A model generated the notes under the pieces. The model had not been told where the DNA came from and ran no database searches. It saw only the letters and a program-made list of their open reading frames with translations. A DNA stretch of 58,268 nt from an uncultured Candidatus Saccharibacteria bacterium (GTDB lineage Bacteria; Patescibacteriota; Minisyncoccia; Minisyncoccales; Staskawiczbacteraceae): contig CAZAAH010000001.1 in assembly GCA_964483475.1 (NCBI GenBank), forward strand, positions 1 through 58,268. The letters run 5' to 3'. The position numbers and the translations under genes were made by a program. Numbering within the stretch: position 1 is the stretch's first letter; each line of letters opens with the position of its first letter. Shown one piece after another: positions 1 to 58,268 of the stretch.

Positions 1-107
1 TTTTAAAACCTTTTTTGCAACCCCCAAAAAAAACTTTTTATCCACAGAAAAATTGGTAAGATTATTTATCTCGATCATTCGTATAGTTATACCATATTTT
101 TAAAGAA

Positions 108-138
108 ACAAAAAACCGCGCAAAACACGGTTTTTTGT
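108..138 (-). terminator. Hairpin terminator downstream of the 146-832 gene (usable in both directions)
   Basis: Stem AACCG (114-118) pairs with CGGTT (128-132). It has an A-run on one side and a T-run on the other. Confidence 0.55.
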
Positions 139-145
139 TTAATGT

Positions 146-832
146 TTATACCGTTGCTTTTATTCTTTTTAGATCTTCGTAAATTAAATATAGATAAATA
201 ATCCAGAAAGGGACCACAAAAAATGCACCAACGAGCGGCCCCACTATCGGTATCCAGCCCTCAACCAAAGAAACAATAGAAATCAGAAGTCCTACAGTAA
301 TAATTCTTAAAAAAACGCTCCACCAATAATTTTTTACTAACTTTCTGCTCCTTTTCAGTGCTTCCTCGCCGCTTACATTTTCTACAGCAAAAACATATGG
401 AGAAAAAACAAACCAAATATAAAATATAATTCCTGGAATGATCAATAATATAAAACCAGCCAATGAAATAATGCCCATTAAAAAGTAAACCCAGAGGTAA
501 GAATTTAATTTAGACCAGCCCAGGGCAAGGTACTGTTTTGCATTAAGATTTGAATCTGTTTCTTTTATCAAAAGTATAATTGACAACTGCGACCACAGGG
601 CGACAATTGTTCCCACGAGGAACACTATTAAAAATAAAATTCCCAAAGCAATGAATAACGGTATATTGGAATGCATTTTTTCACCAGGGTTACCATAATA
701 AAAAGAACTTAAAACAGAGACCACCAAAAACGGTAAATTTATAGATAAAATACTGACTAGCAACCAAAACTTTTTTTTATATATTTGAAAGCTTTTTTTA
801 AGCAAATTTCCAATCGGCGATAGGTTATTCAT
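146..832 (-). CDS. Hypothetical polytopic membrane protein (228 aa)
   Basis: ATG start. The translation is mostly long hydrophobic helices. I can name no motif. Confidence 0.6.
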   Translation of the reverse strand: MNNLSPIGNLLKKSFQIYKKKFWLLVSILSINLPFLVVSVLSSFYYGNPGEKMHSNIPLFIALGILFLIVFLVGTIVALWSQLSIILLIKETDSNLNAKQYLALGWSKLNSYLWVYFLMGIISLAGFILLIIPGIIFYIWFVFSPYVFAVENVSGEEALKRSRKLVKNYWWSVFLRIITVGLLISIVSLVEGWIPIVGPLVGAFFVVPFWIIYLYLIYEDLKRIKATV

Positions 833-833
833 T

Positions 834-1331
834 TTACTTAGATAAAATTTGTTTAATAATTTTGCTTACCTCGCTGTTATCGGCTTTGCCTTTTATTTTT
901 GGCGCCAAATCCTGCATAACTTTTCCCATATCTTTTATTTCTTTAGCACCAACCTTATTTACCGACTCCTCAATCAGCTTTTTAAGTTCACCTTCTGAAA
1001 GCTGTTCTGGCAAATACTTTTTTAAAATTTCAATTTCTTTTTTCTCTTTTTCGGCCAATTCGAGACGAGAACCTTTTTCATACAAAGCTATGGCATCTTT
1101 CCTCTTTTTAATTTCAGAAGACAGGGTATCAATAACTTCCTCATCGTTTAATTCAGACTCTTTTACTAATTCCTCCTCTTTTAAACCCGATTTCTCTTTT
1201 GATACTGCATACCTTTTTTCTTTTTCTTTTGAATTTATTGCAGCCAAAACTAAGCGTAAAACACCGGTAACCTCAGAGTTGCCTTCTTTCATTGCGTCAA
1301 CAGCATCTTTTTGAATCTGCTTTTTTAGCAC
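834..1331 (-). CDS. GatB/YqeY domain-containing protein
   Basis: The 165-aa K/E-rich helical protein has the YqeY-like N-terminus (QKDAVDAMKEG...VLRLVLAAINSKEKE). The start codon is GTG. Confidence 0.75.
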   Translation of the reverse strand: MLKKQIQKDAVDAMKEGNSEVTGVLRLVLAAINSKEKEKRYAVSKEKSGLKEEELVKESELNDEEVIDTLSSEIKKRKDAIALYEKGSRLELAEKEKKEIEILKKYLPEQLSEGELKKLIEESVNKVGAKEIKDMGKVMQDLAPKIKGKADNSEVSKIIKQILSK

Positions 1332-1337
1332 AAAAAT

Positions 1338-1365
1338 TGAAACCTGAAACCTGAAACTTGGAACC
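1338..1365. repeat. Period-8 quasi-repeat (TGAAACC-type, about 3.5 units) in the leader of the YqeY-like gene
   Basis: The direct reading is tgaaacctgaaacctgaaacttggaacc. Confidence 0.6.
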
Positions 1366-1396
1366 TTTATATCCTTGTGTTTTAGGTTTTAAGAAA

Positions 1397-1615
1397 TTAC
1401 TTGGGTTTTTCTAATTTTGCTTGCCTTTTTTTCTCAGTTATCGATTTAATCCTTTTCAAAGCCGATCTTTTCTTAGCCAAAGATGACTTTGATCTCTTGT
1501 GAAACTGCTTTTCCCTTAACTCAAGCAAAATTCCAGATTGGCGAACCGTTTTGGTAAAACGATGGACCAAATTCTGAGGACTTTCTTTATCTTTTCTTTT
1601 TACTTCTAAAGCCAT
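1397..1615 (-). CDS. rpsU: 30S ribosomal protein S21
   Basis: The 72-aa highly basic protein contains EVKRKDKES...LVHRFTKTVRQSGIL..REKQFH, typical of S21. Confidence 0.85.
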   Translation of the reverse strand: MALEVKRKDKESPQNLVHRFTKTVRQSGILLELREKQFHKRSKSSLAKKRSALKRIKSITEKKRQAKLEKPK

Positions 1616-1638
1616 AAACGTGAATTTTAAATTTTAAA

Positions 1639-2919
1639 TTACTTAACCTTTGCTTTCATTTCTCTTACGACCTTGTCGAGCTTTATTTCTTTTTGAATGC
1701 CCGTATTCATATCCCTTAACGTTATGAAATCTTCCAGCGCTTCCTTTTGGCCAAAAATCAAAACCCATCGTATATTCATTTTATCAGCTGTTTTCAGCTG
1801 GGTTTTCAAAGAATCTTTTGAAAAAGATTCGGCAACTGGAATTTTAGCCTCCCTGAATTCTTCAAAAAGTTTTAAGCTTTTTCTTTTTGCCAGCTGTCCC
1901 AATTGAGCCAAAAATATCTTTGGCTCTTGAACTTCTTTGCTACCTTTTACCTCTCTTGATTTCATTAAATTAATGATTCTATCAATTCCTCCGGCTGCTC
2001 CGCAAGCAGGAGTATCCCTGCCACCCAAGAGTTTTACCAGGCCATCATATCTTCCTCCGCCCACCAAACTGCCTTGCGATTTGCCATCATCGCCCTTATC
2101 TACAATTTCAAATACGGTTTTGGTATAGTAATCCAATCCTCTGACCAAGTAAGGATTCAAAGTGTAGGGAAGTTGCAATTCGTCTAAAAATTCCAAAACT
2201 TGTTTGAAGTGCAAGTGGCAGTTTTCGCAAAGGTGATCAATGATTTGAGGAGCTCCGGCTTTTACCGGCTGGCACTTTTCCTCTTTGCAATCTAAAATTC
2301 TCAAAGGATTTTCCCTTAATCTCCTTTGACAATCAGAGCATAAAGAATTTTTTCTTGACTTAAAATAATTTGTCAGAATTTTTTTAAAATAGGGCCGGCA
2401 TTCTTGATCTCCAATTGAATTAACTTCAATGGTTATATTTTTAAACGACAAATCCTTTAAAATATCATAACTCATTTGAATGACCTGCCCGTCTATTGAA
2501 GGGCTCCTATCTCCCAACACTTCAATGTCAAACTGCCACAACTGCCGGTATCTGCCAGCTTGAGGTTTTTCGTGGCGAAAGCAGGGCCCCAAGGTCCACA
2601 ACTTTACCGGCTGAGTAAGATTGTGCATTCCATTTTCAATGTAGGCTCTGGCTATTGAAGGAGTAAATTCGGGCCTCAAAGCAACCAAATCTCCTCCTTT
2701 TGTTCGAAAGGTATACATTTCTTTTTCAACAATATCGGTGCCAGAACCAGTTCCCTTCACAAATAATTCGGCAAATTCCAAAACCGGCGTGTCTATCCTG
2801 TCAAACCTATAGTAGTTGGCGATACTTTCAACCGATTTTCGAACCCTCTTAAAGTAAGACTGGTCCTTTGGCAAAATATCGTGCATCCCTGATAAGCTTT
2901 GTATTTTCACCTTGCTCAT
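1639..2919 (-). CDS. hisS: Histidine--tRNA ligase
   Basis: The 426-aa protein shows class II aaRS HisRS motifs (GMHDILP, EKEMYTF, LRPEFT, GGGRYDGL). Confidence 0.95.
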   Translation of the reverse strand: MSKVKIQSLSGMHDILPKDQSYFKRVRKSVESIANYYRFDRIDTPVLEFAELFVKGTGSGTDIVEKEMYTFRTKGGDLVALRPEFTPSIARAYIENGMHNLTQPVKLWTLGPCFRHEKPQAGRYRQLWQFDIEVLGDRSPSIDGQVIQMSYDILKDLSFKNITIEVNSIGDQECRPYFKKILTNYFKSRKNSLCSDCQRRLRENPLRILDCKEEKCQPVKAGAPQIIDHLCENCHLHFKQVLEFLDELQLPYTLNPYLVRGLDYYTKTVFEIVDKGDDGKSQGSLVGGGRYDGLVKLLGGRDTPACGAAGGIDRIINLMKSREVKGSKEVQEPKIFLAQLGQLAKRKSLKLFEEFREAKIPVAESFSKDSLKTQLKTADKMNIRWVLIFGQKEALEDFITLRDMNTGIQKEIKLDKVVREMKAKVK

Positions 2920-2931
2920 TAGTTTATGAAA

Positions 2932-3510
2932 TTAATAATTTGGCTCGGCAATGTAAGACATTGATGAAATTGGCAAAACTCTGAAAACCGCTCTGCCAAT
3001 GATATCGTTTGCAGGCAAAACGCCCCAGCGCCTTGAGTCATAAGAGAACTGCCGGTTGTCCCCTAAAACAAAATATTGGTCGTTTTTTAAATTTATTTTT
3101 ATGTCTCCTTCGGTAGCCAAGCTGTCAGGAAGATAATTTTCTTTCAAATAAAAATCTTTTCCGTCTTTTGAAATTTTAATTTTTCCCTGTTCAATATCAA
3201 TATCTTCGCCCGGAAGCCCGATAATTCTTTTTATAAAACGTTGGCTGGGGTCTAGGGGAAATTTTAAAACAATAACATCTCCTCTGCCTGGCTTTGAAAA
3301 CCGGTAAGAAATTTCGTCAACAATTAAGTAGTCTCCAGAATGAAAATTAGGCACCATGGAGTCGCCCTTTACTATAAAAGGCTGGAACAAAAAATAGCGG
3401 ATGGGCAAAACAATAATTGCCGCAATAATAACTATTTTTAAAAATTCCCACAGCGCAAAGAAATATTTTTTAAAGCTGTTTTTACCTTCAACGTTTTGAC
3501 TTTCTTCCAT
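2932..3510 (-). CDS. lepB: Signal peptidase I
   Basis: It has an N-terminal TM helix followed by GDSMVPN, RGDVIV and VLGDNR..S.DSR motifs. Confidence 0.9.
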   Translation of the reverse strand: MEESQNVEGKNSFKKYFFALWEFLKIVIIAAIIVLPIRYFLFQPFIVKGDSMVPNFHSGDYLIVDEISYRFSKPGRGDVIVLKFPLDPSQRFIKRIIGLPGEDIDIEQGKIKISKDGKDFYLKENYLPDSLATEGDIKINLKNDQYFVLGDNRQFSYDSRRWGVLPANDIIGRAVFRVLPISSMSYIAEPNY

Positions 3511-3570
3511 GAAACTTTAAAGTTATACATTAATGTATCACATTTTTTAGCTTATTGCAACCCCCGTTGA

Positions 3571-3607
3571 GAAGAAAAAGAAGGGCTGTAGTGAGGAACC
3601 ACAGCCC
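3571..3607 (-). terminator. Intrinsic terminator of the 83-aa ORF
   Basis: On the minus strand, stem GGGCTGTGG / CTACAGCCC with a 7-nt loop is followed by TTCTTTTTCTTC. Confidence 0.7.
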
Positions 3608-3666
3608 TTTGATGTGTTTGCAGGCGGAGGTAAACAAAGCAGAAGAAAGATGGGTGAACTCGGAGC

Positions 3667-3918
3667 TCAAACAGCCGCTGCCAATGGAGACGCAGCAAGC
3701 TGCCTCTCGTATGACAGATCAGCACGGCGCCGACGGTTCTTTTCAAAGGCTGTTTCCACGGCCTTTGGCGAAACCTCGACTCCGAATTTTCTTTCGAAGA
3801 CCCCGCAAACGCTGGGAATGTCTTCGTCAGAAAACCTGTTGAACTGTTCCTCGAAGAACAGCCAAGCTCTCTGTTCGGCGGTCAGTCCACTGAAAGACCC
3901 AATCTTCCTTTTCGGCAT
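3667..3918 (-). CDS. Hypothetical 83-aa protein in a GC-rich mini-island
   Basis: The ATG is preceded by AAGGAGAGCTGTC. The ORF has its own terminator and a TTGACA-N16-TAAAAT promoter about 190 nt upstream. I recognise no family. Confidence 0.55.
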   Translation of the reverse strand: MPKRKIGSFSGLTAEQRAWLFFEEQFNRFSDEDIPSVCGVFERKFGVEVSPKAVETAFEKNRRRRADLSYERQLAASPLAAAV

Positions 3919-4105
3919 GACAGCTCTCCTTGCAGATGGTGGTCGGATACAGACGAAAAAAGCCCTCCTTGTTCCTGTATCACAATAGCCTGTTCTCTAC
4001 CGGTCAGGTCTGCCCTCTCCGTCGAGCCCCGCTTTTTTTCTTATAAGTTACCTCCTTCCTTGGTTGGGAATGTGCTAAACAACAACGCTTTTTTACCTTA
4101 CGCTG

Positions 4106-4133
4106 ATTTTACTCTTATTAAATAATATGTCAA
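4106..4133 (-). promoter_or_regulatory. Sigma70-like promoter of the 83-aa ORF (long leader)
   Basis: On the minus strand, TTGACA (4133-4128) is separated by 16 nt from TAAAAT (4111-4106). Confidence 0.5.
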
Positions 4134-4142
4134 CATATAAAA

Positions 4143-4694
4143 ATGTTAATAATCGGATTGGGAAATCCCGGAGAAAAGTTCAAAAATACCAGGCACAACG
4201 CCGGATTCATGGCCGTTGATTTTTTTGCTAAGGAAAATGGCTTCCCCGAATTTGAATTTTCAAAAAAATTCGATTCGCTGATTTCCCAAAAAGACGATAT
4301 TACCTTGTCAAAGCCGCAAATATTTATGAATGAATCGGGCAAGGCCGTAAAAAAATTGGTTACAGGTTTTAAGCTTCAAGCTTTAAGGTTAGTGGTGGTT
4401 CACGACGACATCGATTTGCCGCTGGGAAACCTAAAAATGGTGAAAAACCGGGGATCGGCCGGCCACAAGGGAGTTGAATCAATCATCAGAAGCGTTGGAA
4501 ATAAAGAGTTGGTGAGGTTGAGGATCGGCGTCCAGCCAACAGCGGGAAAACCCAAAAATCCAGAAAACTTTGTAATTAAAAATTTTACTAAAGAAGAAAT
4601 GGAAATAATGGAAAAAGTAATTAAAAAAACTGCCGGCGCCATTAATTACTTAATTGAAAATGGACTGGAAAGAACCATGAATGAATATAATTAG
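4143..4694 (+). CDS. pth: Peptidyl-tRNA hydrolase
   Basis: The N-terminus is LIIGLGNPG..Y..TRHN.GF and the protein is 183 aa. Confidence 0.95.
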   Translation: MLIIGLGNPGEKFKNTRHNAGFMAVDFFAKENGFPEFEFSKKFDSLISQKDDITLSKPQIFMNESGKAVKKLVTGFKLQALRLVVVHDDIDLPLGNLKMVKNRGSAGHKGVESIIRSVGNKELVRLRIGVQPTAGKPKNPENFVIKNFTKEEMEIMEKVIKKTAGAINYLIENGLERTMNEYN

Positions 4695-4732
4695 CGTTGC
4701 AAAAAAAGAGCCAGCGTTAGTATTGCTGACCT

Positions 4733-5038
4733 TTAATCCCTTTCCCTTTGGCTATAGATAACCGATTCTATTCTTCTTTTACAATATTCGCGCAGTTTTT
4801 CGTAAGTATCAATTGTTGTTGGTATAACAATTATTCCCCCGCACGAATAACAATAAATAACTTCTTGGTTGCTAGAAATTTTTGTGATGCACACAAAGCC
4901 AGAGTCGGCTTCGTGAATTCCAGCAGCAACAAAACGAGATTTTGGAAGTCTTCTTTCGTCGGTTAAGTAATCGTGTTCTGGCAAATTTAGCAATAATTTC
5001 TCTCCCAATTCAGTCAAAGTGATCGGTTCAATGGCCAT
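4733..5038 (-). CDS. Hypothetical 101-aa protein
   Basis: The ORF track starts at a TTG (5056). An internal ATG at 5038 is preceded by AGGAGGCCAAACC, so I prefer it. No family recognised. Confidence 0.5.
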   Translation of the reverse strand: MAIEPITLTELGEKLLLNLPEHDYLTDERRLPKSRFVAAGIHEADSGFVCITKISSNQEVIYCYSCGGIIVIPTTIDTYEKLREYCKRRIESVIYSQRERD

Positions 5039-5105
5039 GGTTTGGCCTCCTGTCAAAGGGCTTTTATTCCAATTACAATCGTAACAATTAATTTTACCAA
5101 TTGCA

Positions 5106-5972
5106 ATGGATGAGATAAGGCAAGCATTAATAGAAGATAAAAATTATCCTGAATCTTTAAAGAAAATACCCAATGCTCCTAAGGTTTTGTATTACAGGGG
5201 AAATTTTGAAATTGTTTGTGCCGACAATTGCTTTGCAATTGTCGGCACCCGCCGCCCTTCTCCCTACGGCCAGCAGGCAACTTTGCAAATTGCTGGAGAA
5301 CTAGCGGATGAGGGTTTAACGATTGTTTCTGGAATGGCGCCAGGCATTGATACCTTCGCCCACCAAGCCTGCGTTGAAAGGGGCAAAAAAACGGTCGCGG
5401 TGTTAGGCACGGGCTTAGATAAAGAGAGCATCTATCCCCAGCAAAATTTGCAATTGGCCAAAAAAATTATTGAAAATGGCGGATGCTTAGTTTCAGAATT
5501 GCCGCCCGGAACCCACGGATCAAAGTTTTCTTTTCCCAAAAGGAACCGGATTATATCGGGATTGTCTTTAGGAGTTTTGGTGATTGAGGCCAAAGAAAAA
5601 TCTGGTTCGTTAATTACTGTAAAATACGCAAAGGAACAAAGAAAAAAATTGTTTGCTACTCCGGGGCAAATTTTTTCTTCAAATTCAAAAGGGCCGAATA
5701 AGTTAATAAAAGAGGGTGCTAAATTAGTTGAGGGTGCAAACGATATTTTGGAAGAATTGGGATTTAGCCAGCAAAAAATTCAAAAAGAATTTTTTGCTGA
5801 AAATCAAGAGGAACACCTGATTTTAATGGTTTTAAAAGAAGAATCCCTGTATATTGACCGCATCATTGAAAAAACGAAGCTCAACGCCAGGGTGGTGGCC
5901 ACCAAGCTTGCATTGCTGGAAATTTCAGGTAGAATACGCAACTTGGGAGGAAACGTGTATGCCATTTCATAA
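5106..5972 (+). CDS. dprA: DNA processing protein DprA (Smf)
   Basis: It has a Rossmann-like DprA core (VGTRRPS.YG, SGMA.GID...H, LGTGLD..YP) and a C-terminal winged-helix-like tail. Confidence 0.9.
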   Translation: MDEIRQALIEDKNYPESLKKIPNAPKVLYYRGNFEIVCADNCFAIVGTRRPSPYGQQATLQIAGELADEGLTIVSGMAPGIDTFAHQACVERGKKTVAVLGTGLDKESIYPQQNLQLAKKIIENGGCLVSELPPGTHGSKFSFPKRNRIISGLSLGVLVIEAKEKSGSLITVKYAKEQRKKLFATPGQIFSSNSKGPNKLIKEGAKLVEGANDILEELGFSQQKIQKEFFAENQEEHLILMVLKEESLYIDRIIEKTKLNARVVATKLALLEISGRIRNLGGNVYAIS

Positions 5973-6023
5973 TTCAAAATGCAAAAATCAAAATTCAAAA
6001 TGAAAGTATAAAATTTAAAATGT
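5973..6023. repeat. A-rich quasi-repeat of period about 8-9 nt abutting the topA start
   Basis: The reading is ttcaaaatgcaaaaatcaaaattcaaaatgaaagtataaaatttaaaatgt. Confidence 0.5.
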
Positions 6024-8057
6024 ATGGAATTAATAATAGTTGAAAGCCCGACAAAGGCAAAAACAATTCAAAAGTTTTTAGGGTCTGGTTACAAAATCAA
6101 GTCCTCTTTTGGGCATGTGCGGGATTTGCCAAAGCGGGAGCTTGGGGTGGATGTGGAAAAAAACTTTGAGCCAACCTATGTCATTCCGGTCAAAGCAAAA
6201 AAGGTCATCGCTGAATTGAAAAAAGAGGTCAAGGGTGCTACTGAAGTCATTTTAGCAACTGACCAAGACCGGGAGGGGGAATCGATTTCCTGGCACTTGT
6301 TAGAGGCCCTGAAGTTAAAAAATCCCAAGAGAATTGTGTTCCACGAAATTACCAAAACCGCCATTGAAGATGCCTTAAAAAATCCGGGCAACATTGACAT
6401 GAGCCTGGTGCACGCCCAGCAAGCCCGCAGGATTTTAGACAGGATTGTCGGCTATAAACTCTCTCCTTTTTTATGGAAAAAGGTGGCCAAGGGGTTGTCG
6501 GCCGGCCGTGTCCAGTCGGTGGCGGTAAAATTGGTAGTGGGGCGGGAACGGGAAATTGAAGCCTTCGTCCCGGTTGAATACTGGAGCATTGAGGCCCTTT
6601 TGAAAAAGGACAAAGACCAATTTACGGCTCAACTGATAAAAGAAGGCGGGAAAACCATCGACAAACTGGAAATCAAGAACAAAAAAGAGGCTGACAGCAT
6701 TTTGGAAGCCTTAGAAAACGCTACCTATCGGGTAGAAAAAATTGAAAAAAAGGAAACGAAGAGAAATCCCTTACCGCCCTTTACCACCAGCACCCTCCAG
6801 CAGGCCGCGGCAAACAAATTCCATTTTCCGGCAAAAATGACCATGTCCCTGGCCCAACGGTTGTATGAAGAGGGCCACATCACCTACCACCGGACCGACT
6901 CCCTGAATCTTTCTGAATCGGCGTTGGCCTCGGCAAAAGAGTTCATCATCCAAAAATTTGGGGCAAAGTACACATTTGCCAGGCGCTACAAAGCCAAGGG
7001 GAACGTCCAAGAGGCCCATGAAGCCATCCGCCCCACCCAGTCACACGGACAAGCCTCTTTTACCGACAAACGGCAGGAAAAACTCTACACCTTGATATGG
7101 CAGAGGTTCATCGCTTCGCAAATGAGCCCGGCAACGTTTGACGCAACTTCGGTGGAAATATCGGCAAACGATCCTGCCCTGAGCAAGGCCGAAGGATATA
7201 CCTTTGGGGTCAACGGACAAACATTGCGCTTTGACGGTTTTTTAAAAATTTACCCTATGAATTTCCAAGAAACCCAGCTGCCTCCGCTCACAGAAAAAGA
7301 ACTCTTAGAGCTTATCAAACTAAGCCCGACCCAGCATTTTACCGAGCCCCCGGCAAGGTACAGCGAAGCCACCCTCATCAAGGCCCTGGAGGCCCACGGC
7401 ATCGGCCGGCCATCGACCTACGCTCCAACGCTGTCAACGATACAAGACCGCCACTACATCGAAAAAAATGAGCAGAAAAGATTTTTCCCAACGGAAATGG
7501 GGGCCATCGTCAACGATGTCCTGGTCAAAAATTTTCCAGAAGTGGTTGACATTGATTTCACAGCCAAGATGGAAAAAGAGCTTGATGAAATTGCCGAAGG
7601 CAAAGATACCTGGCAAAAAACCGTCAAAGATTTTTACGGACCTTTTGCCAAAAACCTGAAGGAAAAATACCAAGACGTCCCCAAAGAAAATATGGACATA
7701 AAAACCGACAAAGTCTGTCCAAAATGCGGCAAGCCCATGGTGGAAAAGTTGGGACGCTTCGGGCGGTTTTATGCCTGCACGGGATTCCCGGAATGCAAGC
7801 ATACTGAATCTTTGGAAAGCGAAACCTCAAACATTGCCTGCCCAAAGTGCCATCAGGGGCATATGACTGTAAAAAAAACCAAGCGGGGGAAAATATTTTA
7901 CGGGTGCGACACCTATCCCGAGTGCGATTTTGCTTTATGGGATAAGCCAGTCAATGAATTTTGCCCAAAGTGCAATTCGATATTAGTGGAAACAAAGAGT
8001 AAAAAGGTAAAGTGTTCAAGCAAGGATTGTGATTACAAAAAAACAGGGACACAATAA
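6024..8057 (+). CDS. topA: DNA topoisomerase I
   Basis: It has a TOPRIM N-terminus (IVESP.KAKTI), the active-site region ITYHRTDS, and three C-terminal CxxC...CxxC zinc ribbons. Confidence 0.95.
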   Translation: MELIIVESPTKAKTIQKFLGSGYKIKSSFGHVRDLPKRELGVDVEKNFEPTYVIPVKAKKVIAELKKEVKGATEVILATDQDREGESISWHLLEALKLKNPKRIVFHEITKTAIEDALKNPGNIDMSLVHAQQARRILDRIVGYKLSPFLWKKVAKGLSAGRVQSVAVKLVVGREREIEAFVPVEYWSIEALLKKDKDQFTAQLIKEGGKTIDKLEIKNKKEADSILEALENATYRVEKIEKKETKRNPLPPFTTSTLQQAAANKFHFPAKMTMSLAQRLYEEGHITYHRTDSLNLSESALASAKEFIIQKFGAKYTFARRYKAKGNVQEAHEAIRPTQSHGQASFTDKRQEKLYTLIWQRFIASQMSPATFDATSVEISANDPALSKAEGYTFGVNGQTLRFDGFLKIYPMNFQETQLPPLTEKELLELIKLSPTQHFTEPPARYSEATLIKALEAHGIGRPSTYAPTLSTIQDRHYIEKNEQKRFFPTEMGAIVNDVLVKNFPEVVDIDFTAKMEKELDEIAEGKDTWQKTVKDFYGPFAKNLKEKYQDVPKENMDIKTDKVCPKCGKPMVEKLGRFGRFYACTGFPECKHTESLESETSNIACPKCHQGHMTVKKTKRGKIFYGCDTYPECDFALWDKPVNEFCPKCNSILVETKSKKVKCSSKDCDYKKTGTQ

Positions 8058-8071
8058 TTGCGCCCCCACAC

Positions 8072-8383
8072 CTAGTCATGAATCAGTTGCACCTCAACCA
8101 ACGAGTATTTTGCTGAATTTTGTCCAATAGCTCCTGGAAAGGGCAGCCACGTTCGCCCGATTTTTAACCAACGGCGCCATTGAAGATCACCCTCTCCTTC
8201 AAGATCTTCCTGTTTGAGAAAAATACGGGGTTTCCAATCTGGCCATTCGGCAAACGCAGCTATTCTTGTTTTTTCATTGAAAGAGACCAGATAAAAACTC
8301 ACCGCAGGAAATTTACGAGCAAAGATAGTCTCGGTCAGTTGGTAGCACTTACCGATATCAGATTTTGACAAGGTACAAGGCAT
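8072..8383 (-). CDS. Hypothetical 103-aa protein
   Basis: The ATG follows CGGAGATTACT. It has its own TTGACA-N17-TATACT promoter. No family recognised. Confidence 0.5.
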   Translation of the reverse strand: MPCTLSKSDIGKCYQLTETIFARKFPAVSFYLVSFNEKTRIAAFAEWPDWKPRIFLKQEDLEGEGDLQWRRWLKIGRTWLPFPGAIGQNSAKYSLVEVQLIHD

Positions 8384-8427
8384 AGTAATCTCCGAAAACA
8401 GTTTAAGGGGTTGTGGACGTATATAAA

Positions 8428-8456
8428 AGTATATAAAAAGTTAGCCTTCCTGTCAA
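8428..8456 (-). promoter_or_regulatory. Sigma70-like promoter of the 103-aa ORF
   Basis: On the minus strand, TTGACA (8456-8451) is separated by 17 nt from TATACT (8433-8428). Confidence 0.5.
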
Positions 8457-8541
8457 TTAGACCTAACCTCACCTCCATACGAAACTCTCTACTAGAACGA
8501 AATCTTGAAAAATACCAAAAATGTGATAGCATAATCACATT

Positions 8542-8628
8542 GCCCGGGTGGCGGAATTAGCAGACGCACAGGACTCAAAATCCTGCGATCGCAAGATCAT
8601 GTGGGTGCAACTCCCACCTCGGGCACCA
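8542..8628 (+). tRNA. tRNA-Leu(CAA), CCA encoded
   Basis: The acceptor is GCCCGGG/CTCGGGC. The anticodon stem is CAGGA/TCCTG with loop CTCAAAA. The long variable arm is GATC-GCAA-GATC and the T stem is GTGGG/CCCAC. The T-loop TGCAACT is atypical. Confidence 0.85.
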
Positions 8629-8651
8629 AAGAAATTTTAACCATTAGGCTT

Positions 8652-8960
8652 ATGAAAAAAATATTTGTCGTATTACTGCTTTTAGCCACTATGGTTCCTG
8701 CTTCTGTTTTAGCAACGAATCAATGGCATAGGGCAGCAAGGCATAGCAACTACCCAGTAAGTCGCACGCTAAGCCGTACTCAAAAACAGGATCGCAGCTT
8801 GGGAACAGGATTTTCAAAAAAGCAGGTATGTATTAAGGTAGTCCAGGGCATATTTCCAGGAAAGACGGTGATCAGTTGTTTTGACAGCGATAACGTCCCC
8901 TTCAATAATTTATACTGCCAAACCGACGCACAGGGAAAAATTACCTGTTACGCGCCGTAG
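8652..8960 (+). CDS. Small secreted protein (102 aa, 4 Cys)
   Basis: I use the internal ATG because the track ORF start (8601) lies inside the tRNA. The signal peptide is MKKIFVVLLLLATMVPASVLA. A terminator follows. Confidence 0.6.
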   Translation: MKKIFVVLLLLATMVPASVLATNQWHRAARHSNYPVSRTLSRTQKQDRSLGTGFSKKQVCIKVVQGIFPGKTVISCFDSDNVPFNNLYCQTDAQGKITCYAP

Positions 8961-8975
8961 ATTTGGCAACTAAAA

Positions 8976-9015
8976 CAAAAAGCTCGGGGGCCAACCCCCG
9001 AGCTTTTTGTTTTTA
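8976..9015. terminator. Bidirectional intrinsic terminator between convergent genes
   Basis: The hairpin AGCTCGGGGG-CCAA-CCCCCGAGCT is flanked by an A-run and a T-run. Confidence 0.85.
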
Positions 9016-9017
9016 CG

Positions 9018-9476
9018 TTAGTTTGCTAAAATTTCTATGCTCACCATCTTGGCCCCAAAATTTTGGGCCAACTTTTTTGACGGCATCCACACGTCAACCA
9101 TGTAATTTCCTTTTCTCGGATGCATCCGGTCTTCAACGGTAAACACCTTGCCCCCATACAATTTAGGAATTCTGATTTTTGTTCCAAAGGGCAACATATT
9201 ATTGGCTATGATACCATCTTTAACATGTTTTCCAGAAGCCGTAATAAATGGGGTGGCATCTGTTTCATCTGGAACACTGGCATAAGCTGTAGCAATCATC
9301 TTTAGGGTTTTTTTAACCGCAAAAGATGACTTATGTAAATCGCAAAATCTTCCGTGTTTGACAACTTTATCTGCCGAGGAATCAGCATTGATTATCTGGG
9401 GAGCCAAGGCTCCAGACATTATGGCAGCACAAACAGAACCTATCACTATAAAGCGAAATAATAGTAATTTATTCAT
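9018..9476 (-). CDS. 3D-domain (MltA/RlpA-like barrel) cell-wall protein with signal peptide
   Basis: The C-terminal part is ATAYASVPDETDATP..TASG..V..G.IA.....FGTKI.I......FTVEDR. I start at the ATG at 9476 (MNKLLLFRFIV...), because the track start is a TTG further upstream. Confidence 0.7.
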   Translation of the reverse strand: MNKLLLFRFIVIGSVCAAIMSGALAPQIINADSSADKVVKHGRFCDLHKSSFAVKKTLKMIATAYASVPDETDATPFITASGKHVKDGIIANNMLPFGTKIRIPKLYGGKVFTVEDRMHPRKGNYMVDVWMPSKKLAQNFGAKMVSIEILAN

Positions 9477-9602
9477 GGGAAAATTATTATTTATTAAAAA
9501 AACTCCTTTGCAGGAGCATAGCGATATGTTAGCATATTCAAGTAGCCTTGTCAATAGTCATACCATGGTTTTGAATTTTGTCAAATGATTAGATTTTAAA
9601 GC

Positions 9603-9630
9603 AAAAATCCCGTTTTTAAACGGGATTTTT
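9603..9630 (-). terminator. Terminator after the minus-strand tRNA cluster
   Basis: The hairpin ATCCCG...CGGGAT has flanking A and T runs. Confidence 0.65.
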
Positions 9631-9658
9631 GCTTTACTTTAACCTCAAACTTTAACTG

Positions 9659-9730
9659 AGCGGGCGAGCAGAATCGAACTGCCGTCTGGAACTTGGCAAG
9701 CTCCCATAATAGCCACTATACGACGCCCGC
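9659..9730 (-). tRNA. tRNA-Gly(GCC)
   Basis: The minus strand reads GCGGGCG...GGAGC-TTGCCAA-GTTCC...TTCGATT...CGCCCGC-T. Confidence 0.9.
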
Positions 9731-9834
9731 AGAAATTTTGCTTTGCAAAATTTAGTAAATAGTTATTAGTAATTAGTCACCAGAAATCTCGTTACTTATT
9801 ACTGAATACTAAAAATTTACTTTACAAATTTTTA

Positions 9835-9906
9835 TGCCGCGGGGGTGAATCGAACACCCGACCAATCGCTCTTCAGGCGAATGCTCTACCACTGAGCTAC
9901 CACGGC
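9835..9906 (-). tRNA. tRNA-Phe(GAA)
   Basis: The minus strand reads GCCGTGGTAGCTCAGTGGTAGAGC...loop CTGAAGA...GGGTG-TTCGATT-CACCC-CCGCGGC-A. Confidence 0.9.
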
Positions 9907-9913
9907 TTTTGTG

Positions 9914-9985
9914 TGGGCGCTATAGGATTCGGACCTATGGCCTTCTCGGTGTAAACGAGACGCTCTACCACTGAGCTAAGCGCCC
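9914..9985 (-). tRNA. tRNA-Val(TAC)
   Basis: The minus strand reads GGGCGCTTAGCTCAGTGGTAGAGC...TCTCG-TTTACAC-CGAGA...TCCGAATCC...AGCGCCC-A. Confidence 0.9.
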
Positions 9986-10000
9986 TTGCAATAATAAAAG

Positions 10001-10082
10001 TGCGGACGGTGGGATTTGAACCCACATGCCTTGCGGCGCTACCACCTCAAGGTAGTGCGTATGCCAATTTCGCCACGTCCGC
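10001..10082 (-). tRNA. tRNA-Leu(GAG)
   Basis: The minus strand reads GCGGACG...CTACC-TTGAGGT-GGTAG, then a long variable arm, then TGGG-TTCAAAT-CCCA...CGTCCGC-A. Confidence 0.9.
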
Positions 10083-10086
10083 TTTT

Positions 10087-10512
10087 TTATTTTGTTTCGG
10101 TATTCTCTGGAGCAACTTCTATTTTTTCTGAAACTTGTGGTTCTTGATCGGCAATGATGGCAGTAAAATCCTTATTTTTTAATTTTAGCTTTCTCCCTTT
10201 TGCCTGCCTTAAATAATAGAGCTTTGACCTTCTTACTTTGCCAGATCTAACAACCTCTATTTTGCTTATTAAAGGTGAGTGGATGGGAAAAATTCTTTCC
10301 ACTCCAACCCCGTCAACCACTTTCCTTACGGTAATGGTAGCCGAAATTCCTTGGCCATGCTTTTTGGCAATTACCACTCCCTCAAAAATCTGTATTCTTT
10401 CCTTTCCGCCTTCTTTTATCTTTTGGTGGACTTTAATAGTATCGCCCGAGTGGATATCGGGCAAATTTTTACTTAAGTTTGATTGATTTAATTGTTCTGT
10501 TTTTGTTGTCAT
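10087..10512 (-). CDS. rplS: 50S ribosomal protein L19
   Basis: It contains GD.I.V...I.EG.KERIQ.FEGVVIA....G...T.TVRK...GVGVER.FP.HSP. Confidence 0.95.
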
Positions 10513-11201
10513 AATTTTTTAATTATTTTTTCTAAATCTTCGGGCAACTCCGAGGAAAATTCTTTCATTTCGCCATTGGGCATTTTTATTTTCAGGCACG
10601 AAGCGTGGAGGAATTGCCGTGTCAGCCCTTCGGGGACTGGCGAATCCTTAAACCCATACATAATATCGCCGGCAATGGGATGGTGGATGGAGGCCAGGTG
10701 GCATCTAATTTGGTGTTTTCGACCGGTCTTTGGCATCACCTCCAGCAGAGTATAATGCTCAAATTTTTCCAAAACTCTATAATCGGTAATTGCCTCCCTT
10801 AGCCCAACTTTCTTTTCATCAAGAGCATAGGCTTTCTGTTTTCTTGGATCAGCCGGCGAACGCCCCATCAGTGTTTCAATTTTACCAGAATCTTCTTTTA
10901 TTACACCTGTCGCAAGAGCTAAATATTTCTTTTCTACCTCCCTATTTTTATACTGATTTTGAAAAAAAGTCAACGCTTCGTTGGTTTTAGCCACCAACAA
11001 AATCCCCGAGGTATCCTTGTCCAAACGGTGAATAATTCCATACCTCGGCGCTTCCCCAACGTTCTTCAATTCCGGTTTTTGCTCGATAAGCGCGTCAATT
11101 AATGTATTTTCCATCGTCTGACCCTCGGGAAAAACGACTATCCCGGCAGGCTTATCCACCACCAACAAATCACCATTCTCATAAATAATTTTAATGTCCA
11201 T
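10509..11201 (-). CDS. RluA-family pseudouridine synthase
   Basis: It contains [21 protein letters not shown] and KHQIR.H. It overlaps rplS by 4 nt. Confidence 0.9.
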
Positions 11202-11466
11202 TCTTTTTATAATAAAGAAAATACTGTATTAAGGTTACGCCCCACATTATTAGTCCAATAGCAAATGAAATGAGTGGCAGATAAGCATGGGTTAAAATAA
11301 AAAAGATTATTTGAGAGACATAAAATCCAATCGCGATAAGTATAGTAAGTAATGGCTGTCCTGATTGTTTTTCCCTATAGTTTTTGACAATTTGAGCTGG
11401 GATTCCAAGCAGAGTTAAGGCCAACGAAAAAATGCTTACAAAAATACTAACGATAAAAATATCCAT
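11191..11466 (-). CDS. Small 3-TM membrane protein, PQ-loop/SemiSWEET-like
   Basis: The 91-aa protein has three hydrophobic helices and GIPAQIVKNYREK after TM1. Its start codon overlaps the encoded CCA of the upstream tRNA-Val. Confidence 0.45.
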   Translation of the reverse strand: MDIFIVSIFVSIFSLALTLLGIPAQIVKNYREKQSGQPLLTILIAIGFYVSQIIFFILTHAYLPLISFAIGLIMWGVTLIQYFLYYKKNGH

Positions 11467-11540
11467 GGTGGGCGCTATAGGATTCGAACCTATGACCCTT
11501 TACACGTCAAGTAAATGCTCTACCACTGAGCTAAGCGCCC
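11466..11540 (-). tRNA. tRNA-Val(GAC), CCA encoded
   Basis: The minus strand reads GGGCGCTTAGCTCAGTGGTAGAGC...TTTAC-TTGACGT-GTAAA...GGTTCGAATCC...AGCGCCC-ACCA. Confidence 0.9.
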
Positions 11541-11549
11541 GTATATTTA

Positions 11550-12398
11550 TTATGTTAAAGAGTATTGATTATTTTTATACTCTATAAACCCCTCTTTTTG
11601 CAATGTGTTGAGTACCATTTTAATCTCCGCTGGTTTTCTTTCTATACTTTTTAATAATTGGCCTTCGGTCATCTTTTTTTCTGCCAGATTTTTCAAAACA
11701 GCTCCCCTAATTTGTCGTAATGACCCTTCAAACTTTGACTGCACGGCGTAGTTTTTGTGGCGACGGTTGGGGTTACCGCCCTTCGACAAGCTCAGGGTGG
11801 ATCGCAAATGCGATCCATAATCCATGAGTGCCCAATGCCATTCTCTTGATTTTTTGACGGGCAATGCTAAATCTAACAACGGCAAAATTTCCTCATCGCT
11901 TACTACGTCGGCCTCGGGAAAAAAGTGGTGGATAAATACCCGGCGAATATTGGTTTCCAGGCAAACGAGCGGCCGATTGTCAGAAAAAATGCTCACGGCC
12001 TGGGCGGTGTATGGCCCGATTCCTGGCAACTCTTGAAGCGCTTTTGGCCCTTTGGGTAACTTGCCATCGTATTTTTCAACAACTTCTCGTGCCAATTTTT
12101 GCAGTGCCAACGCCCGACGATTATAACCCAACCCCTGCCAGTAGGGATATATCTTACCAAAAGGCGCCTTGGAAAGCACAGAAACGGTGGGAAACTTTTT
12201 AATGAACCTTTGGTAAAAGGGAACCACCCGGTCGGCCTGCGTCTGCTGGAGCATGATTTCAGAAACGAGAATTTTATAAGGATCGGTTGTTTCTCTCCAG
12301 GGAAAATCACGCCTGTTCTTTCGGTAAAACTTCCAGACTACGTTTTGGAATTTTTTAATATTTTCCCTTTCTATCATGCAATTTTTTTTCCAGCTCAT
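11550..12398 (-). CDS. MutY-like HhH-GPD adenine DNA glycosylase, without Fe-S cysteines
   Basis: It contains SEIMLQQTQ, GLGYN.RA, LPGIGPYTA, ALMDYG and F.GS.RQIRG. There are no Cys where the 4Fe-4S loop normally sits, and the C-terminus is short and helical. Confidence 0.75.
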   Translation of the reverse strand: MSWKKNCMIERENIKKFQNVVWKFYRKNRRDFPWRETTDPYKILVSEIMLQQTQADRVVPFYQRFIKKFPTVSVLSKAPFGKIYPYWQGLGYNRRALALQKLAREVVEKYDGKLPKGPKALQELPGIGPYTAQAVSIFSDNRPLVCLETNIRRVFIHHFFPEADVVSDEEILPLLDLALPVKKSREWHWALMDYGSHLRSTLSLSKGGNPNRRHKNYAVQSKFEGSLRQIRGAVLKNLAEKKMTEGQLLKSIERKPAEIKMVLNTLQKEGFIEYKNNQYSLT

Positions 12399-12684
12399 TC
12401 ATGGTTGATAAAAATTCTTTTTCAAGGTCAATCTCCAATTCTTTTGAAATGATAATAATTGACCATAGGCAATCAGAAAGCTCACGGGCCAATTTCCTGT
12501 CAACGCTATCACTATGGCGAAAGTTTTCCTTAGCCATGACCAACTTCATCAAATCTCCCACATCCCCCACCAATCCTTGCAGGTACTCACCAACGCCCCA
12601 CGTATTATACTTTTGCTGCTTATTAAAAATCCGGTAGGCCTTTTGGATTTCCTGGGCTCTTTTAATAATACTCTTGAATTCCAT
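12355..12684 (-). CDS. MazG-like nucleotide pyrophosphohydrolase
   Basis: The 109-aa all-helical protein contains L.GLVGDVGDL.K....KE and LARELSD.LW..I. It overlaps the MutY-like gene. Confidence 0.7.
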   Translation of the reverse strand: MEFKSIIKRAQEIQKAYRIFNKQQKYNTWGVGEYLQGLVGDVGDLMKLVMAKENFRHSDSVDRKLARELSDCLWSIIIISKELEIDLEKEFLSTMNELEKKLHDRKGKY

Positions 12685-12694
12685 GTCTTTAATG

Positions 12695-12766
12695 TGGACC
12701 CGGCTGGATTCGAACCAACAACCAATCGCGTATAAGGCGAGTGCTCTGCCGTTGAGCTACGGGTCC
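12695..12766 (-). tRNA. tRNA-Ile(TAT) (reads AUA)
   Basis: The minus strand reads GGACCCGTAGCTCAACGGCAGAGC-A-CTCGC-CTTATAC-GCGAT-TGGTT-GTTGG-TTCGAAT-CCAGC-CGGGTCC-A. The anticodon is TAT. Confidence 0.8.
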
Positions 12767-12776
12767 ATAAAGCAGG

Positions 12777-14627
12777 TTACCCTACTTTATTTTTGCTTTT
12801 TATTCCCATCAACTTTTCAAATTCTTCCCTTTCAATCGTCTCTTTTAGAATGAGTTCTTTTGATATTTTAATCAGCAAGGCTTTTCTTTTTGCCACAATC
12901 TCTTTTGCCTTTTTTTCTCCCGCTTTTATAATCTCTTCCACTTCTTTATCAATCTTAGAGGCTACCGACTCCGAATAATTCCTCTGCTCTGAAATTTCCC
13001 TGCCCAAAAACACCAGCTCATCCTTGTCCCCAAAGGCAATCGGCCCAAGCGATGACATGCCATACTCCTTAACAATTCTGCGGGCAAGCTCGGAAGCCCT
13101 TACCAAATCATTGGAGGCTCCTGTTGTCATTTCACCAAAAATCAAGCGCTCGGCGCAATACCCTCCCAGCAACGTAGCAATTTCGGCCATAAATTGGGTT
13201 TTGGTTTTCATTTTGTTTTCTTCAGAAGGAATTTGCAGGGTGTAGCCGCCGGCCATCCCCCGAGAAATAATAGAAATTTTCCTTACCGGCTCGGTTCCCG
13301 GAATTGAACTGGAAACCAAAGCGTGGCCGGCCTCGTGGTAAGCGGCAATTTCTTTTTCTTTTTTGGACAACAAATGGCTCTTCCTTTCTGGTCCAAGCAA
13401 CACTTTTTCAATGGCTTCCAAAAATTCATTTTGGGAAACTTCTTTTTTGTTTCTTCTGGCGGCCAGCAAGGCGGCTTCGTTGGCAACGTTGGCCAGGTCA
13501 GCTCCGGAAAAACCTGGCGTCCGTTCGGCAATTTCTTTAAAGTGGATATTTTGGGCCAGAGGTTTTTCTTTAGAATGGATTTTCAGAATTTCTTCGCGGT
13601 CGTGGACATCGGGAGGATCCAAAACAATTTTCCTATCGAACCGGCCTGGTCTCAAGAGCGCCGGGTCCAAAATATCTCCGCGGTTGGTGGCCGCCATGAC
13701 AATCACCCCGGACTCCCTATCAAAGCCGTCCATCTCCACCAAAATCATGTTGAGGGTTTGCTCCCGTTCGTCGTGGCCTCCGCCAATGCCAGCACCCCTA
13801 TGCCTTCCAATGGCATCTAGCTCGTCAATAAAAATGATTGAAGGCGAAGCTTTTTTAGCCATTGAAAACAAATCGCGAACCCGCGCGCTTCCCACACCAA
13901 CAAACATTTCAACAAATTCAGATCCCGAAATAGAAAAGAATGGCACGTTAGCTTCTCCGGCCACGGCCCTGGCCAACAACGTTTTTCCTACGCCGGCCGG
14001 CCCCAACAACAAAACTCCCCGCGGAATTTTTGCTCCCATTTGTAAATATTTTTGGGGAAATTTTAAAAAGTCAACAATTTCAATCAATTCTTCTTTTGCC
14101 TCTTTTAATCCGGCCACATCCTTAAAAGTTATCTTTTGCTTGCCATGGCCTTCGGCGCCAAAAATCCTAGCTCTTGCCTTGGTAAAATCAAAAACCTGTA
14201 GAGCTCCCGATTTTGCCTGCCTCATCATGGTCCAAAGGAAAAATCCAATGACCACCACCGGCAAAATTCCATAAATCAACGCTGGCAGAAGCCACGACCA
14301 AACATCCTGTTGCTCTGGCTCGGCTTCAATATCTACTTTTTGCAATTTGGTTTTGTCGGCTCCCAAACTTACCAAAAGATCAGGCAACACGGAATTTGAC
14401 TCCTTCATTGATTCGGCCGTTTTGTTGTCTGTGTAGGTGATTTTGACGACGTCGCCCGCTACACTAATTTTTTTAACCTTGTCTTGGTTTAAATCTGTAA
14501 CCAGCTGGGAAAGGGAAATTTGGTTTGGTTTTTCGCCCGACAAATAAAAAAAGCTTAGCAATCCTCCGACCGCAACAAGAATCAAAACGACTGAAATAAA
14601 ATTTTTAAGTAAAGGATTTAGTTTCAT
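12777..14627 (-). CDS. ftsH: ATP-dependent zinc metalloprotease FtsH
   Basis: It has two TM helices, the Walker A motif GPAGVGKT, the SRH region and the HEAGHA zinc site. Confidence 0.97.
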
Positions 14628-14678
14628 AAAATTAAGTTTAAAGCGAAAAATGAAAAGTGTAAAGCTACAACGTAAAAC

Positions 14679-15041
14679 TTAAAACTTTTTGCCTTTTAAT
14701 GTTAAAGTACTTGCTCCAAGCATGTTAGAAAGTTCATGAGTTTCTTGAAGAAGAATATCGGCTCTTTCCTTTTTTGCCTTTTTTGAATCCCTAAGAATTC
14801 CTATCCAAAACTTACTTTCATTAGCCGACTTTAGGGCATAAGCAAAAAACTTTGCGAAATCTTTTTTAGAACTACCGGCCTGGGCCTCTATGATATTAGC
14901 TCCAATACTTGTGGCGCTTCGTAACAATTGGGAACCAATAATTCTACAAGTTTGATCCTTTTCCAGTTCATCAATAAACTTAATAATGTCTAACGCATAA
15001 ATATATGCTCTTTCCTTCAATAATGGTTTTGAGTTTTGCAC
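14679..15041 (-). CDS. Four-helix-bundle protein (23S rRNA IVS / Avd-like family)
   Basis: The 120-aa protein contains QLLRSATSIGANI.EA.....KDF..F...A..SA.ES.FW. The start codon is GTG. Confidence 0.85.
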   Translation of the reverse strand: MQNSKPLLKERAYIYALDIIKFIDELEKDQTCRIIGSQLLRSATSIGANIIEAQAGSSKKDFAKFFAYALKSANESKFWIGILRDSKKAKKERADILLQETHELSNMLGASTLTLKGKKF

Positions 15042-15077
15042 TTTAGTTTTTAGTTTTTAGCTTTTCGCTTTTAGCTT
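15041..15077. repeat. Period-8 quasi-repeat (TTTTTAG-type) abutting the four-helix-bundle gene start
   Basis: The reading is ctttagtttttagtttttagcttttcgcttttagctt. Confidence 0.6.
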
Positions 15078-15123
15078 ATGGTGGTAATCCTACCATTTTT
15101 AAAATTAATTTTCAATTGATTTG

Positions 15124-15172
15124 CAAAAAAAATGGCGTTGGAAGTTTAGTCTTTTGACAAACTTCCAACGCC
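15124..15172 (-). terminator. Intrinsic terminator of the 706-aa gene
   Basis: A 14-bp stem GGCGTTGGAAGTTT / AAACTTCCAACGCC is followed by a T8 run on the minus strand. Confidence 0.85.
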
Positions 15173-15202
15173 CTCAGCGATTTCGGAACTCACCCCGAAG
15201 GA

Positions 15203-17323
15203 TTATTCCGAACTATCACCGTTGTTGGTTGACACTGCGACTGGCGCTACTGACGCCGTCTCTCTTTCTTGGTCAAATCGCACCTGAAGCGATGCCTCTA
15301 CCATTTTGTATGTCTGGTAGAGAGACCCCTCTATCTTGTCGAGCTGAACCAACTTGACCGCCTTTCTATGATCGGTCGCTGATTGATCCAGCTCCAGAGG
15401 AATCTCCTCGCCAATCAACTCTGGAGAGAATTGATGGCTGGAAGTGATGGCCGACAGAAAAAGCTTGCCACCTTCTTCCTTCCGTTCAATGGCGAGAGCT
15501 ACAAACCCCGGTCTTCTCTTTGGTTTTCCCCACAAGAAACGCTCGTGGTAGACTGCCACCGCTCCGACTTTTCCCTCGAACAAAACCTTCGTGAGATCCT
15601 GTTCCTCGGGATCGGAAAGTGTGGCAACGTCCGTGACCGGCTTCAACCGTTCTTCCTGAGCCCTAGACTCATCTGCGGCAGAAACTTCTTGTTTCTCTTT
15701 CTCCGCTTCGCTTTCCTTCAAGCGGCGGAACTCTGCCCCGAGCGCCTTTTTCAGCACAAGAGGCAGTTTAGGCCATTGTTTAGAATCCTCGAATTCTCCG
15801 CAGAGTGGGATTATCTTACCATCTTGGTATTCCCATTTGACCTCAACGCCTTCCATGCCGAGAATCTGGGCCAACTCTTCGTCATCCACCGTTGTCACAG
15901 AAATCATGATTGTCCCATCATCTTTTTGCCTTCTCGACAACTGGACAGTTGACTCCTGTTTGGCGATGTAGGTGCTGACCACCACCCCACCTTCTTCGTG
16001 GTTGTGTCTGAAGCCAGGTGCTATCTTCATGGCGTAGCACCCGACCATTCCCCAGTAGTAGAACTCCCTGGAAGTCATCAGTTCACTTGGGGGCTTAACT
16101 GGCCGCCTTCTTGGCGTACCGTTCGCGGGCGCTTCCTTGGTTTCAGTTCTCCTGCCATCGACGTCCTTGCCGTTTGAAGCCGTAGCACTCTCTTCCTCTT
16201 TCTTTTTCTGGTTTTCTGGCAGAAGGCGGTGGGGCATGGATCGCCCTGCAGCGTTCCTCACCCAACGGGTCATCTTGAACCCGCAGATGAACTCCTTTCC
16301 TTTACCAAAGAGGTACCTACCGTCACTTTCCTCTTTGCAGAGGTTCTCACCATCTTCGGTGAGAATGTGTGAGAGAAGGATGTAGGGTTCTTCACTCTCC
16401 AAATCCCTTCGGAGCTCCTTGAGATCCTCTTCCAGCATCTTCCCGATCACTCCCAAAAAGTAGAGGCGACCTCCAATCCTCCGAAGTTTGATGGCGTTCT
16501 CGTGGGGACCGTGCGTCCAAGAGAGTACCGTAGTCTTCTCGTTGACTTCGCTCTCTTCACAAAAGAACAACTCTTCGTTCGTCACCACGGTGTCATCTGC
16601 AACCATCTCGTTCTTCTTCTGTTCTTTTTCTTTTTCCTGGTTTTCCGCTATCTCTCTTGCCCGAGTATGAGCAGCCTCTGCCAGTTTGATTTTGGCAAAG
16701 TCATGGTATCGGCCGAACACATCCTTATTCAGGTTGTATCCAAGGCCGAAGACCCTGACCAAAGCATTTGCTTTGTTTTGGACTGCAGAGAAAACCTTCT
16801 TTTCCCTTCCGACGCCCTCTGTGGCCGCGTTGATCATCTCGATCAAATCGCTCTTGTCTCGTGCGTGACGGAGTTCAAAAGAAAGTTTTCCGATCTCCGC
16901 ACAGTGACGGACACGCAGACACATTGCCTCAATGAAGGGCCTGCGTCCTTCCGCTTCCGCCTCTACCTGAAGAATGTCGTCCGGGTCGTTCTCGGGACAA
17001 AACTGCCGTAGGTTGTTGATGTTCTCCTCGTGCTCTCTCCTGCTTTCTTCAGAATATTTCGGATCCAACAACACCTCTTCTCCAATCTCAATGACCTCTC
17101 TTTGCATCTCTGTAAAGAAAGTCATCTCTACCGTTGCGATCATGTCGTATGCCATCTCGGCCAGCGTGTTGACATGCTTTGCCAAGTCTACCTTGGCGAG
17201 CAAGCCATCCACGACTTTGGCCGTCCCTTCTGCCTCTCCCTTTTTTTTGAGAAGCAAGACCTTTTTCTTGCTGTTCTGTGGGAGAGTTGCCTTGGGCTTC
17301 TCAATGCACAACTTCTGAGCCAT
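15203..17323 (-). CDS. Orphan 706-aa protein, GC-rich gene
   Basis: The ORF is uninterrupted. The ATG is preceded by AGGAGAAAAAA. It has its own promoter and terminator. I see no catalytic or nucleotide-binding motif. Confidence 0.8.
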   Translation of the reverse strand: MAQKLCIEKPKATLPQNSKKKVLLLKKKGEAEGTAKVVDGLLAKVDLAKHVNTLAEMAYDMIATVEMTFFTEMQREVIEIGEEVLLDPKYSEESRREHEENINNLRQFCPENDPDDILQVEAEAEGRRPFIEAMCLRVRHCAEIGKLSFELRHARDKSDLIEMINAATEGVGREKKVFSAVQNKANALVRVFGLGYNLNKDVFGRYHDFAKIKLAEAAHTRAREIAENQEKEKEQKKNEMVADDTVVTNEELFFCEESEVNEKTTVLSWTHGPHENAIKLRRIGGRLYFLGVIGKMLEEDLKELRRDLESEEPYILLSHILTEDGENLCKEESDGRYLFGKGKEFICGFKMTRWVRNAAGRSMPHRLLPENQKKKEEESATASNGKDVDGRRTETKEAPANGTPRRRPVKPPSELMTSREFYYWGMVGCYAMKIAPGFRHNHEEGGVVVSTYIAKQESTVQLSRRQKDDGTIMISVTTVDDEELAQILGMEGVEVKWEYQDGKIIPLCGEFEDSKQWPKLPLVLKKALGAEFRRLKESEAEKEKQEVSAADESRAQEERLKPVTDVATLSDPEEQDLTKVLFEGKVGAVAVYHERFLWGKPKRRPGFVALAIERKEEGGKLFLSAITSSHQFSPELIGEEIPLELDQSATDHRKAVKLVQLDKIEGSLYQTYKMVEASLQVRFDQERETASVAPVAVSTNNGDSSE

Positions 17324-17415
17324 TTTTTTCTCCTGTCGCCGAGGGCGACGGAAAAATCTATTGTCTCCACAGGCGCGTCAAAAGACGCAAAATTAAATTG
17401 TGAAGAGCTGTTTCT

Positions 17416-17445
17416 TTTATATCACATATTCAATATTATTGTCAA
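17416..17445 (-). promoter_or_regulatory. Sigma70-like promoter (extended -10) of the 706-aa gene
   Basis: On the minus strand, TTGACA (17445-17440) is separated by 18 nt ending in TGA from TATAAA (17421-17416). The leader of about 95 nt has hairpins at 17375-17388 and 17335-17349. Confidence 0.6.
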
Positions 17446-17480
17446 GCATTTTAAGGGTTTTGTAAGTTTTCGAATTTTTA

Positions 17481-17511
17481 AATAAAAAAAGACGAAACTA
17501 TAAATTCCGTC
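17481..17511 (-). terminator. Intrinsic terminator of the NYN-like gene
   Basis: On the minus strand, GACGGAA-TTTATAG-TTTCGTC is followed by TTTTTTTATTT. The hairpin overlaps the stop codon. Confidence 0.7.
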
Positions 17512-18076
17512 ATTTGCTTTTATTGGGTGAAAAGTAATGTATTAATTCTTCGCCTGTTTTGGGGTGTCTGGCCGCAATTTTTATCTGTTGATATACATTT
17601 GAGAAAGATTCTTGGCTTCCTGGAGCAAAAGCAATTTCTATACCCATATTTCTCTTTAATCGCCACAGAAGCGGAGAGTAGTCCAAATCTCCCGCAGCTA
17701 GACAGAAATATCTAGTTTGATCTGCAAAAATTTTTGCTAATTTTTCCGTATGATAGGTAAGATGATTGTCCACATTGTCCGTTAGTTTGCTACCAATACT
17801 AACCTTAGGACAATAAACATACCCAAAAAGAAATTCTTCTTTGTATTCCCCCCATAAGCCATCCCATAATTGATCATTCAAGGATTGATATGTCCTTGAA
17901 GACAAATAAATGTGAGCACAAATTATTTCACTAAAGCCTTTGATCCATTCGAACATATTGTGAAATCCTGCTCGTGTACTGTACCCTTTGAATTCACGAC
18001 CTTCTTGAGCAGAAGATATTAACAAATTATCTAAATCAATTGCGACTATCACACCATTTTCGGTGGTTTTTTCCAT
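17510..18076 (-). CDS. NYN/LabA-like (PIN-type) RNase-domain protein
   Basis: It contains VIVAIDLDNL at the N-terminus, DNVDNHL, and CLAAGDLDYSPLLWRLKRNMGIEIAF. These match the NYN layout D.DN ... D ... sGDsDf.pl...lr..G..v. Confidence 0.6.
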   Translation of the reverse strand: MEKTTENGVIVAIDLDNLLISSAQEGREFKGYSTRAGFHNMFEWIKGFSEIICAHIYLSSRTYQSLNDQLWDGLWGEYKEEFLFGYVYCPKVSIGSKLTDNVDNHLTYHTEKLAKIFADQTRYFCLAAGDLDYSPLLWRLKRNMGIEIAFAPGSQESFSNVYQQIKIAARHPKTGEELIHYFSPNKSK

Positions 18077-18141
18077 TAAATTACCTTTCTTTTGTTAAAA
18101 TGACAAAGTACATTATTTCCTATTTTTATTTCCGTTTTTGT

Positions 18142-18170
18142 ACTTTATAAATATTTTTAAATTTTGTCAA
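18142..18170 (-). promoter_or_regulatory. Sigma70-like promoter of the NYN-like gene
   Basis: On the minus strand, TTGACA (18170-18165) is separated by 17 nt from TAAAGT (18147-18142). The -35 sits in the U-tract of the upstream terminator. Confidence 0.45.
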
Positions 18171-18213
18171 ATAAAAAGAGGCGTTGAGAGAGAACAATTC
18201 TCCCTCAACGCCC
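18168..18213 (-). terminator. Intrinsic terminator of the MYG1-like gene
   Basis: On the minus strand, stem GGCGTTGAGGGAGAA / TTCTCTCTCAACGCC has one G.U pair on that strand and is followed by TCTTTTTATTT. Confidence 0.8.
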
Positions 18214-18231
18214 TTTGCCTCTAACTTTTCG

Positions 18232-19299
18232 TTAGCTAGCCTTTGCTTTTTGCCGAAAACGAATTTCCCGGCAACGAGCAAGTCCGTAGCAGTACCACGG
18301 ACAAGGACTGGCTGCCGTTGAGTTGCACACGCCCCCAAGGCAAGTGCTTTGGCGAGCTGGCTCAAAGGCTTTGGGGTCCAGCCCCGTCTTCACGATTTGG
18401 ACAACCTGCTCCAAATCAAGTCTGGAGCGCGGCGTATCCGGGGCGCTCGTTGATCCGTTGAGAATCATTTGCCCCTCCTCGTGAAAATACCACTCAGGAC
18501 ACCCCGGAACCTTTCCTTCAGATCTCAGAGCGTCCCAATCGGTTGTCGCGACTTTCCCGACCGCCTTCTGTTCCTCAGCTCGCAACATCGCGACAACGTC
18601 ATACATCTTCAGACCAAATCGTTTGGTCGTGAAGATCTGGGTACTGTTGGCCAGAGGATAGTCTCCCGGCGGATGCCTTTGGATGACAACCGCTGCGCCA
18701 CGGTTTCGAGCTGCCTTCGCAAATTCTTCGTTGCTCGAAACTCCGTAGACGAGCATCAGCTCGCACCTTGGCCCCCTGACAATTTCCGTCTGACTACTCT
18801 CCTGGACTTCTTTCTGGGCGACCAAGAATCTTCCTTGCTCTTGGTATTTAGCGTCCAGCGCGTCCATTACCCATTTGATTACCTTCAAAGGCTCATTGGC
18901 CTGGTGAAGTGTCTTCACCAGAGAGGCCAGATCGAAGGGGTGGTTTCCCCCCTTCAAGTCGCCTTGCTCAACGAACCTCAGGATTTGCTGAAGTTGGGGT
19001 TCTTTTTCAATCCCCAAATCCTGTGCCACTAGGGTGGTGGCGCATCCTTCTTTTTTCTGCTCGTTTGGGCCGGGATGTTCGTCGAACCTTCCCCCACCAA
19101 CGCCGATGGCCAGCGTTCCTGCCGCCTCGGCCTCTTCGGGAGAAAATTCCAACAGATCCTCCCCGCCCATTCCGCCCAGCTTCCACTCGGCTTCTTTGAC
19201 GCCGGGATATTTTTCTTTCCCGAAGCGCAAGAGCAGCCACAGGGCCGCAATTTCATCGAGGTGCGGCCTTTCGTGCATCACAACCTCCTGGACAATCAT
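18232..19299 (-). CDS. MYG1/UPF0160-like metal-dependent hydrolase, GC-rich gene, Cys-rich C-terminus
   Basis: It contains VMHERPHLDEIAALWLLLRF, IGVGGGRFDEH and WYFHEEGQMILNG, which parallel the MYG1 motifs H.G.FH.DE, DVGG.YD..HH and F.H..GFIGG. I prefer the ATG at 19299, which has GAGGAGGAAAG upstream. The track start at 19317 is the alternative. Confidence 0.55.
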   Translation of the reverse strand: MIVQEVVMHERPHLDEIAALWLLLRFGKEKYPGVKEAEWKLGGMGGEDLLEFSPEEAEAAGTLAIGVGGGRFDEHPGPNEQKKEGCATTLVAQDLGIEKEPQLQQILRFVEQGDLKGGNHPFDLASLVKTLHQANEPLKVIKWVMDALDAKYQEQGRFLVAQKEVQESSQTEIVRGPRCELMLVYGVSSNEEFAKAARNRGAAVVIQRHPPGDYPLANSTQIFTTKRFGLKMYDVVAMLRAEEQKAVGKVATTDWDALRSEGKVPGCPEWYFHEEGQMILNGSTSAPDTPRSRLDLEQVVQIVKTGLDPKAFEPARQSTCLGGVCNSTAASPCPWYCYGLARCREIRFRQKAKAS

Positions 19300-19379
19300 C
19301 TTTCCTCCTCGGAGCATTGCCCCAAATTGAAGTTTTTTTTAAGAACTGCACCAAGAAGAACGTCTCCTTAGTCCCTTCT

Positions 19380-19408
19380 ATAATATAACATTAGTTATAT
19401 CATGTCAA
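19380..19408 (-). promoter_or_regulatory. Sigma70-like promoter of the MYG1-like gene
   Basis: On the minus strand, TTGACA (19408-19403) is separated by 17 nt from TATTAT (19385-19380). Confidence 0.6.
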
Positions 19409-19420
19409 TAGCCAGCTGTA

Positions 19421-19446
19421 ATAAAAAACGGCGCGAGGCCGTTTTG
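19421..19446 (-). terminator. Intrinsic terminator of rpsA
   Basis: On the minus strand, ACGGC-CTCGC-GCCGT is followed by TTTTTTATT. Confidence 0.75.
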
Positions 19447-19448
19447 AT

Positions 19449-20549
19449 TTACTTTTCTGTGATTAATTTCAAGCTCATTCGATGTTCTTTGGGCTCAATC
19501 AGTAAAATTTTAAATTCGTAGGTTTCGCCAGCCTTCAAAGACTCCTGCATTTGGTTTTGAGAAGCGAATTCAGAAACGTGGCACAAAGCCCGTATCTGGG
19601 GCGAAACTTCCACAAAAGCGCCGAAGGGGTTCAAAGAAATCACTTTGCCTTTTATGGTGTCTCCCTTTTTATATTTTTTTTCAACTTCCTCCCAGGGATT
19701 TTCTTTTAATCTTTTCAAAGAAAGGAATACTTGATTGTTATTTATGTCTATGATTTGAGCTTTGACGTTCTCGAGGACTTTTACAATTTCGTTTGGGTTT
19801 TGAACCAGCTGCCAATCCAATTCCGAAATGTGTATCAAGCCTTCAATTTGGAGTTTTTCATCGGTTTCAGACGAAGGAAATTTTATAAAAGCTCCAAAGT
19901 CGGCGATGCCGGTTATTTTCCCTTCAACAACATCTCCCTTTTTATAATTTTTGAGAATTTCTTTGACTGCTTGTTCTGTTTTTGCCTTTTCAGACAATAT
20001 TAATTTTCCTTCGCCGGCTAACAAGTCAAGGATTTTTACTTCCAATGTTTTGCCGATGAATTTTTGCAATTCTTTTAATATTTTTTGCTTGTCGGCGTCT
20101 TCAACCCTTGGATAATTTTCGCTTGAAAGCTGGGAAACCGGCAAAAATGCAGGCAGACCATCAATGTTGGTTAAAAGCCCGCCTTTGTTAACTCCGGTTA
20201 TTTTAACCGGTATGATTTCTTCTTTTTCTTTCATTTCTCGTATCCTCTGCCAGCCCAACTCTTTGGTTGCGTCTCTCAAGGAAAGCTCAACATAGCCATC
20301 CTCGTTTTCTAACTCAACCACTTTTGCCCTAACGGTATCTCCCTTTTTTAAACTTTTAATTACCTCTTTTACCTCGTAAAATTCTCTGCCGTAAATGATA
20401 CCGGTTCCCTGCGGCCCCAAATCAACAAAAAGAGATGACCTGTCTCTGGCCACCACCTTGCCTTCTACCAAAGATCCAACAGAAAAAGTTTGACCTATAT
20501 CCATCTGGCTCTGGGCTTTATTTTCTTCTTTTACACTAATCATAAGCAT
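19449..20549 (-). CDS. rpsA: 30S ribosomal protein S1 (short, about 4 S1 domains)
   Basis: It shows repeated S1/OB motifs (G..V.G.V......G.FV.L....G..H.SE). Confidence 0.85.
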   Translation of the reverse strand: MLMISVKEENKAQSQMDIGQTFSVGSLVEGKVVARDRSSLFVDLGPQGTGIIYGREFYEVKEVIKSLKKGDTVRAKVVELENEDGYVELSLRDATKELGWQRIREMKEKEEIIPVKITGVNKGGLLTNIDGLPAFLPVSQLSSENYPRVEDADKQKILKELQKFIGKTLEVKILDLLAGEGKLILSEKAKTEQAVKEILKNYKKGDVVEGKITGIADFGAFIKFPSSETDEKLQIEGLIHISELDWQLVQNPNEIVKVLENVKAQIIDINNNQVFLSLKRLKENPWEEVEKKYKKGDTIKGKVISLNPFGAFVEVSPQIRALCHVSEFASQNQMQESLKAGETYEFKILLIEPKEHRMSLKLITEK

Positions 20550-20626
20550 AATGATACAGAATATTATTTTTTTTGCAAGTGTTGAAGATAAAAATTATTT
20601 GTGATAAACTGGAAAAATAAATTGCT

Positions 20627-21283
20627 ATGGCTAAGGTAACTTGGGCCGGACAATCTTGTTTTGAGATTTCGGTTTCAAATTCAAAAGATCACTCGGCCAA
20701 CATTGTCATTGATCCGTTTTCAGATATTGGATTAAAAATGCCCAATTTTGAGGCCGATATTTTACTTGTTTCCCATAGCCACGAAGACCATAATAATATA
20801 AAAGCAGTTAAGGGAGATTATTTTTTGGTTGACGGGCCTGGTGAATACGAAGTCAAAGGAGTTTTTATCCAAGGCATTGATTCTTTTCACGACGACTCTC
20901 AAGGAAAAGAAAGAGGCAAAAATACTATGTATACCATTGAAGCAGAAGGAATGAGGTTTTGCCATTTGGGAGATTTCGGCCAAAAAGAATTAACTGATGA
21001 GCAATTAGAAAAAATTGGGGCGGTTGACATTTTGATGATTCCGGTTGGGGGCGAATATACTATTTCGTCTCACGAGGCCCAAAAAGTTATCGGGCAAATA
21101 GAACCTAAAATAGTAATTCCTATGCACTATGCTTTGCCAAAATTAAAGTTTAAATTGGATGAAGTTGATAAGTTTTTAAAGGCAATGGGCAAAAATTCCA
21201 TTGAACCGCAAGATAAGCTAACCGTTAAAATGAGCAACTTGCCAAAAGAAAAACAGACAGAAATAGTAATTTTAAAACCTTGA
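20627..21283 (+). CDS. MBL-fold metal-dependent hydrolase (UPF0173-like)
   Basis: It has the motif LVSHSHEDHNN. The protein is 218 aa. Confidence 0.8.
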   Translation: MAKVTWAGQSCFEISVSNSKDHSANIVIDPFSDIGLKMPNFEADILLVSHSHEDHNNIKAVKGDYFLVDGPGEYEVKGVFIQGIDSFHDDSQGKERGKNTMYTIEAEGMRFCHLGDFGQKELTDEQLEKIGAVDILMIPVGGEYTISSHEAQKVIGQIEPKIVIPMHYALPKLKFKLDEVDKFLKAMGKNSIEPQDKLTVKMSNLPKEKQTEIVILKP

Positions 21284-21618
21284 AATACGAAGAAATTAAA
21301 AAATTTATAACAAAACTTCAAAGTTTACCCGAACATCAAAAGAAATTTATTGCCCTTTTGGTTCTTATTTTTTTTGGACTGATATTGGCAGTACTCAATA
21401 TTAATCCCACTAAGAAAAGTATTTCAAAAATAGAACAGTCAGTGGGGTCGATAAATCTTTCTGGGTCCAATGACAACCAGCCAGAAATAAATGCTCCAGA
21501 AAATACAAATTTTGACGCCAATATGCCAAATATGGGAGCCAGTGATTTTACTTCAGAACAAAACAAAACCAATGTAAATAACGAATATAACGAAACACCA
21601 AAAGAAGTGCCAAAATAA
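21280..21618 (+). CDS. Hypothetical membrane-anchored protein (112 aa)
   Basis: The TTG start overlaps the upstream stop. It has one TM helix and an N/E-rich tail. The call is weak. Confidence 0.4.
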   Translation: MKYEEIKKFITKLQSLPEHQKKFIALLVLIFFGLILAVLNINPTKKSISKIEQSVGSINLSGSNDNQPEINAPENTNFDANMPNMGASDFTSEQNKTNVNNEYNETPKEVPK

Positions 21619-24090
21619 ATGGAAACAAAAAATAATATAGGAAAAGTAAATAAACGGGAAGTAGTTGAAGAACTCAAAGAGTCCTACATTGATTATGCAA
21701 TGTCGGTTATTGTTGCCAGAGCCCTGCCGGATGTCCGAGATGGTTTGAAACCTGTCCATAGGAAAATTTTGTATGCCATGAATGAGCTGGGCCTAGGATC
21801 TTCAGCAAAATTCAGGAAATCTGCGGCTGTCACGGGAGATGTCCTAGCAAAATATCATCCCCACGGAGATGTAGCCGTATATGACTCAATGGTCAGAATG
21901 GCCCAGGATTTTAGCTTGAGGTATCCACTGATACAGGGCCAGGGCAACTGGGGATCAATTGATGGAGATTCTGCGGCCGCCATGCGTTATACTGAAGCCA
22001 AATTATCAAGAATCGGTGAATTAATGTTGCAGGACATTGAAAAAAATACGGTTAACTTTACCGATAACTATGATGGGACAAGGCAGGAGCCCACTGTCCT
22101 ACCCGCCCCTTTGCCCCAACTTCTATTAAATGGTTCTTTGGGAATTGCCGTTGGCATGGCAACAAACATCCCTCCCCACAACTTAACCGAACTAATAGAG
22201 GCCGTCGTTCACCTGTTAGACAATCCAAAAGCTGAAACGCCCGACTTATTTCAATTCATCCAAGGACCAGATTTTCCAACTGGCGGAATGATTTACGATC
22301 AAAAAGAAATTATTTCGGCATATTCCCAGGGCAAAGGCTCAATCATCGTGAGAGGAAAAGCTGAAGTTGTATCAAAAAAAGACGGCTCAGAGCAGATTAT
22401 CATTACCGAGCTTCCCTACCAGGTTTTAAAATCAGCGCTGGTTGAAGAAATGGCAAACCTAGTTTCAGAAAAAAAGGTTGAGGGTATAAGAGACATTAAA
22501 GATTTATCAGACAGGCAGGGGATGAGCATTATCATTGACGTTAAGAGGGGATTTGAGCCCCAAAGAGTCTTAAACCGCCTTTATAAATTTACCAATCTGC
22601 AAAAAACTTTCCATTTGAATCTTTTGGCTTTGGTGGACGGAATCCAGCCAGAAATTCTTTCCATTTTAGATGTCTTAAAATATTTTATAAAGCACAGAAC
22701 AGAGGTTGTTACCAGGAGAACCAAGTTTGATTTGGAAAAAGCCAAAGACAGAGCCCACATTTTGGAAGGGTTAACGATAGCTCTTAAAAATATCGATGCC
22801 GTTATCAATCTGATAAAGAAATCCAAAGATAAAGATGAAGCAAAGGCTAACTTGATGAAAAAGTTCAAGCTTACTGAAAGGCAAGCCGTTGCCATTTTGG
22901 AAATGAAGCTTCAGACCTTAGCCGGACTTGAACGCAAAAAAATAGAAGACGAATTAAAAGAAATATTGGAAAAAATCAAAGAATTAACAGCAATTTTGAA
23001 AAGCCCTGAAAAGTTAAAACTTATTATTAAAAAAGAGCTTGAAGAACTAAAAGAAAAATTCGGAGACAAAAGAAGAACAAAGGTTATAAAGCAAAAATTG
23101 GGAGAAATTACCGAAATTGATTTGGTTCCATTGGAAGAAACCATAGTTACTTTAACCACTGGCGGCTACATAAAAAGAATCAATCCTACTACCTATAAAA
23201 TTCAAAAAAGGGGAGGCAAGGGAATTATGGGAATGAAAACCATGCAAGACGACATAGTGGAGCACTTCCTGGTTGCTTCAACCCATGACAACTTACTGTT
23301 CTTTACTGATTCTGGAAAAGTGTTTCAAACCCAAGTTTATGAAATTCCCGAAGGCACCAGGGTCGCCCGAGGCCGAGGCATTTCAAATTTCTTGGAAGTT
23401 TCGACCAACGAAAAAGTTTTGTCTTTGGTCCCAATTGAAAAAACTTCCGTAGAAAAGCCGAGGCTTGAAAAGTTTTTAGTGATGGTTACCAAAAACGGCC
23501 GAATTAAAAAAACTTCTTTAGATGCATTTGAAAATGTCAGGAAAAGCGGAATCATCGCCATTAAGTTGGAAAAGGGAGACCTATTGAAAAAAGTGGTGAA
23601 GACCAGCGGCCAAGATGATATTATTTTGGTGACAAAAAACGGTGCTTCAATTAGATTTAAAGAGTCGGATATCAGGCCGATGGGGAGATCAGCGGCCGGG
23701 GTCAAGGGCATAAGCTTGAAAAGCGGAGACGAGGTTATTGGAATGGACGTAATTGTCAAAGATGATTCAGATAAGAAAACAAAAAAATATCTCCTGGTGG
23801 TGATGAATAACGGTTATGGTAAAAAAACTGAAATTTCCCAATACAGAATGCAAAAAAGGAGCGGATCTGGTATAAAAACCGCCAAAGTTACTAGCAAAAC
23901 CGGCAACATCGTTTTTTCTTGCCTTTTAAATGAAACGACCGAGGATCAAGATTTAATAGTCATATCCCAAAAAGGCCAAGTTATAAGAACGGCTATAAAA
24001 TCAATTTCTGTTCTTGGCAGGGCAACCCAGGGGGTTAGGATAATGAGGCTGGATGAAGGAGATGGGGTTGCTTCGGGGTCTTTTGTTTAA
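21619..24090 (+). CDS. gyrA: DNA gyrase subunit A
   Basis: It contains [25 protein letters not shown] and AAMRYTE, plus C-terminal beta-pinwheel repeats. Confidence 0.97.
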
Positions 24091-24147
24091 CTTGCTTAAT
24101 AGAAATAATCCACAGCCCGTTCATTTAAAAACTGCTATAATGGAATA

Positions 24148-24669
24148 ATGGGAGATTTTCTTAATGTAGAAAATGTATTGCAAAATCTTGATTTGAAGGA
24201 GGATATGTTGGCTGCTGAATTCGGTTGCGGCTCGGCGGCTTTTGCAATTTCATTGGCACAGAAGTTAAAAAAGGGCAAAGTTTATGCTTTGGACATCCAG
24301 CAAGAAAAGCTAGACGCCCTCAAGGGGAAATTATCTTTTAATAACATAAGTAATGTTAGCACAATTCTTTGTGACCTAGAGGCTGAAAAAGGTTCTACTT
24401 TGAGAGATAATTTTTTAGACATCGTTTTAATCCCCAATGTTTTATTCCAATCAGAAAATAAAGCTGCTATAATGAACGAATCCAAGAGGGTTTTAAAGCC
24501 TGGGGGCCAAGTACTTGTTATCGATTGGCTAAAAAAAAATTTGTTCAGTTCTCAGGAGATCGTGAGCCCCGAAGAAGTAAAAAAAATAGCCGAGTCCCTG
24601 GGATTTATTTTTAAAAAAGAATTTGGGGCCGGAGATTATCATTACGGATTATTGTTCACAAAAAAATGA
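24148..24669 (+). CDS. Class I SAM-dependent methyltransferase
   Basis: It has motif I (AEFGCGSAAF) and motif VLKPGGQVLVIDW. Its stop overlaps the start of the first pilin paralog (ATGA). Confidence 0.8.
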   Translation: MGDFLNVENVLQNLDLKEDMLAAEFGCGSAAFAISLAQKLKKGKVYALDIQQEKLDALKGKLSFNNISNVSTILCDLEAEKGSTLRDNFLDIVLIPNVLFQSENKAAIMNESKRVLKPGGQVLVIDWLKKNLFSSQEIVSPEEVKKIAESLGFIFKKEFGAGDYHYGLLFTKK

Positions 24670-24986
24670 AAATATTTGTTTTTTTAACAGTGATTGTTCT
24701 TTTGGGGCTTGCAAGTTTTGCTTTTGCCCAGATTACGCTTCCCAATCCTTTAAACACCAGTTCAATTAAAGATCTTTTAACGAATATTGCCAATGGAATT
24801 GCGGGGATTATTGGATCGTTGGCTGTCATAGTGTTCATATGGGCTGGAATACTTTTTTTAACTTCAGCTGGAAACGAACAGCGGCTGGGTCAGGCTAAAA
24901 AAGCTACACTCTATGCGGTAATTGGCCTAGCCATTGCCCTTGCCGGAACAGCTTTAATCGACTTTATAAAAACAATTTTTAGTTAA
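24666..24986 (+). CDS. TrbC/VirB2-like (T4SS-pilin-like) small membrane protein, paralog 1
   Basis: It has a signal peptide, TM1, a WAGILFLTSAGNEQRLGQAKKA loop, and TM2. Confidence 0.55.
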   Translation: MKIFVFLTVIVLLGLASFAFAQITLPNPLNTSSIKDLLTNIANGIAGIIGSLAVIVFIWAGILFLTSAGNEQRLGQAKKATLYAVIGLAIALAGTALIDFIKTIFS

Positions 24987-25083
24987 TCCACCTATTGTGG
25001 TTGAATTAATTTTAATAAAATATTAACATTAGTTAATAATAAGTCTTAAAAGGTCGACTGTGAAAATCTAACTAAAAACAAAA

Positions 25084-25422
25084 ATGAATAAAAAATTAAT
25101 TGTTTTGAATTCGCTGGCTGCTTTAATTGCTCTTCCTGTTATTGCATTAGCCGCCGATGTAGGGCCTGTACCCAACGCCGTACCCAGCCTTAACGTTGGA
25201 GAAATCGTCGATATTATCTTTAGCATTCTTTGGCCAATAGCTGTAGCCTTTTTCGTAATAATGTTCGTCATTGCTGGTTTTCTATTTGCAACAGCCCAGG
25301 GAGATCCTGAAAAAGTAAAGCAGGCAAGGAACGCTGTAATTTACGGTGTAGTCGGAGTAATTGTGGCTTTGTTGGCTTGGTCGATTGTCTTTATTATCAG
25401 AAATATGCTTCCAGGCGTTTAA
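25084..25422 (+). CDS. TrbC/VirB2-like small membrane protein, paralog 2
   Basis: It has the signal peptide MNKKLIVLNSLAALIALPVIALA and the loop IAGFLFATAQGDPEKVKQARNA between two TM helices. Confidence 0.6.
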   Translation: MNKKLIVLNSLAALIALPVIALAADVGPVPNAVPSLNVGEIVDIIFSILWPIAVAFFVIMFVIAGFLFATAQGDPEKVKQARNAVIYGVVGVIVALLAWSIVFIIRNMLPGV

Positions 25423-25437
25423 CAAGATTCTTTTATG

Positions 25438-25508
25438 GGGCCTGGTGAATAATGTAATATTTGTGTCTTTCCTTGAAATCCATCGAAAGAACATTATTCA
25501 CCGGGCCC
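25438..25508 (+). other. 18-bp inverted repeat (long hairpin) between pilin paralogs 2 and 3
   Basis: GGGCCTGGTGAATAATGT (25438-25455) pairs with ACATTATTCACCGGGCCC (25491-25508). The single non-Watson-Crick position is a G.U pair only on the plus strand. The loop is 35 nt. Confidence 0.6.
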
Positions 25509-25518
25509 TAACAACAAC

Positions 25519-25854
25519 ATGAATAAAAAATTAATTGTTTTGAATTCGCTGGCTCTTTTGATTGCTCTGCCTGTTTCTGTCTTGGCTTTTAATCCCGGCC
25601 CCATACCAGCCACTAACGCCAGTATTAACGTTAACGATATTATTGACGTAATCTTCAGTATTCTCTGGCCAATCGCCGTTGCCTTCTTTATTATAATGTT
25701 CGTCATAGCTGGTTTTATGTTTGCCACGGCCCAGGGAGATGCAGAAAAAGTGAAGACGGCAAGGAACTTTGTGGTCTATGGCGTAGTTGGAGTAATTGTA
25801 GCTTTACTGGCCTTTTCGATTGTCTTTATTATCAGGAATCAGCTTGGAGTTTAA
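25519..25854 (+). CDS. TrbC/VirB2-like small membrane protein, paralog 3
   Basis: Its first ~36 nt are identical to paralog 2 (38 of the first 40). The loop is IAGFMFATAQGDAEKVKTARNF. Confidence 0.6.
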   Translation: MNKKLIVLNSLALLIALPVSVLAFNPGPIPATNASINVNDIIDVIFSILWPIAVAFFIIMFVIAGFMFATAQGDAEKVKTARNFVVYGVVGVIVALLAFSIVFIIRNQLGV

Positions 25855-25880
25855 TTCGAAGAGTATTTAAAAGATATATA

Positions 25881-26234
25881 ATGAGCAAAAAAACAGTTGT
25901 TCAATTTGTTTTGGTTCTGCTATCAACTTATCCAGTTATTACTCTGGCCCAGGTTGTGTTACCGAGTATACCAGGAGAGTATGGGGGAACTATTGGTGGG
26001 ATAGTAGATGTTGCGGCAGATGTAATCTTGACTGCTGTATGGACCATAGCTGTGACCTTTGTGGTTATAATGTTTGTTCTGGCTGGCTTTAAATACTTAA
26101 CAGCCCAAGGAGATCCAACAAAGGTTTCTGAAGCTCATCGAGCAGTCATATGGGGATTAGCTGGAACGGCTGTTATTGTATTGTCTTGGTCTGTAATATC
26201 AGCAGTTAGACTTCAATTTGGTGGACTTACATAG
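25881..26234 (+). CDS. TrbC/VirB2-like small membrane protein, paralog 4
   Basis: It has a signal peptide and the loop LAGFKYLTAQGDPTKVSEAHRA between two TM helices. Confidence 0.55.
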   Translation: MSKKTVVQFVLVLLSTYPVITLAQVVLPSIPGEYGGTIGGIVDVAADVILTAVWTIAVTFVVIMFVLAGFKYLTAQGDPTKVSEAHRAVIWGLAGTAVIVLSWSVISAVRLQFGGLT

Positions 26235-26250
26235 TAAACGCCAATTTAAA

Positions 26251-26553
26251 ATGAATAAAAAGTCAATTCCATTATTTGTATTAACGTTATTTTTGGTTTT
26301 ACCCTTAATAGCTAATGCAGATATAGATGTTTCAAACATCTTAACTAACATTATCAATGTACTATGGACTATATTTGATGGAATTGTAGTTATAGTATTT
26401 ATTATTGCCGGCATTAAATATTTAACGGCCAGGGGTGATCCAGGGAAAATACAGGAAGCGAATAAGGCTATCATCTGGGGATTGGTTGGAGTAGTGGTTG
26501 GAGTTTTAGCGAATTCTGCGCAAGGTCTTATTAGGAAATTTCTTAATTTGTAA
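26251..26553 (+). CDS. TrbC/VirB2-like small membrane protein, paralog 5
   Basis: I use the internal ATG at 26251 (MNKKSIPLFVL...). The loop is IAGIKYLTARGDPGKIQEANKA. Confidence 0.55.
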   Translation: MNKKSIPLFVLTLFLVLPLIANADIDVSNILTNIINVLWTIFDGIVVIVFIIAGIKYLTARGDPGKIQEANKAIIWGLVGVVVGVLANSAQGLIRKFLNL

Positions 26554-26587
26554 AATAAAATTTGACAAAATTAACTATTTAATAAAC

Positions 26588-26617
26588 AATAAAGCCCTGT
26601 TACAGGGCTTTATTGTT
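26588..26617 (+). terminator. Terminator after the pilin array
   Basis: The hairpin AAAGCCCTG-TTA-CAGGGCTTT is followed by a T-rich tail. Confidence 0.7.
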
Positions 26618-26619
26618 AT

Positions 26620-26701
26620 GCCCTCGTGGCGGAACTGGAATACGCGCTGCGCTTAGGACGCAGTCCCGCAAGGGTTAGAGGTTCGAATCCTCTCGAGGGC
26701 A
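26620..26701 (+). tRNA. tRNA-Leu(TAG)
   Basis: It reads GCCCTCG...CTGCG-CTTAGGA-CGCAG, then a long variable arm, then AGAGG-TTCGAAT-CCTCT-CGAGGGC-A. Confidence 0.9.
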
Positions 26702-26705
26702 CAAA

Positions 26706-26737
26706 TAAAAAATCTGGCCTTGTGCCAGATTTTTTAT
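26706..26737. terminator. Hairpin terminator after tRNA-Leu(TAG)
   Basis: The hairpin ATCTGGC-CTTGT-GCCAGAT is flanked by A6 and T5. Confidence 0.7.
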
Positions 26738-26740
26738 ATT

Positions 26741-26902
26741 GATCCACCCAGGACACGAACCCAAATCACCCCGTCTAGGAAAATAGTCCTTTCGCGAAGC
26801 GAAAGAGACGTAAGAAACCGTGGGTTTCTTAAACCGGGGGTCGGGGTGATTTGAAAAGGTTCAAGCGAGCACGAAGTGCCGCGGAGTCCTGCCGAGGGCA
26901 CA
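26741..26902. ncRNA. Candidate structured RNA or palindromic element of unknown class
   Basis: All helices are Watson-Crick and nested: 26749-54/26886-91, 26757-61/26858-62 and 26762-73/26842-53 (12 bp). It has hairpins at 26789-26805, 26812-26830 and 26865-26882. It is bracketed by two terminators. The strand is undetermined. Confidence 0.35.
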
Positions 26903-26938
26903 CAAAAAAAGAAAGGTTGAACAACCTTTCTTTTTTTG
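26903..26938. terminator. Bidirectional terminator (hsp20 on the minus strand, candidate RNA on the plus strand)
   Basis: The hairpin GAAAGGTTG-AA-CAACCTTTC is flanked by A7 and T7. Confidence 0.8.
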
Positions 26939-26956
26939 TGCTGATACTAAAAAATA

Positions 26957-27388
26957 TTACGCTTCCTGGCTAGCTTTTGAAACTTTTGGCATTTTAACAG
27001 TTAGGATTCCCTTATTGATTTGGGCCTCGGCTGATTTGGCATCTATGTTCTCTGGCAAAACAATCTTTTTTGAAAATGGCCCCCAGTAACATTCTTTATA
27101 AAAATAATTTTTATTGGCTGAAACATAGGGATCTGCCCGGTGGCCCTTGATGACCATCATGTCTTTTTCCACGGCAATGTCCAGATTTTTTATATCTATG
27201 CCAGCGATAGCAGCCAAAACCACGAATTCCGAATTAGTCTCAAAAACATCTACCACTAATTCCCCGTCTTGGTTAAATATGTCGTTCTTATTTTCTATTT
27301 TCTCCTCAACTGTGTTTCCGTTTATGGAAACCTTTTCTTCTTTTAATTTAACTGGCGAAGATTCTTTATTTGCTTTTTTTCTTGGCAT
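26957..27388 (-). CDS. Hsp20/alpha-crystallin small heat-shock protein
   Basis: The alpha-crystallin domain runs from DVFETNSEFVV.A.IAG....L to A.INKGILTVKMPK. Confidence 0.85.
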   Translation of the reverse strand: MPRKKANKESSPVKLKEEKVSINGNTVEEKIENKNDIFNQDGELVVDVFETNSEFVVLAAIAGIDIKNLDIAVEKDMMVIKGHRADPYVSANKNYFYKECYWGPFSKKIVLPENIDAKSAEAQINKGILTVKMPKVSKASQEA

Positions 27389-27389
27389 A

Positions 27390-27517
27390 CCCCGTTAGAA
27401 GTTATGGACAAAAATAATTTTCTAAAAATTATTTTTGCTTGCAACTTGTTAATTATTCTCTCTTACTATGGCAACCCCCAGAAGCTTTTTTATTACTAAA
27501 CCAAACTTCTAACGGGG
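27390..27517. mobile_element. MITE-like 128-bp element with 14-bp perfect TIRs and a 4-bp flanking duplication
   Basis: The TIRs are CCCCGTTAGAAGTT (27390-27403) and AACTTCTAACGGGG (27504-27517). CATA occurs at both 27386-27389 and 27518-27521. The interior is AT-rich with a 13-bp palindrome at 27409-27437. Confidence 0.5.
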
Positions 27518-27523
27518 CATAAT

Positions 27524-28294
27524 TTATTTTTTAATTTTTTTGAGATTTGAAAAATTAGGCGAAATTAAGGAAACGCTTTTTAACTTTTTAATCCTATTAA
27601 AATCAAAAATTAAGAATAGAGCCATTGTCACAATGATAGCTATGGGAATCAAAAAATTAAACGGGCTTTCTAATGTCATTATAGAAAAATTATAAAGACC
27701 GTGCAAGAAGACAGCCAATGATATTCCAGTTAAAGCCATTATTTTTTTATTTTTAAAGAAAGATACAGCCAAAAAATAACCCAGGATGCCAGAGCACAGG
27801 GTATGCAAAAAAGTAGCACCTATAAATCGAATAAAACTTACGGTGATGGTGGTTCTGATAATTTCGTCAAATGATAAACTGCCCACTGGCGAAAACAGGT
27901 AAAGAATGTTTTCCAAAGCCGCAAATCCAAGAGCCGAAATAATCATATAAAGCATAATATCTAGTGGCTCGTCCAACTCGTAGCTTTTTAAAACGATAGA
28001 TTTGACCACAAAATATTTAAAAAATTCTTCGGTTAACGCTATGATAAAAAACCATTTTAAAATATTAAAGATAAGCTGGCTTGGTATTATGAATTGAATC
28101 TGTGTCAGCAATTGGTAAAGCGCCACTTGGATAAAAAATACTGGTATTGTGACTAGCACACCACACAAAAAAATTTTAATGATCATTTTTTTGGGTTCAG
28201 GATGCAAGTCTTGCTTTAAGTAATAAAAAAGCCAGATCAAACTTGGTAAAACTCCGAAGATAATATAAAGAATTAGCCTAAAATATAGTTCCAT
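27524..28294 (-). CDS. PrsW-family intramembrane protease
   Basis: It is multi-TM and contains LTEEFFKY and FLHGLYNF. I use the ATG at 28294, one nt after the valS stop. The track start is an upstream TTG. Confidence 0.65.
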   Translation of the reverse strand: MELYFRLILYIIFGVLPSLIWLFYYLKQDLHPEPKKMIIKIFLCGVLVTIPVFFIQVALYQLLTQIQFIIPSQLIFNILKWFFIIALTEEFFKYFVVKSIVLKSYELDEPLDIMLYMIISALGFAALENILYLFSPVGSLSFDEIIRTTITVSFIRFIGATFLHTLCSGILGYFLAVSFFKNKKIMALTGISLAVFLHGLYNFSIMTLESPFNFLIPIAIIVTMALFLIFDFNRIKKLKSVSLISPNFSNLKKIKK

Positions 28295-28295
28295 A

Positions 28296-30476
28296 TTATT
28301 TTGGCCAACTTTCAACCATTAAAAGCTTCTTACTTTTAATGGGCAATTGCTGGTAAATTTCTTCTGTGATAAAGGGCATAAATGGATGCAATAATTTTAA
28401 AGACGTTGAAAGTATCTCCAGGATCATATATTGTGTTGCCTGTTTTTCTTTTTCCCCAGCCTCTGGCGCAAGCGCCCTTTTACTATCTTCTATTATCTTA
28501 TCGCAAAAAACGTGCCAAAAGTAGTGGTAAACCTTTTCTCCAGCAATGTAAAATTTATAATCATCCATTAACGCCGTGGTTTCCTTTACCAATTTTTGCA
28601 GTTCTTTTAGACATAATTTTTGGGCGCGTGAAAGCTTCGGTCGAGCGCTCGGATTGTAATCTTTCACGTTCATCAGCACAAACTTTGAAGCATTCCAAAT
28701 TTTATTGGCAAAATTTTTCATTCCTTTTATTTTATCTTCAGATATAGCCAAATCTGTTCCTGGGGCTGCTCCGAAAATCAAAGCAAATCGTAAGGCATCT
28801 GTTCCATATTTATCAGTCATAACCAAAGGATCAATAACATTCCCTAAAGACTTTGACATCTTTCTACCTTGAGAATCGCGAACTAGCCCATGTAAGTAAA
28901 CTGTGTGAAATGGTACTTTTCCTAAAAGGAAGTTGGACATCAAAATCATCCTTGCCACCCAAAAGAAAAGGATATCGTACCCAGTTTCCAAGACATCAAT
29001 AGGGTGATATGTCTTAAGGTCTTTAGTTTCTTCTGGCCATCCTAATGTTGAGAATGTCCATAGTCCAGAAGAAAACCAAGTATCTAGAGTGTCGGGAAAT
29101 TGTTTCCATGGTTCTTCGAGAGGAGGATTGTTCCCATATACATTAAGAATAATTTTTCCATTTTCATTATATTGATATTCAGCGGGAATCGAATGACCAT
29201 ACCAAATTTGCCGAGAAATATTCCAATCCCGTAAATTTTCTATCCAATTAAAGTAAGTTTTTTCAAAACGTTTAGGAATTATTTTGATTTTCCCCGATTT
29301 AACTACTTTAATCATCATTTCTTTCAATGTTTTATTTTTACCTGAAATTTTTTTATTAATGTTAATAAAAAATTGATGTCTTTTAGGTAATATTCTAATT
29401 ATTCCTCCAGAGCGTTGGGCAGTAGGTACATTTTGTTCAATTTCTTCGGGTTCTTTTATTAGTAAATTATTTTTTCTCAACCAATCTAATATAATTTTAC
29501 GAGCGTCTGCCACCTTTTTCCATTCAATTTCTTTTCCTGCCGTAGGGAGCATTTGTTCGTCTTCATTTATAACTTGAAGTTTATTTAGATCATCCTCTTC
29601 GGAAATAATATTGTGTCTTCTTGCAATATCAAAATCAATATAGCTATGTGCTGGCGTCACCCCCACCGCACCTGTACCATAATTAGGGTCTACTGCTTCA
29701 TCGCCAACAATAGTAATAACTAATTTTTTATCTAAAAAATTAACTTTATGCGTTTGACCAATGTATTTTTTATATTCACCATCAGGATGAACTGCTACTG
29801 CTACATCTCCAACTTTTGTTTCAAGTTGAGTTGTTGCGATCGGAATTGGAAATTCTTTACTATATTTGAAAGTATACAAAATAGTTTTTCGGGTTATATA
29901 CTCCACTTCATCGTCAGAAATGGTAGTTCTACCCCTTGTATCCCAATTAACTAATTGAACTTCTTTGATATATAAAAGCTTATCGTCATACATTTTTTTA
30001 AACGCTCCACGAACAGCTGTTTTCCTTGTTTCATCTAAAGTAAAAGCTAAACGAGACCAATCAAGAGAAGCCCCCATAGTTCTTAATTGTTGTATAATCG
30101 TATGCTGATTCTTCAGAGCAAATTTATTAACCAAATTTATAAATTCTTGGCGTTTCTCTATGTAGTCTCCGCGATGAATGTGTGTTTCTTTTAAGAATTT
30201 CGTTTCAGTTGCTATGGACGCATGGTCGGTACCCGGAATCCATAAAGCTTTTTTTCCGAGCATTCTCTGGTACCTTATGATTATATCTTCAATCGTCACC
30301 GTGAGTGCATGGCCGATATGTAGAGTCCCTGTTACATTCGGCGGCGGTAAAACCATGGAAAATGGCTTCTTGTGCCTCTTTGGCAGATTGTCGGGATTAA
30401 AAAAACCGCTGTCCTCCCACAGCTTGTAAATTTTATCCTCAACTTTTTTCGGATCGTAAGGCCCATCAATACTCAT
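28296..30476 (-). CDS. valS: Valine--tRNA ligase (short form, no C-terminal coiled coil)
   Basis: It contains PPPNVTGTLHIGHAL and KMSKSLGN. At 726 aa it is shorter than typical ValRS. Confidence 0.9.
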   Translation of the reverse strand: MSIDGPYDPKKVEDKIYKLWEDSGFFNPDNLPKRHKKPFSMVLPPPNVTGTLHIGHALTVTIEDIIIRYQRMLGKKALWIPGTDHASIATETKFLKETHIHRGDYIEKRQEFINLVNKFALKNQHTIIQQLRTMGASLDWSRLAFTLDETRKTAVRGAFKKMYDDKLLYIKEVQLVNWDTRGRTTISDDEVEYITRKTILYTFKYSKEFPIPIATTQLETKVGDVAVAVHPDGEYKKYIGQTHKVNFLDKKLVITIVGDEAVDPNYGTGAVGVTPAHSYIDFDIARRHNIISEEDDLNKLQVINEDEQMLPTAGKEIEWKKVADARKIILDWLRKNNLLIKEPEEIEQNVPTAQRSGGIIRILPKRHQFFININKKISGKNKTLKEMMIKVVKSGKIKIIPKRFEKTYFNWIENLRDWNISRQIWYGHSIPAEYQYNENGKIILNVYGNNPPLEEPWKQFPDTLDTWFSSGLWTFSTLGWPEETKDLKTYHPIDVLETGYDILFFWVARMILMSNFLLGKVPFHTVYLHGLVRDSQGRKMSKSLGNVIDPLVMTDKYGTDALRFALIFGAAPGTDLAISEDKIKGMKNFANKIWNASKFVLMNVKDYNPSARPKLSRAQKLCLKELQKLVKETTALMDDYKFYIAGEKVYHYFWHVFCDKIIEDSKRALAPEAGEKEKQATQYMILEILSTSLKLLHPFMPFITEEIYQQLPIKSKKLLMVESWPK

Positions 30477-30498
30477 AATTAGCTTATTTTATCACTTT

Positions 30499-31641
30499 TT
30501 AACCTACTCGTAAATTTGCGTTAGCCTTGAGCTTTTGCCAAGGCTGTTTTTTTGCTTTATCAAAATATCCTACTACCGCGATCATCAATGCGTTATCGGT
30601 TGATAAGTTTTTCGGCGGAACTAAAAAATTTATTCCTGATTCATAATTCTTAATTCTTAATTCAAGCTGCGAACGCAGTTCGCTGTTTGCCGAGACTCCT
30701 CCGCCCAAGATAATAGTTTTTACTTTAAAATTTTTGGCGGCGGCCATGGTTTTCTTCAGCAACACATCAATGATTGCCTGCTGAATTTCAACACACATTT
30801 GCTTTACAAAATCATCAGTTAATTTATTTTCTCTTGCCTTATACAAAACCGCGGTTTTTAAACCTGAAAAACTAAAGTCGTAATCTTTTGAGTTTATCAT
30901 AGGCCGTGGCAGGATTAGGTGTTGGGTATTAGGTGTTAGATGTTGGTTGGCAATACGTGCAATTTCAGGGCCACCAGGGTAGCCGAGGCCTAAAATTTTG
31001 GCGCATTTGTCAAAGCACTCACCGGCGGCGTCATCTCTCGTTTCGCCAATGATTTCATACTTCCCAATACCCTTTACCAAGATAAGTTGAGTGTGGCCTC
31101 CGCTGACCACAAGTGCCACTGCCGGAAAAATTTGTTTAGGATTTCCGTCAATTTTCTGCAGAAAATTGACGGCTATGTGTGCTTCAATGTGATTAACCGG
31201 AACCATCGGAATCTCCCAATAATAAGATAAGACTCTAGCAAAATTAACTCCAACCCAGAGGCAAGGCTCAAGCCCCGGCCCATTGGTAACCGCAATTAAA
31301 TCAACATTTGGCTTTTTATGCTTTTCCAAAAATTCTTTGACACTTTCAAAAAGAATATTTTCTTTTTCCAAAATCTTTTGAATGGTTTTCAGTTTTTCAT
31401 TGGGAATTAGGGATTGGGAATTGGGATTTAACAATTTAGCCTGTTTTAATGCTTGCATTAAAACAGGAACTAAATTGTTTTGGTGTTCTCTTTTTGCCAT
31501 CATAGGAAAAACTCCCCCGTAATTTTGGTGGATAGATTGGGACGACACGATATTTGCTAAAACTTTAAATTTTGAACCTTCAACTTGAAGAATTGCAACT
31601 GCTGTATCGTCGCACGATGTTTCAATTGCCAAAATTTTCAT
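30499..31641 (-). CDS. tsaD: tRNA N6-adenosine threonylcarbamoyltransferase TsaD
   Basis: It contains ILAIETSCDDTAVAI, NHIEAH, VSGGHTQL and FSFSGLKTA. It carries an insert of about 40 aa after the ALKQA segment. Confidence 0.9.
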   Translation of the reverse strand: MKILAIETSCDDTAVAILQVEGSKFKVLANIVSSQSIHQNYGGVFPMMAKREHQNNLVPVLMQALKQAKLLNPNSQSLIPNEKLKTIQKILEKENILFESVKEFLEKHKKPNVDLIAVTNGPGLEPCLWVGVNFARVLSYYWEIPMVPVNHIEAHIAVNFLQKIDGNPKQIFPAVALVVSGGHTQLILVKGIGKYEIIGETRDDAAGECFDKCAKILGLGYPGGPEIARIANQHLTPNTQHLILPRPMINSKDYDFSFSGLKTAVLYKARENKLTDDFVKQMCVEIQQAIIDVLLKKTMAAAKNFKVKTIILGGGVSANSELRSQLELRIKNYESGINFLVPPKNLSTDNALMIAVVGYFDKAKKQPWQKLKANANLRVG

Positions 31642-31703
31642 GCTGTCATATTATAACAACTCTTGAATTATTGCAATTTTATGGTATAAAATTATATGTA
31701 CGA

Positions 31704-31776
31704 GCCGCTATCGTCTAATGGCTCAGGACGGGACCCTTTCAAGGTCTAAATCGGGGTTCGATTCCCCGTAGCGGCA
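31704..31776 (+). tRNA. tRNA-Glu(TTC)
   Basis: It reads GCCGCTA...GGACC-CTTTCAA-GGTCT...CGGGG-TTCGATT-CCCCG-TAGCGGC-A. It ends 2 nt before the next ATG. Confidence 0.9.
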
Positions 31777-31778
31777 CA

Positions 31779-33308
31779 ATGAATAAAGAAGACTACTTGA
31801 ATATTTCAAGGGCCAACGATGTTCGGGGAGCAAAAGAAAGAATATTTTACCGTTCGCTTGAAATCTTGCCCGGGCTCATCAGTTTGGGGACTCTCGCGGG
31901 AGTCTTTGTTTTTTCGTGGCTTCTGCCTTCCGTTGCGGCGGTTTTTATCATTTGCTATTGCCTTTACTACCTTTTCAGGGTTGTTTACTTTTCCCTGCAC
32001 CAACTCATGGGGTACGTTAAGATAAAAAGTCACTTAAAAACCGATTGGACAAGGGCCCTGAACGAGTCAACCAAAGATTGGGGGCGGATTTATCACCTGG
32101 TCATCCTGCCAACCTACCAGGAGCGATCAAGCATCATCAAGGAGAGCATTGACTCCCTGCTTGCTTCAACCTACCCAAAAGAAAAAATCATGGTGGTGTT
32201 AACGGTTGAAGAAAGGGGCGGCCAAGCATTCGTAGAAGCGGCCAAGGCCATCGAAGCTGAATACAAAAACAAGTTTTTTAAGTTTGTAACCGTTGTTCAT
32301 CCGGGCAATCTGCTAGGCGAAATGGCGGGTAAGGGCTCTAACGTAGCCTACGCCGGCAGAGAGGCCAAAAAATTCATTGACGAGCTGAACATTCCCTACG
32401 AAGACATCTTGGTCTCCACCTTTGACATTGACACAAAAGTGTACCCTCAGTATTTTTCTTGCCTGACGTGGTACTACCTGACTGAAAAAAATCCTATGAT
32501 GGCCAGCTATCAGCCCATCCCGGTTTACCACAACAACGTTTGGCAGGCTTCCTTTTTTGCCAGGGTGGTTTCTTTTTCAAATACCTTTTGGCAGATGATC
32601 CAGCAGGAGAGATCGGAAAAACTGACCACCTACTCTTCTCACGCCATCCCTGCAAAAGTTTTCTTTGAGGTTGGCTATCCCTCAAATGTTGTCTGTGACG
32701 ACAGCCGAATTTTCTGGCGGGCCTACCTTTTTTATGACGGCGACTACCGAGTGGTCCCCATTTACTATTTGGTTTCCATGGACGTAGTGGACTCCCCCAA
32801 TCTTTTTAAAACCGTTATCAACCAGTATCGCCAGCAAAAGCGCTGGGCCTGGGGCTGCGCTGAAATTCCGTACGTCATCTTCGGCTTCTTGAACAATGCA
32901 AAAATTTCAATCTGGAAAAAAATTTCCCATCTCTACACCCTCATCGACGGCTACTGGTCTTGGGCAACGGCCGCCCTCATTTTATTTTTGCTCGGCTGGC
33001 TGCCGATTCTCTTGGGCGGAAAAAAATTCAACTTCACCATCCTGTCTTTTAACTTACCCATCCTGACCGGCAGGATCATGACTTTTGCCCTCCTAGGCGT
33101 ATTTGTCTCTGCCATTTTAAGCACTCTGCTGCTGCCGGCCTTCCCAAAAGGCACCAACCCCATCAGGAGGGCAACCATTGTTTTACAGTGGATATTTTTG
33201 CCCGCCATTTTAATTATCTTTGGCTCGTTTCCGGCCCTCAACGCCCAGATACACCTCATGCTCGGCGACTACATGGGTTTTTGGGTTACTGAAAAAACTC
33301 GCAAGTGA
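31779..33308 (+). CDS. Membrane-embedded family-2 glycosyltransferase (processive/cellulose-synthase-like architecture)
   Basis: It has N-terminal TM helices, a GT-A core (VILPTYQE, STFDIDT, QQKRWAWG) and C-terminal TM helices. Confidence 0.7.
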   Translation: MNKEDYLNISRANDVRGAKERIFYRSLEILPGLISLGTLAGVFVFSWLLPSVAAVFIICYCLYYLFRVVYFSLHQLMGYVKIKSHLKTDWTRALNESTKDWGRIYHLVILPTYQERSSIIKESIDSLLASTYPKEKIMVVLTVEERGGQAFVEAAKAIEAEYKNKFFKFVTVVHPGNLLGEMAGKGSNVAYAGREAKKFIDELNIPYEDILVSTFDIDTKVYPQYFSCLTWYYLTEKNPMMASYQPIPVYHNNVWQASFFARVVSFSNTFWQMIQQERSEKLTTYSSHAIPAKVFFEVGYPSNVVCDDSRIFWRAYLFYDGDYRVVPIYYLVSMDVVDSPNLFKTVINQYRQQKRWAWGCAEIPYVIFGFLNNAKISIWKKISHLYTLIDGYWSWATAALILFLLGWLPILLGGKKFNFTILSFNLPILTGRIMTFALLGVFVSAILSTLLLPAFPKGTNPIRRATIVLQWIFLPAILIIFGSFPALNAQIHLMLGDYMGFWVTEKTRK

Positions 33309-33326
33309 TTTTCAGTAACCCAAAAA
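33278..33326. repeat. Perfect 18-bp inverted repeat spanning the glycosyltransferase stop codon
   Basis: TTTTTGGGTTACTGAAAA (33278-33295) pairs with TTTTCAGTAACCCAAAAA (33309-33326). The loop is 13 nt. Confidence 0.8.
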
Positions 33327-33408
33327 CACACAGATGGGGTCGGGAAGATTGGGTATCTTCCCGTGTAGGAAATTATTCAAAACCGAGGGTTTTGAAGGAG
33401 CGAATGAA

Positions 33409-33450
33409 ATGAGCGACGATTTTGTGGTAACAGAAAAAACGAGAAAATAA
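33409..33450 (+). pseudogene. Displaced 3'-end remnant of a glycosyltransferase homolog
   Basis: It encodes MSDDFVVTEKTRK*, against the live gene end ...GFWVTEKTRK*. Eight of nine residues are the same, but five of the shared codons are synonymous variants. Confidence 0.45.
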
Positions 33451-33453
33451 AAA

Positions 33454-35568
33454 TTACTCAAAGTGGATTTTTCCCTTAAACCCATCCAACCTTGCCTTCA
33501 GGGTTGGATAATTTTTCAGTTCGGGGTCTTTTTCCAATATTTCTTTAGCTGCCTCACGGGTTTTTTCAACCAAAAACAGATCTGAAAGGCCTTTCATTGC
33601 CATATCCGGAATGCCCCATTGCTGGGTTCCATAAAGCTGGCCGGGGCCACGAATCTCCAAATCTTTTTGAGCTAAATCAAAACCATTATTTGAATCAACT
33701 AATGCCTTCAATCTTTTTCTATTAAGCTGATCGGGCGACGTGGTAAATAAAAAACAATACGACTGCATATCCGACCTGCCAACCCTCCCCCGGAACTGGT
33801 GCAGCTGGGCCAGGCCGAATTTTTCAGCCCCCTCAATCATCATTATGGTCGCCCTCGGCACGTCAACCCCAACCTCAACCACCGAAGTTGAAACTAAAAT
33901 ATCGGCCTGGCCATTTTTAAAATCCAGCATGATCTTTTCTTTTTCCTTTGGCTTCATTTTTCCGTGGAGCATTGCTATTTTTAAATCGGGAAAAATTTCT
34001 TTTGAAAGTTTTTCGTATTCTTCTTTGACTGCTTTAACATCATCCCACATCCCAATTCCAACTCCAAGCTCCAAGCTCCTGGGTTCTATTTTAGGGCAAA
34101 TCACAAAGACTCCCTTTCCTTCTTTAACTTCTTTTTTTATAAATTCATAAGCTGACTTTCTCTGGCTCGGTTCAATAATCAATGTTTTGATTGGCTTTCT
34201 ATTTTTGGGCATTTCTTTTATCAGTGACAAATCCAGGTCGCCATACACCGTCAGGGCCAAGGTTCTGGGGATGGGAGTGGCCGTCATCGACAAGAGATGG
34301 GGGACCAGCTTTTTATTTTTCGTCAGGTTTGCCCTTTGCTCAACCCCAAAGCGATGCTGCTCGTCAACCACCACCAGGGCCAAATTTTTAAACTCAACCC
34401 CTTTTTGTATCAGCGAATGAGTGCCAATTAAAATATCTATTTGGCCATTTTTTAAATCTTCTAGTAAGCTTACTTTTTTTGTTGAGAAAGTTTCTTTATC
34501 TCTGAAAATTTTGGCTTCTTTACCAGTGAGCAGTCCAACAGAAACTTTAAAATCTTTCAATAAATCGCTGACGCTTTTAAAATGTTGGTTCGCCAAAATT
34601 TCAGTTGGCGCCATAAAGGCGACCTGAAAGCCATTTTTGACAACATTAAGCGCGGCCATCGTTGCCACTACCGTTTTTCCAGACCCCACATCGCCTTCCA
34701 AAAGTCTGGACATTGGGATAGGTTTTTCCAAATCTTTTAAAATTTGGAAGCTGCATTGCTTTTGGGAACCAGTCAGTTCAAATGGCAAAGATTTGGTAAA
34801 CTCTTTCATTAATTCAACGTTCATGGGGCAAGCGGGGGATTGATTTTGCATGAGCTTCGCCCTCGCTTGTAATACAGAAAGTTGCAAAAGAAAAAGCTCT
34901 TCAAAGGCAAAGCGTGACTTTGCTTGGTCAGCCATTTCAAAAGAATCGGGAAAGTGAATTTGCCAAATGGCTTTTTTAATTGGCAAAAATTTATATTTTT
35001 TAATAACTTCTTGAGGCAAAGTTTCTTCTATTTTATTAGAAAAATTAAAAAGCAGAGGTTTTATAATAAATCTTAACCAACGGGAAGTTAATCCTCTGGT
35101 TTCTGAATAAACCGGCACGATTCGGCCCGTGTGAGTTAAATGCCAGTGATCAGTTTCACCGTCTGATACTTTTTCGTGAGTAGGATTGCTTAAATAAATT
35201 TCATCTTTCCTCAAACTAACTTTGCCGGCCAAAAAAACTAAATCCCCCTCTTTAAAAGTTTTTGCCAAGTACGGCTGGTTAAACCACAAAGCCTTGATAG
35301 ACCCCGTTTCGTCTTCAACCATTATTTCTGTCAGACCCATCCACTTTTTAAAAGTTCTTCTGTGCTTAACTTCTGAAACTTTTCCTTTGACGCAAACCGT
35401 ATCTCCAACTTTGGCTTTTTGAATTTCAATGACATTTGAAAAGTCATCGTATCGGCTTGGAAAATAAAAAATCAATTCCTGGACATTTTTAATGCCCAAT
35501 TTTTTTAACTTTTTCTGGTAAGCCAATCCAACTTTTGGTAACTCCTCAATTGGAGTATCGATGTTCAT
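33454..35568 (-). CDS. recG: ATP-dependent DNA helicase RecG
   Basis: It has a wedge/OB N-terminus, the motifs GDVGSGKT, DEQHRFG and QLHQ.RGRVGR, and is 704 aa. Confidence 0.95.
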   Translation of the reverse strand: MNIDTPIEELPKVGLAYQKKLKKLGIKNVQELIFYFPSRYDDFSNVIEIQKAKVGDTVCVKGKVSEVKHRRTFKKWMGLTEIMVEDETGSIKALWFNQPYLAKTFKEGDLVFLAGKVSLRKDEIYLSNPTHEKVSDGETDHWHLTHTGRIVPVYSETRGLTSRWLRFIIKPLLFNFSNKIEETLPQEVIKKYKFLPIKKAIWQIHFPDSFEMADQAKSRFAFEELFLLQLSVLQARAKLMQNQSPACPMNVELMKEFTKSLPFELTGSQKQCSFQILKDLEKPIPMSRLLEGDVGSGKTVVATMAALNVVKNGFQVAFMAPTEILANQHFKSVSDLLKDFKVSVGLLTGKEAKIFRDKETFSTKKVSLLEDLKNGQIDILIGTHSLIQKGVEFKNLALVVVDEQHRFGVEQRANLTKNKKLVPHLLSMTATPIPRTLALTVYGDLDLSLIKEMPKNRKPIKTLIIEPSQRKSAYEFIKKEVKEGKGVFVICPKIEPRSLELGVGIGMWDDVKAVKEEYEKLSKEIFPDLKIAMLHGKMKPKEKEKIMLDFKNGQADILVSTSVVEVGVDVPRATIMMIEGAEKFGLAQLHQFRGRVGRSDMQSYCFLFTTSPDQLNRKRLKALVDSNNGFDLAQKDLEIRGPGQLYGTQQWGIPDMAMKGLSDLFLVEKTREAAKEILEKDPELKNYPTLKARLDGFKGKIHFE

Positions 35569-35600
35569 GAATTAAGAATTATGAATTATGAATTAAGATT
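35569..35600. repeat. Period-8 quasi-repeat (GAATTA-type) abutting the recG start
   Basis: The reading is gaattaagaattatgaattatgaattaagatt. Confidence 0.6.
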
Positions 35601-35632
35601 TCAGGTGATATCTTATATTATCAAAAAAATTT

Positions 35633-35662
35633 ACAAAAAAAAGCCAACTTTGTGCAGTTAGC
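35633..35662 (-). terminator. Intrinsic terminator of the 98-aa ORF
   Basis: On the minus strand, GCTAAC-TGCACAAA-GTTGGC has one G.U pair on that strand and is followed by T8. Confidence 0.65.
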
Positions 35663-35958
35663 TACTTTGGTACAAATGGCTTGAATTCTGGTTTTAGGGG
35701 CAGCAACTCAAGCACTTGACCCTCTGGAGTAATAGTCACATGGGAAACTCCCCGCTCCATAGCAAGTGACGGAATTGGCCTCTCGGGCAATACGACAAGA
35801 TCTGCGTTAAGTTCGCGACATTGCCTATCGTGATCCATATAATTAGAGGGATTAGTAACTAGAAAGTCCAGGTGTTTTCCGGGAAATAATCTCTGAAGAG
35901 TTTCTTTGTCTTTATCGCTTATTTCTTTTCTCAAAACAATAATCGTTACTGTGTTCAC
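35662..35958 (-). CDS. Hypothetical 98-aa protein
   Basis: I prefer the GTG at 35958, which is preceded by GGGGGAGGGTTTT. The track start is an upstream TTG. It has its own TTGCAT-N16-TATATT promoter and its own terminator. Confidence 0.5.
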   Translation of the reverse strand: MNTVTIIVLRKEISDKDKETLQRLFPGKHLDFLVTNPSNYMDHDRQCRELNADLVVLPERPIPSLAMERGVSHVTITPEGQVLELLPLKPEFKPFVPK

Positions 35959-36043
35959 AAAACCCTCCCCCAAGTTGTGAAACGAGCAGATCAAACGCGA
36001 ACGAACTAATTACAAATATACTCTAATAAACCAAAAATGCAAG

Positions 36044-36069
36044 GTAAAAGCGCCATCAGGCGCTTTATT
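36044..36069 (-). terminator. Terminator after nrdB
   Basis: On the minus strand, AAAGCGCC-TGAT-GGCGCTTTT. Confidence 0.7.
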
Positions 36070-36084
36070 TGTAATTCGTAATTC

Positions 36085-37077
36085 TTAATGCTCCGATTTT
36101 GTAGTATGGCCCGAATCCACTTCGTACTTAGTGTTTTGCTGTTCAAAAAAGTTCACAAGCTCTAGCACATCGGTAGCTGTTGACATCCACTTTGCCGGAT
36201 TGGTTACGTTGTATTGTTTTGGCAATCCCAGCTCCTGCAGCCTCCGGTCGGCTACATATTGGACATACTGGTTCACATAATCAGCGTTCAATCCCAAAAT
36301 TCCGTTGGGGAATAAATCCTTGTTGTAAGCGGTTTCTATGTTTACGCCGTCAATGACGAGCTGGCGAATTTCGTTGGCAAAGCTTTCTGTTAAAAGCTCG
36401 CCGTTTTCCTCTAAAATGGTTTGGATTAAATTAATGCCAAATTTCAAGTGCAACGATTCATCCCTCAACACCCAGTCAATCATGGAGCCAAAGTTCCTCA
36501 ACTGGTTTCTCTGGCGAAACGAAAGGGCCACCATAAATCCAGAGTAAAACCAAATCCCTTCCATGACAATATTAGTGGCAACCAAATTCCTGATAAAATC
36601 TTTTTTGCCTTCCTCGGTTTCTATATTGAGCTTGTCTTCGGTCATTCTTTTTAAATAATTCATGACAAACTTTTCTTTTTCTTGCATCGATGGGGTCTCA
36701 ATGTGGACATTGAATATCTTTTCCCGATCAAAAGGAAAGGTTTCCAACACATATTCAAAAGAAACGCAGTGGTTTGCCTCCTCCCACATTTGCTTTGCTA
36801 AGTACAAATGGCACTCGGGCGACTTTAAATAAGGATAAATTCCCAAAGCAATTGAGCGGTTGACAATCAGTTCGGCTGGATTAAAAAAGGCCATGGTAAA
36901 CTTTACCGCGTGCCTTTCGTCTTCGGTCATCTTTGCCCAATCCTCCAAGTCTTCTTTGAGGGCAATCTCGTGGGGGAACCAGGTATTTCTCACCGCCTGC
37001 TGATACAAATCATAAGCCCACTGGTACTTCATGGGGTGAAGATTCATATCTTCTGGCGACGCTTTTCCTAAGATCAT
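36085..37077 (-). CDS. nrdB: Ribonucleotide reductase class I beta subunit
   Basis: It has a ferritin-like fold with EEANH and E..LH diiron ligand motifs. The protein is 330 aa. Confidence 0.9.
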   Translation of the reverse strand: MILGKASPEDMNLHPMKYQWAYDLYQQAVRNTWFPHEIALKEDLEDWAKMTEDERHAVKFTMAFFNPAELIVNRSIALGIYPYLKSPECHLYLAKQMWEEANHCVSFEYVLETFPFDREKIFNVHIETPSMQEKEKFVMNYLKRMTEDKLNIETEEGKKDFIRNLVATNIVMEGIWFYSGFMVALSFRQRNQLRNFGSMIDWVLRDESLHLKFGINLIQTILEENGELLTESFANEIRQLVIDGVNIETAYNKDLFPNGILGLNADYVNQYVQYVADRRLQELGLPKQYNVTNPAKWMSTATDVLELVNFFEQQNTKYEVDSGHTTKSEH

Positions 37078-37165
37078 GTGTGTGAATTACGAATTAAGAA
37101 TTATGAATTTTGATTTTTGAGTTTTGAATTTTTTTAGGGTTTCGGATTTCGGATTTAGGATTTCC
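37078..37165. repeat. About 11 periods of an 8-nt quasi-repeat filling the nrdA-nrdB spacer
   Basis: The minus strand reads GAAATCCT AAATCCGA AATCCGAA ACCCTAAA AAAATTCA AAACTCAA AAATCAAA ATTCATAA TTCTTAAT TCGTAATT and then CACACAC-ATG. Confidence 0.65.
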
Positions 37166-37188
37166 AGTTTTGCCAAAGCAAAATCTGG

Positions 37189-39882
37189 CTATTGGCATCC
37201 ATCACACGTGAAGTTCTCCTGCGGGTCGGATGGCATGTGGATTTTATATACCTTTCCGTCAATAATTTTTTCTTGATAATGTTGATGTTCTTCGGTTTTT
37301 TGGTTTTTTAGTTCTTTAGTTTCTTCGTCCAATTTAATCTGCGTTTGAACGTGACTAAAAATCTGCTTTGAGGCTTCATCTACAGGAATTTCAATGGGTT
37401 TTTTGTCCACTATTTCTGGCTTCTCCTCAATTACTTCTTGTTTTACTATTTCTATTTTTTCTGACATACCTTCAAATGGAGTCGGCTCTGCAATGGTTAT
37501 ATTTTCATAAGCCCTGGCAAACCCTGTCTTTCCTAATTTTGCTGATTTATTTACCGCAACCGTGCTTTGCTCGGCGCCGTGACGCGGCTTCATATGCAAA
37601 TAATAAGTTGATTTTAAGCCTTTTCTCCAGGCCGTAAAATAAATATCCATGGTTTTTTCAATGTCCCTGTCTTCCAAATACATATTTCTGGAAAGCGCCT
37701 GGTCAACCCATTTTTGGGCCCTGGCTGCTACTTCTATAAAAGCGTAGGGCGAAACCGAAAAAGAGGTTTTATAAATTTCCTTGATGTGGCTGGGAATTTC
37801 GTCAATGCTTGAAATATCCCCCTGCAGCTCAATGATTTTTCCCTTAACCTTGTCCCATAAATTCATATTTTTTAATTCTGTAACCAAATTGTGATTAATA
37901 TCCAAATATTTTCCCGATATTTTATTCCTTGAAAAAACCTGGGCGAACCTCGGGTCAATGCCGGGCGTGGTGCCAGCCACCAGCCCGATGTTAGCATTGG
38001 GGGCCACGGCCATTAAAGTTGCATTTCTCATCCCGTTTTTCACTTTTGACCGCAAGGTTTCCCAGTCCAGCCAATTTTGTTTTGACTTTTTATCGGTATC
38101 AATGGCTATGGCCCGTTCGTTCTCCAAAGTTTCTATAGTGTCTATGGGAACCTTTCCCTTTGACCAGCCAGAACCCTGGAAATTGTTATAGCTTCCCCTT
38201 TCTTGAGCCAAGTTTGAGGATTCATCAATTGCCATATAACTTATAAACTCAAAAACTTTATCAGCGAAGTCATAGGCGTGAGGGCTGTCATAGGGAATTC
38301 CCAGTTGCTCAATGGCATCGGAAAAACCCATAATTCCCAATCCAATGGCCCGATTTTCTTTGTCTGACTTTTCGGCTTCCACAATGGGCAACTTATTTAT
38401 ATCAATTAAATTATCCAGCTGCCTAACGGCCAGCCTCGCAGATTCTTCAAGTTTTTGCCAATCAATTTGTTTCTTTTTTAAGTGGGTGGCAATATTGATT
38501 GAAGCTAAATTGCAAACGGCAATATTGTCTTTGTCTTGAGGCAGACAAATCTCCGTGCAAAGGTTGGACATATGAATTGTGCCGGTGTTGTTATTTAAAG
38601 CCCTCAAGTTAATTGAATCTTTAAAAGTCAGCCAGGGATGAGAAGTTGTTTGCAAGGCCACTAAAATTTGCCGGTACTGCTCTGTTGCCGGAACTTTTTT
38701 ATACATCTGCAATTTTCCTTCATTGGCCATTTGGATATATTCGTTATACCTTTTGGAAAATTCTTTTCCGTATAACTCGTTAAGGTCAGAGGTTTCTTTT
38801 GGGTCAAACATATACCAATCGGCTTTTTGTTCAACCCGTTTCATAAATTCATCGGATAAGAAGACGGCCGTATCAGCTGTTCGCATTCTCATATGATCGT
38901 CTCCGGCATTATGCTTCCACTCCAAAAACTCCGGAAAGTCATAGTGCCAGTTTTCCATGTAAAAACAGAGGGCCCCTTTCTTTTTGCCGCCTCTCATGAT
39001 AGCCCTAATAGCCACGTCAATAATTTTGGCAAAGGGCGTGGGCCCTGAAGAGGTGGTGTTGTTTGACGAAAGTAAAGATCCCATGGCCCGCAGTTTTGTA
39101 ATGGAGGCCCCTATTCCTCCGGAGGCTTTAGATAACATCATTACATCGGCCACCGATTTTGAAATATGGCTCATATCATCGTGGATTTCTAGTAAAAAGC
39201 AGTTTGAAAGAGCTGGTTTGACGGCTCCCGCGTTTATATTGGTAGATCCTCCGGCAATATATTCATGGTTAGACATTTTCTCGTAAAACTTTATGGCCCA
39301 TTCAGTGGGATCCTTCTCGTTATAGGAAAGCCCCATGGCAATCCTCATAAAAAAATATTGGGGAGTCTCGTAGGGCTTTTGATTTTTGTCTTTTATAGAG
39401 TACCTATGAAGCAAACTGGAAAGCCCAGAGTAAACAAATATTTCATCTCTTTCAATATTCAAAGCGCTTGCCAATTTTTCCAAATCAAAACTTTTTTCCA
39501 TGCGCTCGTCCAAAATATTATTGGCCACGCCTTGCTTAATATAATCAGCAAAACGCTCGCGGTGCATTTTTTTTAATTGTTCGTGATCTTCGCCATAATC
39601 GCCAACCACGTGCTTATAGACGGTTTTTAAGAGCAAACGAGTGGCAATTCTGTCGTAATCAGGGTCGTCTTTGATATTTTGCACGGCGGCATTAATGGTG
39701 GCCAAATCCAATTCTTCGGTGGTAATGCCGTCGTAGAGCGTCACCTTAGTGTCAGTGGCAACCTGGGTGACCTTGGCAATTGGGTCTATTAAGCCAAAAG
39801 AGGCTCGTTCGATTGAACGGTTGATACGGTCGGCATTAAATAATTCCTTTGCGCCGTCTCTTTTGGTGATAGTGAGCTCCAT
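37189..39882 (-). CDS. nrdA: Ribonucleotide reductase class I alpha subunit with ATP-cone and long C-terminal extension
   Basis: It has an ATP-cone (ITKRDG..E.F....I..SI), the SNLCTEI motif and the C-terminal redox pair CDGC. The protein is 897 aa. Confidence 0.95.
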   Translation of the reverse strand: MELTITKRDGAKELFNADRINRSIERASFGLIDPIAKVTQVATDTKVTLYDGITTEELDLATINAAVQNIKDDPDYDRIATRLLLKTVYKHVVGDYGEDHEQLKKMHRERFADYIKQGVANNILDERMEKSFDLEKLASALNIERDEIFVYSGLSSLLHRYSIKDKNQKPYETPQYFFMRIAMGLSYNEKDPTEWAIKFYEKMSNHEYIAGGSTNINAGAVKPALSNCFLLEIHDDMSHISKSVADVMMLSKASGGIGASITKLRAMGSLLSSNNTTSSGPTPFAKIIDVAIRAIMRGGKKKGALCFYMENWHYDFPEFLEWKHNAGDDHMRMRTADTAVFLSDEFMKRVEQKADWYMFDPKETSDLNELYGKEFSKRYNEYIQMANEGKLQMYKKVPATEQYRQILVALQTTSHPWLTFKDSINLRALNNNTGTIHMSNLCTEICLPQDKDNIAVCNLASINIATHLKKKQIDWQKLEESARLAVRQLDNLIDINKLPIVEAEKSDKENRAIGLGIMGFSDAIEQLGIPYDSPHAYDFADKVFEFISYMAIDESSNLAQERGSYNNFQGSGWSKGKVPIDTIETLENERAIAIDTDKKSKQNWLDWETLRSKVKNGMRNATLMAVAPNANIGLVAGTTPGIDPRFAQVFSRNKISGKYLDINHNLVTELKNMNLWDKVKGKIIELQGDISSIDEIPSHIKEIYKTSFSVSPYAFIEVAARAQKWVDQALSRNMYLEDRDIEKTMDIYFTAWRKGLKSTYYLHMKPRHGAEQSTVAVNKSAKLGKTGFARAYENITIAEPTPFEGMSEKIEIVKQEVIEEKPEIVDKKPIEIPVDEASKQIFSHVQTQIKLDEETKELKNQKTEEHQHYQEKIIDGKVYKIHMPSDPQENFTCDGCQ

Positions 39883-40104
39883 AATAGAAAGTGAGGCCCT
39901 GTCCGGTTGCCCAAGACAGGGAAATAAAAAATGTTTTTTAAAATTTCTCTGAATTAGTTCATTCTAATAGATAACCAAAACCGTAACAAGCCCCTGTCAA
40001 AGATTAAAAACTGTGGATAAGTCCAAAAATTTCTCGGTGTTACATGGTACTGCCTCGTCATGCAGATTTTGCTCAAAAAAAAGAGCGAAAAATCAATTTC
40101 GCCT

Positions 40105-40554
40105 TTAATAACAGGTACTAATGCTTGGCAACATTGCCCTTTCGTTTCTACAACGCTCTTCAATTTCTTCTCTTCCAACTATTTTCAGCCATTTACTAGA
40201 AAAAGCAGTACAAAAATTTTCAATTAGATTAAACAATCTGTCTGAAATTTCATTAGGTTCAGGAATAATTAATTTTGGCGGTGTCTCTGTCAGATCGAAA
40301 TGAAAAGTGTGTCCAATTTCATGGCCAAATGACAGGGCATCATGTCCAAAATTAAGGTTATTGAGAATTACAACAAAATCATCATCCTGAATACCAAGCG
40401 CCGCCGAAAAAAGTATACCCATAATCCTTACCCTTTTAATCCTTCTTTCCTCCAACTGTTCTCTAATTGTTTTTCCACCAATATTTGCCAACCACTCATC
40501 TGCATCTTTGGCAAAACTTAACTGCGGAAATTGTTCAGCCAGTGTTTTCTTCAC
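40105..40554 (-). CDS. ImmA/IrrE-like HExxH zinc metallopeptidase (orphan)
   Basis: It has the FGHEIGHTFHFD motif. I prefer the GTG at 40554, which is preceded by AAGGGGATTGCC. The track start is a TTG at 40572. Confidence 0.5.
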   Translation of the reverse strand: MKKTLAEQFPQLSFAKDADEWLANIGGKTIREQLEERRIKRVRIMGILFSAALGIQDDDFVVILNNLNFGHDALSFGHEIGHTFHFDLTETPPKLIIPEPNEISDRLFNLIENFCTAFSSKWLKIVGREEIEERCRNERAMLPSISTCY

Positions 40555-40590
40555 GGCAATCCCCTTTGTCAAAGATCTTTAAAACTTTTG

Positions 40591-40663
40591 TGCTCTCGGA
40601 GGGAATCGAACCCCCAACTATCCCTTAGGACGGGACTGTTATAATCCATTTAACTACGAGAGC
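40591..40663 (-). tRNA. tRNA-Arg(CCT)
   Basis: The minus strand reads GCTCTCG...GTCCC-GTCCTAA-GGGAT...GGGGG-TTCGATT-CCCTC-CGAGAGC-A. Confidence 0.85.
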
Positions 40664-40742
40664 GAATATGAATTTTCTTAAATTCTAATTTTAGGCTACC
40701 AAAAATTTGCTTGATTATCAAGAATAATGATATAATTGCGGA

Positions 40743-41792
40743 ATGTTCGAAAATAAATCTCCAATAGTAAAAATTGCCAAAAAAGTTTGTCCTGCGGTGA
40801 TTACTGTAATTGTTTCAAAAGATCTTCCAAAAGTAGAAGAGTTTTACAGTTTTCCTTACGGAGGTAAAGAGTACATTTTGCCCATGGCCGGAAAAGATGG
40901 AGTGAATAAAATGGAAAAAACCCAGATTGGCGGGGGATCAGGATTTATTATTTCCAAAGACGGATATGTTTTGACTTCAAACCATGTGGTAGCCGACACC
41001 ACCGCCGACTACACGGTCATCATCAGCCCAAAACACAAGCACCCAGCCAAAGTGTTATCAAGAAACCCGATAAACGACACGGCCATTTTAAAAATTGATC
41101 CGCCTGCTAAAGAAAACCTGCCATACATAGAACTGGGCGACTCCAATAAAATTCAGCTGGGCGAGGAAGTGGTGGCGGTTGGCAATCCCCTGGGAGAATT
41201 CCACGATACTTTGTCAGCTGGCATTGTTTCGGGTTTATCAAGGTATATTACTGCTTTTGGAGGCATTGACCACCAAATGCAAAATTTGAGAGGACTGATA
41301 CAAACCGACGCCGCAATAAATCCAGGGAACTCGGGAGGCCCTTTGGTAAATATGGACGGCAAAGTGATAGGAATAAACACAGCAATGATAATGGGGGCTC
41401 AAAACATAGGCTTTGCCATTCCAATCAATTATGCCAAAAAAGATTTAGCTGAAGTAAAAAAATTCGGAAAAATTGTGGTGCCGTTTTTGGGAGTAAAGTA
41501 TGTTTTGCTGTCCAAGGAAATGGCTAGGGCCAACAAACTGCCCGTGGAGGATGGGGCCTTGGTTGTCAGGGAGCTGTTGGGGGAGCCGCCAGTCATCAAG
41601 GACTCGTCAGCCGACAAAGCCGGCTTAAAAGAGTTTGACATCATTTTGGAATGCAACGGGCAAAAAATCACCGTAAAAAATCCTTTGGCTAACATTCTCT
41701 CAAAATGCAAAATCGGTCAGGAAACCACCCTGAAAATTTTGCGAGACGGACAGGAACAGGTTCTTAAAGTCACGTTATCGGAAAAAGTTTGA
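40743..41792 (+). CDS. htrA: HtrA/DegP-family serine protease (trypsin-like plus PDZ)
   Basis: It contains TSNHVV and D.A.LKI, the GNSGGPL active site, and a C-terminal PDZ domain. Confidence 0.9.
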   Translation: MFENKSPIVKIAKKVCPAVITVIVSKDLPKVEEFYSFPYGGKEYILPMAGKDGVNKMEKTQIGGGSGFIISKDGYVLTSNHVVADTTADYTVIISPKHKHPAKVLSRNPINDTAILKIDPPAKENLPYIELGDSNKIQLGEEVVAVGNPLGEFHDTLSAGIVSGLSRYITAFGGIDHQMQNLRGLIQTDAAINPGNSGGPLVNMDGKVIGINTAMIMGAQNIGFAIPINYAKKDLAEVKKFGKIVVPFLGVKYVLLSKEMARANKLPVEDGALVVRELLGEPPVIKDSSADKAGLKEFDIILECNGQKITVKNPLANILSKCKIGQETTLKILRDGQEQVLKVTLSEKV

Positions 41793-41822
41793 CACTGAAG
41801 TTTTGCAAAACAAAAAGTAATC

Positions 41823-41850
41823 AAAAAAACAGCTCGCGGGCTGTTTTTTG
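41823..41850. terminator. Bidirectional terminator between htrA and the ABC permease
   Basis: A7, then CAGC..GCTG hairpin, then T6. Confidence 0.65.
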
Positions 41851-41861
41851 ATGTTTCAAGC

Positions 41862-42608
41862 TTAAAGTTGAATTTTTGAAAATTGGTAAACGCCGATTGA
41901 CAGCACTACCAGCGCAACGCCAGCCAGGACCCCAACACTGAGCGCCGGATTAAAGATATTGAGTCCATTAAGGGCGTATCGCAAGCCGTCAACACCATAT
42001 GAAAAAGGGTTAATTTTTGTTATAAAATTTAGCGCTAAGGGCAAATTTTTAAGTGGGAAAATGGCTCCCGAAAGAAAAAATAACGGCTGAACTAAAAAGT
42101 TAAAAATTAAAGGGAAACCTTGCATGTCGTCTAGCCTGGCGGCAATGGCTGCTCCCATAGCTGAAGATAAAATAGCAACTAAAAATAAAAATAAAAAGGC
42201 CAATGGCAGGCTCGTCCAGTGGGCCGGCCGAAAACCGGCAAAAAGGGTGATTAAAAATACTAAAGTACCCTGGATCATGGCGACGGTGGCTCCGCCCAGC
42301 ACTTTACCCAAGAGAATTTGCCACCGTGGAACCGGCGCCACCAATGTTTCTTTCAAAAATCCGAACTGCTTGTCCCAAATAATTTCCAAACCAGTAAAAA
42401 TTGAAGTGAAAAGCACCGACATTACGATAATGCCCGGAGCCAAAAATTGGATGTAGTTTCCTCCGCCGGCTCTCTGATAAATGGGATTTAAGCCAAAACC
42501 AATGGCCAAAAGAAAAATAATCGGCTGCCCAAGCGCTCCCACAATGCTGGCCTTTTTCCTGATGAATCGCTTTAACTGGCGAAGCCATAAAATGTAAATA
42601 GCAGACAT
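41862..42608 (-). CDS. ABC-2 type transporter permease
   Basis: The 248-aa protein has six TM helices and follows the ATPase gene directly. Confidence 0.8.
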   Translation of the reverse strand: MSAIYILWLRQLKRFIRKKASIVGALGQPIIFLLAIGFGLNPIYQRAGGGNYIQFLAPGIIVMSVLFTSIFTGLEIIWDKQFGFLKETLVAPVPRWQILLGKVLGGATVAMIQGTLVFLITLFAGFRPAHWTSLPLAFLFLFLVAILSSAMGAAIAARLDDMQGFPLIFNFLVQPLFFLSGAIFPLKNLPLALNFITKINPFSYGVDGLRYALNGLNIFNPALSVGVLAGVALVVLSIGVYQFSKIQL

Positions 42609-42618
42609 AATTTAAAAT

Positions 42619-43413
42619 TTATCTCATTAACTTATTGCTAATTCTCATTTGGTTCAAACCGACATTTCCCTCTTCGTCCCTGATAGTGCTACCCGTTAAT
42701 TTAATAAAAGCCTCTTCCAGTTTATCGGCTCCGGCTTTTTTCAAAATTTCTTCAATGGTCCCTATCACCAAAATTTTCCCGTGATCAATGACTGCCACCC
42801 GTTGAGCAATCCGCTCAACCTCCTCCATGTGGTGGGTGGTAAAAAAGATGGTAACCCGCTCTTCTTTGTTTAAATTTCCAATGTAGGTCCAAATGTGATT
42901 TCTGGTTTGAGGATCAAGGCCAATGGTCGGCTCATCCAAAAAAAGCACCTTAGGGTGGTGAAGAAGCCCCCTGGCAATTTCCAAGCGCCGCTTCATGCCC
43001 CCTGAAAAATTTTTGACAAACGAATCTTTGCGATCCTGTAACTCCACCAATTTCAGCAAATCCATAATTCTCGGTTGGTACAGCGGCCTTGGCAAACCGT
43101 AGAGGATGGCATGGAACTGCATATTTTCGTAAGCCGTCAGCTCGTTGTCCAGGCTCGGGTCTTGAAAAACAATGCCAAATGATCTCCTGGTCTCGTTAGG
43201 GTTTTCCGTCACATTGTGGCCGCCAAGCAACACTTCTCCGCTGGTCGGCTTTAACAACGTGGTAAGCATTTTAATGGTGGTCGTTTTGCCAGCTCCATTG
43301 GGTCCTAAAAAAGCAAAAATCTCGCCCTTCTGGACGTTAAAGGTGACGTTATCAACTGCCGCGAAATCTCCGTATTTTTTAGTTAAATTTTTTACCTCAA
43401 TGATATTTTCCAT
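42619..43413 (-). CDS. ABC transporter ATP-binding protein
   Basis: It has Walker A GPNGAGKTT, the signature SGGMKRR and Walker B LFLDEP. I prefer the ATG at 43413, which overlaps the upstream stop as TAATG. The track start is 43428. Confidence 0.9.
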   Translation of the reverse strand: MENIIEVKNLTKKYGDFAAVDNVTFNVQKGEIFAFLGPNGAGKTTTIKMLTTLLKPTSGEVLLGGHNVTENPNETRRSFGIVFQDPSLDNELTAYENMQFHAILYGLPRPLYQPRIMDLLKLVELQDRKDSFVKNFSGGMKRRLEIARGLLHHPKVLFLDEPTIGLDPQTRNHIWTYIGNLNKEERVTIFFTTHHMEEVERIAQRVAVIDHGKILVIGTIEEILKKAGADKLEEAFIKLTGSTIRDEEGNVGLNQMRISNKLMR

Positions 43414-43823
43414 TATTTTGCTTTCCATTCTGTTGGCTGCAAGAGGCCAAAACGGTTGCCTTCCGGGTCAGTGGCGCGCGAAAACCATCCCAATCCCTTC
43501 ATTTCCCATTTTTCTTTTCCTTCCCACGGCTCAATCTTTCCACCATGTGCTTTGATGGCTTCAATAACCTTGTCCATATCATCCACCATAATCGTGCAAT
43601 CAAACGTGGTGATGCTGCGCATGGGATTTTGCGAACGTCGGTAGAGGCCGCCATTGATTCCTGGCGTGCCATCTTCGCCGGTTTTTATCATCCAATAATC
43701 CATGCCCACGCCCGGCATGGTTGACTTTTCTATGTTCCAGCCAAGGCAGGTCTCGTAAAATTTTTTGGCCCGATCAGCATCGTCGGCCTGAATTTCAAAA
43801 TGAATGACTCTATTATTTTTCAT
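43413..43823 (-). CDS. VOC/glyoxalase-family protein
   Basis: It contains VIHFEI.ADD..RA..FY....GW and G.FG.L. Confidence 0.75.
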   Translation of the reverse strand: MKNNRVIHFEIQADDADRAKKFYETCLGWNIEKSTMPGVGMDYWMIKTGEDGTPGINGGLYRRSQNPMRSITTFDCTIMVDDMDKVIEAIKAHGGKIEPWEGKEKWEMKGLGWFSRATDPEGNRFGLLQPTEWKAK

Positions 43824-43943
43824 ATGTTTTTAAAAAATTAATAATAATCTCAAATTATAATATATTTTAAATTATTTCACAATTAATAAAAAAAGACCGT
43901 GGAATAAAACCAACGGCTTGCTGAAGCCTACAATCTGAATTTT

Positions 43944-44429
43944 TCAGCTTCTTAGTAATTTTCTCCTTAAAGAATCTTTGAGAATTGATGCGTCCCCTTG
44001 TTTTTCTTTTAAGTCTTTTTCTTTTTTCATTTTTATTAGAAACTTGCGTTTATACCTTACTGTAAACTTCAGCTCTTTAATCCAAGTGTCTTCATCAACA
44101 CAAGAATTTACTGTAATACTCTCTTTACCTGATTCGTAGTTTATATCCAAAATCTCTTTTTTAATTTCTTTTTCTTTCCCTTGTAACTGATATACCGTTA
44201 GACACATCATGCCAAACATAGACATAGCGCCTTTAAGTAAAAAAGAAAATCCATTGAAATCTTCTAAAAGATGCTCTGAATAAGTATGTGAACTGTGTTG
44301 TTTATGTGCCAAGCATTTGCCGTACTTAGGCACAAGCGACTCGGCAAATTCGATAACCTTTTGAAGCCAGGCTTTTCTTTCTAAAACTTTTTTTTCAAGA
44401 TCTTTAGCGCTCAATCCCGAAAGATTCAT
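43944..44429 (-). CDS. Hypothetical 161-aa protein
   Basis: I use the ATG at 44429, preceded by AAGGGGGTTCTGTC. The track start is an upstream TTG. No family recognised. Confidence 0.5.
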   Translation of the reverse strand: MNLSGLSAKDLEKKVLERKAWLQKVIEFAESLVPKYGKCLAHKQHSSHTYSEHLLEDFNGFSFLLKGAMSMFGMMCLTVYQLQGKEKEIKKEILDINYESGKESITVNSCVDEDTWIKELKFTVRYKRKFLIKMKKEKDLKEKQGDASILKDSLRRKLLRS

Positions 44430-44526
44430 GACAGAACCCCCTTTGACAAAGACCAAAAAACTTTTCTATCCTCAATCTACCATTAGGGGCTAAAAAAATC
44501 AAATATAAAAAAACTGATCTTGGTAA

Positions 44527-44865
44527 TTAGCTTTCCGAGTACATTTGCTTTTTAATTTCTTTCAACTTTGCAATTATTGTGGAGTCAATAATTTTTGAAA
44601 ATCGTGGAAAAGTTTTTCCATCTTTTGTAATGTTTCCCATCCACATTTCCAGTGGTCGCAAATCAAAAAGTTTACCAGCTTTATATACCGATGATTCGTA
44701 TAATGGTCGGTAAACTACCATATTAGCATCTTCGGGGCAGCAATTATCTTCTGTGTGACAACCAACACCAACCACCTCGTAGGCATAATTATTTATTGGT
44801 CCGAGGGAGTCGTGCTTGTAATGATAATAAAAACCATTTTCTGGAATTTTCTTTGGAATTTTCAT
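44527..44865 (-). CDS. DUF1653-like protein
   Basis: It contains G.YYHYKH......Y.Y.V.G...HTE.....VVYRPLY and RP...W. Confidence 0.55.
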   Translation of the reverse strand: MKIPKKIPENGFYYHYKHDSLGPINNYAYEVVGVGCHTEDNCCPEDANMVVYRPLYESSVYKAGKLFDLRPLEMWMGNITKDGKTFPRFSKIIDSTIIAKLKEIKKQMYSES

Positions 44866-44893
44866 AGAATTTCCCTAAATGAAAAAAGGTCAA

Positions 44894-46099
44894 TTAATCA
44901 TTTAATATCCCCTCTAAAACACTCACAACCCTCTCGGCATTTTTTCCGTCAATAGGATAATTTTCCTCCATTTTTTTTATTAACTCTTTCCTTTCTTCAC
45001 TATTTTTATCAAGCAATATTTCTACACAATTTGGAAGATTTTCTAATGAATCTAAATTAAAAATTGCTCCAATTTTTGCCGGAGGAGGCGGTATGGCACC
45101 TTCTTTTTGTTCAATATATTTTGGATCGGTAATGCTAACTACCGGAATCCCTCTATAAATAGCAGGGAACATCGTTGTTGAGCTAACCATACACACCAAA
45201 TCAGATGCGGCACCAACTTCATCGGTAGTCACCTTACCCATGGTTAATAGATAATCTATCCCCTTTTCTGTAAATAATTTCTCGTAATTTTCTAATGGAG
45301 TATTGTCTCTTGGATGCGTTCTAAAGGTAAATCTAAGTCCTTTGTTTTTTATTTTAGAGAGTTCTTCAGCAAACTTTTCAACTAATTCCATTGGATCTAT
45401 TGATGACATAAAGGTTACTAGCTTTTCTTTACTTTTAAGCCCAAGCTCTCTTCTTACTTTTTTTGATATTTTTTCAGTATTTTCTTTTGCGTAAACATCG
45501 AAAGCAGGCTGACCGGTTATTTCTATTGAACTAGATAATTCTGGAAAATCTCTAACGATTATGTTTTTTGCTTCTTTATCTATTACACAAATTTTTTTAG
45601 GATATGGTAAGCTAGCTTCTTTCAATCTTTTAAGATAAGGCAAGGAAGAACCATAGTAATCTTCAACCAGTACGTTTGGAACTTCGGGAAAAGTAGCTGA
45701 AAAAAACATTTCTATCCCGCGCCCTTCTGAAGAATCAACCAACCCAAGATCGGGAGAGCCAAGTGTTTCTGCTGACTCTAAAATGTTTCCTTTGGGCGTA
45801 ATATCTTTTGTTTTAAATTTTTTTTGAAACGTTTCTTGGGCCCTGCCGTCAATCACAGCTTTTATTCTTATATTTTCTTTTTTTTGCAACAACTCTATGA
45901 CCGGAATTAAGGCGTTAGCACTCCCAGGGTCGCGGGAAATTACTACGATGTTTTTCTTTTGTTTTGAGGCTTCTTTTGTGGTTTTACTTTTTTCAATCTC
46001 AAAAACTTTTGTTTCAAACAAATCTTCCCGGCCTTCAATATAAGCCAAGCGTCTTTTTTCTTCCAACGACATATCCTTAAAAGATTCTCCTTCTTTCAT
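44894..46099 (-). CDS. Rossmann/GT-B-like (2-epimerase-like tail) protein of unknown function
   Basis: I use the internal ATG at 46099 because the track start lies inside tRNA-Gly. The C-terminus YPIDGKNAERVVSVL resembles the WecB-type ending. Confidence 0.4.
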   Translation of the reverse strand: MKEGESFKDMSLEEKRRLAYIEGREDLFETKVFEIEKSKTTKEASKQKKNIVVISRDPGSANALIPVIELLQKKENIRIKAVIDGRAQETFQKKFKTKDITPKGNILESAETLGSPDLGLVDSSEGRGIEMFFSATFPEVPNVLVEDYYGSSLPYLKRLKEASLPYPKKICVIDKEAKNIIVRDFPELSSSIEITGQPAFDVYAKENTEKISKKVRRELGLKSKEKLVTFMSSIDPMELVEKFAEELSKIKNKGLRFTFRTHPRDNTPLENYEKLFTEKGIDYLLTMGKVTTDEVGAASDLVCMVSSTTMFPAIYRGIPVVSITDPKYIEQKEGAIPPPPAKIGAIFNLDSLENLPNCVEILLDKNSEERKELIKKMEENYPIDGKNAERVVSVLEGILND

Positions 46100-46114
46100 A
46101 GAAATTTTTAAGTG

Positions 46115-46185
46115 AGCGGGTAGGGGGAGTCGAACCCCCCTCATTAGCTTGGAAAGCTAAGGTAATACCGATATACGATACCCGC
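46115..46185 (-). tRNA. tRNA-Gly(TCC)
   Basis: The minus strand reads GCGGGTA...TTAGC-TTTCCAA-GCTAA...GGGGG-TTCGACT-CCCCC-TACCCGC-T. Confidence 0.9.
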
Positions 46186-46191
46186 AGGACG

Positions 46192-46247
46192 AATTTTTAA
46201 TTTTAAATTATTTTTGGATTTGTTTTGGATTTAGGATTTCGGCTTTG
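46192..46247. repeat. Period-8 quasi-repeat between tRNA-Pro and tRNA-Gly
   Basis: The reading is aatttttaattttaaattatttttggatttgttttggatttaggatttcggctttg. Confidence 0.55.
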
Positions 46248-46318
46248 TCGGGGTGCTGAGAATCGAACTCAGGCTGTACGCTCCCAAAGCGCACGTACTA
46301 CCATTATACGACACCCCG
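46248..46318 (-). tRNA. tRNA-Pro(TGG)
   Basis: The minus strand reads CGGGGTG...TGCGC-TTTGGGA-GCGTA...CTGAG-TTCGATT-CTCAG-CACCCCG-A. Confidence 0.9.
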
Positions 46319-46348
46319 TAGTACGAATCATATCTAAAAAATCCTGAC

Positions 46349-46377
46349 TTGTCAAAGTAAAAAGTTCGTGATAAAAT
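46349..46377 (+). promoter_or_regulatory. Sigma70-like promoter (extended -10) for tRNA-Arg/tRNA-His
   Basis: TTGTCA (46349-46354) is separated by 17 nt ending in TGA from TAAAAT (46372-46377). Confidence 0.55.
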
Positions 46378-46428
46378 CAGCATTAAGCTTGCCCTTCGAA
46401 GCCCTGATGTTAATCAGAGCGTAGTAGG

Positions 46429-46500
46429 GCCCTCGTAGTTCAACGGATAGAACGAGACACTTCTAATGTTTAAATCGAGGTTCGATTCCTCGCGAGGGCA
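46429..46500 (+). tRNA. tRNA-Arg(TCT)
   Basis: It reads GCCCTCG...AGACA-CTTCTAA-TGTTT...CGAGG-TTCGATT-CCTCG-CGAGGGC-A. Confidence 0.9.
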
Positions 46501-46503
46501 CAT

Positions 46504-46575
46504 GGTGGGCGTGGTGTAACGGCAGCACAAAAGTTTGTGGAACTTTTAGAGGGAGTTCGAGTCTCCTCGCTCACC
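46504..46575 (+). tRNA. tRNA-His(GTG) with encoded G-1
   Basis: It reads G-GTGGGCG...AAAGT-TTGTGGA-ACTTT...GGGAG-TTCGAGT-CTCCT-CGCTCAC-C. G-1 is opposite C73. Confidence 0.9.
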
Positions 46576-46580
46576 CAACA

Positions 46581-46612
46581 AAAAAACACTCCGACAGTCG
46601 GAGTGTTTTTTT
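46581..46612 (+). terminator. Terminator after tRNA-His
   Basis: A6, then CACTCCG-ACAGT-CGGAGTG, then T7. Confidence 0.8.
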
Positions 46613-46649
46613 AATGAAAGTTTCACCTATAATATTTCATCATTAAGCA

Positions 46650-46940
46650 ATGATGAATAATATAATTTTAGCATTCAATCCTGGCCCCGTACCAAACTCC
46701 GTTGCCAGCTTATCAATCAACGATTTAATTGATGCTTTATTCGGAGTTATCTGGCCAATCACGGTTGCTTTCTTTGTGATAATGTTTATTTTGGCTGCGT
46801 TTATGTTTGCTTCTTCGGGTGGAAATCCAGAAAGAATATCAGCCGCTAGAAATGCTTTTATCTTTGGAGTAGTCGGGTTGGTCATTGCCCTTTTGGCGTT
46901 TTCAATCCCATTTCTTATAAGGAATCAATTAGGTGTCTGA
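46650..46940 (+). CDS. TrbC/VirB2-like paralog 6 lacking the signal-peptide h-region (possibly defective)
   Basis: MMNNIILAFNPGP... aligns with paralog 3 (MNKKLIVLNSLALLIALPVSVLAFNPGP...), with about 15 hydrophobic residues missing. The rest is collinear, down to ...IRNQLGV. Confidence 0.45.
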   Translation: MMNNIILAFNPGPVPNSVASLSINDLIDALFGVIWPITVAFFVIMFILAAFMFASSGGNPERISAARNAFIFGVVGLVIALLAFSIPFLIRNQLGV

Positions 46941-46941
46941 T

Positions 46942-48474
46942 TTACTTTGCGTACTCGACAACTCGGTTTTCCCTAATCACCGTCACCTTAATTTCTCCAG
47001 GATATTTTAACTCCTCTTCAATGTCTTTTGCAATTTCCTTTGCCATTTTTTGGGTGGCTAGGTCATCAATTTTATCAGCCTTAACAAACACCCTTATTTC
47101 CCTGCCGGCCTGAATAGCATAACTTTTTTCAACTCCTTCAAACTTATTGGCAATGTCTTCCAAGGCCTTCAAGCGCTGCAGGTAATTTTCAAGGGTGTCT
47201 TTTCTGGCACCGGGCCTTGAACCAGAAATAGCATCGGCTACCGTAACAATAACAGCTTCTATACTTTCAGAAGGATAATCATTATGATGCGACCTCATCG
47301 CCTTTATCACTTCCTGCGACTCGCCAAACTTTTCCAAAATTTTAATTCCAATTTCAATGTGAGAGCCTTGAATTTGCTGGTCAAGAGCTTTGCCAATGTC
47401 GTGAAAAAGGGCGGCCCTTTTTGCCACTTGAGTGTTGGCTTTCAGTTCATCTGATATGGTCTCTGCGATTTGGGCCATTTCCATGGAATGCAACAAAACA
47501 TTTTGGCCATAACTGGTCCTGAAATGCAACCTGCCTAATATCTGAACCAACTTTTCGTTGACACCAACAATTCCTAAGTCATAAATGGCTTTTTCTCCCG
47601 CTTCTTTGATCACCTTGGAAATTTCTTCAGTTGCCTCGGCCACTTTCTCTTCAATTTTGGCTGGCTGGATCCTGCCATCCTGGATTAATTTTTCCAAAGC
47701 AATTTTGGCAATTTGACGACGAACCGGATTAAAGCAAGATATGACAACTGAATCCGGGCTTTCATCAAGGATAAGCTCGACTCCCGTCAACCTTTCAAAC
47801 GTTTTTATATTCCTGCCTTCTTTGCCGATAATTCTTCCCTTGATGTCTTCGCTTTTTAGGGAAATGGTGGTGGTGCTGATTTCTTGGGTGTGAGGAACGG
47901 CGCATCTTTGAATTGCCAACGTTATAATTTCCCTGGCCTTTGATTCAAAAGCATCCGCGCCTTTTTCCTGCAAATTTTTAATTCTTTCTACAATATCCTT
48001 TTGATAATCCGTTTCCACCAAGCTCAAAAGCTCTTTTTTAGCATCTTCTCTGGTTAATCCAGCAATCTTTTCCAGTTTCGTTTCTGCCTCAATCCTTGTT
48101 TTTTCTAATTTTTCTTTTTCGGTTTTTAAATTTTCAACTTTGCCCTGGAATTCCAATTCTTTTTTATCAAGAGAATCTATTTTAACATCAAGCAGTTTTT
48201 CTCTTTCCAAAAGGACTTGTTCTGCCTTCAAAAATTCTCTTCTTCTTTGGTCAACGTCCCTTTGGGCCTTTTCAATGATTTGAGCCGCTTCGGTTTCTGA
48301 TTTTTTAACTAATTCAGAAGTTTCTTTTTTAACTTGTTGAACCCTTTTTTGTAATTTTTCTTCTAGTGATCCAGCTCTCCTTTTTGCCAATGATTGGCGA
48401 GTATAGTATCCCAAAACGCAACCCGCAGACAGTGTTAAAAATCCTCCTAAAACCAATAAAATTAAGTTATCCAT
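46942..48474 (-). CDS. rny: Ribonuclease Y
   Basis: It has an N-terminal TM helix, a coiled coil, a KH domain (IGKEGRNI) and an HD domain (LFHDIGK). Confidence 0.95.
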   Translation of the reverse strand: MDNLILLVLGGFLTLSAGCVLGYYTRQSLAKRRAGSLEEKLQKRVQQVKKETSELVKKSETEAAQIIEKAQRDVDQRRREFLKAEQVLLEREKLLDVKIDSLDKKELEFQGKVENLKTEKEKLEKTRIEAETKLEKIAGLTREDAKKELLSLVETDYQKDIVERIKNLQEKGADAFESKAREIITLAIQRCAVPHTQEISTTTISLKSEDIKGRIIGKEGRNIKTFERLTGVELILDESPDSVVISCFNPVRRQIAKIALEKLIQDGRIQPAKIEEKVAEATEEISKVIKEAGEKAIYDLGIVGVNEKLVQILGRLHFRTSYGQNVLLHSMEMAQIAETISDELKANTQVAKRAALFHDIGKALDQQIQGSHIEIGIKILEKFGESQEVIKAMRSHHNDYPSESIEAVIVTVADAISGSRPGARKDTLENYLQRLKALEDIANKFEGVEKSYAIQAGREIRVFVKADKIDDLATQKMAKEIAKDIEEELKYPGEIKVTVIRENRVVEYAK

Positions 48475-48541
48475 AATCTTTTTTAGTTAATTTTAATATT
48501 CTCAAAACAAAAAAACTCATCCAACGTGGTGAGCTGTTTAG

Positions 48542-48574
48542 CCGCCTAAATTTTGTCTCACAAAATTTAGGCGG
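48542..48574 (-). other. Perfect 15-bp hairpin between clpP and rny (no U-tract)
   Basis: The hairpin is CCGCCTAAATTTTGT-CTC-ACAAAATTTAGGCGG. Confidence 0.6.
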
Positions 48575-48607
48575 ACGAATATACGACAAAAAATTTAATC
48601 GGTTTGG

Positions 48608-49180
48608 CTATATAACCTCGTCAATAAGGCCGTAATCTTTGGCTTCTTTGGCAGTCATATAAAAATCCCGATCGGTGTCTCTCTCTACTCTGTCGATAGG
48701 CTGGCCGGTATGCTTTGACAAAATCTGGTTTATAGAGGTCTTAATCTTGATAATCTGCTTTGCGGTAATTTCTATTTCGCTTGCCTGCCCTTGAGCTCCT
48801 CCCATGACCTGATGCAATAAAATTTCGGCGTTGGGCAGGGCAAATCTTTTCCCTTTGGTACCCGAGGCCAAAATAATTGCCGCCATGGAAGCCGTAAGCC
48901 CAATGCAGATGGTAGAAACCGGACATTTCAAAAACTGCATGGTGTCATAAATCGCCAATCCCGCCGTAACCGAACCTCCCGGGCTGTTGATGTAAAGCTT
49001 GATGTCTTTTTTGGGATCCTTTGATGCTAAATACAGCATCTGGGCAATGACCACATTGGCGTTTAAATCGGTAATGGGGCCAGCCAAAAAAACAATGCGC
49101 TCTTCTAAAAGCCTTGAAAATATGTCGTATACGCGCTCGCCGCGTTGAGAACGTTCTACAATAGTTGGTACTATTGGCAC
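48608..49180 (-). CDS. clpP: ATP-dependent Clp protease proteolytic subunit
   Basis: It contains ER.YDI.SRLL..RI.FL, the INSPGGSV region and the catalytic MAA..L and LLHQ context. The start codon is GTG. Confidence 0.95.
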
Positions 49181-49211
49181 AACAATTTTAAATTTTTAAT
49201 AATATTGTATT

Positions 49212-50480
49212 TTATTTTTGAGATAAATTTTCCAAAAGCTGGAAAATTTTCTCATTATATATCGTACCCTTAGTATATTCTTTTAATTGATTAATGTCAA
49301 TTTTATCTAATTGATCCTTTGGATAGCTTCTTATTACTTTGTTAATTTCCTCTTCTAGCTCCTTATTGGAAACTTCAATTTTTTCCGATTTGCCAATCTG
49401 CCTTAAAACCAAAAAATTCTTCAATCTTTTTTGGGCCTCAAGGCCAAAAGATTTTTTAATTTCTTCTTCCGTTTTTTTAATGGATGACAAATATTCCTCA
49501 AAAGTAACCTTGAAACTTTGGCTGATTTGGTTTTTTAAGTCTTCAAGCAATCGTTCTTTTTCGTGCTCAACCATTTTTTCTGGCACTTCAAAACTAACTT
49601 TTGCAGCAATTTTTTCTAAAATTTCATTTCTTTTTCTTTGTTTTTCCTCCTCTTGTTTTTCAACAGTTATCCCATCTCTTATATTTTCTTTTAAAGCAAT
49701 TAAGTTTTCAAAAGCGCCTAGGCTTTTGGCAAACTCGTCGTTAAGTTCTGGAAGTTCCATTTTTTGGACCAACATCATTTTTACTTTAAATTTTCCCTCT
49801 TTTCCACCCAGTCCATTGGGGGCATTTTGTGGAAACTTGGCCAAAAATTCTTTTTCCTCTCCAGCCTTCATCCCCAAAATATTATTTTCAAAATCTTTTA
49901 AAAACCCTCCCTTTCCTAAAATAAATCTGTCTTTTATGGCTTTCCCGCCGTTAATATTTTCATTTTGATACTCAATTTCAATAAAGTCTTGGTATTTTGC
50001 CCCTCGATCCAGTGGTAAAAATTTTGCCCTTGAATTTTGCAAATAATTTAAAGCTTCTTCAATTTCTTTTTCGTCAACCGAAACTTTATTTCCCTTCACT
50101 TCTCCTGCAATTTTTTTGTAATCTGGCAATTCAATTTCTGGCAAAATAGCGACTTTCACCGTAAACAAAAACTCGCTGCCCCGAGCGATTTTTTTAATCT
50201 GCACTTCGGGGTTTCCAATGGGCTCTACATCATTTTCGTTGACATATTTTGTGTAAATCTCTTTGACCGCCAAGTCTCCGGCTTCCATCAGTAAATTTTC
50301 TTGACCGATTTTTTTCTCGGCTAATTCTTTGGGCACGCTTCCCGGCCGAAACCCATCCATCTTCACATGGCTTTTCAAATGCTCCAACGCCTTATTAATA
50401 AAAATTTGAAACTCCTCATTGGTAAGCTCAAATTCTATTTCTAATTGCGATTTTCCTAAATCTTTTTTTATAGCTTTCAT
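49212..50480 (-). CDS. tig: Trigger factor
   Basis: It has an N-terminal ribosome-binding region (GFRPG.VP), an FKBP-like middle and a helical C-terminus. The protein is 422 aa. Confidence 0.9.
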   Translation of the reverse strand: MKAIKKDLGKSQLEIEFELTNEEFQIFINKALEHLKSHVKMDGFRPGSVPKELAEKKIGQENLLMEAGDLAVKEIYTKYVNENDVEPIGNPEVQIKKIARGSEFLFTVKVAILPEIELPDYKKIAGEVKGNKVSVDEKEIEEALNYLQNSRAKFLPLDRGAKYQDFIEIEYQNENINGGKAIKDRFILGKGGFLKDFENNILGMKAGEEKEFLAKFPQNAPNGLGGKEGKFKVKMMLVQKMELPELNDEFAKSLGAFENLIALKENIRDGITVEKQEEEKQRKRNEILEKIAAKVSFEVPEKMVEHEKERLLEDLKNQISQSFKVTFEEYLSSIKKTEEEIKKSFGLEAQKRLKNFLVLRQIGKSEKIEVSNKELEEEINKVIRSYPKDQLDKIDINQLKEYTKGTIYNEKIFQLLENLSQK

Positions 50481-50523
50481 AATTTATTTTGGTAATTTTC
50501 CTGCCCTGAGCGCAGTCGAAGGG

Positions 50524-51027
50524 TTAATTTCCGTTTTCATTTTTTTCTTTGATTAATATAACCCTCGGTTCACCGTCGCCAAAATAGTTTTCTTTTCTTT
50601 CTTTTATCATAAAGCCAAGGGATAGGTACAAGTCTATTGCAGCCTTATTCTTGGGATGAGTGACAAGCTCAATAGTTTTTACATCTCTTAACTCTTCAAG
50701 AATGTGTTTCATTGCTTCATGGCCTATACCCATGCCCTGAAATTTAGGATCTATCACAAGGCCACTAATATATGCGTTATCGTCGTTTCTTTTTTCGTAA
50801 GAAGCATCCCCAACAGGTATGTTATCTTTCAGAATAAGATACACCATTGCATTGTTCTTGCCTATTTCTGCTTCCCACTCTTTTTGGTCGGTCATGGCAG
50901 AATATGTTTTTAAGTTGGCTACTTTCTGTTCAATCGAAATGAGTGTTGGAATATCTTCCAATGTAGCTCTTTGAAACTGTATTCCTGGCGTTTCTTCTCT
51001 TTCGGCTTGTGATAATTCTCCTTCCAT
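50524..51027 (-). CDS. GNAT-family N-acetyltransferase
   Basis: It contains the motif-A-like sequence V.P.FQG.GIG.EAM. Confidence 0.8.
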   Translation of the reverse strand: MEGELSQAEREETPGIQFQRATLEDIPTLISIEQKVANLKTYSAMTDQKEWEAEIGKNNAMVYLILKDNIPVGDASYEKRNDDNAYISGLVIDPKFQGMGIGHEAMKHILEELRDVKTIELVTHPKNKAAIDLYLSLGFMIKERKENYFGDGEPRVILIKEKNENGN

Positions 51028-51061
51028 AAGTTTATTTTTCTGGTTTTTAAATTCTATTTTC

Positions 51062-51295
51062 TTAAATAAAACGTGTAGTTATAGACATTGTACTACCTGA
51101 CACAATTGAGTAAATTCCAAATTTTGATTCTAAATGATCATTCAAACAATCTGTTTTTTGCTTATCAATACAAAAAATTATTCGTTCATTTTTAGGGAGT
51201 AATAAACTATTTTTTTTAAAATCTATATATTGAGAACCTAAAATCGCGGATACACCAATGAAACCTAAAATTTTTTTATTTAAATTTTTATCCAT
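51062..51295 (-). CDS. Hypothetical small protein (77 aa), N-terminal hydrophobic segment
   Basis: This is an ORF only. It lies in the same-strand run downstream of hppA. Confidence 0.4.
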   Translation of the reverse strand: MDKNLNKKILGFIGVSAILGSQYIDFKKNSLLLPKNERIIFCIDKQKTDCLNDHLESKFGIYSIVSGSTMSITTRFI

Positions 51296-51299
51296 AAAT

Positions 51300-51647
51300 T
51301 TATTTTTCTACTTGAAAATCCTCGATGCTTGTTTCTTGTACTTCTCCGTTTTTAAAGTATTTAACAATACAAGTATTTAGTATTTGGTCATAATAAACTC
51401 CTGCTACATTGTTAAATTGTTGTCGTAACTTATCATATAAAGTATTACATTTTATTTTATTATTAAAAAGAATTACTTCTTCATCTTTTTGATCTTTTAT
51501 AATTTGCTCTTGCTTTAATTGTTCTATTCTATCCTCATCTTTCTTGGGAATAAAAACCACAAAGTAATAGAAAACCGAAAAACCAATCAAAATTATAGCA
51601 ATGGAAAAAGATAATTTAAACCAATTTTGTTTTACGAATTCATTCAT
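51300..51647 (-). CDS. Hypothetical membrane-anchored protein (115 aa)
   Basis: It has one N-terminal TM helix. No family recognised. Confidence 0.45.
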   Translation of the reverse strand: MNEFVKQNWFKLSFSIAIILIGFSVFYYFVVFIPKKDEDRIEQLKQEQIIKDQKDEEVILFNNKIKCNTLYDKLRQQFNNVAGVYYDQILNTCIVKYFKNGEVQETSIEDFQVEK

Positions 51648-51652
51648 AAATT

Positions 51653-51835
51653 TTAATATTTACAAGCCCGACCATGACAACTCCTAACATACCCGCCGTG
51701 GTAATGACTACCCTTGCCATGAGAAGTATATCCTCCTACACGAAAACTTCTGTATCTGCCACGAGCCTGCGCAATGCCAGAAGAAAAATCAACCAAAGCT
51801 ATAATCATTAGTAAAAGTAATATAATTTTTTTCAT
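51653..51835 (-). CDS. Small secreted cationic Gly/His/Arg/Tyr-rich peptide (60-aa precursor)
   Basis: The signal peptide MKKIILLLLMIIALVDFSSGIAQA is followed by the mature sequence RGRYRSFRVGGYTSHGKGSHYHGGYVRSCHGRACKY. Confidence 0.5.
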   Translation of the reverse strand: MKKIILLLLMIIALVDFSSGIAQARGRYRSFRVGGYTSHGKGSHYHGGYVRSCHGRACKY

Positions 51836-51850
51836 AATTTTTAATAGTAT

Positions 51851-53845
51851 TTAGATTAAGAACGCTACTATCAACAATGCCACAATGTTTAAGACCTTGA
51901 TCATTGGGTTAATGGCAGGGCCGGCGGTGTCTTTATAAGGGTCTCCGACGGTGTCGCCGGTGACGGCGGCTTGGTGGGCGAAACTGCCCTTGCCTCCGAG
52001 GTTTCCCTCTTCAATGTATTTTTTGGCGTTGTCCCAGGCGGCGCCGCCGGTGGTCATTGAAATTCCAACGAACAATCCCGTAATAATTGAGCCGATGAGC
52101 AAGCCTCCGAGCGCCTGCACTCCCAAAATATAGCCAACTAAAATGGGGGCGACCACCGGAATTAAAGCTGGAATCATCATTTCTTTTATGGCCGCCTTAG
52201 TCACAATATCAACGCATTTTCCGTATTCTGGCTTGGCGGTGCCTTCCATAATTCCTTTAATATCCCTGAATTGCCTGCGGACTTCTTCAACCACTTTGCC
52301 GGCCGTTTTGCCAACAGCTCCCATTAAAAAACTGGCGAATAAATAGGGGAGCAACCCGCCAATCAACAACCCTGCAATTACTTTTGGGTTATCTAAGGTA
52401 AATGCCGCACCCGCTGACCCTGTAAGTTCAGAAACTTTTTGGCTGTAGGCTGAAAATAAAACCAGGGCGGCCAATCCTGCCGAGGCAATGGCATACCCTT
52501 TGGTTACGGCCTTGGTTGTGTTTCCCACGGCGTCCAGAGGATCAGTAATGGCGCGGATTTCCTCTGGCATTCCGGCCATTTCGGCAATGCCTCCGGCGTT
52601 GTCAGTTATTGGGCCGTAAGCATCCACTCCAACGACAATTCCTGAAATTGAAAGCATCGACATAACCGCCAGCGCCACGCCGTAAATTCCAGCCAGCTGG
52701 TAGCTGATGATCGTGCCCACGGCAATGAGCAGCACCGGCATGGCGGTTGCTTGCATTCCCAGCCCAAGTCCGCGGATGATGTTAGTGGCGTGGCCGGTCT
52801 GCGAAGCTTTAGCAATTGATCTTACCGGGCTATATTTTTTTGATGTGTAGTATTCGGTAATAACAAACATTCCAACCGCCACGACCAACCCTATCAAGGT
52901 TGAAAAGTATAACTTACTAGCTGAAATTTCCTGGTCCGCCATCATTTTTGAAATTAAAGGGTAAAAACTGATGGCCGACAGCACAACTGAAACCCCAAGC
53001 CCTTTGTACATCGCCCCCATGATATTTTTGGAGCGACCCAGCTTTACAAAAAAACTACCGATGATGGAGGTTAAAATTGAAACGCTGGCGATAAAAAGCG
53101 GCAACAAAATAAATTGCGGAGTCCCAGGATACAATAAGTCTCCCAAAATCATGGTGGCGACCGTTGTTACCGTATATGTTTCAAAAATATCGGCGGCCAT
53201 TCCGGCGCAGTCGCCAACGTTGTCCCCAACCTGGTCGGCAATGACCGCGGGGTTCCTGGGGTCATCCTCTGGAATTCCTTTTTCAACTTTTCCAACCAAA
53301 TCGGCCCCCACATCGGCCGCCTTGGTGTAAATTCCCCCGCCCACCCTGGCAAACACCGATATCAAGCTGGCCCCAAATCCCAAGGCCACCAGTGCCGGAA
53401 TGTCGTTAGTAAAAAAGTAGTATCCTGAAACCGCTAACAAGCCAAGGCTGACCACCAAAAGGCCGGTAACCAGCCCGCCCTTAAATGACAAATCCAAAGC
53501 GTGGGCCAATCCCCGCTTGGCTCCCTGGGCCACGCGGGTATTGGTTTGGGTGGAAACCCACATTCCGATAAATCCCGACAGCCCGGATAAAAAGGCCCCA
53601 ATTAAAAATCCAAAAGCCATTTTCCAGCCCATGGAAACCCACAACATTAAAAATAAAACCAGGGCGACGATGGCCACGGTCTTGTACTGCCGTTTTAGGT
53701 AGGCAATGGAGCCCTCCTGAATTGCTTTGGTGATTTCTATGGCTTTATCTTTTGCCACGGGAGCCTTGCTGATTTTAGCAACCAGGAAAAATACAAAGGC
53801 AATGGCAAAGAGCGAAACGAGGATAGGAAAATAGGTTATGAGCAT
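51851..53845 (-). CDS. hppA: Membrane-bound H+/Na+-translocating pyrophosphatase
   Basis: The 664-aa protein has about 16 TM helices and the motifs [26 protein letters not shown] and DPYKDT. Confidence 0.95.
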
Positions 53846-53888
53846 AATTTGAAATTTGAAATTTGAAATTTGAAATCAATTTGAAATG
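53846..53888. repeat. AATTTGAA x about 4.5 tandem octamer abutting the hppA start
   Basis: The reading is aatttgaaatttgaaatttgaaatttgaaatcaatttgaaatg. Confidence 0.75.
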
Positions 53889-53910
53889 ATTTAAAGCTTC
53901 AAATTAAAAA

Positions 53911-54426
53911 TTACTTTTTTACTTTGTAGTGAAGTTGAATGGTATTTTCATTTAACTTTTTATAATCCAACAATTGCAGTTGATATTCAAAATCGTTATC
54001 TGTAAATAATTTTATGCCTTTTCCGAATACTAATGGCTCAACATCCAAGTAAATTTCATCAACGAGCCCCTCTTTCATAAATGAAGAATTTAATTGTCCG
54101 CCGCCGGCCAAAAAAGCTGTCTCAAATCCTTTACCTTCTAATGTTTTAAGAACTTCTTTTGGGGTCTGGTTTAAAAATAAAACTTTATCTGCCCATTTAT
54201 TTTCAATATTTTCTTTTGCAACCACAATATTTAACACATCGGGAAAGGGGAAAAATCCTTTTTTACTTGCATACTCATACGTATTTTTTCCTATAATTAC
54301 ATTTCCAGCTTTTTTGCTTTCCTCATGAAAACTTTTTAAATCTTCCCGTGAAGTCCATTCTGAATCGCCATCAGACTTTGCAATATAGCCATTCGGAGTG
54401 ATAGCCATATATAAAATAACTTTCAT
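53911..54426 (-). CDS. Dihydrofolate-reductase-like / RibD C-terminal domain protein
   Basis: It starts MKVILYMAITPNGYIA and contains GGG.L..SF and DE....V.P...G.G..LF. Confidence 0.7.
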   Translation of the reverse strand: MKVILYMAITPNGYIAKSDGDSEWTSREDLKSFHEESKKAGNVIIGKNTYEYASKKGFFPFPDVLNIVVAKENIENKWADKVLFLNQTPKEVLKTLEGKGFETAFLAGGGQLNSSFMKEGLVDEIYLDVEPLVFGKGIKLFTDNDFEYQLQLLDYKKLNENTIQLHYKVKK

Positions 54427-54428
54427 AT

Positions 54429-55778
54429 TTATTCTTTTGGAGCCTCCTCTGGTTTTTCTTCAGAGGGAGATTCTTCTTTTGCACCCTTCTCTTCAACTGG
54501 TGCTTCTTCTGTAACTTCTTCTTTCTCTCCGGCTTCACTTGAGGCAGTTTTGGCTTTTTTAGTTCTCTTTTTCTTAGGTTTTTCCTCACCTTCTTTAGCT
54601 GACTCTTCTTCGATCGCTGCCTCTTCTTTAGCGCCTGTTGCCTTTGCGGGCTTAATGTCTATTTTCCAGCCAGTTAAATTGCTAGCCAGCCTCACATTCC
54701 GGCCATCCTTGCCAATAGCTAAGGACAGCTGGTCCTCGGCCACCAAAACGGTCGCCGTATTTTTATCTTCAATTTCCACCTCGGAAACTTCTGCTGGCGA
54801 AAGGGCGTTGGCAATGTAATCTTTGGGGTCTTCCTGCCACAAAATAACATCAATTTTTTCTCCACCCAGCTCGTTGATGACCGCCATAATCCTGGTGCCC
54901 CGCTGGCCAACGCAGCTGCCGATGGGGTCAATTCTTTCTTCGGTTGATGCAACGGCAATTTTTGTCCGGTAGCCGGGTTCTCTAGCAATAGACTTTATCA
55001 CAACCACCCCCGAAGAAATTTCGGGCACTTCCAATTCAAAAAGGCGAGAGACTAGCTTTGGATAGGCTCGGCTCAAAACCACCACCGAACCCCTGGGCGT
55101 TTCGTCAACTTTTAAAATATAAAACTTCAGCCTTTGGCCTGGCCGATAAAATTCGCCAGGGATCTGCTCTTCCCTGTTTAAAATTCCAAGAGTCTTGCCA
55201 ATATCAACCAACACCACCGACCCCTCTATTCTCTGAATAACTCCGGAAATAATTTCTCCTTCTTTTGACTTATATTCTGAAGCGATGGTTTCTTTTTCGG
55301 CTTCCCTAATTTTTTGCAAAATGACTTGCTTAGCCGTTTGGGCGGCAATTCTGCCGTAGTCCTGTTTTGAAACCAAGGGAATTTCCAGTTCTTCACCAAC
55401 TTTTATTTTTGGATTTTTCTTTTGGGCTTCCTCCAGCATGATGTGCTTTTCAGGATTAAAAACCACTTTTTTAGGTGGCTCGTCACCCTCACCATGGGCC
55501 TGGAAATCTTCCGAAGGCGATATTTTTTGGGTTTTCATCTCCTCTATTTCCTCTGGAGTATAAAGCATTGATTCGTCAACCACCAATTTTACCTGCCAAA
55601 ATTTAACATCACCCGAAACCGGATTAAATTTGGCTTTTATTTTTTGCCCTTTTTGTCCGTAATCTTTTTTGTATGCGGTAGCAATGGCTGCTTCCAGCGT
55701 TTCGATGATAACTTCAGGCGAAATTCCCCTGGCCTCGGCAATTTGCGATAATGCTCTTTGAAATGATTTTAGATCCAT
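54429..55778 (-). CDS. nusA: Transcription termination/antitermination factor NusA with K/E-rich tail
   Basis: It has the N-terminal domain, an S1 domain and two KH domains (GQRG.R, IGK.G.NVRLA), followed by a low-complexity C-terminus. Confidence 0.95.
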   Translation of the reverse strand: MDLKSFQRALSQIAEARGISPEVIIETLEAAIATAYKKDYGQKGQKIKAKFNPVSGDVKFWQVKLVVDESMLYTPEEIEEMKTQKISPSEDFQAHGEGDEPPKKVVFNPEKHIMLEEAQKKNPKIKVGEELEIPLVSKQDYGRIAAQTAKQVILQKIREAEKETIASEYKSKEGEIISGVIQRIEGSVVLVDIGKTLGILNREEQIPGEFYRPGQRLKFYILKVDETPRGSVVVLSRAYPKLVSRLFELEVPEISSGVVVIKSIAREPGYRTKIAVASTEERIDPIGSCVGQRGTRIMAVINELGGEKIDVILWQEDPKDYIANALSPAEVSEVEIEDKNTATVLVAEDQLSLAIGKDGRNVRLASNLTGWKIDIKPAKATGAKEEAAIEEESAKEGEEKPKKKRTKKAKTASSEAGEKEEVTEEAPVEEKGAKEESPSEEKPEEAPKE

Positions 55779-55796
55779 AGCTTTTACTCCGTAAAA

Positions 55797-55890
55797 GAAA
55801 CTCTAAATACTAAACTCTAATTTCTAAACGTGTTTTTTAGTTTTGAATTTAGGGTTTTGAATTTGTTTAGGATTTAGGGTTTGATTTTTT
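55797..55890. repeat. Quasi-repeats of period about 8 nt (CTAAA / TTTAG types) in the nusA leader
   Basis: The reading is ctctaaatactaaactctaatttctaaacg...ttttagttttgaatttagggttttgaatttgtttaggatttagggtttg. Confidence 0.55.
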
Positions 55891-55896
55891 TATCTT

Positions 55897-55924
55897 ATAA
55901 AAAAATCCGTTGGTCAGACGGACA
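55897..55924 (-). terminator. Terminator after the 102-aa membrane protein gene
   Basis: On the minus strand, TCCGT-CTGACCA-ACGGA is followed by T7. Confidence 0.75.
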
Positions 55925-55983
55925 AAATTTATTTCAGTTTAGGCAATATTAGCAAAAAACAAAGTTTGTGTCAAATAGGGCTA

Positions 55984-56292
55984 TTATTTAAAACTTTCTT
56001 TTTCTATAAATACAAATCGGTGCGACGAAATAGTATGCATTATAATAATTCCAATTCCAATTCCAGAGATCATTAAAAAAGATGAAATTTCACCCAGTAA
56101 AAATAAAATAACGCTTGCGGCTAAAAATAACAATCCAATGGTGCTGTGGTGAACGTGGTATCCAAAAAGAATCTCGTGCCTTTTGTAGTATCTTTCTCGC
56201 AGCTTTCTGTTTGTTTTTAAAATAAATTCAAAAATCCAGGTTGCCGCAATGCCAATGATTATGTTTAAAACGAATAACGATATAAAGTTCAT
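55984..56292 (-). CDS. Hypothetical 3-TM membrane protein (102 aa)
   Basis: It has hydrophobic helices and overlaps the upstream gene by 4 nt. Confidence 0.5.
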   Translation of the reverse strand: MNFISLFVLNIIIGIAATWIFEFILKTNRKLRERYYKRHEILFGYHVHHSTIGLLFLAASVILFLLGEISSFLMISGIGIGIIIMHTISSHRFVFIEKESFK

Positions 56293-56684
56293 AAATTTTC
56301 TACAGAGCTGGGGAAATACTCAATTTTTGATTTGCCCGAGTTTGGATCAAGTAAAACTCCGATAACATCAATTTGGTAGGGGATATCCTGTGGAAATCTA
56401 TTTTTTTGAAGCCATATTTGGCAAAGGCCGATGAGTTTTCTTCGTTTTTTATGGTCAACTTTTTCCTCTGGAAAAAAACTCTCGCCACCGCCAATAATGG
56501 TTTTGACTTCAACAAAGTGGACTGTTTTGTCTCGGCGCGCAAAAAATGAGAATTTTTTGCGCGCAATAATGTCAATTTCTCCAAAATTTATCCTATAATT
56601 TCTCCCCACAATTTTATACCCCTTTTTCACAAGATATTCACAAGCAAGACTTTCTCCCAAATCACCGAGCTCTTTTGTATCCAT
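56289..56684 (-). CDS. YraN-family (UPF0102) endonuclease-like protein
   Basis: It contains G...A..YL...GY.I..RN.R...GEIDIIA and FVEVKT. Confidence 0.8.
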   Translation of the reverse strand: MDTKELGDLGESLACEYLVKKGYKIVGRNYRINFGEIDIIARKKFSFFARRDKTVHFVEVKTIIGGGESFFPEEKVDHKKRRKLIGLCQIWLQKNRFPQDIPYQIDVIGVLLDPNSGKSKIEYFPSSVENL

Positions 56685-56685
56685 C

Positions 56686-57063
56686 TTACTTACCTTTATC
56701 TTCTTTTAATCTTTTGTTTCTGGCGATTTGTTCTTTTGCCATATCTGGAATACTTTCTATTAAATCTCTCGCGCTTTTTATCTCTGTTAAATTTTTGTTT
56801 ATTGATGCATCTGTTTCCTCTTCTGATAACAAACCTTTTTCAAGTTTATCTTCTAACTCATTGTTATCTTCTTTAAGTTTATTTATTTTTTCATTGAGCT
56901 GTTTTATAAAACTTCGAGCTCTTTTTAAAGTATCTGATGCCTTCTCTCCTGTTATTTCTTTAAACTCCAGCACTAAGTCTTTGGGTTCAAAATCTTCTAA
57001 AGTTGTATCATCTTTATCAATATCATTATCTGGCTCCAAATTTTCTGGTGAATTTTCGGGCAT
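56686..57063 (-). CDS. Hypothetical acidic coiled-coil protein (125 aa)
   Basis: The sequence is E/K/D-rich and helical. The gene is tightly packed between its neighbours. Confidence 0.5.
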   Translation of the reverse strand: MPENSPENLEPDNDIDKDDTTLEDFEPKDLVLEFKEITGEKASDTLKRARSFIKQLNEKINKLKEDNNELEDKLEKGLLSEEETDASINKNLTEIKSARDLIESIPDMAKEQIARNKRLKEDKGK

Positions 57064-58035
57064 TTATTTTGTTTTATTCATTGGCGGATAAAGTTGGCTG
57101 TCAATGGTTCGGTCAAAGCAGACTCGGCCCGCAGAATGATTCCAATTCTGAGACGGTCCGTTGGGATATATCGTGGGAGCGTGGACAGTAGTTTTTGAAT
57201 TATTTGTATTGTCGCTCGTATCAAATGTTGCGCAAAGGGTAAAAGTCGCACCTGCACCACCTGGTATTGCGGGAGTTTCTGGTATATATTCATAGGGTCT
57301 GTTCGTCTCCGGATCGGTTGGCACAACATACCCCGAAATTGAATCATTTAAATCGGCGAGGCTTTGAGCCAGCACTCCTTTACGTTGCCAATAATTGACT
57401 ACCTGCCATTGGATATTTTGCAAGTCGTTGATTCTTTGCTGGTCAAATTGGGCCAATCTGGCCGATTGGGGAGAGCCAACAATGAAGAATGCCCCGACAA
57501 CCAACACTAAAATGATAACTCCGGCCGCCCAGGCATAGTACTTTGCTGACGTTGAGGGTTCTTTACGCCTAACATCGTCCAAATAATATCCAAAGACAAC
57601 GCCTGCCACCATTAAAACCGATAAGGCCTTTAAAATAAATTTAGCGGTAACGTCGCCGCCTAAAAAGTTGTAGATAACGCTTACCAAGTCCCCGATAATT
57701 ATTAAAGAAGCGATGAAAAGAGTTAAATAAATCAGCCATTTCCTTATTTTTGATTCTCTAACGGCCGACTCTTTTTTGTAAATTTTATTCAAGTACCAGG
57801 AAACGAAAATAAAAAGAGGGAAAATAATAACCAACGAAGCAACCGAAAATCTGATTGGCCAAACATAAGACTGGCCTCCGTACCTTAAAGATAAAATGTC
57901 CGGGAAAAAATAGTTAACATACTGCCAGCACAAAGTTATAAAGCTGATGGCTGACCAATAAAGGGCAACGATGGCAAAGAGATGCAAAAACACATCCCTT
58001 GGCAAATTTCTTTTAATTGTTGTATCTTGATTCAT
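57064..58035 (-). CDS. Hypothetical membrane protein (5 TM plus extracytoplasmic C-terminal domain)
   Basis: The 323-aa protein has N-terminal TM helices. The C-terminal part is soluble and contains two Cys. Confidence 0.55.
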   Translation of the reverse strand: MNQDTTIKRNLPRDVFLHLFAIVALYWSAISFITLCWQYVNYFFPDILSLRYGGQSYVWPIRFSVASLVIIFPLFIFVSWYLNKIYKKESAVRESKIRKWLIYLTLFIASLIIIGDLVSVIYNFLGGDVTAKFILKALSVLMVAGVVFGYYLDDVRRKEPSTSAKYYAWAAGVIILVLVVGAFFIVGSPQSARLAQFDQQRINDLQNIQWQVVNYWQRKGVLAQSLADLNDSISGYVVPTDPETNRPYEYIPETPAIPGGAGATFTLCATFDTSDNTNNSKTTVHAPTIYPNGPSQNWNHSAGRVCFDRTIDSQLYPPMNKTK

Positions 58036-58071
58036 ATTTTTATTCTAAACAAATTTCCAAAAAAAGCAACT

Positions 58072-58268
58072 TTATTCTTTTTTAACTTCGGACGGTTCTC
58101 TTGGTGGTTCTTCCAAAGATTCTTCCTTAACTTCCGAACTAAACTCAATATCTTTTGACTCAATAACCTCTTCATCGTCTTCTTCTTTCAAAAATCCTCC
58201 TACCTGAAGACTCCAAAGTTTTTTATACAAACTATATGTACGTTTAATAAAGGAAGTAGCTCCCCGCC
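58072..58268 (-). CDS. 3' end of a gene running off the window (ABC-exporter-like C-terminus plus acidic tail)
   Basis: The frame is open to the window edge and reads ...GATSFIKRTYSLYKKLWSLQVGG...EVKKE*. The Y.LY..LW..Q ending is typical of MsbA-type ABC ATPases. Confidence 0.45.
   Translation of the reverse strand, partial: RGATSFIKRTYSLYKKLWSLQVGGFLKEEDDEEVIESKDIEFSSEVKEESLEEPPREPSEVKKE

Follow-up and report, generated by a model that had tools for sequence, protein, structure and literature searches.

The DHH superfamily takes in NrnA, RecJ, and MYG1, the last of which is a DHH-family enzyme (PMC6582341). A 2026 preprint reported that a cultivated member of the phylum Patescibacteria takes up host RNA, lives on its cleavage, and has a codon usage that complements its host's (10.64898/2026.06.21.733656), which makes an RNase-rich physiology plausible. 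We analyzed a stretch of 58,268 nucleotides (the window) in which the first-pass annotation had placed, between rpsA and ftsH, a horizontally acquired island made up of a 706-aa orphan (here gene X), an NYN RNase-like gene, and a gene for a MYG1/UPF0160-like hydrolase, seen as a candidate defence module. Our reading is a different one. The core of the locus would be a gene pair, namely a stand-alone NYN/PIN-type endoribonuclease and the adjacent X, and, taken as a whole, we consider it on balance probable that this pair is lineage-specific, is vertically maintained in a clade of the ultra-small Patescibacteria (CPR) rather than recently imported, and has X under control at the RNA level. The features of the locus are collected in Table 1.

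Table 1. Positions of genes and predicted expression signals at the locus, in window coordinates
Feature	Position	Strand	Evidence
X terminator hairpin, GGCGUUGGAAGUUU...AAACUUCCAACGCC + U-run	15134..15172	-	inverted-repeat search
Gene X, 706 aa	15203..17323	-	family searches, adjacency, composition, folding, coding signature, extension
Structured 5' leader of X mRNA, ~90 nt	17324..17411	-	common fold, covariation, covariance model, z-scores
X promoter, TTGACA-N18-TATAAA, TGn extended -10	17416..17445	-	read directly in sequence
NYN terminator hairpin, GACGGAA...UUUCGUC + U-run	17491..17511	-	terminator scan
Predicted NYN-domain (PIN-like) RNase gene, 188 aa, AT-rich	17510..18076	-	PF01936 22.6 bits, E 1.7e-4; invariant acidic residues
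NYN promoter, TTGACA-N17-TAAAGT	18142..18170	-	promoter scan, 10/12 matches
DHH-like gene terminator hairpin, stem starting GGGCGUUG, then U-run	18179..18213	-	terminator scan, 16 pairs
Predicted DHH-superfamily-like phosphoesterase gene, 355 aa, GC 0.55	18232..19299	-	family alignment, AlphaFold model, Foldseek
Sigma-70-like promoter of DHH-like gene, TTGACA-N17-TATTAT	19380..19408	-	promoter scan, 11/12 matches

Composition and synteny of the locus

X and the DHH-like ORF were indeed the two most G+C-rich of approximately 57 ORFs in the window, as had been noticed by eye. The GC content was 0.511 for X (GC3 0.597) and 0.552 for the DHH-like ORF when read from 19317 (GC3 0.608), the window mean being 0.403. 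The NYN ORF between them (GC 0.362, GC3 0.291) was AT-rich like the rest of the genome, in keeping with the host-like composition first ascribed to it, and the abrupt changes at approximately 15.1 kb and 19.3–19.4 kb were visible in a sliding GC profile. The flanks, initially put at about one third G+C, did not fit that figure (ftsH 0.447, rpsA 0.390, and a 120-aa gene 0.344), and fairly G+C-rich genes were also found at 6024–8057 (0.470), 31779–33308 (0.472), and 51851–53845 (0.497). X and the DHH-like ORF are the upper end of a heterogeneous GC spread and not lone outliers.

The 188-aa protein is predicted to be an NYN-type RNase, as the first-pass annotation had it: 17 of 18 family members matched NYN (PF01936) at E <= 0.01, with the window protein slightly below the cut-off of 24.2 bits, and the acidic catalytic residues were invariant in the family (D14, D16, N17, D100, D103, and D130 invariant, D132 nearly so). 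The question whether X homologs co-localize with NYN genes received a clear answer, as the two genes lay side by side wherever the locus was long enough for this to be seen, in about 17 independent related loci. The pair was located nearly always between rpsA and ftsH, usually in the order rpsA, (slot), NYN, X, ftsH, and many related genomes shared the longer series gyrA, Lactamase_B3, rpsA, (variable slot), NYN, X, ftsH in synteny; depending on the genome, h205, the DHH-like gene, or nothing filled the slot that separates rpsA from NYN. Adjacency was kept in L017, where NYN and X are divergent, and in L001 the NYN gene had decayed and its terminator and X were retained. In L012, a more distant, G+C-rich relative, ftsH directly follows rpsA, suggesting that the NYN–X pair was inserted once, in an ancestor. 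An extra small gene lies between X and ftsH in the window.

The start of X at 17323 is backed by AGGAGA-N6-ATG, and differences at codon positions 1, 2, and 3 numbered 68, 46, and 166, so that coding is real. The orphan label given to X holds in that no annotated relatives were found in Pfam, NCBIfam, PADLOC, PHROGs, or PDB, but X is a member of a small, fast-evolving, CPR-restricted family with a usual length of 520–560 aa, residues 545–706 being an extension seen in this genome only. The pairwise identity of X proteins across loci was 25–59%, versus 68–87% for ftsH. The predicted structure was poor (pLDDT 52), and no structural match was found; in the model, the N-terminal half is helical, and there are two small beta-sheet domains and a disordered linker of basic character. 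We propose that X is a fast-evolving cytoplasmic protein.

In all loci X had a GC of 0.48–0.60 and a GC3 of 0.45–0.79, with both G3 and C3 elevated, and its neighbours had a GC3 of 0.19–0.47. Since X is G+C-rich everywhere despite its deep divergence, we take recent horizontal transfer to be ruled out and the composition to be maintained. A recent arrival from a G+C-richer donor, with the NYN RNase, the MYG1-like hydrolase, and the orphan acting as an RNA-targeting defence module, would fit the sharp boundaries of the two most G+C-rich ORFs, the fast evolution of X (as is often the case for defence genes), the varying slot, and the extra small gene. Against it stand a gene order common to about 17 related loci in a fixed housekeeping neighbourhood, the absence of an integrase, flanking repeat, or tRNA junction at the locus, and the absence of PADLOC or PHROGs matches for any of the genes; moreover, the three genes form no single unit. 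Largely refuted by the synteny, this origin and role strike us as highly improbable.

The DHH-like gene in the variable slot

The ORF of the 355-aa protein is open from 19317 (361 aa), with the start at 19299 backed by GAGGAGG-N4-ATG. Its family comprises approximately 100 CPR clusters and shares the invariant motifs H-x3-H-x-DE and GGG-x-F-DEH as well as a C-terminal Cys cluster; the Cys-rich tail is thus conserved family-wide and not the extra element it had been called. The AlphaFold model (pLDDT 95) matched PPX1 (Foldseek probability 0.98), family II pyrophosphatase, and RecJ, which suggests a DHH-phosphoesterase fold of the superfamily containing MYG1. This much of the MYG1/UPF0160 assignment stands. 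The identity itself failed every sequence test, as none of 60 family members matched PF03690 or PF01368 and a profile comparison with a validated MYG1 sequence gave a probability of 0.3.

The DHH-like gene was missing from most NYN–X loci and occurred in unrelated contexts elsewhere, and its G+C-richness was not family-wide, being absent in L034, L035, and L004. We propose that it is a separate, widespread CPR gene that here occupies the slot between rpsA and NYN; transfer from a G+C-richer CPR relative is possible. The fallback of the first-pass annotation, in which two GC-rich insertions flank a native NYN gene, came closer but does not fit X, which is as native as NYN and tied to it.

A pathway of RNA salvage or turnover might also be envisaged, in which the NYN RNase cuts, the DHH-like enzyme degrades short oligonucleotides like nanoRNases, X serves as a scaffold, and the nucleotide-level oddities are incidental. 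The NYN active site is intact, judging from its residues, and the DHH fold is that of NrnA, RecJ, and MYG1 (PMC6582341). In the window and L013 alike, the DHH-like gene has the NYN gene as its neighbour, and the same holds for a distant homolog in L004; two RNase H-like genes come after the DHH-like gene in L012; and rpsA encodes the RNA-binding protein S1. The phylum relies on RNA cleavage for nucleotides, but the preprint credits this use of RNA to PNPase and kinases rather than to the genes studied here (10.64898/2026.06.21.733656). With the DHH-like gene absent from most NYN–X loci, most of its homologs far from any NYN gene or X, and an exopolyphosphatase, PPX1, as the best structural match, we find such a pathway rather unlikely.

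Expression signals of the X transcript

The three promoters and three terminator hairpins of the first-pass annotation were found where it had placed them, each gene having its own promoter and terminator. The position of the X promoter was conserved in orthologous loci, as was the GACGGAA...UUCCGUC form of the NYN terminator. The X terminator has perfect 14-nt arms (GGCGTTGGAAGTTT / AAACTTCCAACGCC), and its stem base, GGCGYUG / CARCGCC, was kept after most X orthologs read, the remainder being one-base variants. Two stems had been seen to start with GGCGTTG, and within the window the GGCGTTG...CAACGCC hairpin occurred only there, after X and after the DHH-like gene. Across the loci, GGCGYTG...CARCGCC hairpins were confined to the ends of X genes, that of the remote L013 homolog among them, and of the window's DHH-like gene.

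The same three helices were found in all 14 X leaders folded. Within P1 (CUUCACA / UGUGRAG) lie the single-stranded AAUUUAAU and hairpin P2, and a linker leads to hairpin P3, whose 3' arm contains the Shine-Dalgarno GGAG. P2 was 97.7% canonical, with double-sided changes at six of seven positions, and the inner part of P3 was 100% canonical, with such changes at five of six; P1 and the anti-SD:SD pairs were invariant and hence uninformative for covariation. When 19 leaders were aligned with the model, 88.9% of cells paired versus 81.4% in shuffles (none of 500 reached 88.9%), 11 pairs had double-sided changes, and slid controls did not exceed 58% pairing. Across 239 kb, the covariance model matched once at each X locus (in the window 17321–17411, 94.6 bits) and nowhere else, and folding z-scores were −3.3 to −5.8. 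No Rfam match was found. The X leader appears to be a previously undescribed structured element, predicted to hide the ribosome-binding site. The analysis brought up no conserved alternative (ON-state) pairing; the leader may be a constitutive stabilizer or attenuator instead of a switch.

Folding, composition, and control of X

The X coding region folded more strongly than dinucleotide shuffles, the stricter control, in 12 of 12 orthologs (mean z −0.7 to −3.05) and, with synonymous codons shuffled, had a z below −0.5 in 13 of 14, the remote L013 homolog giving −0.11. The controls (ftsH, rpsA, gyrA, and three other G+C-rich window genes) ranged from −0.63 to +0.56, and 15–19.8 kb was the sole long strongly negative stretch of the window, which otherwise showed short dips. 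The excess was about equally strong on the antisense strand of X and is therefore not assignable to mRNA rather than DNA.

From the synteny, conserved composition, leader structure, terminator conservation, and excess folding we infer the following. X would be transcribed alone from its strong sigma-70-type promoter, and the P1/P2 domain would begin near the likely 5' end of the mRNA, a few nucleotides away. In P3, YUCC would pair with GGAG of the ribosome-binding site, so that translation is off by default until a trigger opens or removes the hairpin; candidate triggers are a ligand or protein binding at P1/P2 and cleavage by the NYN RNase encoded next to X. A coding region whose synonymous sites are kept G+C-rich and whose self-complementarity exceeds chance, and the long terminator hairpin with its conserved GGCGUUG stem base, would give an mRNA with RNA-level selection on its composition and folding, the simplest reason being a long life amid high RNase activity. 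The X protein may cooperate with this RNase, perhaps as an RNA-binding or regulatory partner. Our best guess is that X is an RNase partner, a role suggested by adjacency, under tight post-transcriptional control.

The possibility exists that X and the variable-slot genes form a recombination hotspot, in which related strains swap alleles through conserved flanks, GC-biased gene conversion raises GC3, and neither leader nor terminator is more than an ordinary expression signal. X identity followed NYN identity (rho 0.52), its correlation with ftsH identity was not significant (rho 0.28), and X similarity was incongruent with that of ftsH and rpsA. L027 had different partners in the X and ftsH groupings, its identity to L022–24 being 0.53–0.57 for X and 0.77–0.78 for ftsH, and to L008 0.39 and 0.87. 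The fast evolution of X, a GC3 gap of 0.10 between the close L023 and L024, and the strongly conserved NYN terminator, promoter, leader, and GGCGTTG hairpin as potential homology arms also fit. GC-biased conversion in bacteria is usually credited with a shift of a few percent, far below the GC3 excess of X over background (0.2–0.5). It does not predict covarying leader helices or folding beyond composition- and codon-matched shuffles, and the NYN gene is AT-rich though flanked by two G+C-rich genes. Relatives may have exchanged X alleles, with GC-biased conversion at work; as an account of the locus, a hotspot seems to us unlikely. Even in the closest X pair, 31% of codons for identical residues differed, showing that synonymous sites turn over while GC3 stays high.

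Codon usage itself could instead be the means of control, X being written in codons rare for an AT-rich genome and translated slowly or only with abundant matching tRNAs; in the strongest form, X would be made only after uptake of host tRNA or RNA, as a host-contact-dependent protein. The general preference for codons ending in G or C, seen also in AAG, GAG, and CAG over AAA, GAA, and CAA, is unusual for highly expressed genes of AT-rich bacteria, the predicted sequestration of the SD suggests tight translational control, and the RNA uptake and host-complementary codons of the cultivated Patescibacterium (10.64898/2026.06.21.733656) count in its favor. However, the window carries genes for tRNAs (Leu-GAG, Leu-CAA, Val-GAC, Gly-GCC, and Arg-CCU) that read codons ending in C and some ending in G, and codon choice alone does not account for folding beyond synonymous-codon shuffles; we consider this explanation improbable.

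Elsewhere in the window, three of the short dips to negative z-scores corresponded to tRNA clusters.

The NYN–X pair and its neighbourhood

The NYN gene and X, the 706-aa gene next to it, form a conserved pair with separate transcription signals. X is a fold-rich ORF whose high G+C content is maintained, and it is preceded by a leader with covarying helices, in which the ribosome-binding site is hidden, and followed by a 3′ hairpin that is likewise conserved. The positions of these features, and of others mentioned below, are collected in the table.

Positions, composition and basis of the features discussed
Feature	Position	Strand	GC	GC3	Remarks
G+C-rich gene	6024–8057		0.47–0.50	0.56–0.60	GC and GC3 are ranges for the three genes so named
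tRNA-Ile, anticodon UAU	12694–12766	−			ARAGORN; just downstream of ftsH
120-aa protein gene	14679–15041	−	0.34		between X and ftsH; own promoter-like site
X terminator	15172–15134				from sequence and inverted-repeat list
X	15203–17323	−	0.511	0.597	706 aa; start at 17323 supported by Shine-Dalgarno sequence
X leader	17324–17411	−			helices P1, P2, P3
X promoter	17445–17416				TTGACA-N18-TATAAA, read off the sequence
NYN terminator	17511–17491				consensus scan
NYN ORF	17510–18076	−	0.362	0.291	188 aa
NYN promoter	18170–18142				consensus scan
Terminator after DHH-like gene	18213–18179				consensus scan
DHH-like gene	18232–19299	−			355 aa; start at 19299 supported by Shine-Dalgarno sequence
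DHH-like ORF	18232–19317	−	0.552	0.608	
Promoter of DHH-like gene	19408–19380				consensus scan
Tandem array of small genes	25084–26553	+			four or five genes
G+C-rich gene	31779–33308		0.47–0.50	0.56–0.60	
G+C-rich gene	51851–53845		0.47–0.50	0.56–0.60	

The first-pass annotation had described X and the DHH-like gene as two G+C-rich ORFs, each gene of the locus having its own promoter, Shine-Dalgarno sequence and hairpin terminator. The computation bore this out: the two ORFs have the highest GC values among about 57 ORFs in a window of overall GC 0.403, the NYN ORF between them has a much lower value, the abrupt steps at about 15.1 kb and 19.3–19.4 kb are visible in the sliding GC profile, and all the signals were recovered. 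Only the estimate of roughly one third G+C for the flanks has to be revised, as the computed values are 0.34–0.45. Three further genes of the window reach a GC of 0.47–0.50, and the genome is therefore compositionally mixed; these genes may be ordinary acquired or compositionally distinct genes, and their folding z-scores (−0.6 to +0.2) show no excess, unlike X. That the composition stems from overlapping genes on the antisense strand was considered and rejected, since the ORFs there are short (≤189 aa) and of a kind to be expected in G+C-rich DNA.

Loci for comparison (numbered with L) were taken from contigs carrying homologs of X, NYN or the DHH-like protein and from a metagenome scan with the NYN alignment, and were annotated with custom HMMs. 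The results showed that the NYN gene and X stand side by side in every locus that is long enough, about 17 independent loci after the removal of duplicates. The NYN–X pair is therefore a conserved lineage-specific module. The usual order, which is also that of the window, is gyrA, a Lactamase_B3 gene, rpsA, a variable slot, NYN, X and ftsH. The slot is either empty or holds a member of an unannotated family (h205) or the DHH-like gene, the latter in the window and L013 and, as a distant homolog, in L004. In L017 the two genes are divergent yet adjacent; in L001 only 13 residues of NYN remain, with the terminator of the gene, and X is retained; in L013 a remote X homolog occupies the same place (hhalign probability 95.8). 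In L012, from a G+C-rich Brennerbacteria genome, rpsA is directly followed by ftsH, and the DHH-like gene lies two genes downstream. Thus, the expected co-localisation holds for X and NYN, but the DHH-like gene is only loosely associated with them and elsewhere occurs in unrelated contexts. A rival explanation of the locus is a plain RNA-salvage pathway that would include the DHH-like enzyme.

Some other genes in these regions are recorded here. The h205 family, of about 205 aa, is encoded on the opposite strand, has no Pfam match and is often G+C-rich (GC 0.39–0.54); it lies between rpsA and the NYN gene in L001, L005, L008, L018–L020, L024 and L027, and downstream of the NYN gene in L017. 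The 120-aa protein encoded between X and ftsH is a four-helix-bundle protein of the 23S rRNA intervening-sequence protein family (PF05635, 75.6 bits; TIGR02436, 89 bits). None of the related loci has a gene at this position, and it looks like a small recent insertion. In the distant relative L031, the place of X behind a divergent NYN-like gene is taken by a G+C-rich ORF of 494 aa (6000–7484; GC3 0.66 against 0.19 in the flanks). No similarity to X could be detected in it, its C-terminal third resembles out-of-frame sequence, and it may be a frameshifted or an unrelated occupant of the slot. The 3.4-kb contig CAYJLN010000059.1 (L001/L014) is filed under a 'Candidatus Woesearchaeota archaeon' MAG and carries a bacterial rpsA, h205 and X in the synteny of CPR genomes, suggesting that it was probably mis-binned. 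L004 has a LAGLIDADG-type homing-endonuclease-like gene (8246–8920) downstream of the gene for ribosomal protein L19.

The 188-aa protein had been assigned to the NYN family by eye, and we accept it as a predicted NYN-type RNase. Its own score against Pfam NYN (PF01936; 22.6 bits, E 1.7e-4) lies just below the curated cut-off of 24.2, with residues 9–158 aligned to profile positions 2–134 of 145, so that nearly the whole protein is covered. The window protein included, 17 of the 18 family members match PF01936 at E ≤ 0.01 (best 3.5e-8), and 11 of the 18 carry a precomputed PF01936 annotation. Among 5.8 billion proteins we found 17 relatives at 48–63% identity, the subfamily thus comprising 18 clusters at 90% identity. 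The acidic active-site residues of the PIN-like fold, D14, D16, N17, D100, D103 and D130, are invariant in the 18 sequences, and D132 is nearly so. The protein shares domain PF01936 with the NYN (LabA-like, PIN-fold) RNases, such as Bacillus Rae1/YacP, eukaryotic MARF1 and the Regnase-type enzymes, and has the acidic residues in the usual places (DxDN at the first strand, DxxD and GDxD). Many NYN proteins bear OST-HTH/LOTUS or similar domains, whereas the window protein consists of the catalytic domain alone, without a fused RNA-binding module. The subfamily is further distinguished from known NYN RNases by its small size and by being always encoded beside X. A PIN-type toxin–antitoxin pair, in which a small antitoxin gene would be co-transcribed, was considered and rejected, since NYN is served by a promoter and a terminator of its own and its conserved neighbour is a separately transcribed gene for a protein of 520–706 aa.

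X had been called an orphan, but it is one of a small family that is restricted to the clade and linked to the NYN gene. A word-based search found three relatives, and 32 were returned at E ≤ 1e-30 when 1.84 billion representatives were searched exhaustively with a profile, the full-length members being nearly all of 520–560 aa. A 5384-aa repeat protein (P0155), matched over 14 stretches in the same search, was judged to be a repeat or low-complexity artefact. X had no match in Pfam, NCBIfam, PADLOC, PHROGs or the PDB sequence set, and a Pfam scan of all 25 aligned family members gave scattered single matches only. In the alignment, a variable N-terminus, often with L-x-G-G-L, is followed by a helical region, two beta-rich segments and a basic low-complexity linker. 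The structure model, built from four sequences, was poor (pLDDT 52) and confident for the two beta segments only; a Foldseek search with it against PDB and viral models gave nothing below E 0.04. Residues 545–706 are an extension seen in the window genome only, equally G+C-rich and with no detectable similarity to the remainder of X. A reading of X as three copies of one beta domain, the third being this tail, found no support (hhalign E 0.05–0.25; nothing by BLASTP).

Maintained composition and horizontal transfer

The first-pass annotation had interpreted the locus as a foreign island with a candidate defence module, and the segment with X and the DHH-like gene does have the atypical composition, relative to the genome, by which islands are recognised. 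As in ameliorating genomic islands described by the Lawrence–Ochman model, the boundaries are sharp and GC3 and codon usage deviate. Unlike such islands, X shares its deviation with orthologs in many genomes at saturated synonymous divergence, no amelioration is seen, and the locus is syntenic and devoid of mobility genes. Neither an integrase nor a transposase was found in the ORF list of the window, flanking direct repeats or a tRNA junction were not found at the locus, and X, NYN, the DHH-like protein and the adjoining 120-aa protein had no PADLOC match at E ≤ 1. Thus, with synteny in about 17 related loci and a composition shared by the X orthologs, the interpretation as a foreign defence island finds no support.

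The comparison of orthologs carries this argument. In every locus X has a GC of 0.48–0.60 and a GC3 of 0.45–0.79, against a GC3 of 0.19–0.47 for rpsA, ftsH, gyrA and NYN of the same loci; the extreme is L030, with 0.79 for X and 0.30 for ftsH. GC3 is high over the full length of X, and G-ending and C-ending codons are both raised, including AAG, GAG and CAG. The X proteins are 25–59% identical where ftsH is 68–87% identical. Even in the closest pair (L023 and L024, 82% identity), 31% of the codons for identical residues differ, and the differences at codon positions 1, 2 and 3 number 68, 46 and 166, a pattern showing that X is truly coding and that its synonymous sites turn over freely. A drifting import would approach the AT-rich background, yet no X ortholog has done so, and the composition is therefore maintained; its conservation across orthologs also argues against a recent transfer. 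For the DHH-like gene the same argument fails, since this gene is G+C-rich in the window, L013 and L011 but not in L034, L035 and L004.

Two other explanations concern the composition of X. One is the exchange of X alleles between relatives together with GC-biased conversion, for which there is a hint in L027, where the similarity of X is incongruent with that of ftsH. The other is rare-codon control of X. For island-detection methods the case of X is a caution: a G+C-rich patch with sharp edges can stand in an AT-rich genome without recent horizontal transfer. That such a deviation is inherited, or maintained, in deeply diverged orthologs poses a separate question.

Structured leader, terminators and folding of the X coding region

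When the NYN–X intergenic regions were compared, a conserved promoter was seen to be followed by a leader of about 90 nt, which always lies between this promoter and the start codon of X. In helix P1, CUUCACA pairs with UGUGRAG and encloses the invariant single-stranded AAUUUAAU and the variable hairpin P2. A U-rich linker then leads to hairpin P3; here, in 14 of 14 leaders, the GGAG of the ribosome-binding site is paired with YUCC. Single-sequence folding gave the same shape for all 14. In the helices parsed from these folds, 97.7% of the pairs of P2 and 100% of those of inner P3 are canonical, with double-sided changes at 6/7 and 5/6 positions, respectively, and swapping arms between leader sequences lowers pairing to 63% (P2) and 74% (inner P3). 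The pairs of P1 and between anti-SD and SD are invariant and therefore carry no covariation information. Folding z-scores of eight leaders ranged from −3.3 to −5.8, and a conserved alternative pairing was not found in the leader.

RNAalifold on a plain MAFFT alignment recovered P1 only, because the variable hairpins are out of register; the helices were instead obtained by separate folding, hand-parsing and a covariance model. This model gave 19 matches, exactly one per X locus, including the diverged L016, L025, L026 and L028, and no further match in 239 kb including the rest of the window. In the alignment fitted to the model, 88.9% of the cells pair against 81.4% in shuffles (0/500 reach 88.9%), double-sided changes occur in 11 pairs (1/500 shuffles), and slid controls pair at ≤58%. 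Since such an alignment leans towards its own structure, we place more weight on the independent single-sequence folds. A search of Rfam 15 found nothing overlapping the leader in 14500–20700 at E ≤ 5, and the whole window gave only tRNAs at the gathering score.

Like Shine-Dalgarno-sequestering translational riboswitches, protein-binding leaders and the ompA/aprE stabilisers, the X leader has a 5′-proximal helix. Its small conserved two-helix domain with an invariant single-stranded segment, the covarying hairpin on GGAG and the constant position upstream of one gene family are likewise features shared with these RNAs. Unlike known leaders, it has no match in Rfam 15 and is accompanied by a conserved 3′ hairpin and a structured ORF. 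The leader RNA is previously undescribed, and its covarying structure, constant position and expression platform make it a candidate for a structured cis-regulatory element.

The base of the X terminator stem is GGCGYUG / CARCGCC in most of the X loci read, with one-base variants in the rest, including the remote homolog of L013. In all the DNA compared, the strict X-type hairpin is confined to the 3′ side of X and, in the window, of the DHH-like gene, which accounts for the earlier observation, correct in itself, that two stems start with the same heptamer. By eye, GGCGTTG...CAACGCC hairpins were also considered as integron attC-like ends and rejected, since their core-like motifs run in the reverse order of those in attC and an integrase is lacking. 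The NYN terminator (GACGGAA...UUCCGUC) is conserved at almost every base across loci whose ftsH identity is 68–87%, and it is kept in L001 despite the decay of the NYN gene, suggesting a conservation beyond the needs of a generic terminator.

Folding of the coding region was scored in 120-nt windows against synonymous-codon and dinucleotide-preserving shuffles. The mean z of X was −0.5 to −2.1 against the former in 13 of 14 orthologs (−0.11 in the remote L013 homolog) and −0.7 to −3.05 against the latter in 12/12 orthologs. The controls (ftsH, rpsA, gyrA and three other G+C-rich window genes) gave −0.63 to +0.56; the DHH-like gene was at about −2 in the window and L011 and weaker elsewhere. 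In a scan of the whole window, 15–19.8 kb was the sole long stretch of strongly negative z. The other dips were short, and three of them (near 9.6–10.1, 26.6 and 46.1–46.6 kb) fall on tRNA clusters, which served as a positive control. Since the antisense strand of X scores about as low as the sense strand, the property is one of local self-complementarity and is not assignable to the mRNA by computation. X resembles the genome-scale ordered RNA structure of RNA viruses in folding beyond composition-matched controls over kilobases, and the G+C-rich structured non-coding RNAs of AT-rich bacteria in being a G+C-rich patch in an AT-rich genome. It differs from both in being a chromosomal protein-coding gene with a codon-position substitution pattern and in a signal that is not strand-specific.

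As to how the module might work, we infer that translation of X would be repressed by default and released by a factor acting on the leader. The X mRNA may be adapted to persistence or recognition in a cell rich in RNases, and X may act with the NYN RNase, itself lacking an RNA-binding module. According to a 2026 preprint, host RNA is taken up by a cultivated member of the phylum, which lives on cleaving it and has a codon usage complementary to that of the host; NYN, X and DHH-like genes are not mentioned there (10.64898/2026.06.21.733656). Such a lifestyle makes strong RNase pressure, and a need to distinguish own transcripts, plausible. The possibility exists, which we hold to be rather improbable, that the nucleotide sequence of X has long been selected as RNA throughout a clade of ultra-small, AT-rich bacteria that scavenge RNA, as a G+C-rich, densely folded message capped by the 5′ leader and the 3′ hairpin. 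In that event, the mRNA would survive, or be specifically recognised by, the cell's own RNases, including the adjoining NYN enzyme. This would amount to a built-in distinction between self and substrate RNA, or to a host-contact-dependent translation switch, and in the leader one would have a new regulatory RNA class, specific to the NYN–X module. If composition and folding protect or mark the X mRNA, X would offer a testable example of how own transcripts are told from consumed RNA.

What is new is the leader RNA and the long-maintained anomaly in composition and folding of a protein-coding gene. NYN–X adds a conserved pair of an RNase and its putative partner, with a new candidate regulatory RNA, to the Patescibacteria, a very large lineage with almost no experimentally characterised gene regulation, for which dependence on the cleavage of host RNA has recently been proposed in a preprint.

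The DHH-like protein and other features of the window

The DHH-like protein, encoded in the variable slot of the window, had been taken for a MYG1/UPF0160 hydrolase. MYG1 is a DHH-family 3′–5′ RNA exonuclease with a catalytic D-H-H motif (PMC6582341). By fold, the assignment to the DHH superfamily stands, but membership of the MYG1 family failed all sequence tests. The AlphaFold model from 60 sequences (pLDDT 95.1) matched yeast exopolyphosphatase PPX1 (2qb6; E 4.7e-5, probability 0.98), family II pyrophosphatase (1k23; E 9.4e-4) and RecJ (5x4j and 2zxr) in a Foldseek search of the PDB, the significant matches being DHH-superfamily enzymes only. The global TM-scores of these matches are low, at about 0.2, as a different orientation of the two domains would lead one to expect. 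The two-domain fold of the model thus places the protein, by prediction, in the DHH phosphoesterase superfamily.

The results at the sequence level were negative. Pfam MYG1 (PF03690) had no match to the window protein at E ≤ 1 and matched 0 of 60 family members; the model is sensitive, as a MYG1 sequence validated on Pfam scored 458.7 bits. Pfam DHH (PF01368) likewise matched 0/60, and a search of PDB sequences with the family profile gave no match. In a weak test, hhalign of the 60-sequence profile against this single MYG1 sequence gave a probability of 0.3 and E 0.2, with the wrong regions aligned.

The family comprises about 100 clusters, those with names being from Patescibacteria and labelled hypothetical. 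H15, H19, G72, G74, D79, E80, H81, D120, R246, N287 and G288 are invariant, D21 and E22 nearly so, and a C-terminal cluster of four Cys is conserved. As in the DHH superfamily (RecJ, NrnA, family II pyrophosphatase and yeast PPX1), a two-domain fold is combined with an N-terminal His/Asp/Glu motif. The catalytic D-H-H of MYG1 (PMC6582341) is absent from the family, which has the invariant D79-E80-H81 instead: the Gly-rich motif ends in D-E-H where DHH enzymes have D-H-H, the middle His being replaced by Glu. In the C-terminal domain, NGS stands where MYG1 and DHHA1 have a GGH-type motif, and the four-Cys tail also differs from MYG1 and DHH enzymes. The roughly 100 clusters, hitherto annotated throughout as hypothetical, can now be linked to a fold and to residues that are candidates for catalysis. 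Pfam ChrB_C gave a short, weak match in 33/60 members, over the N-terminal H-x3-H-x-DE motif only. One homolog of 364 aa (P0010) bears the JGI name "DNA gyrase/topoisomerase IV subunit A", which fits neither its length nor its family and is probably an annotation error.

Two further features of the window were observed. The small genes of the tandem array have similar signal-peptide-like N-termini (MNKKLIVLNSLA...), and their syntenic counterparts in L008 match PF18895 (T4SS_pilin), a domain typical of CPR genomes. In most bacteria, AUA codons are decoded by a CAU tRNA modified with lysidine; the tRNA-Ile with anticodon UAU would be a minority solution.
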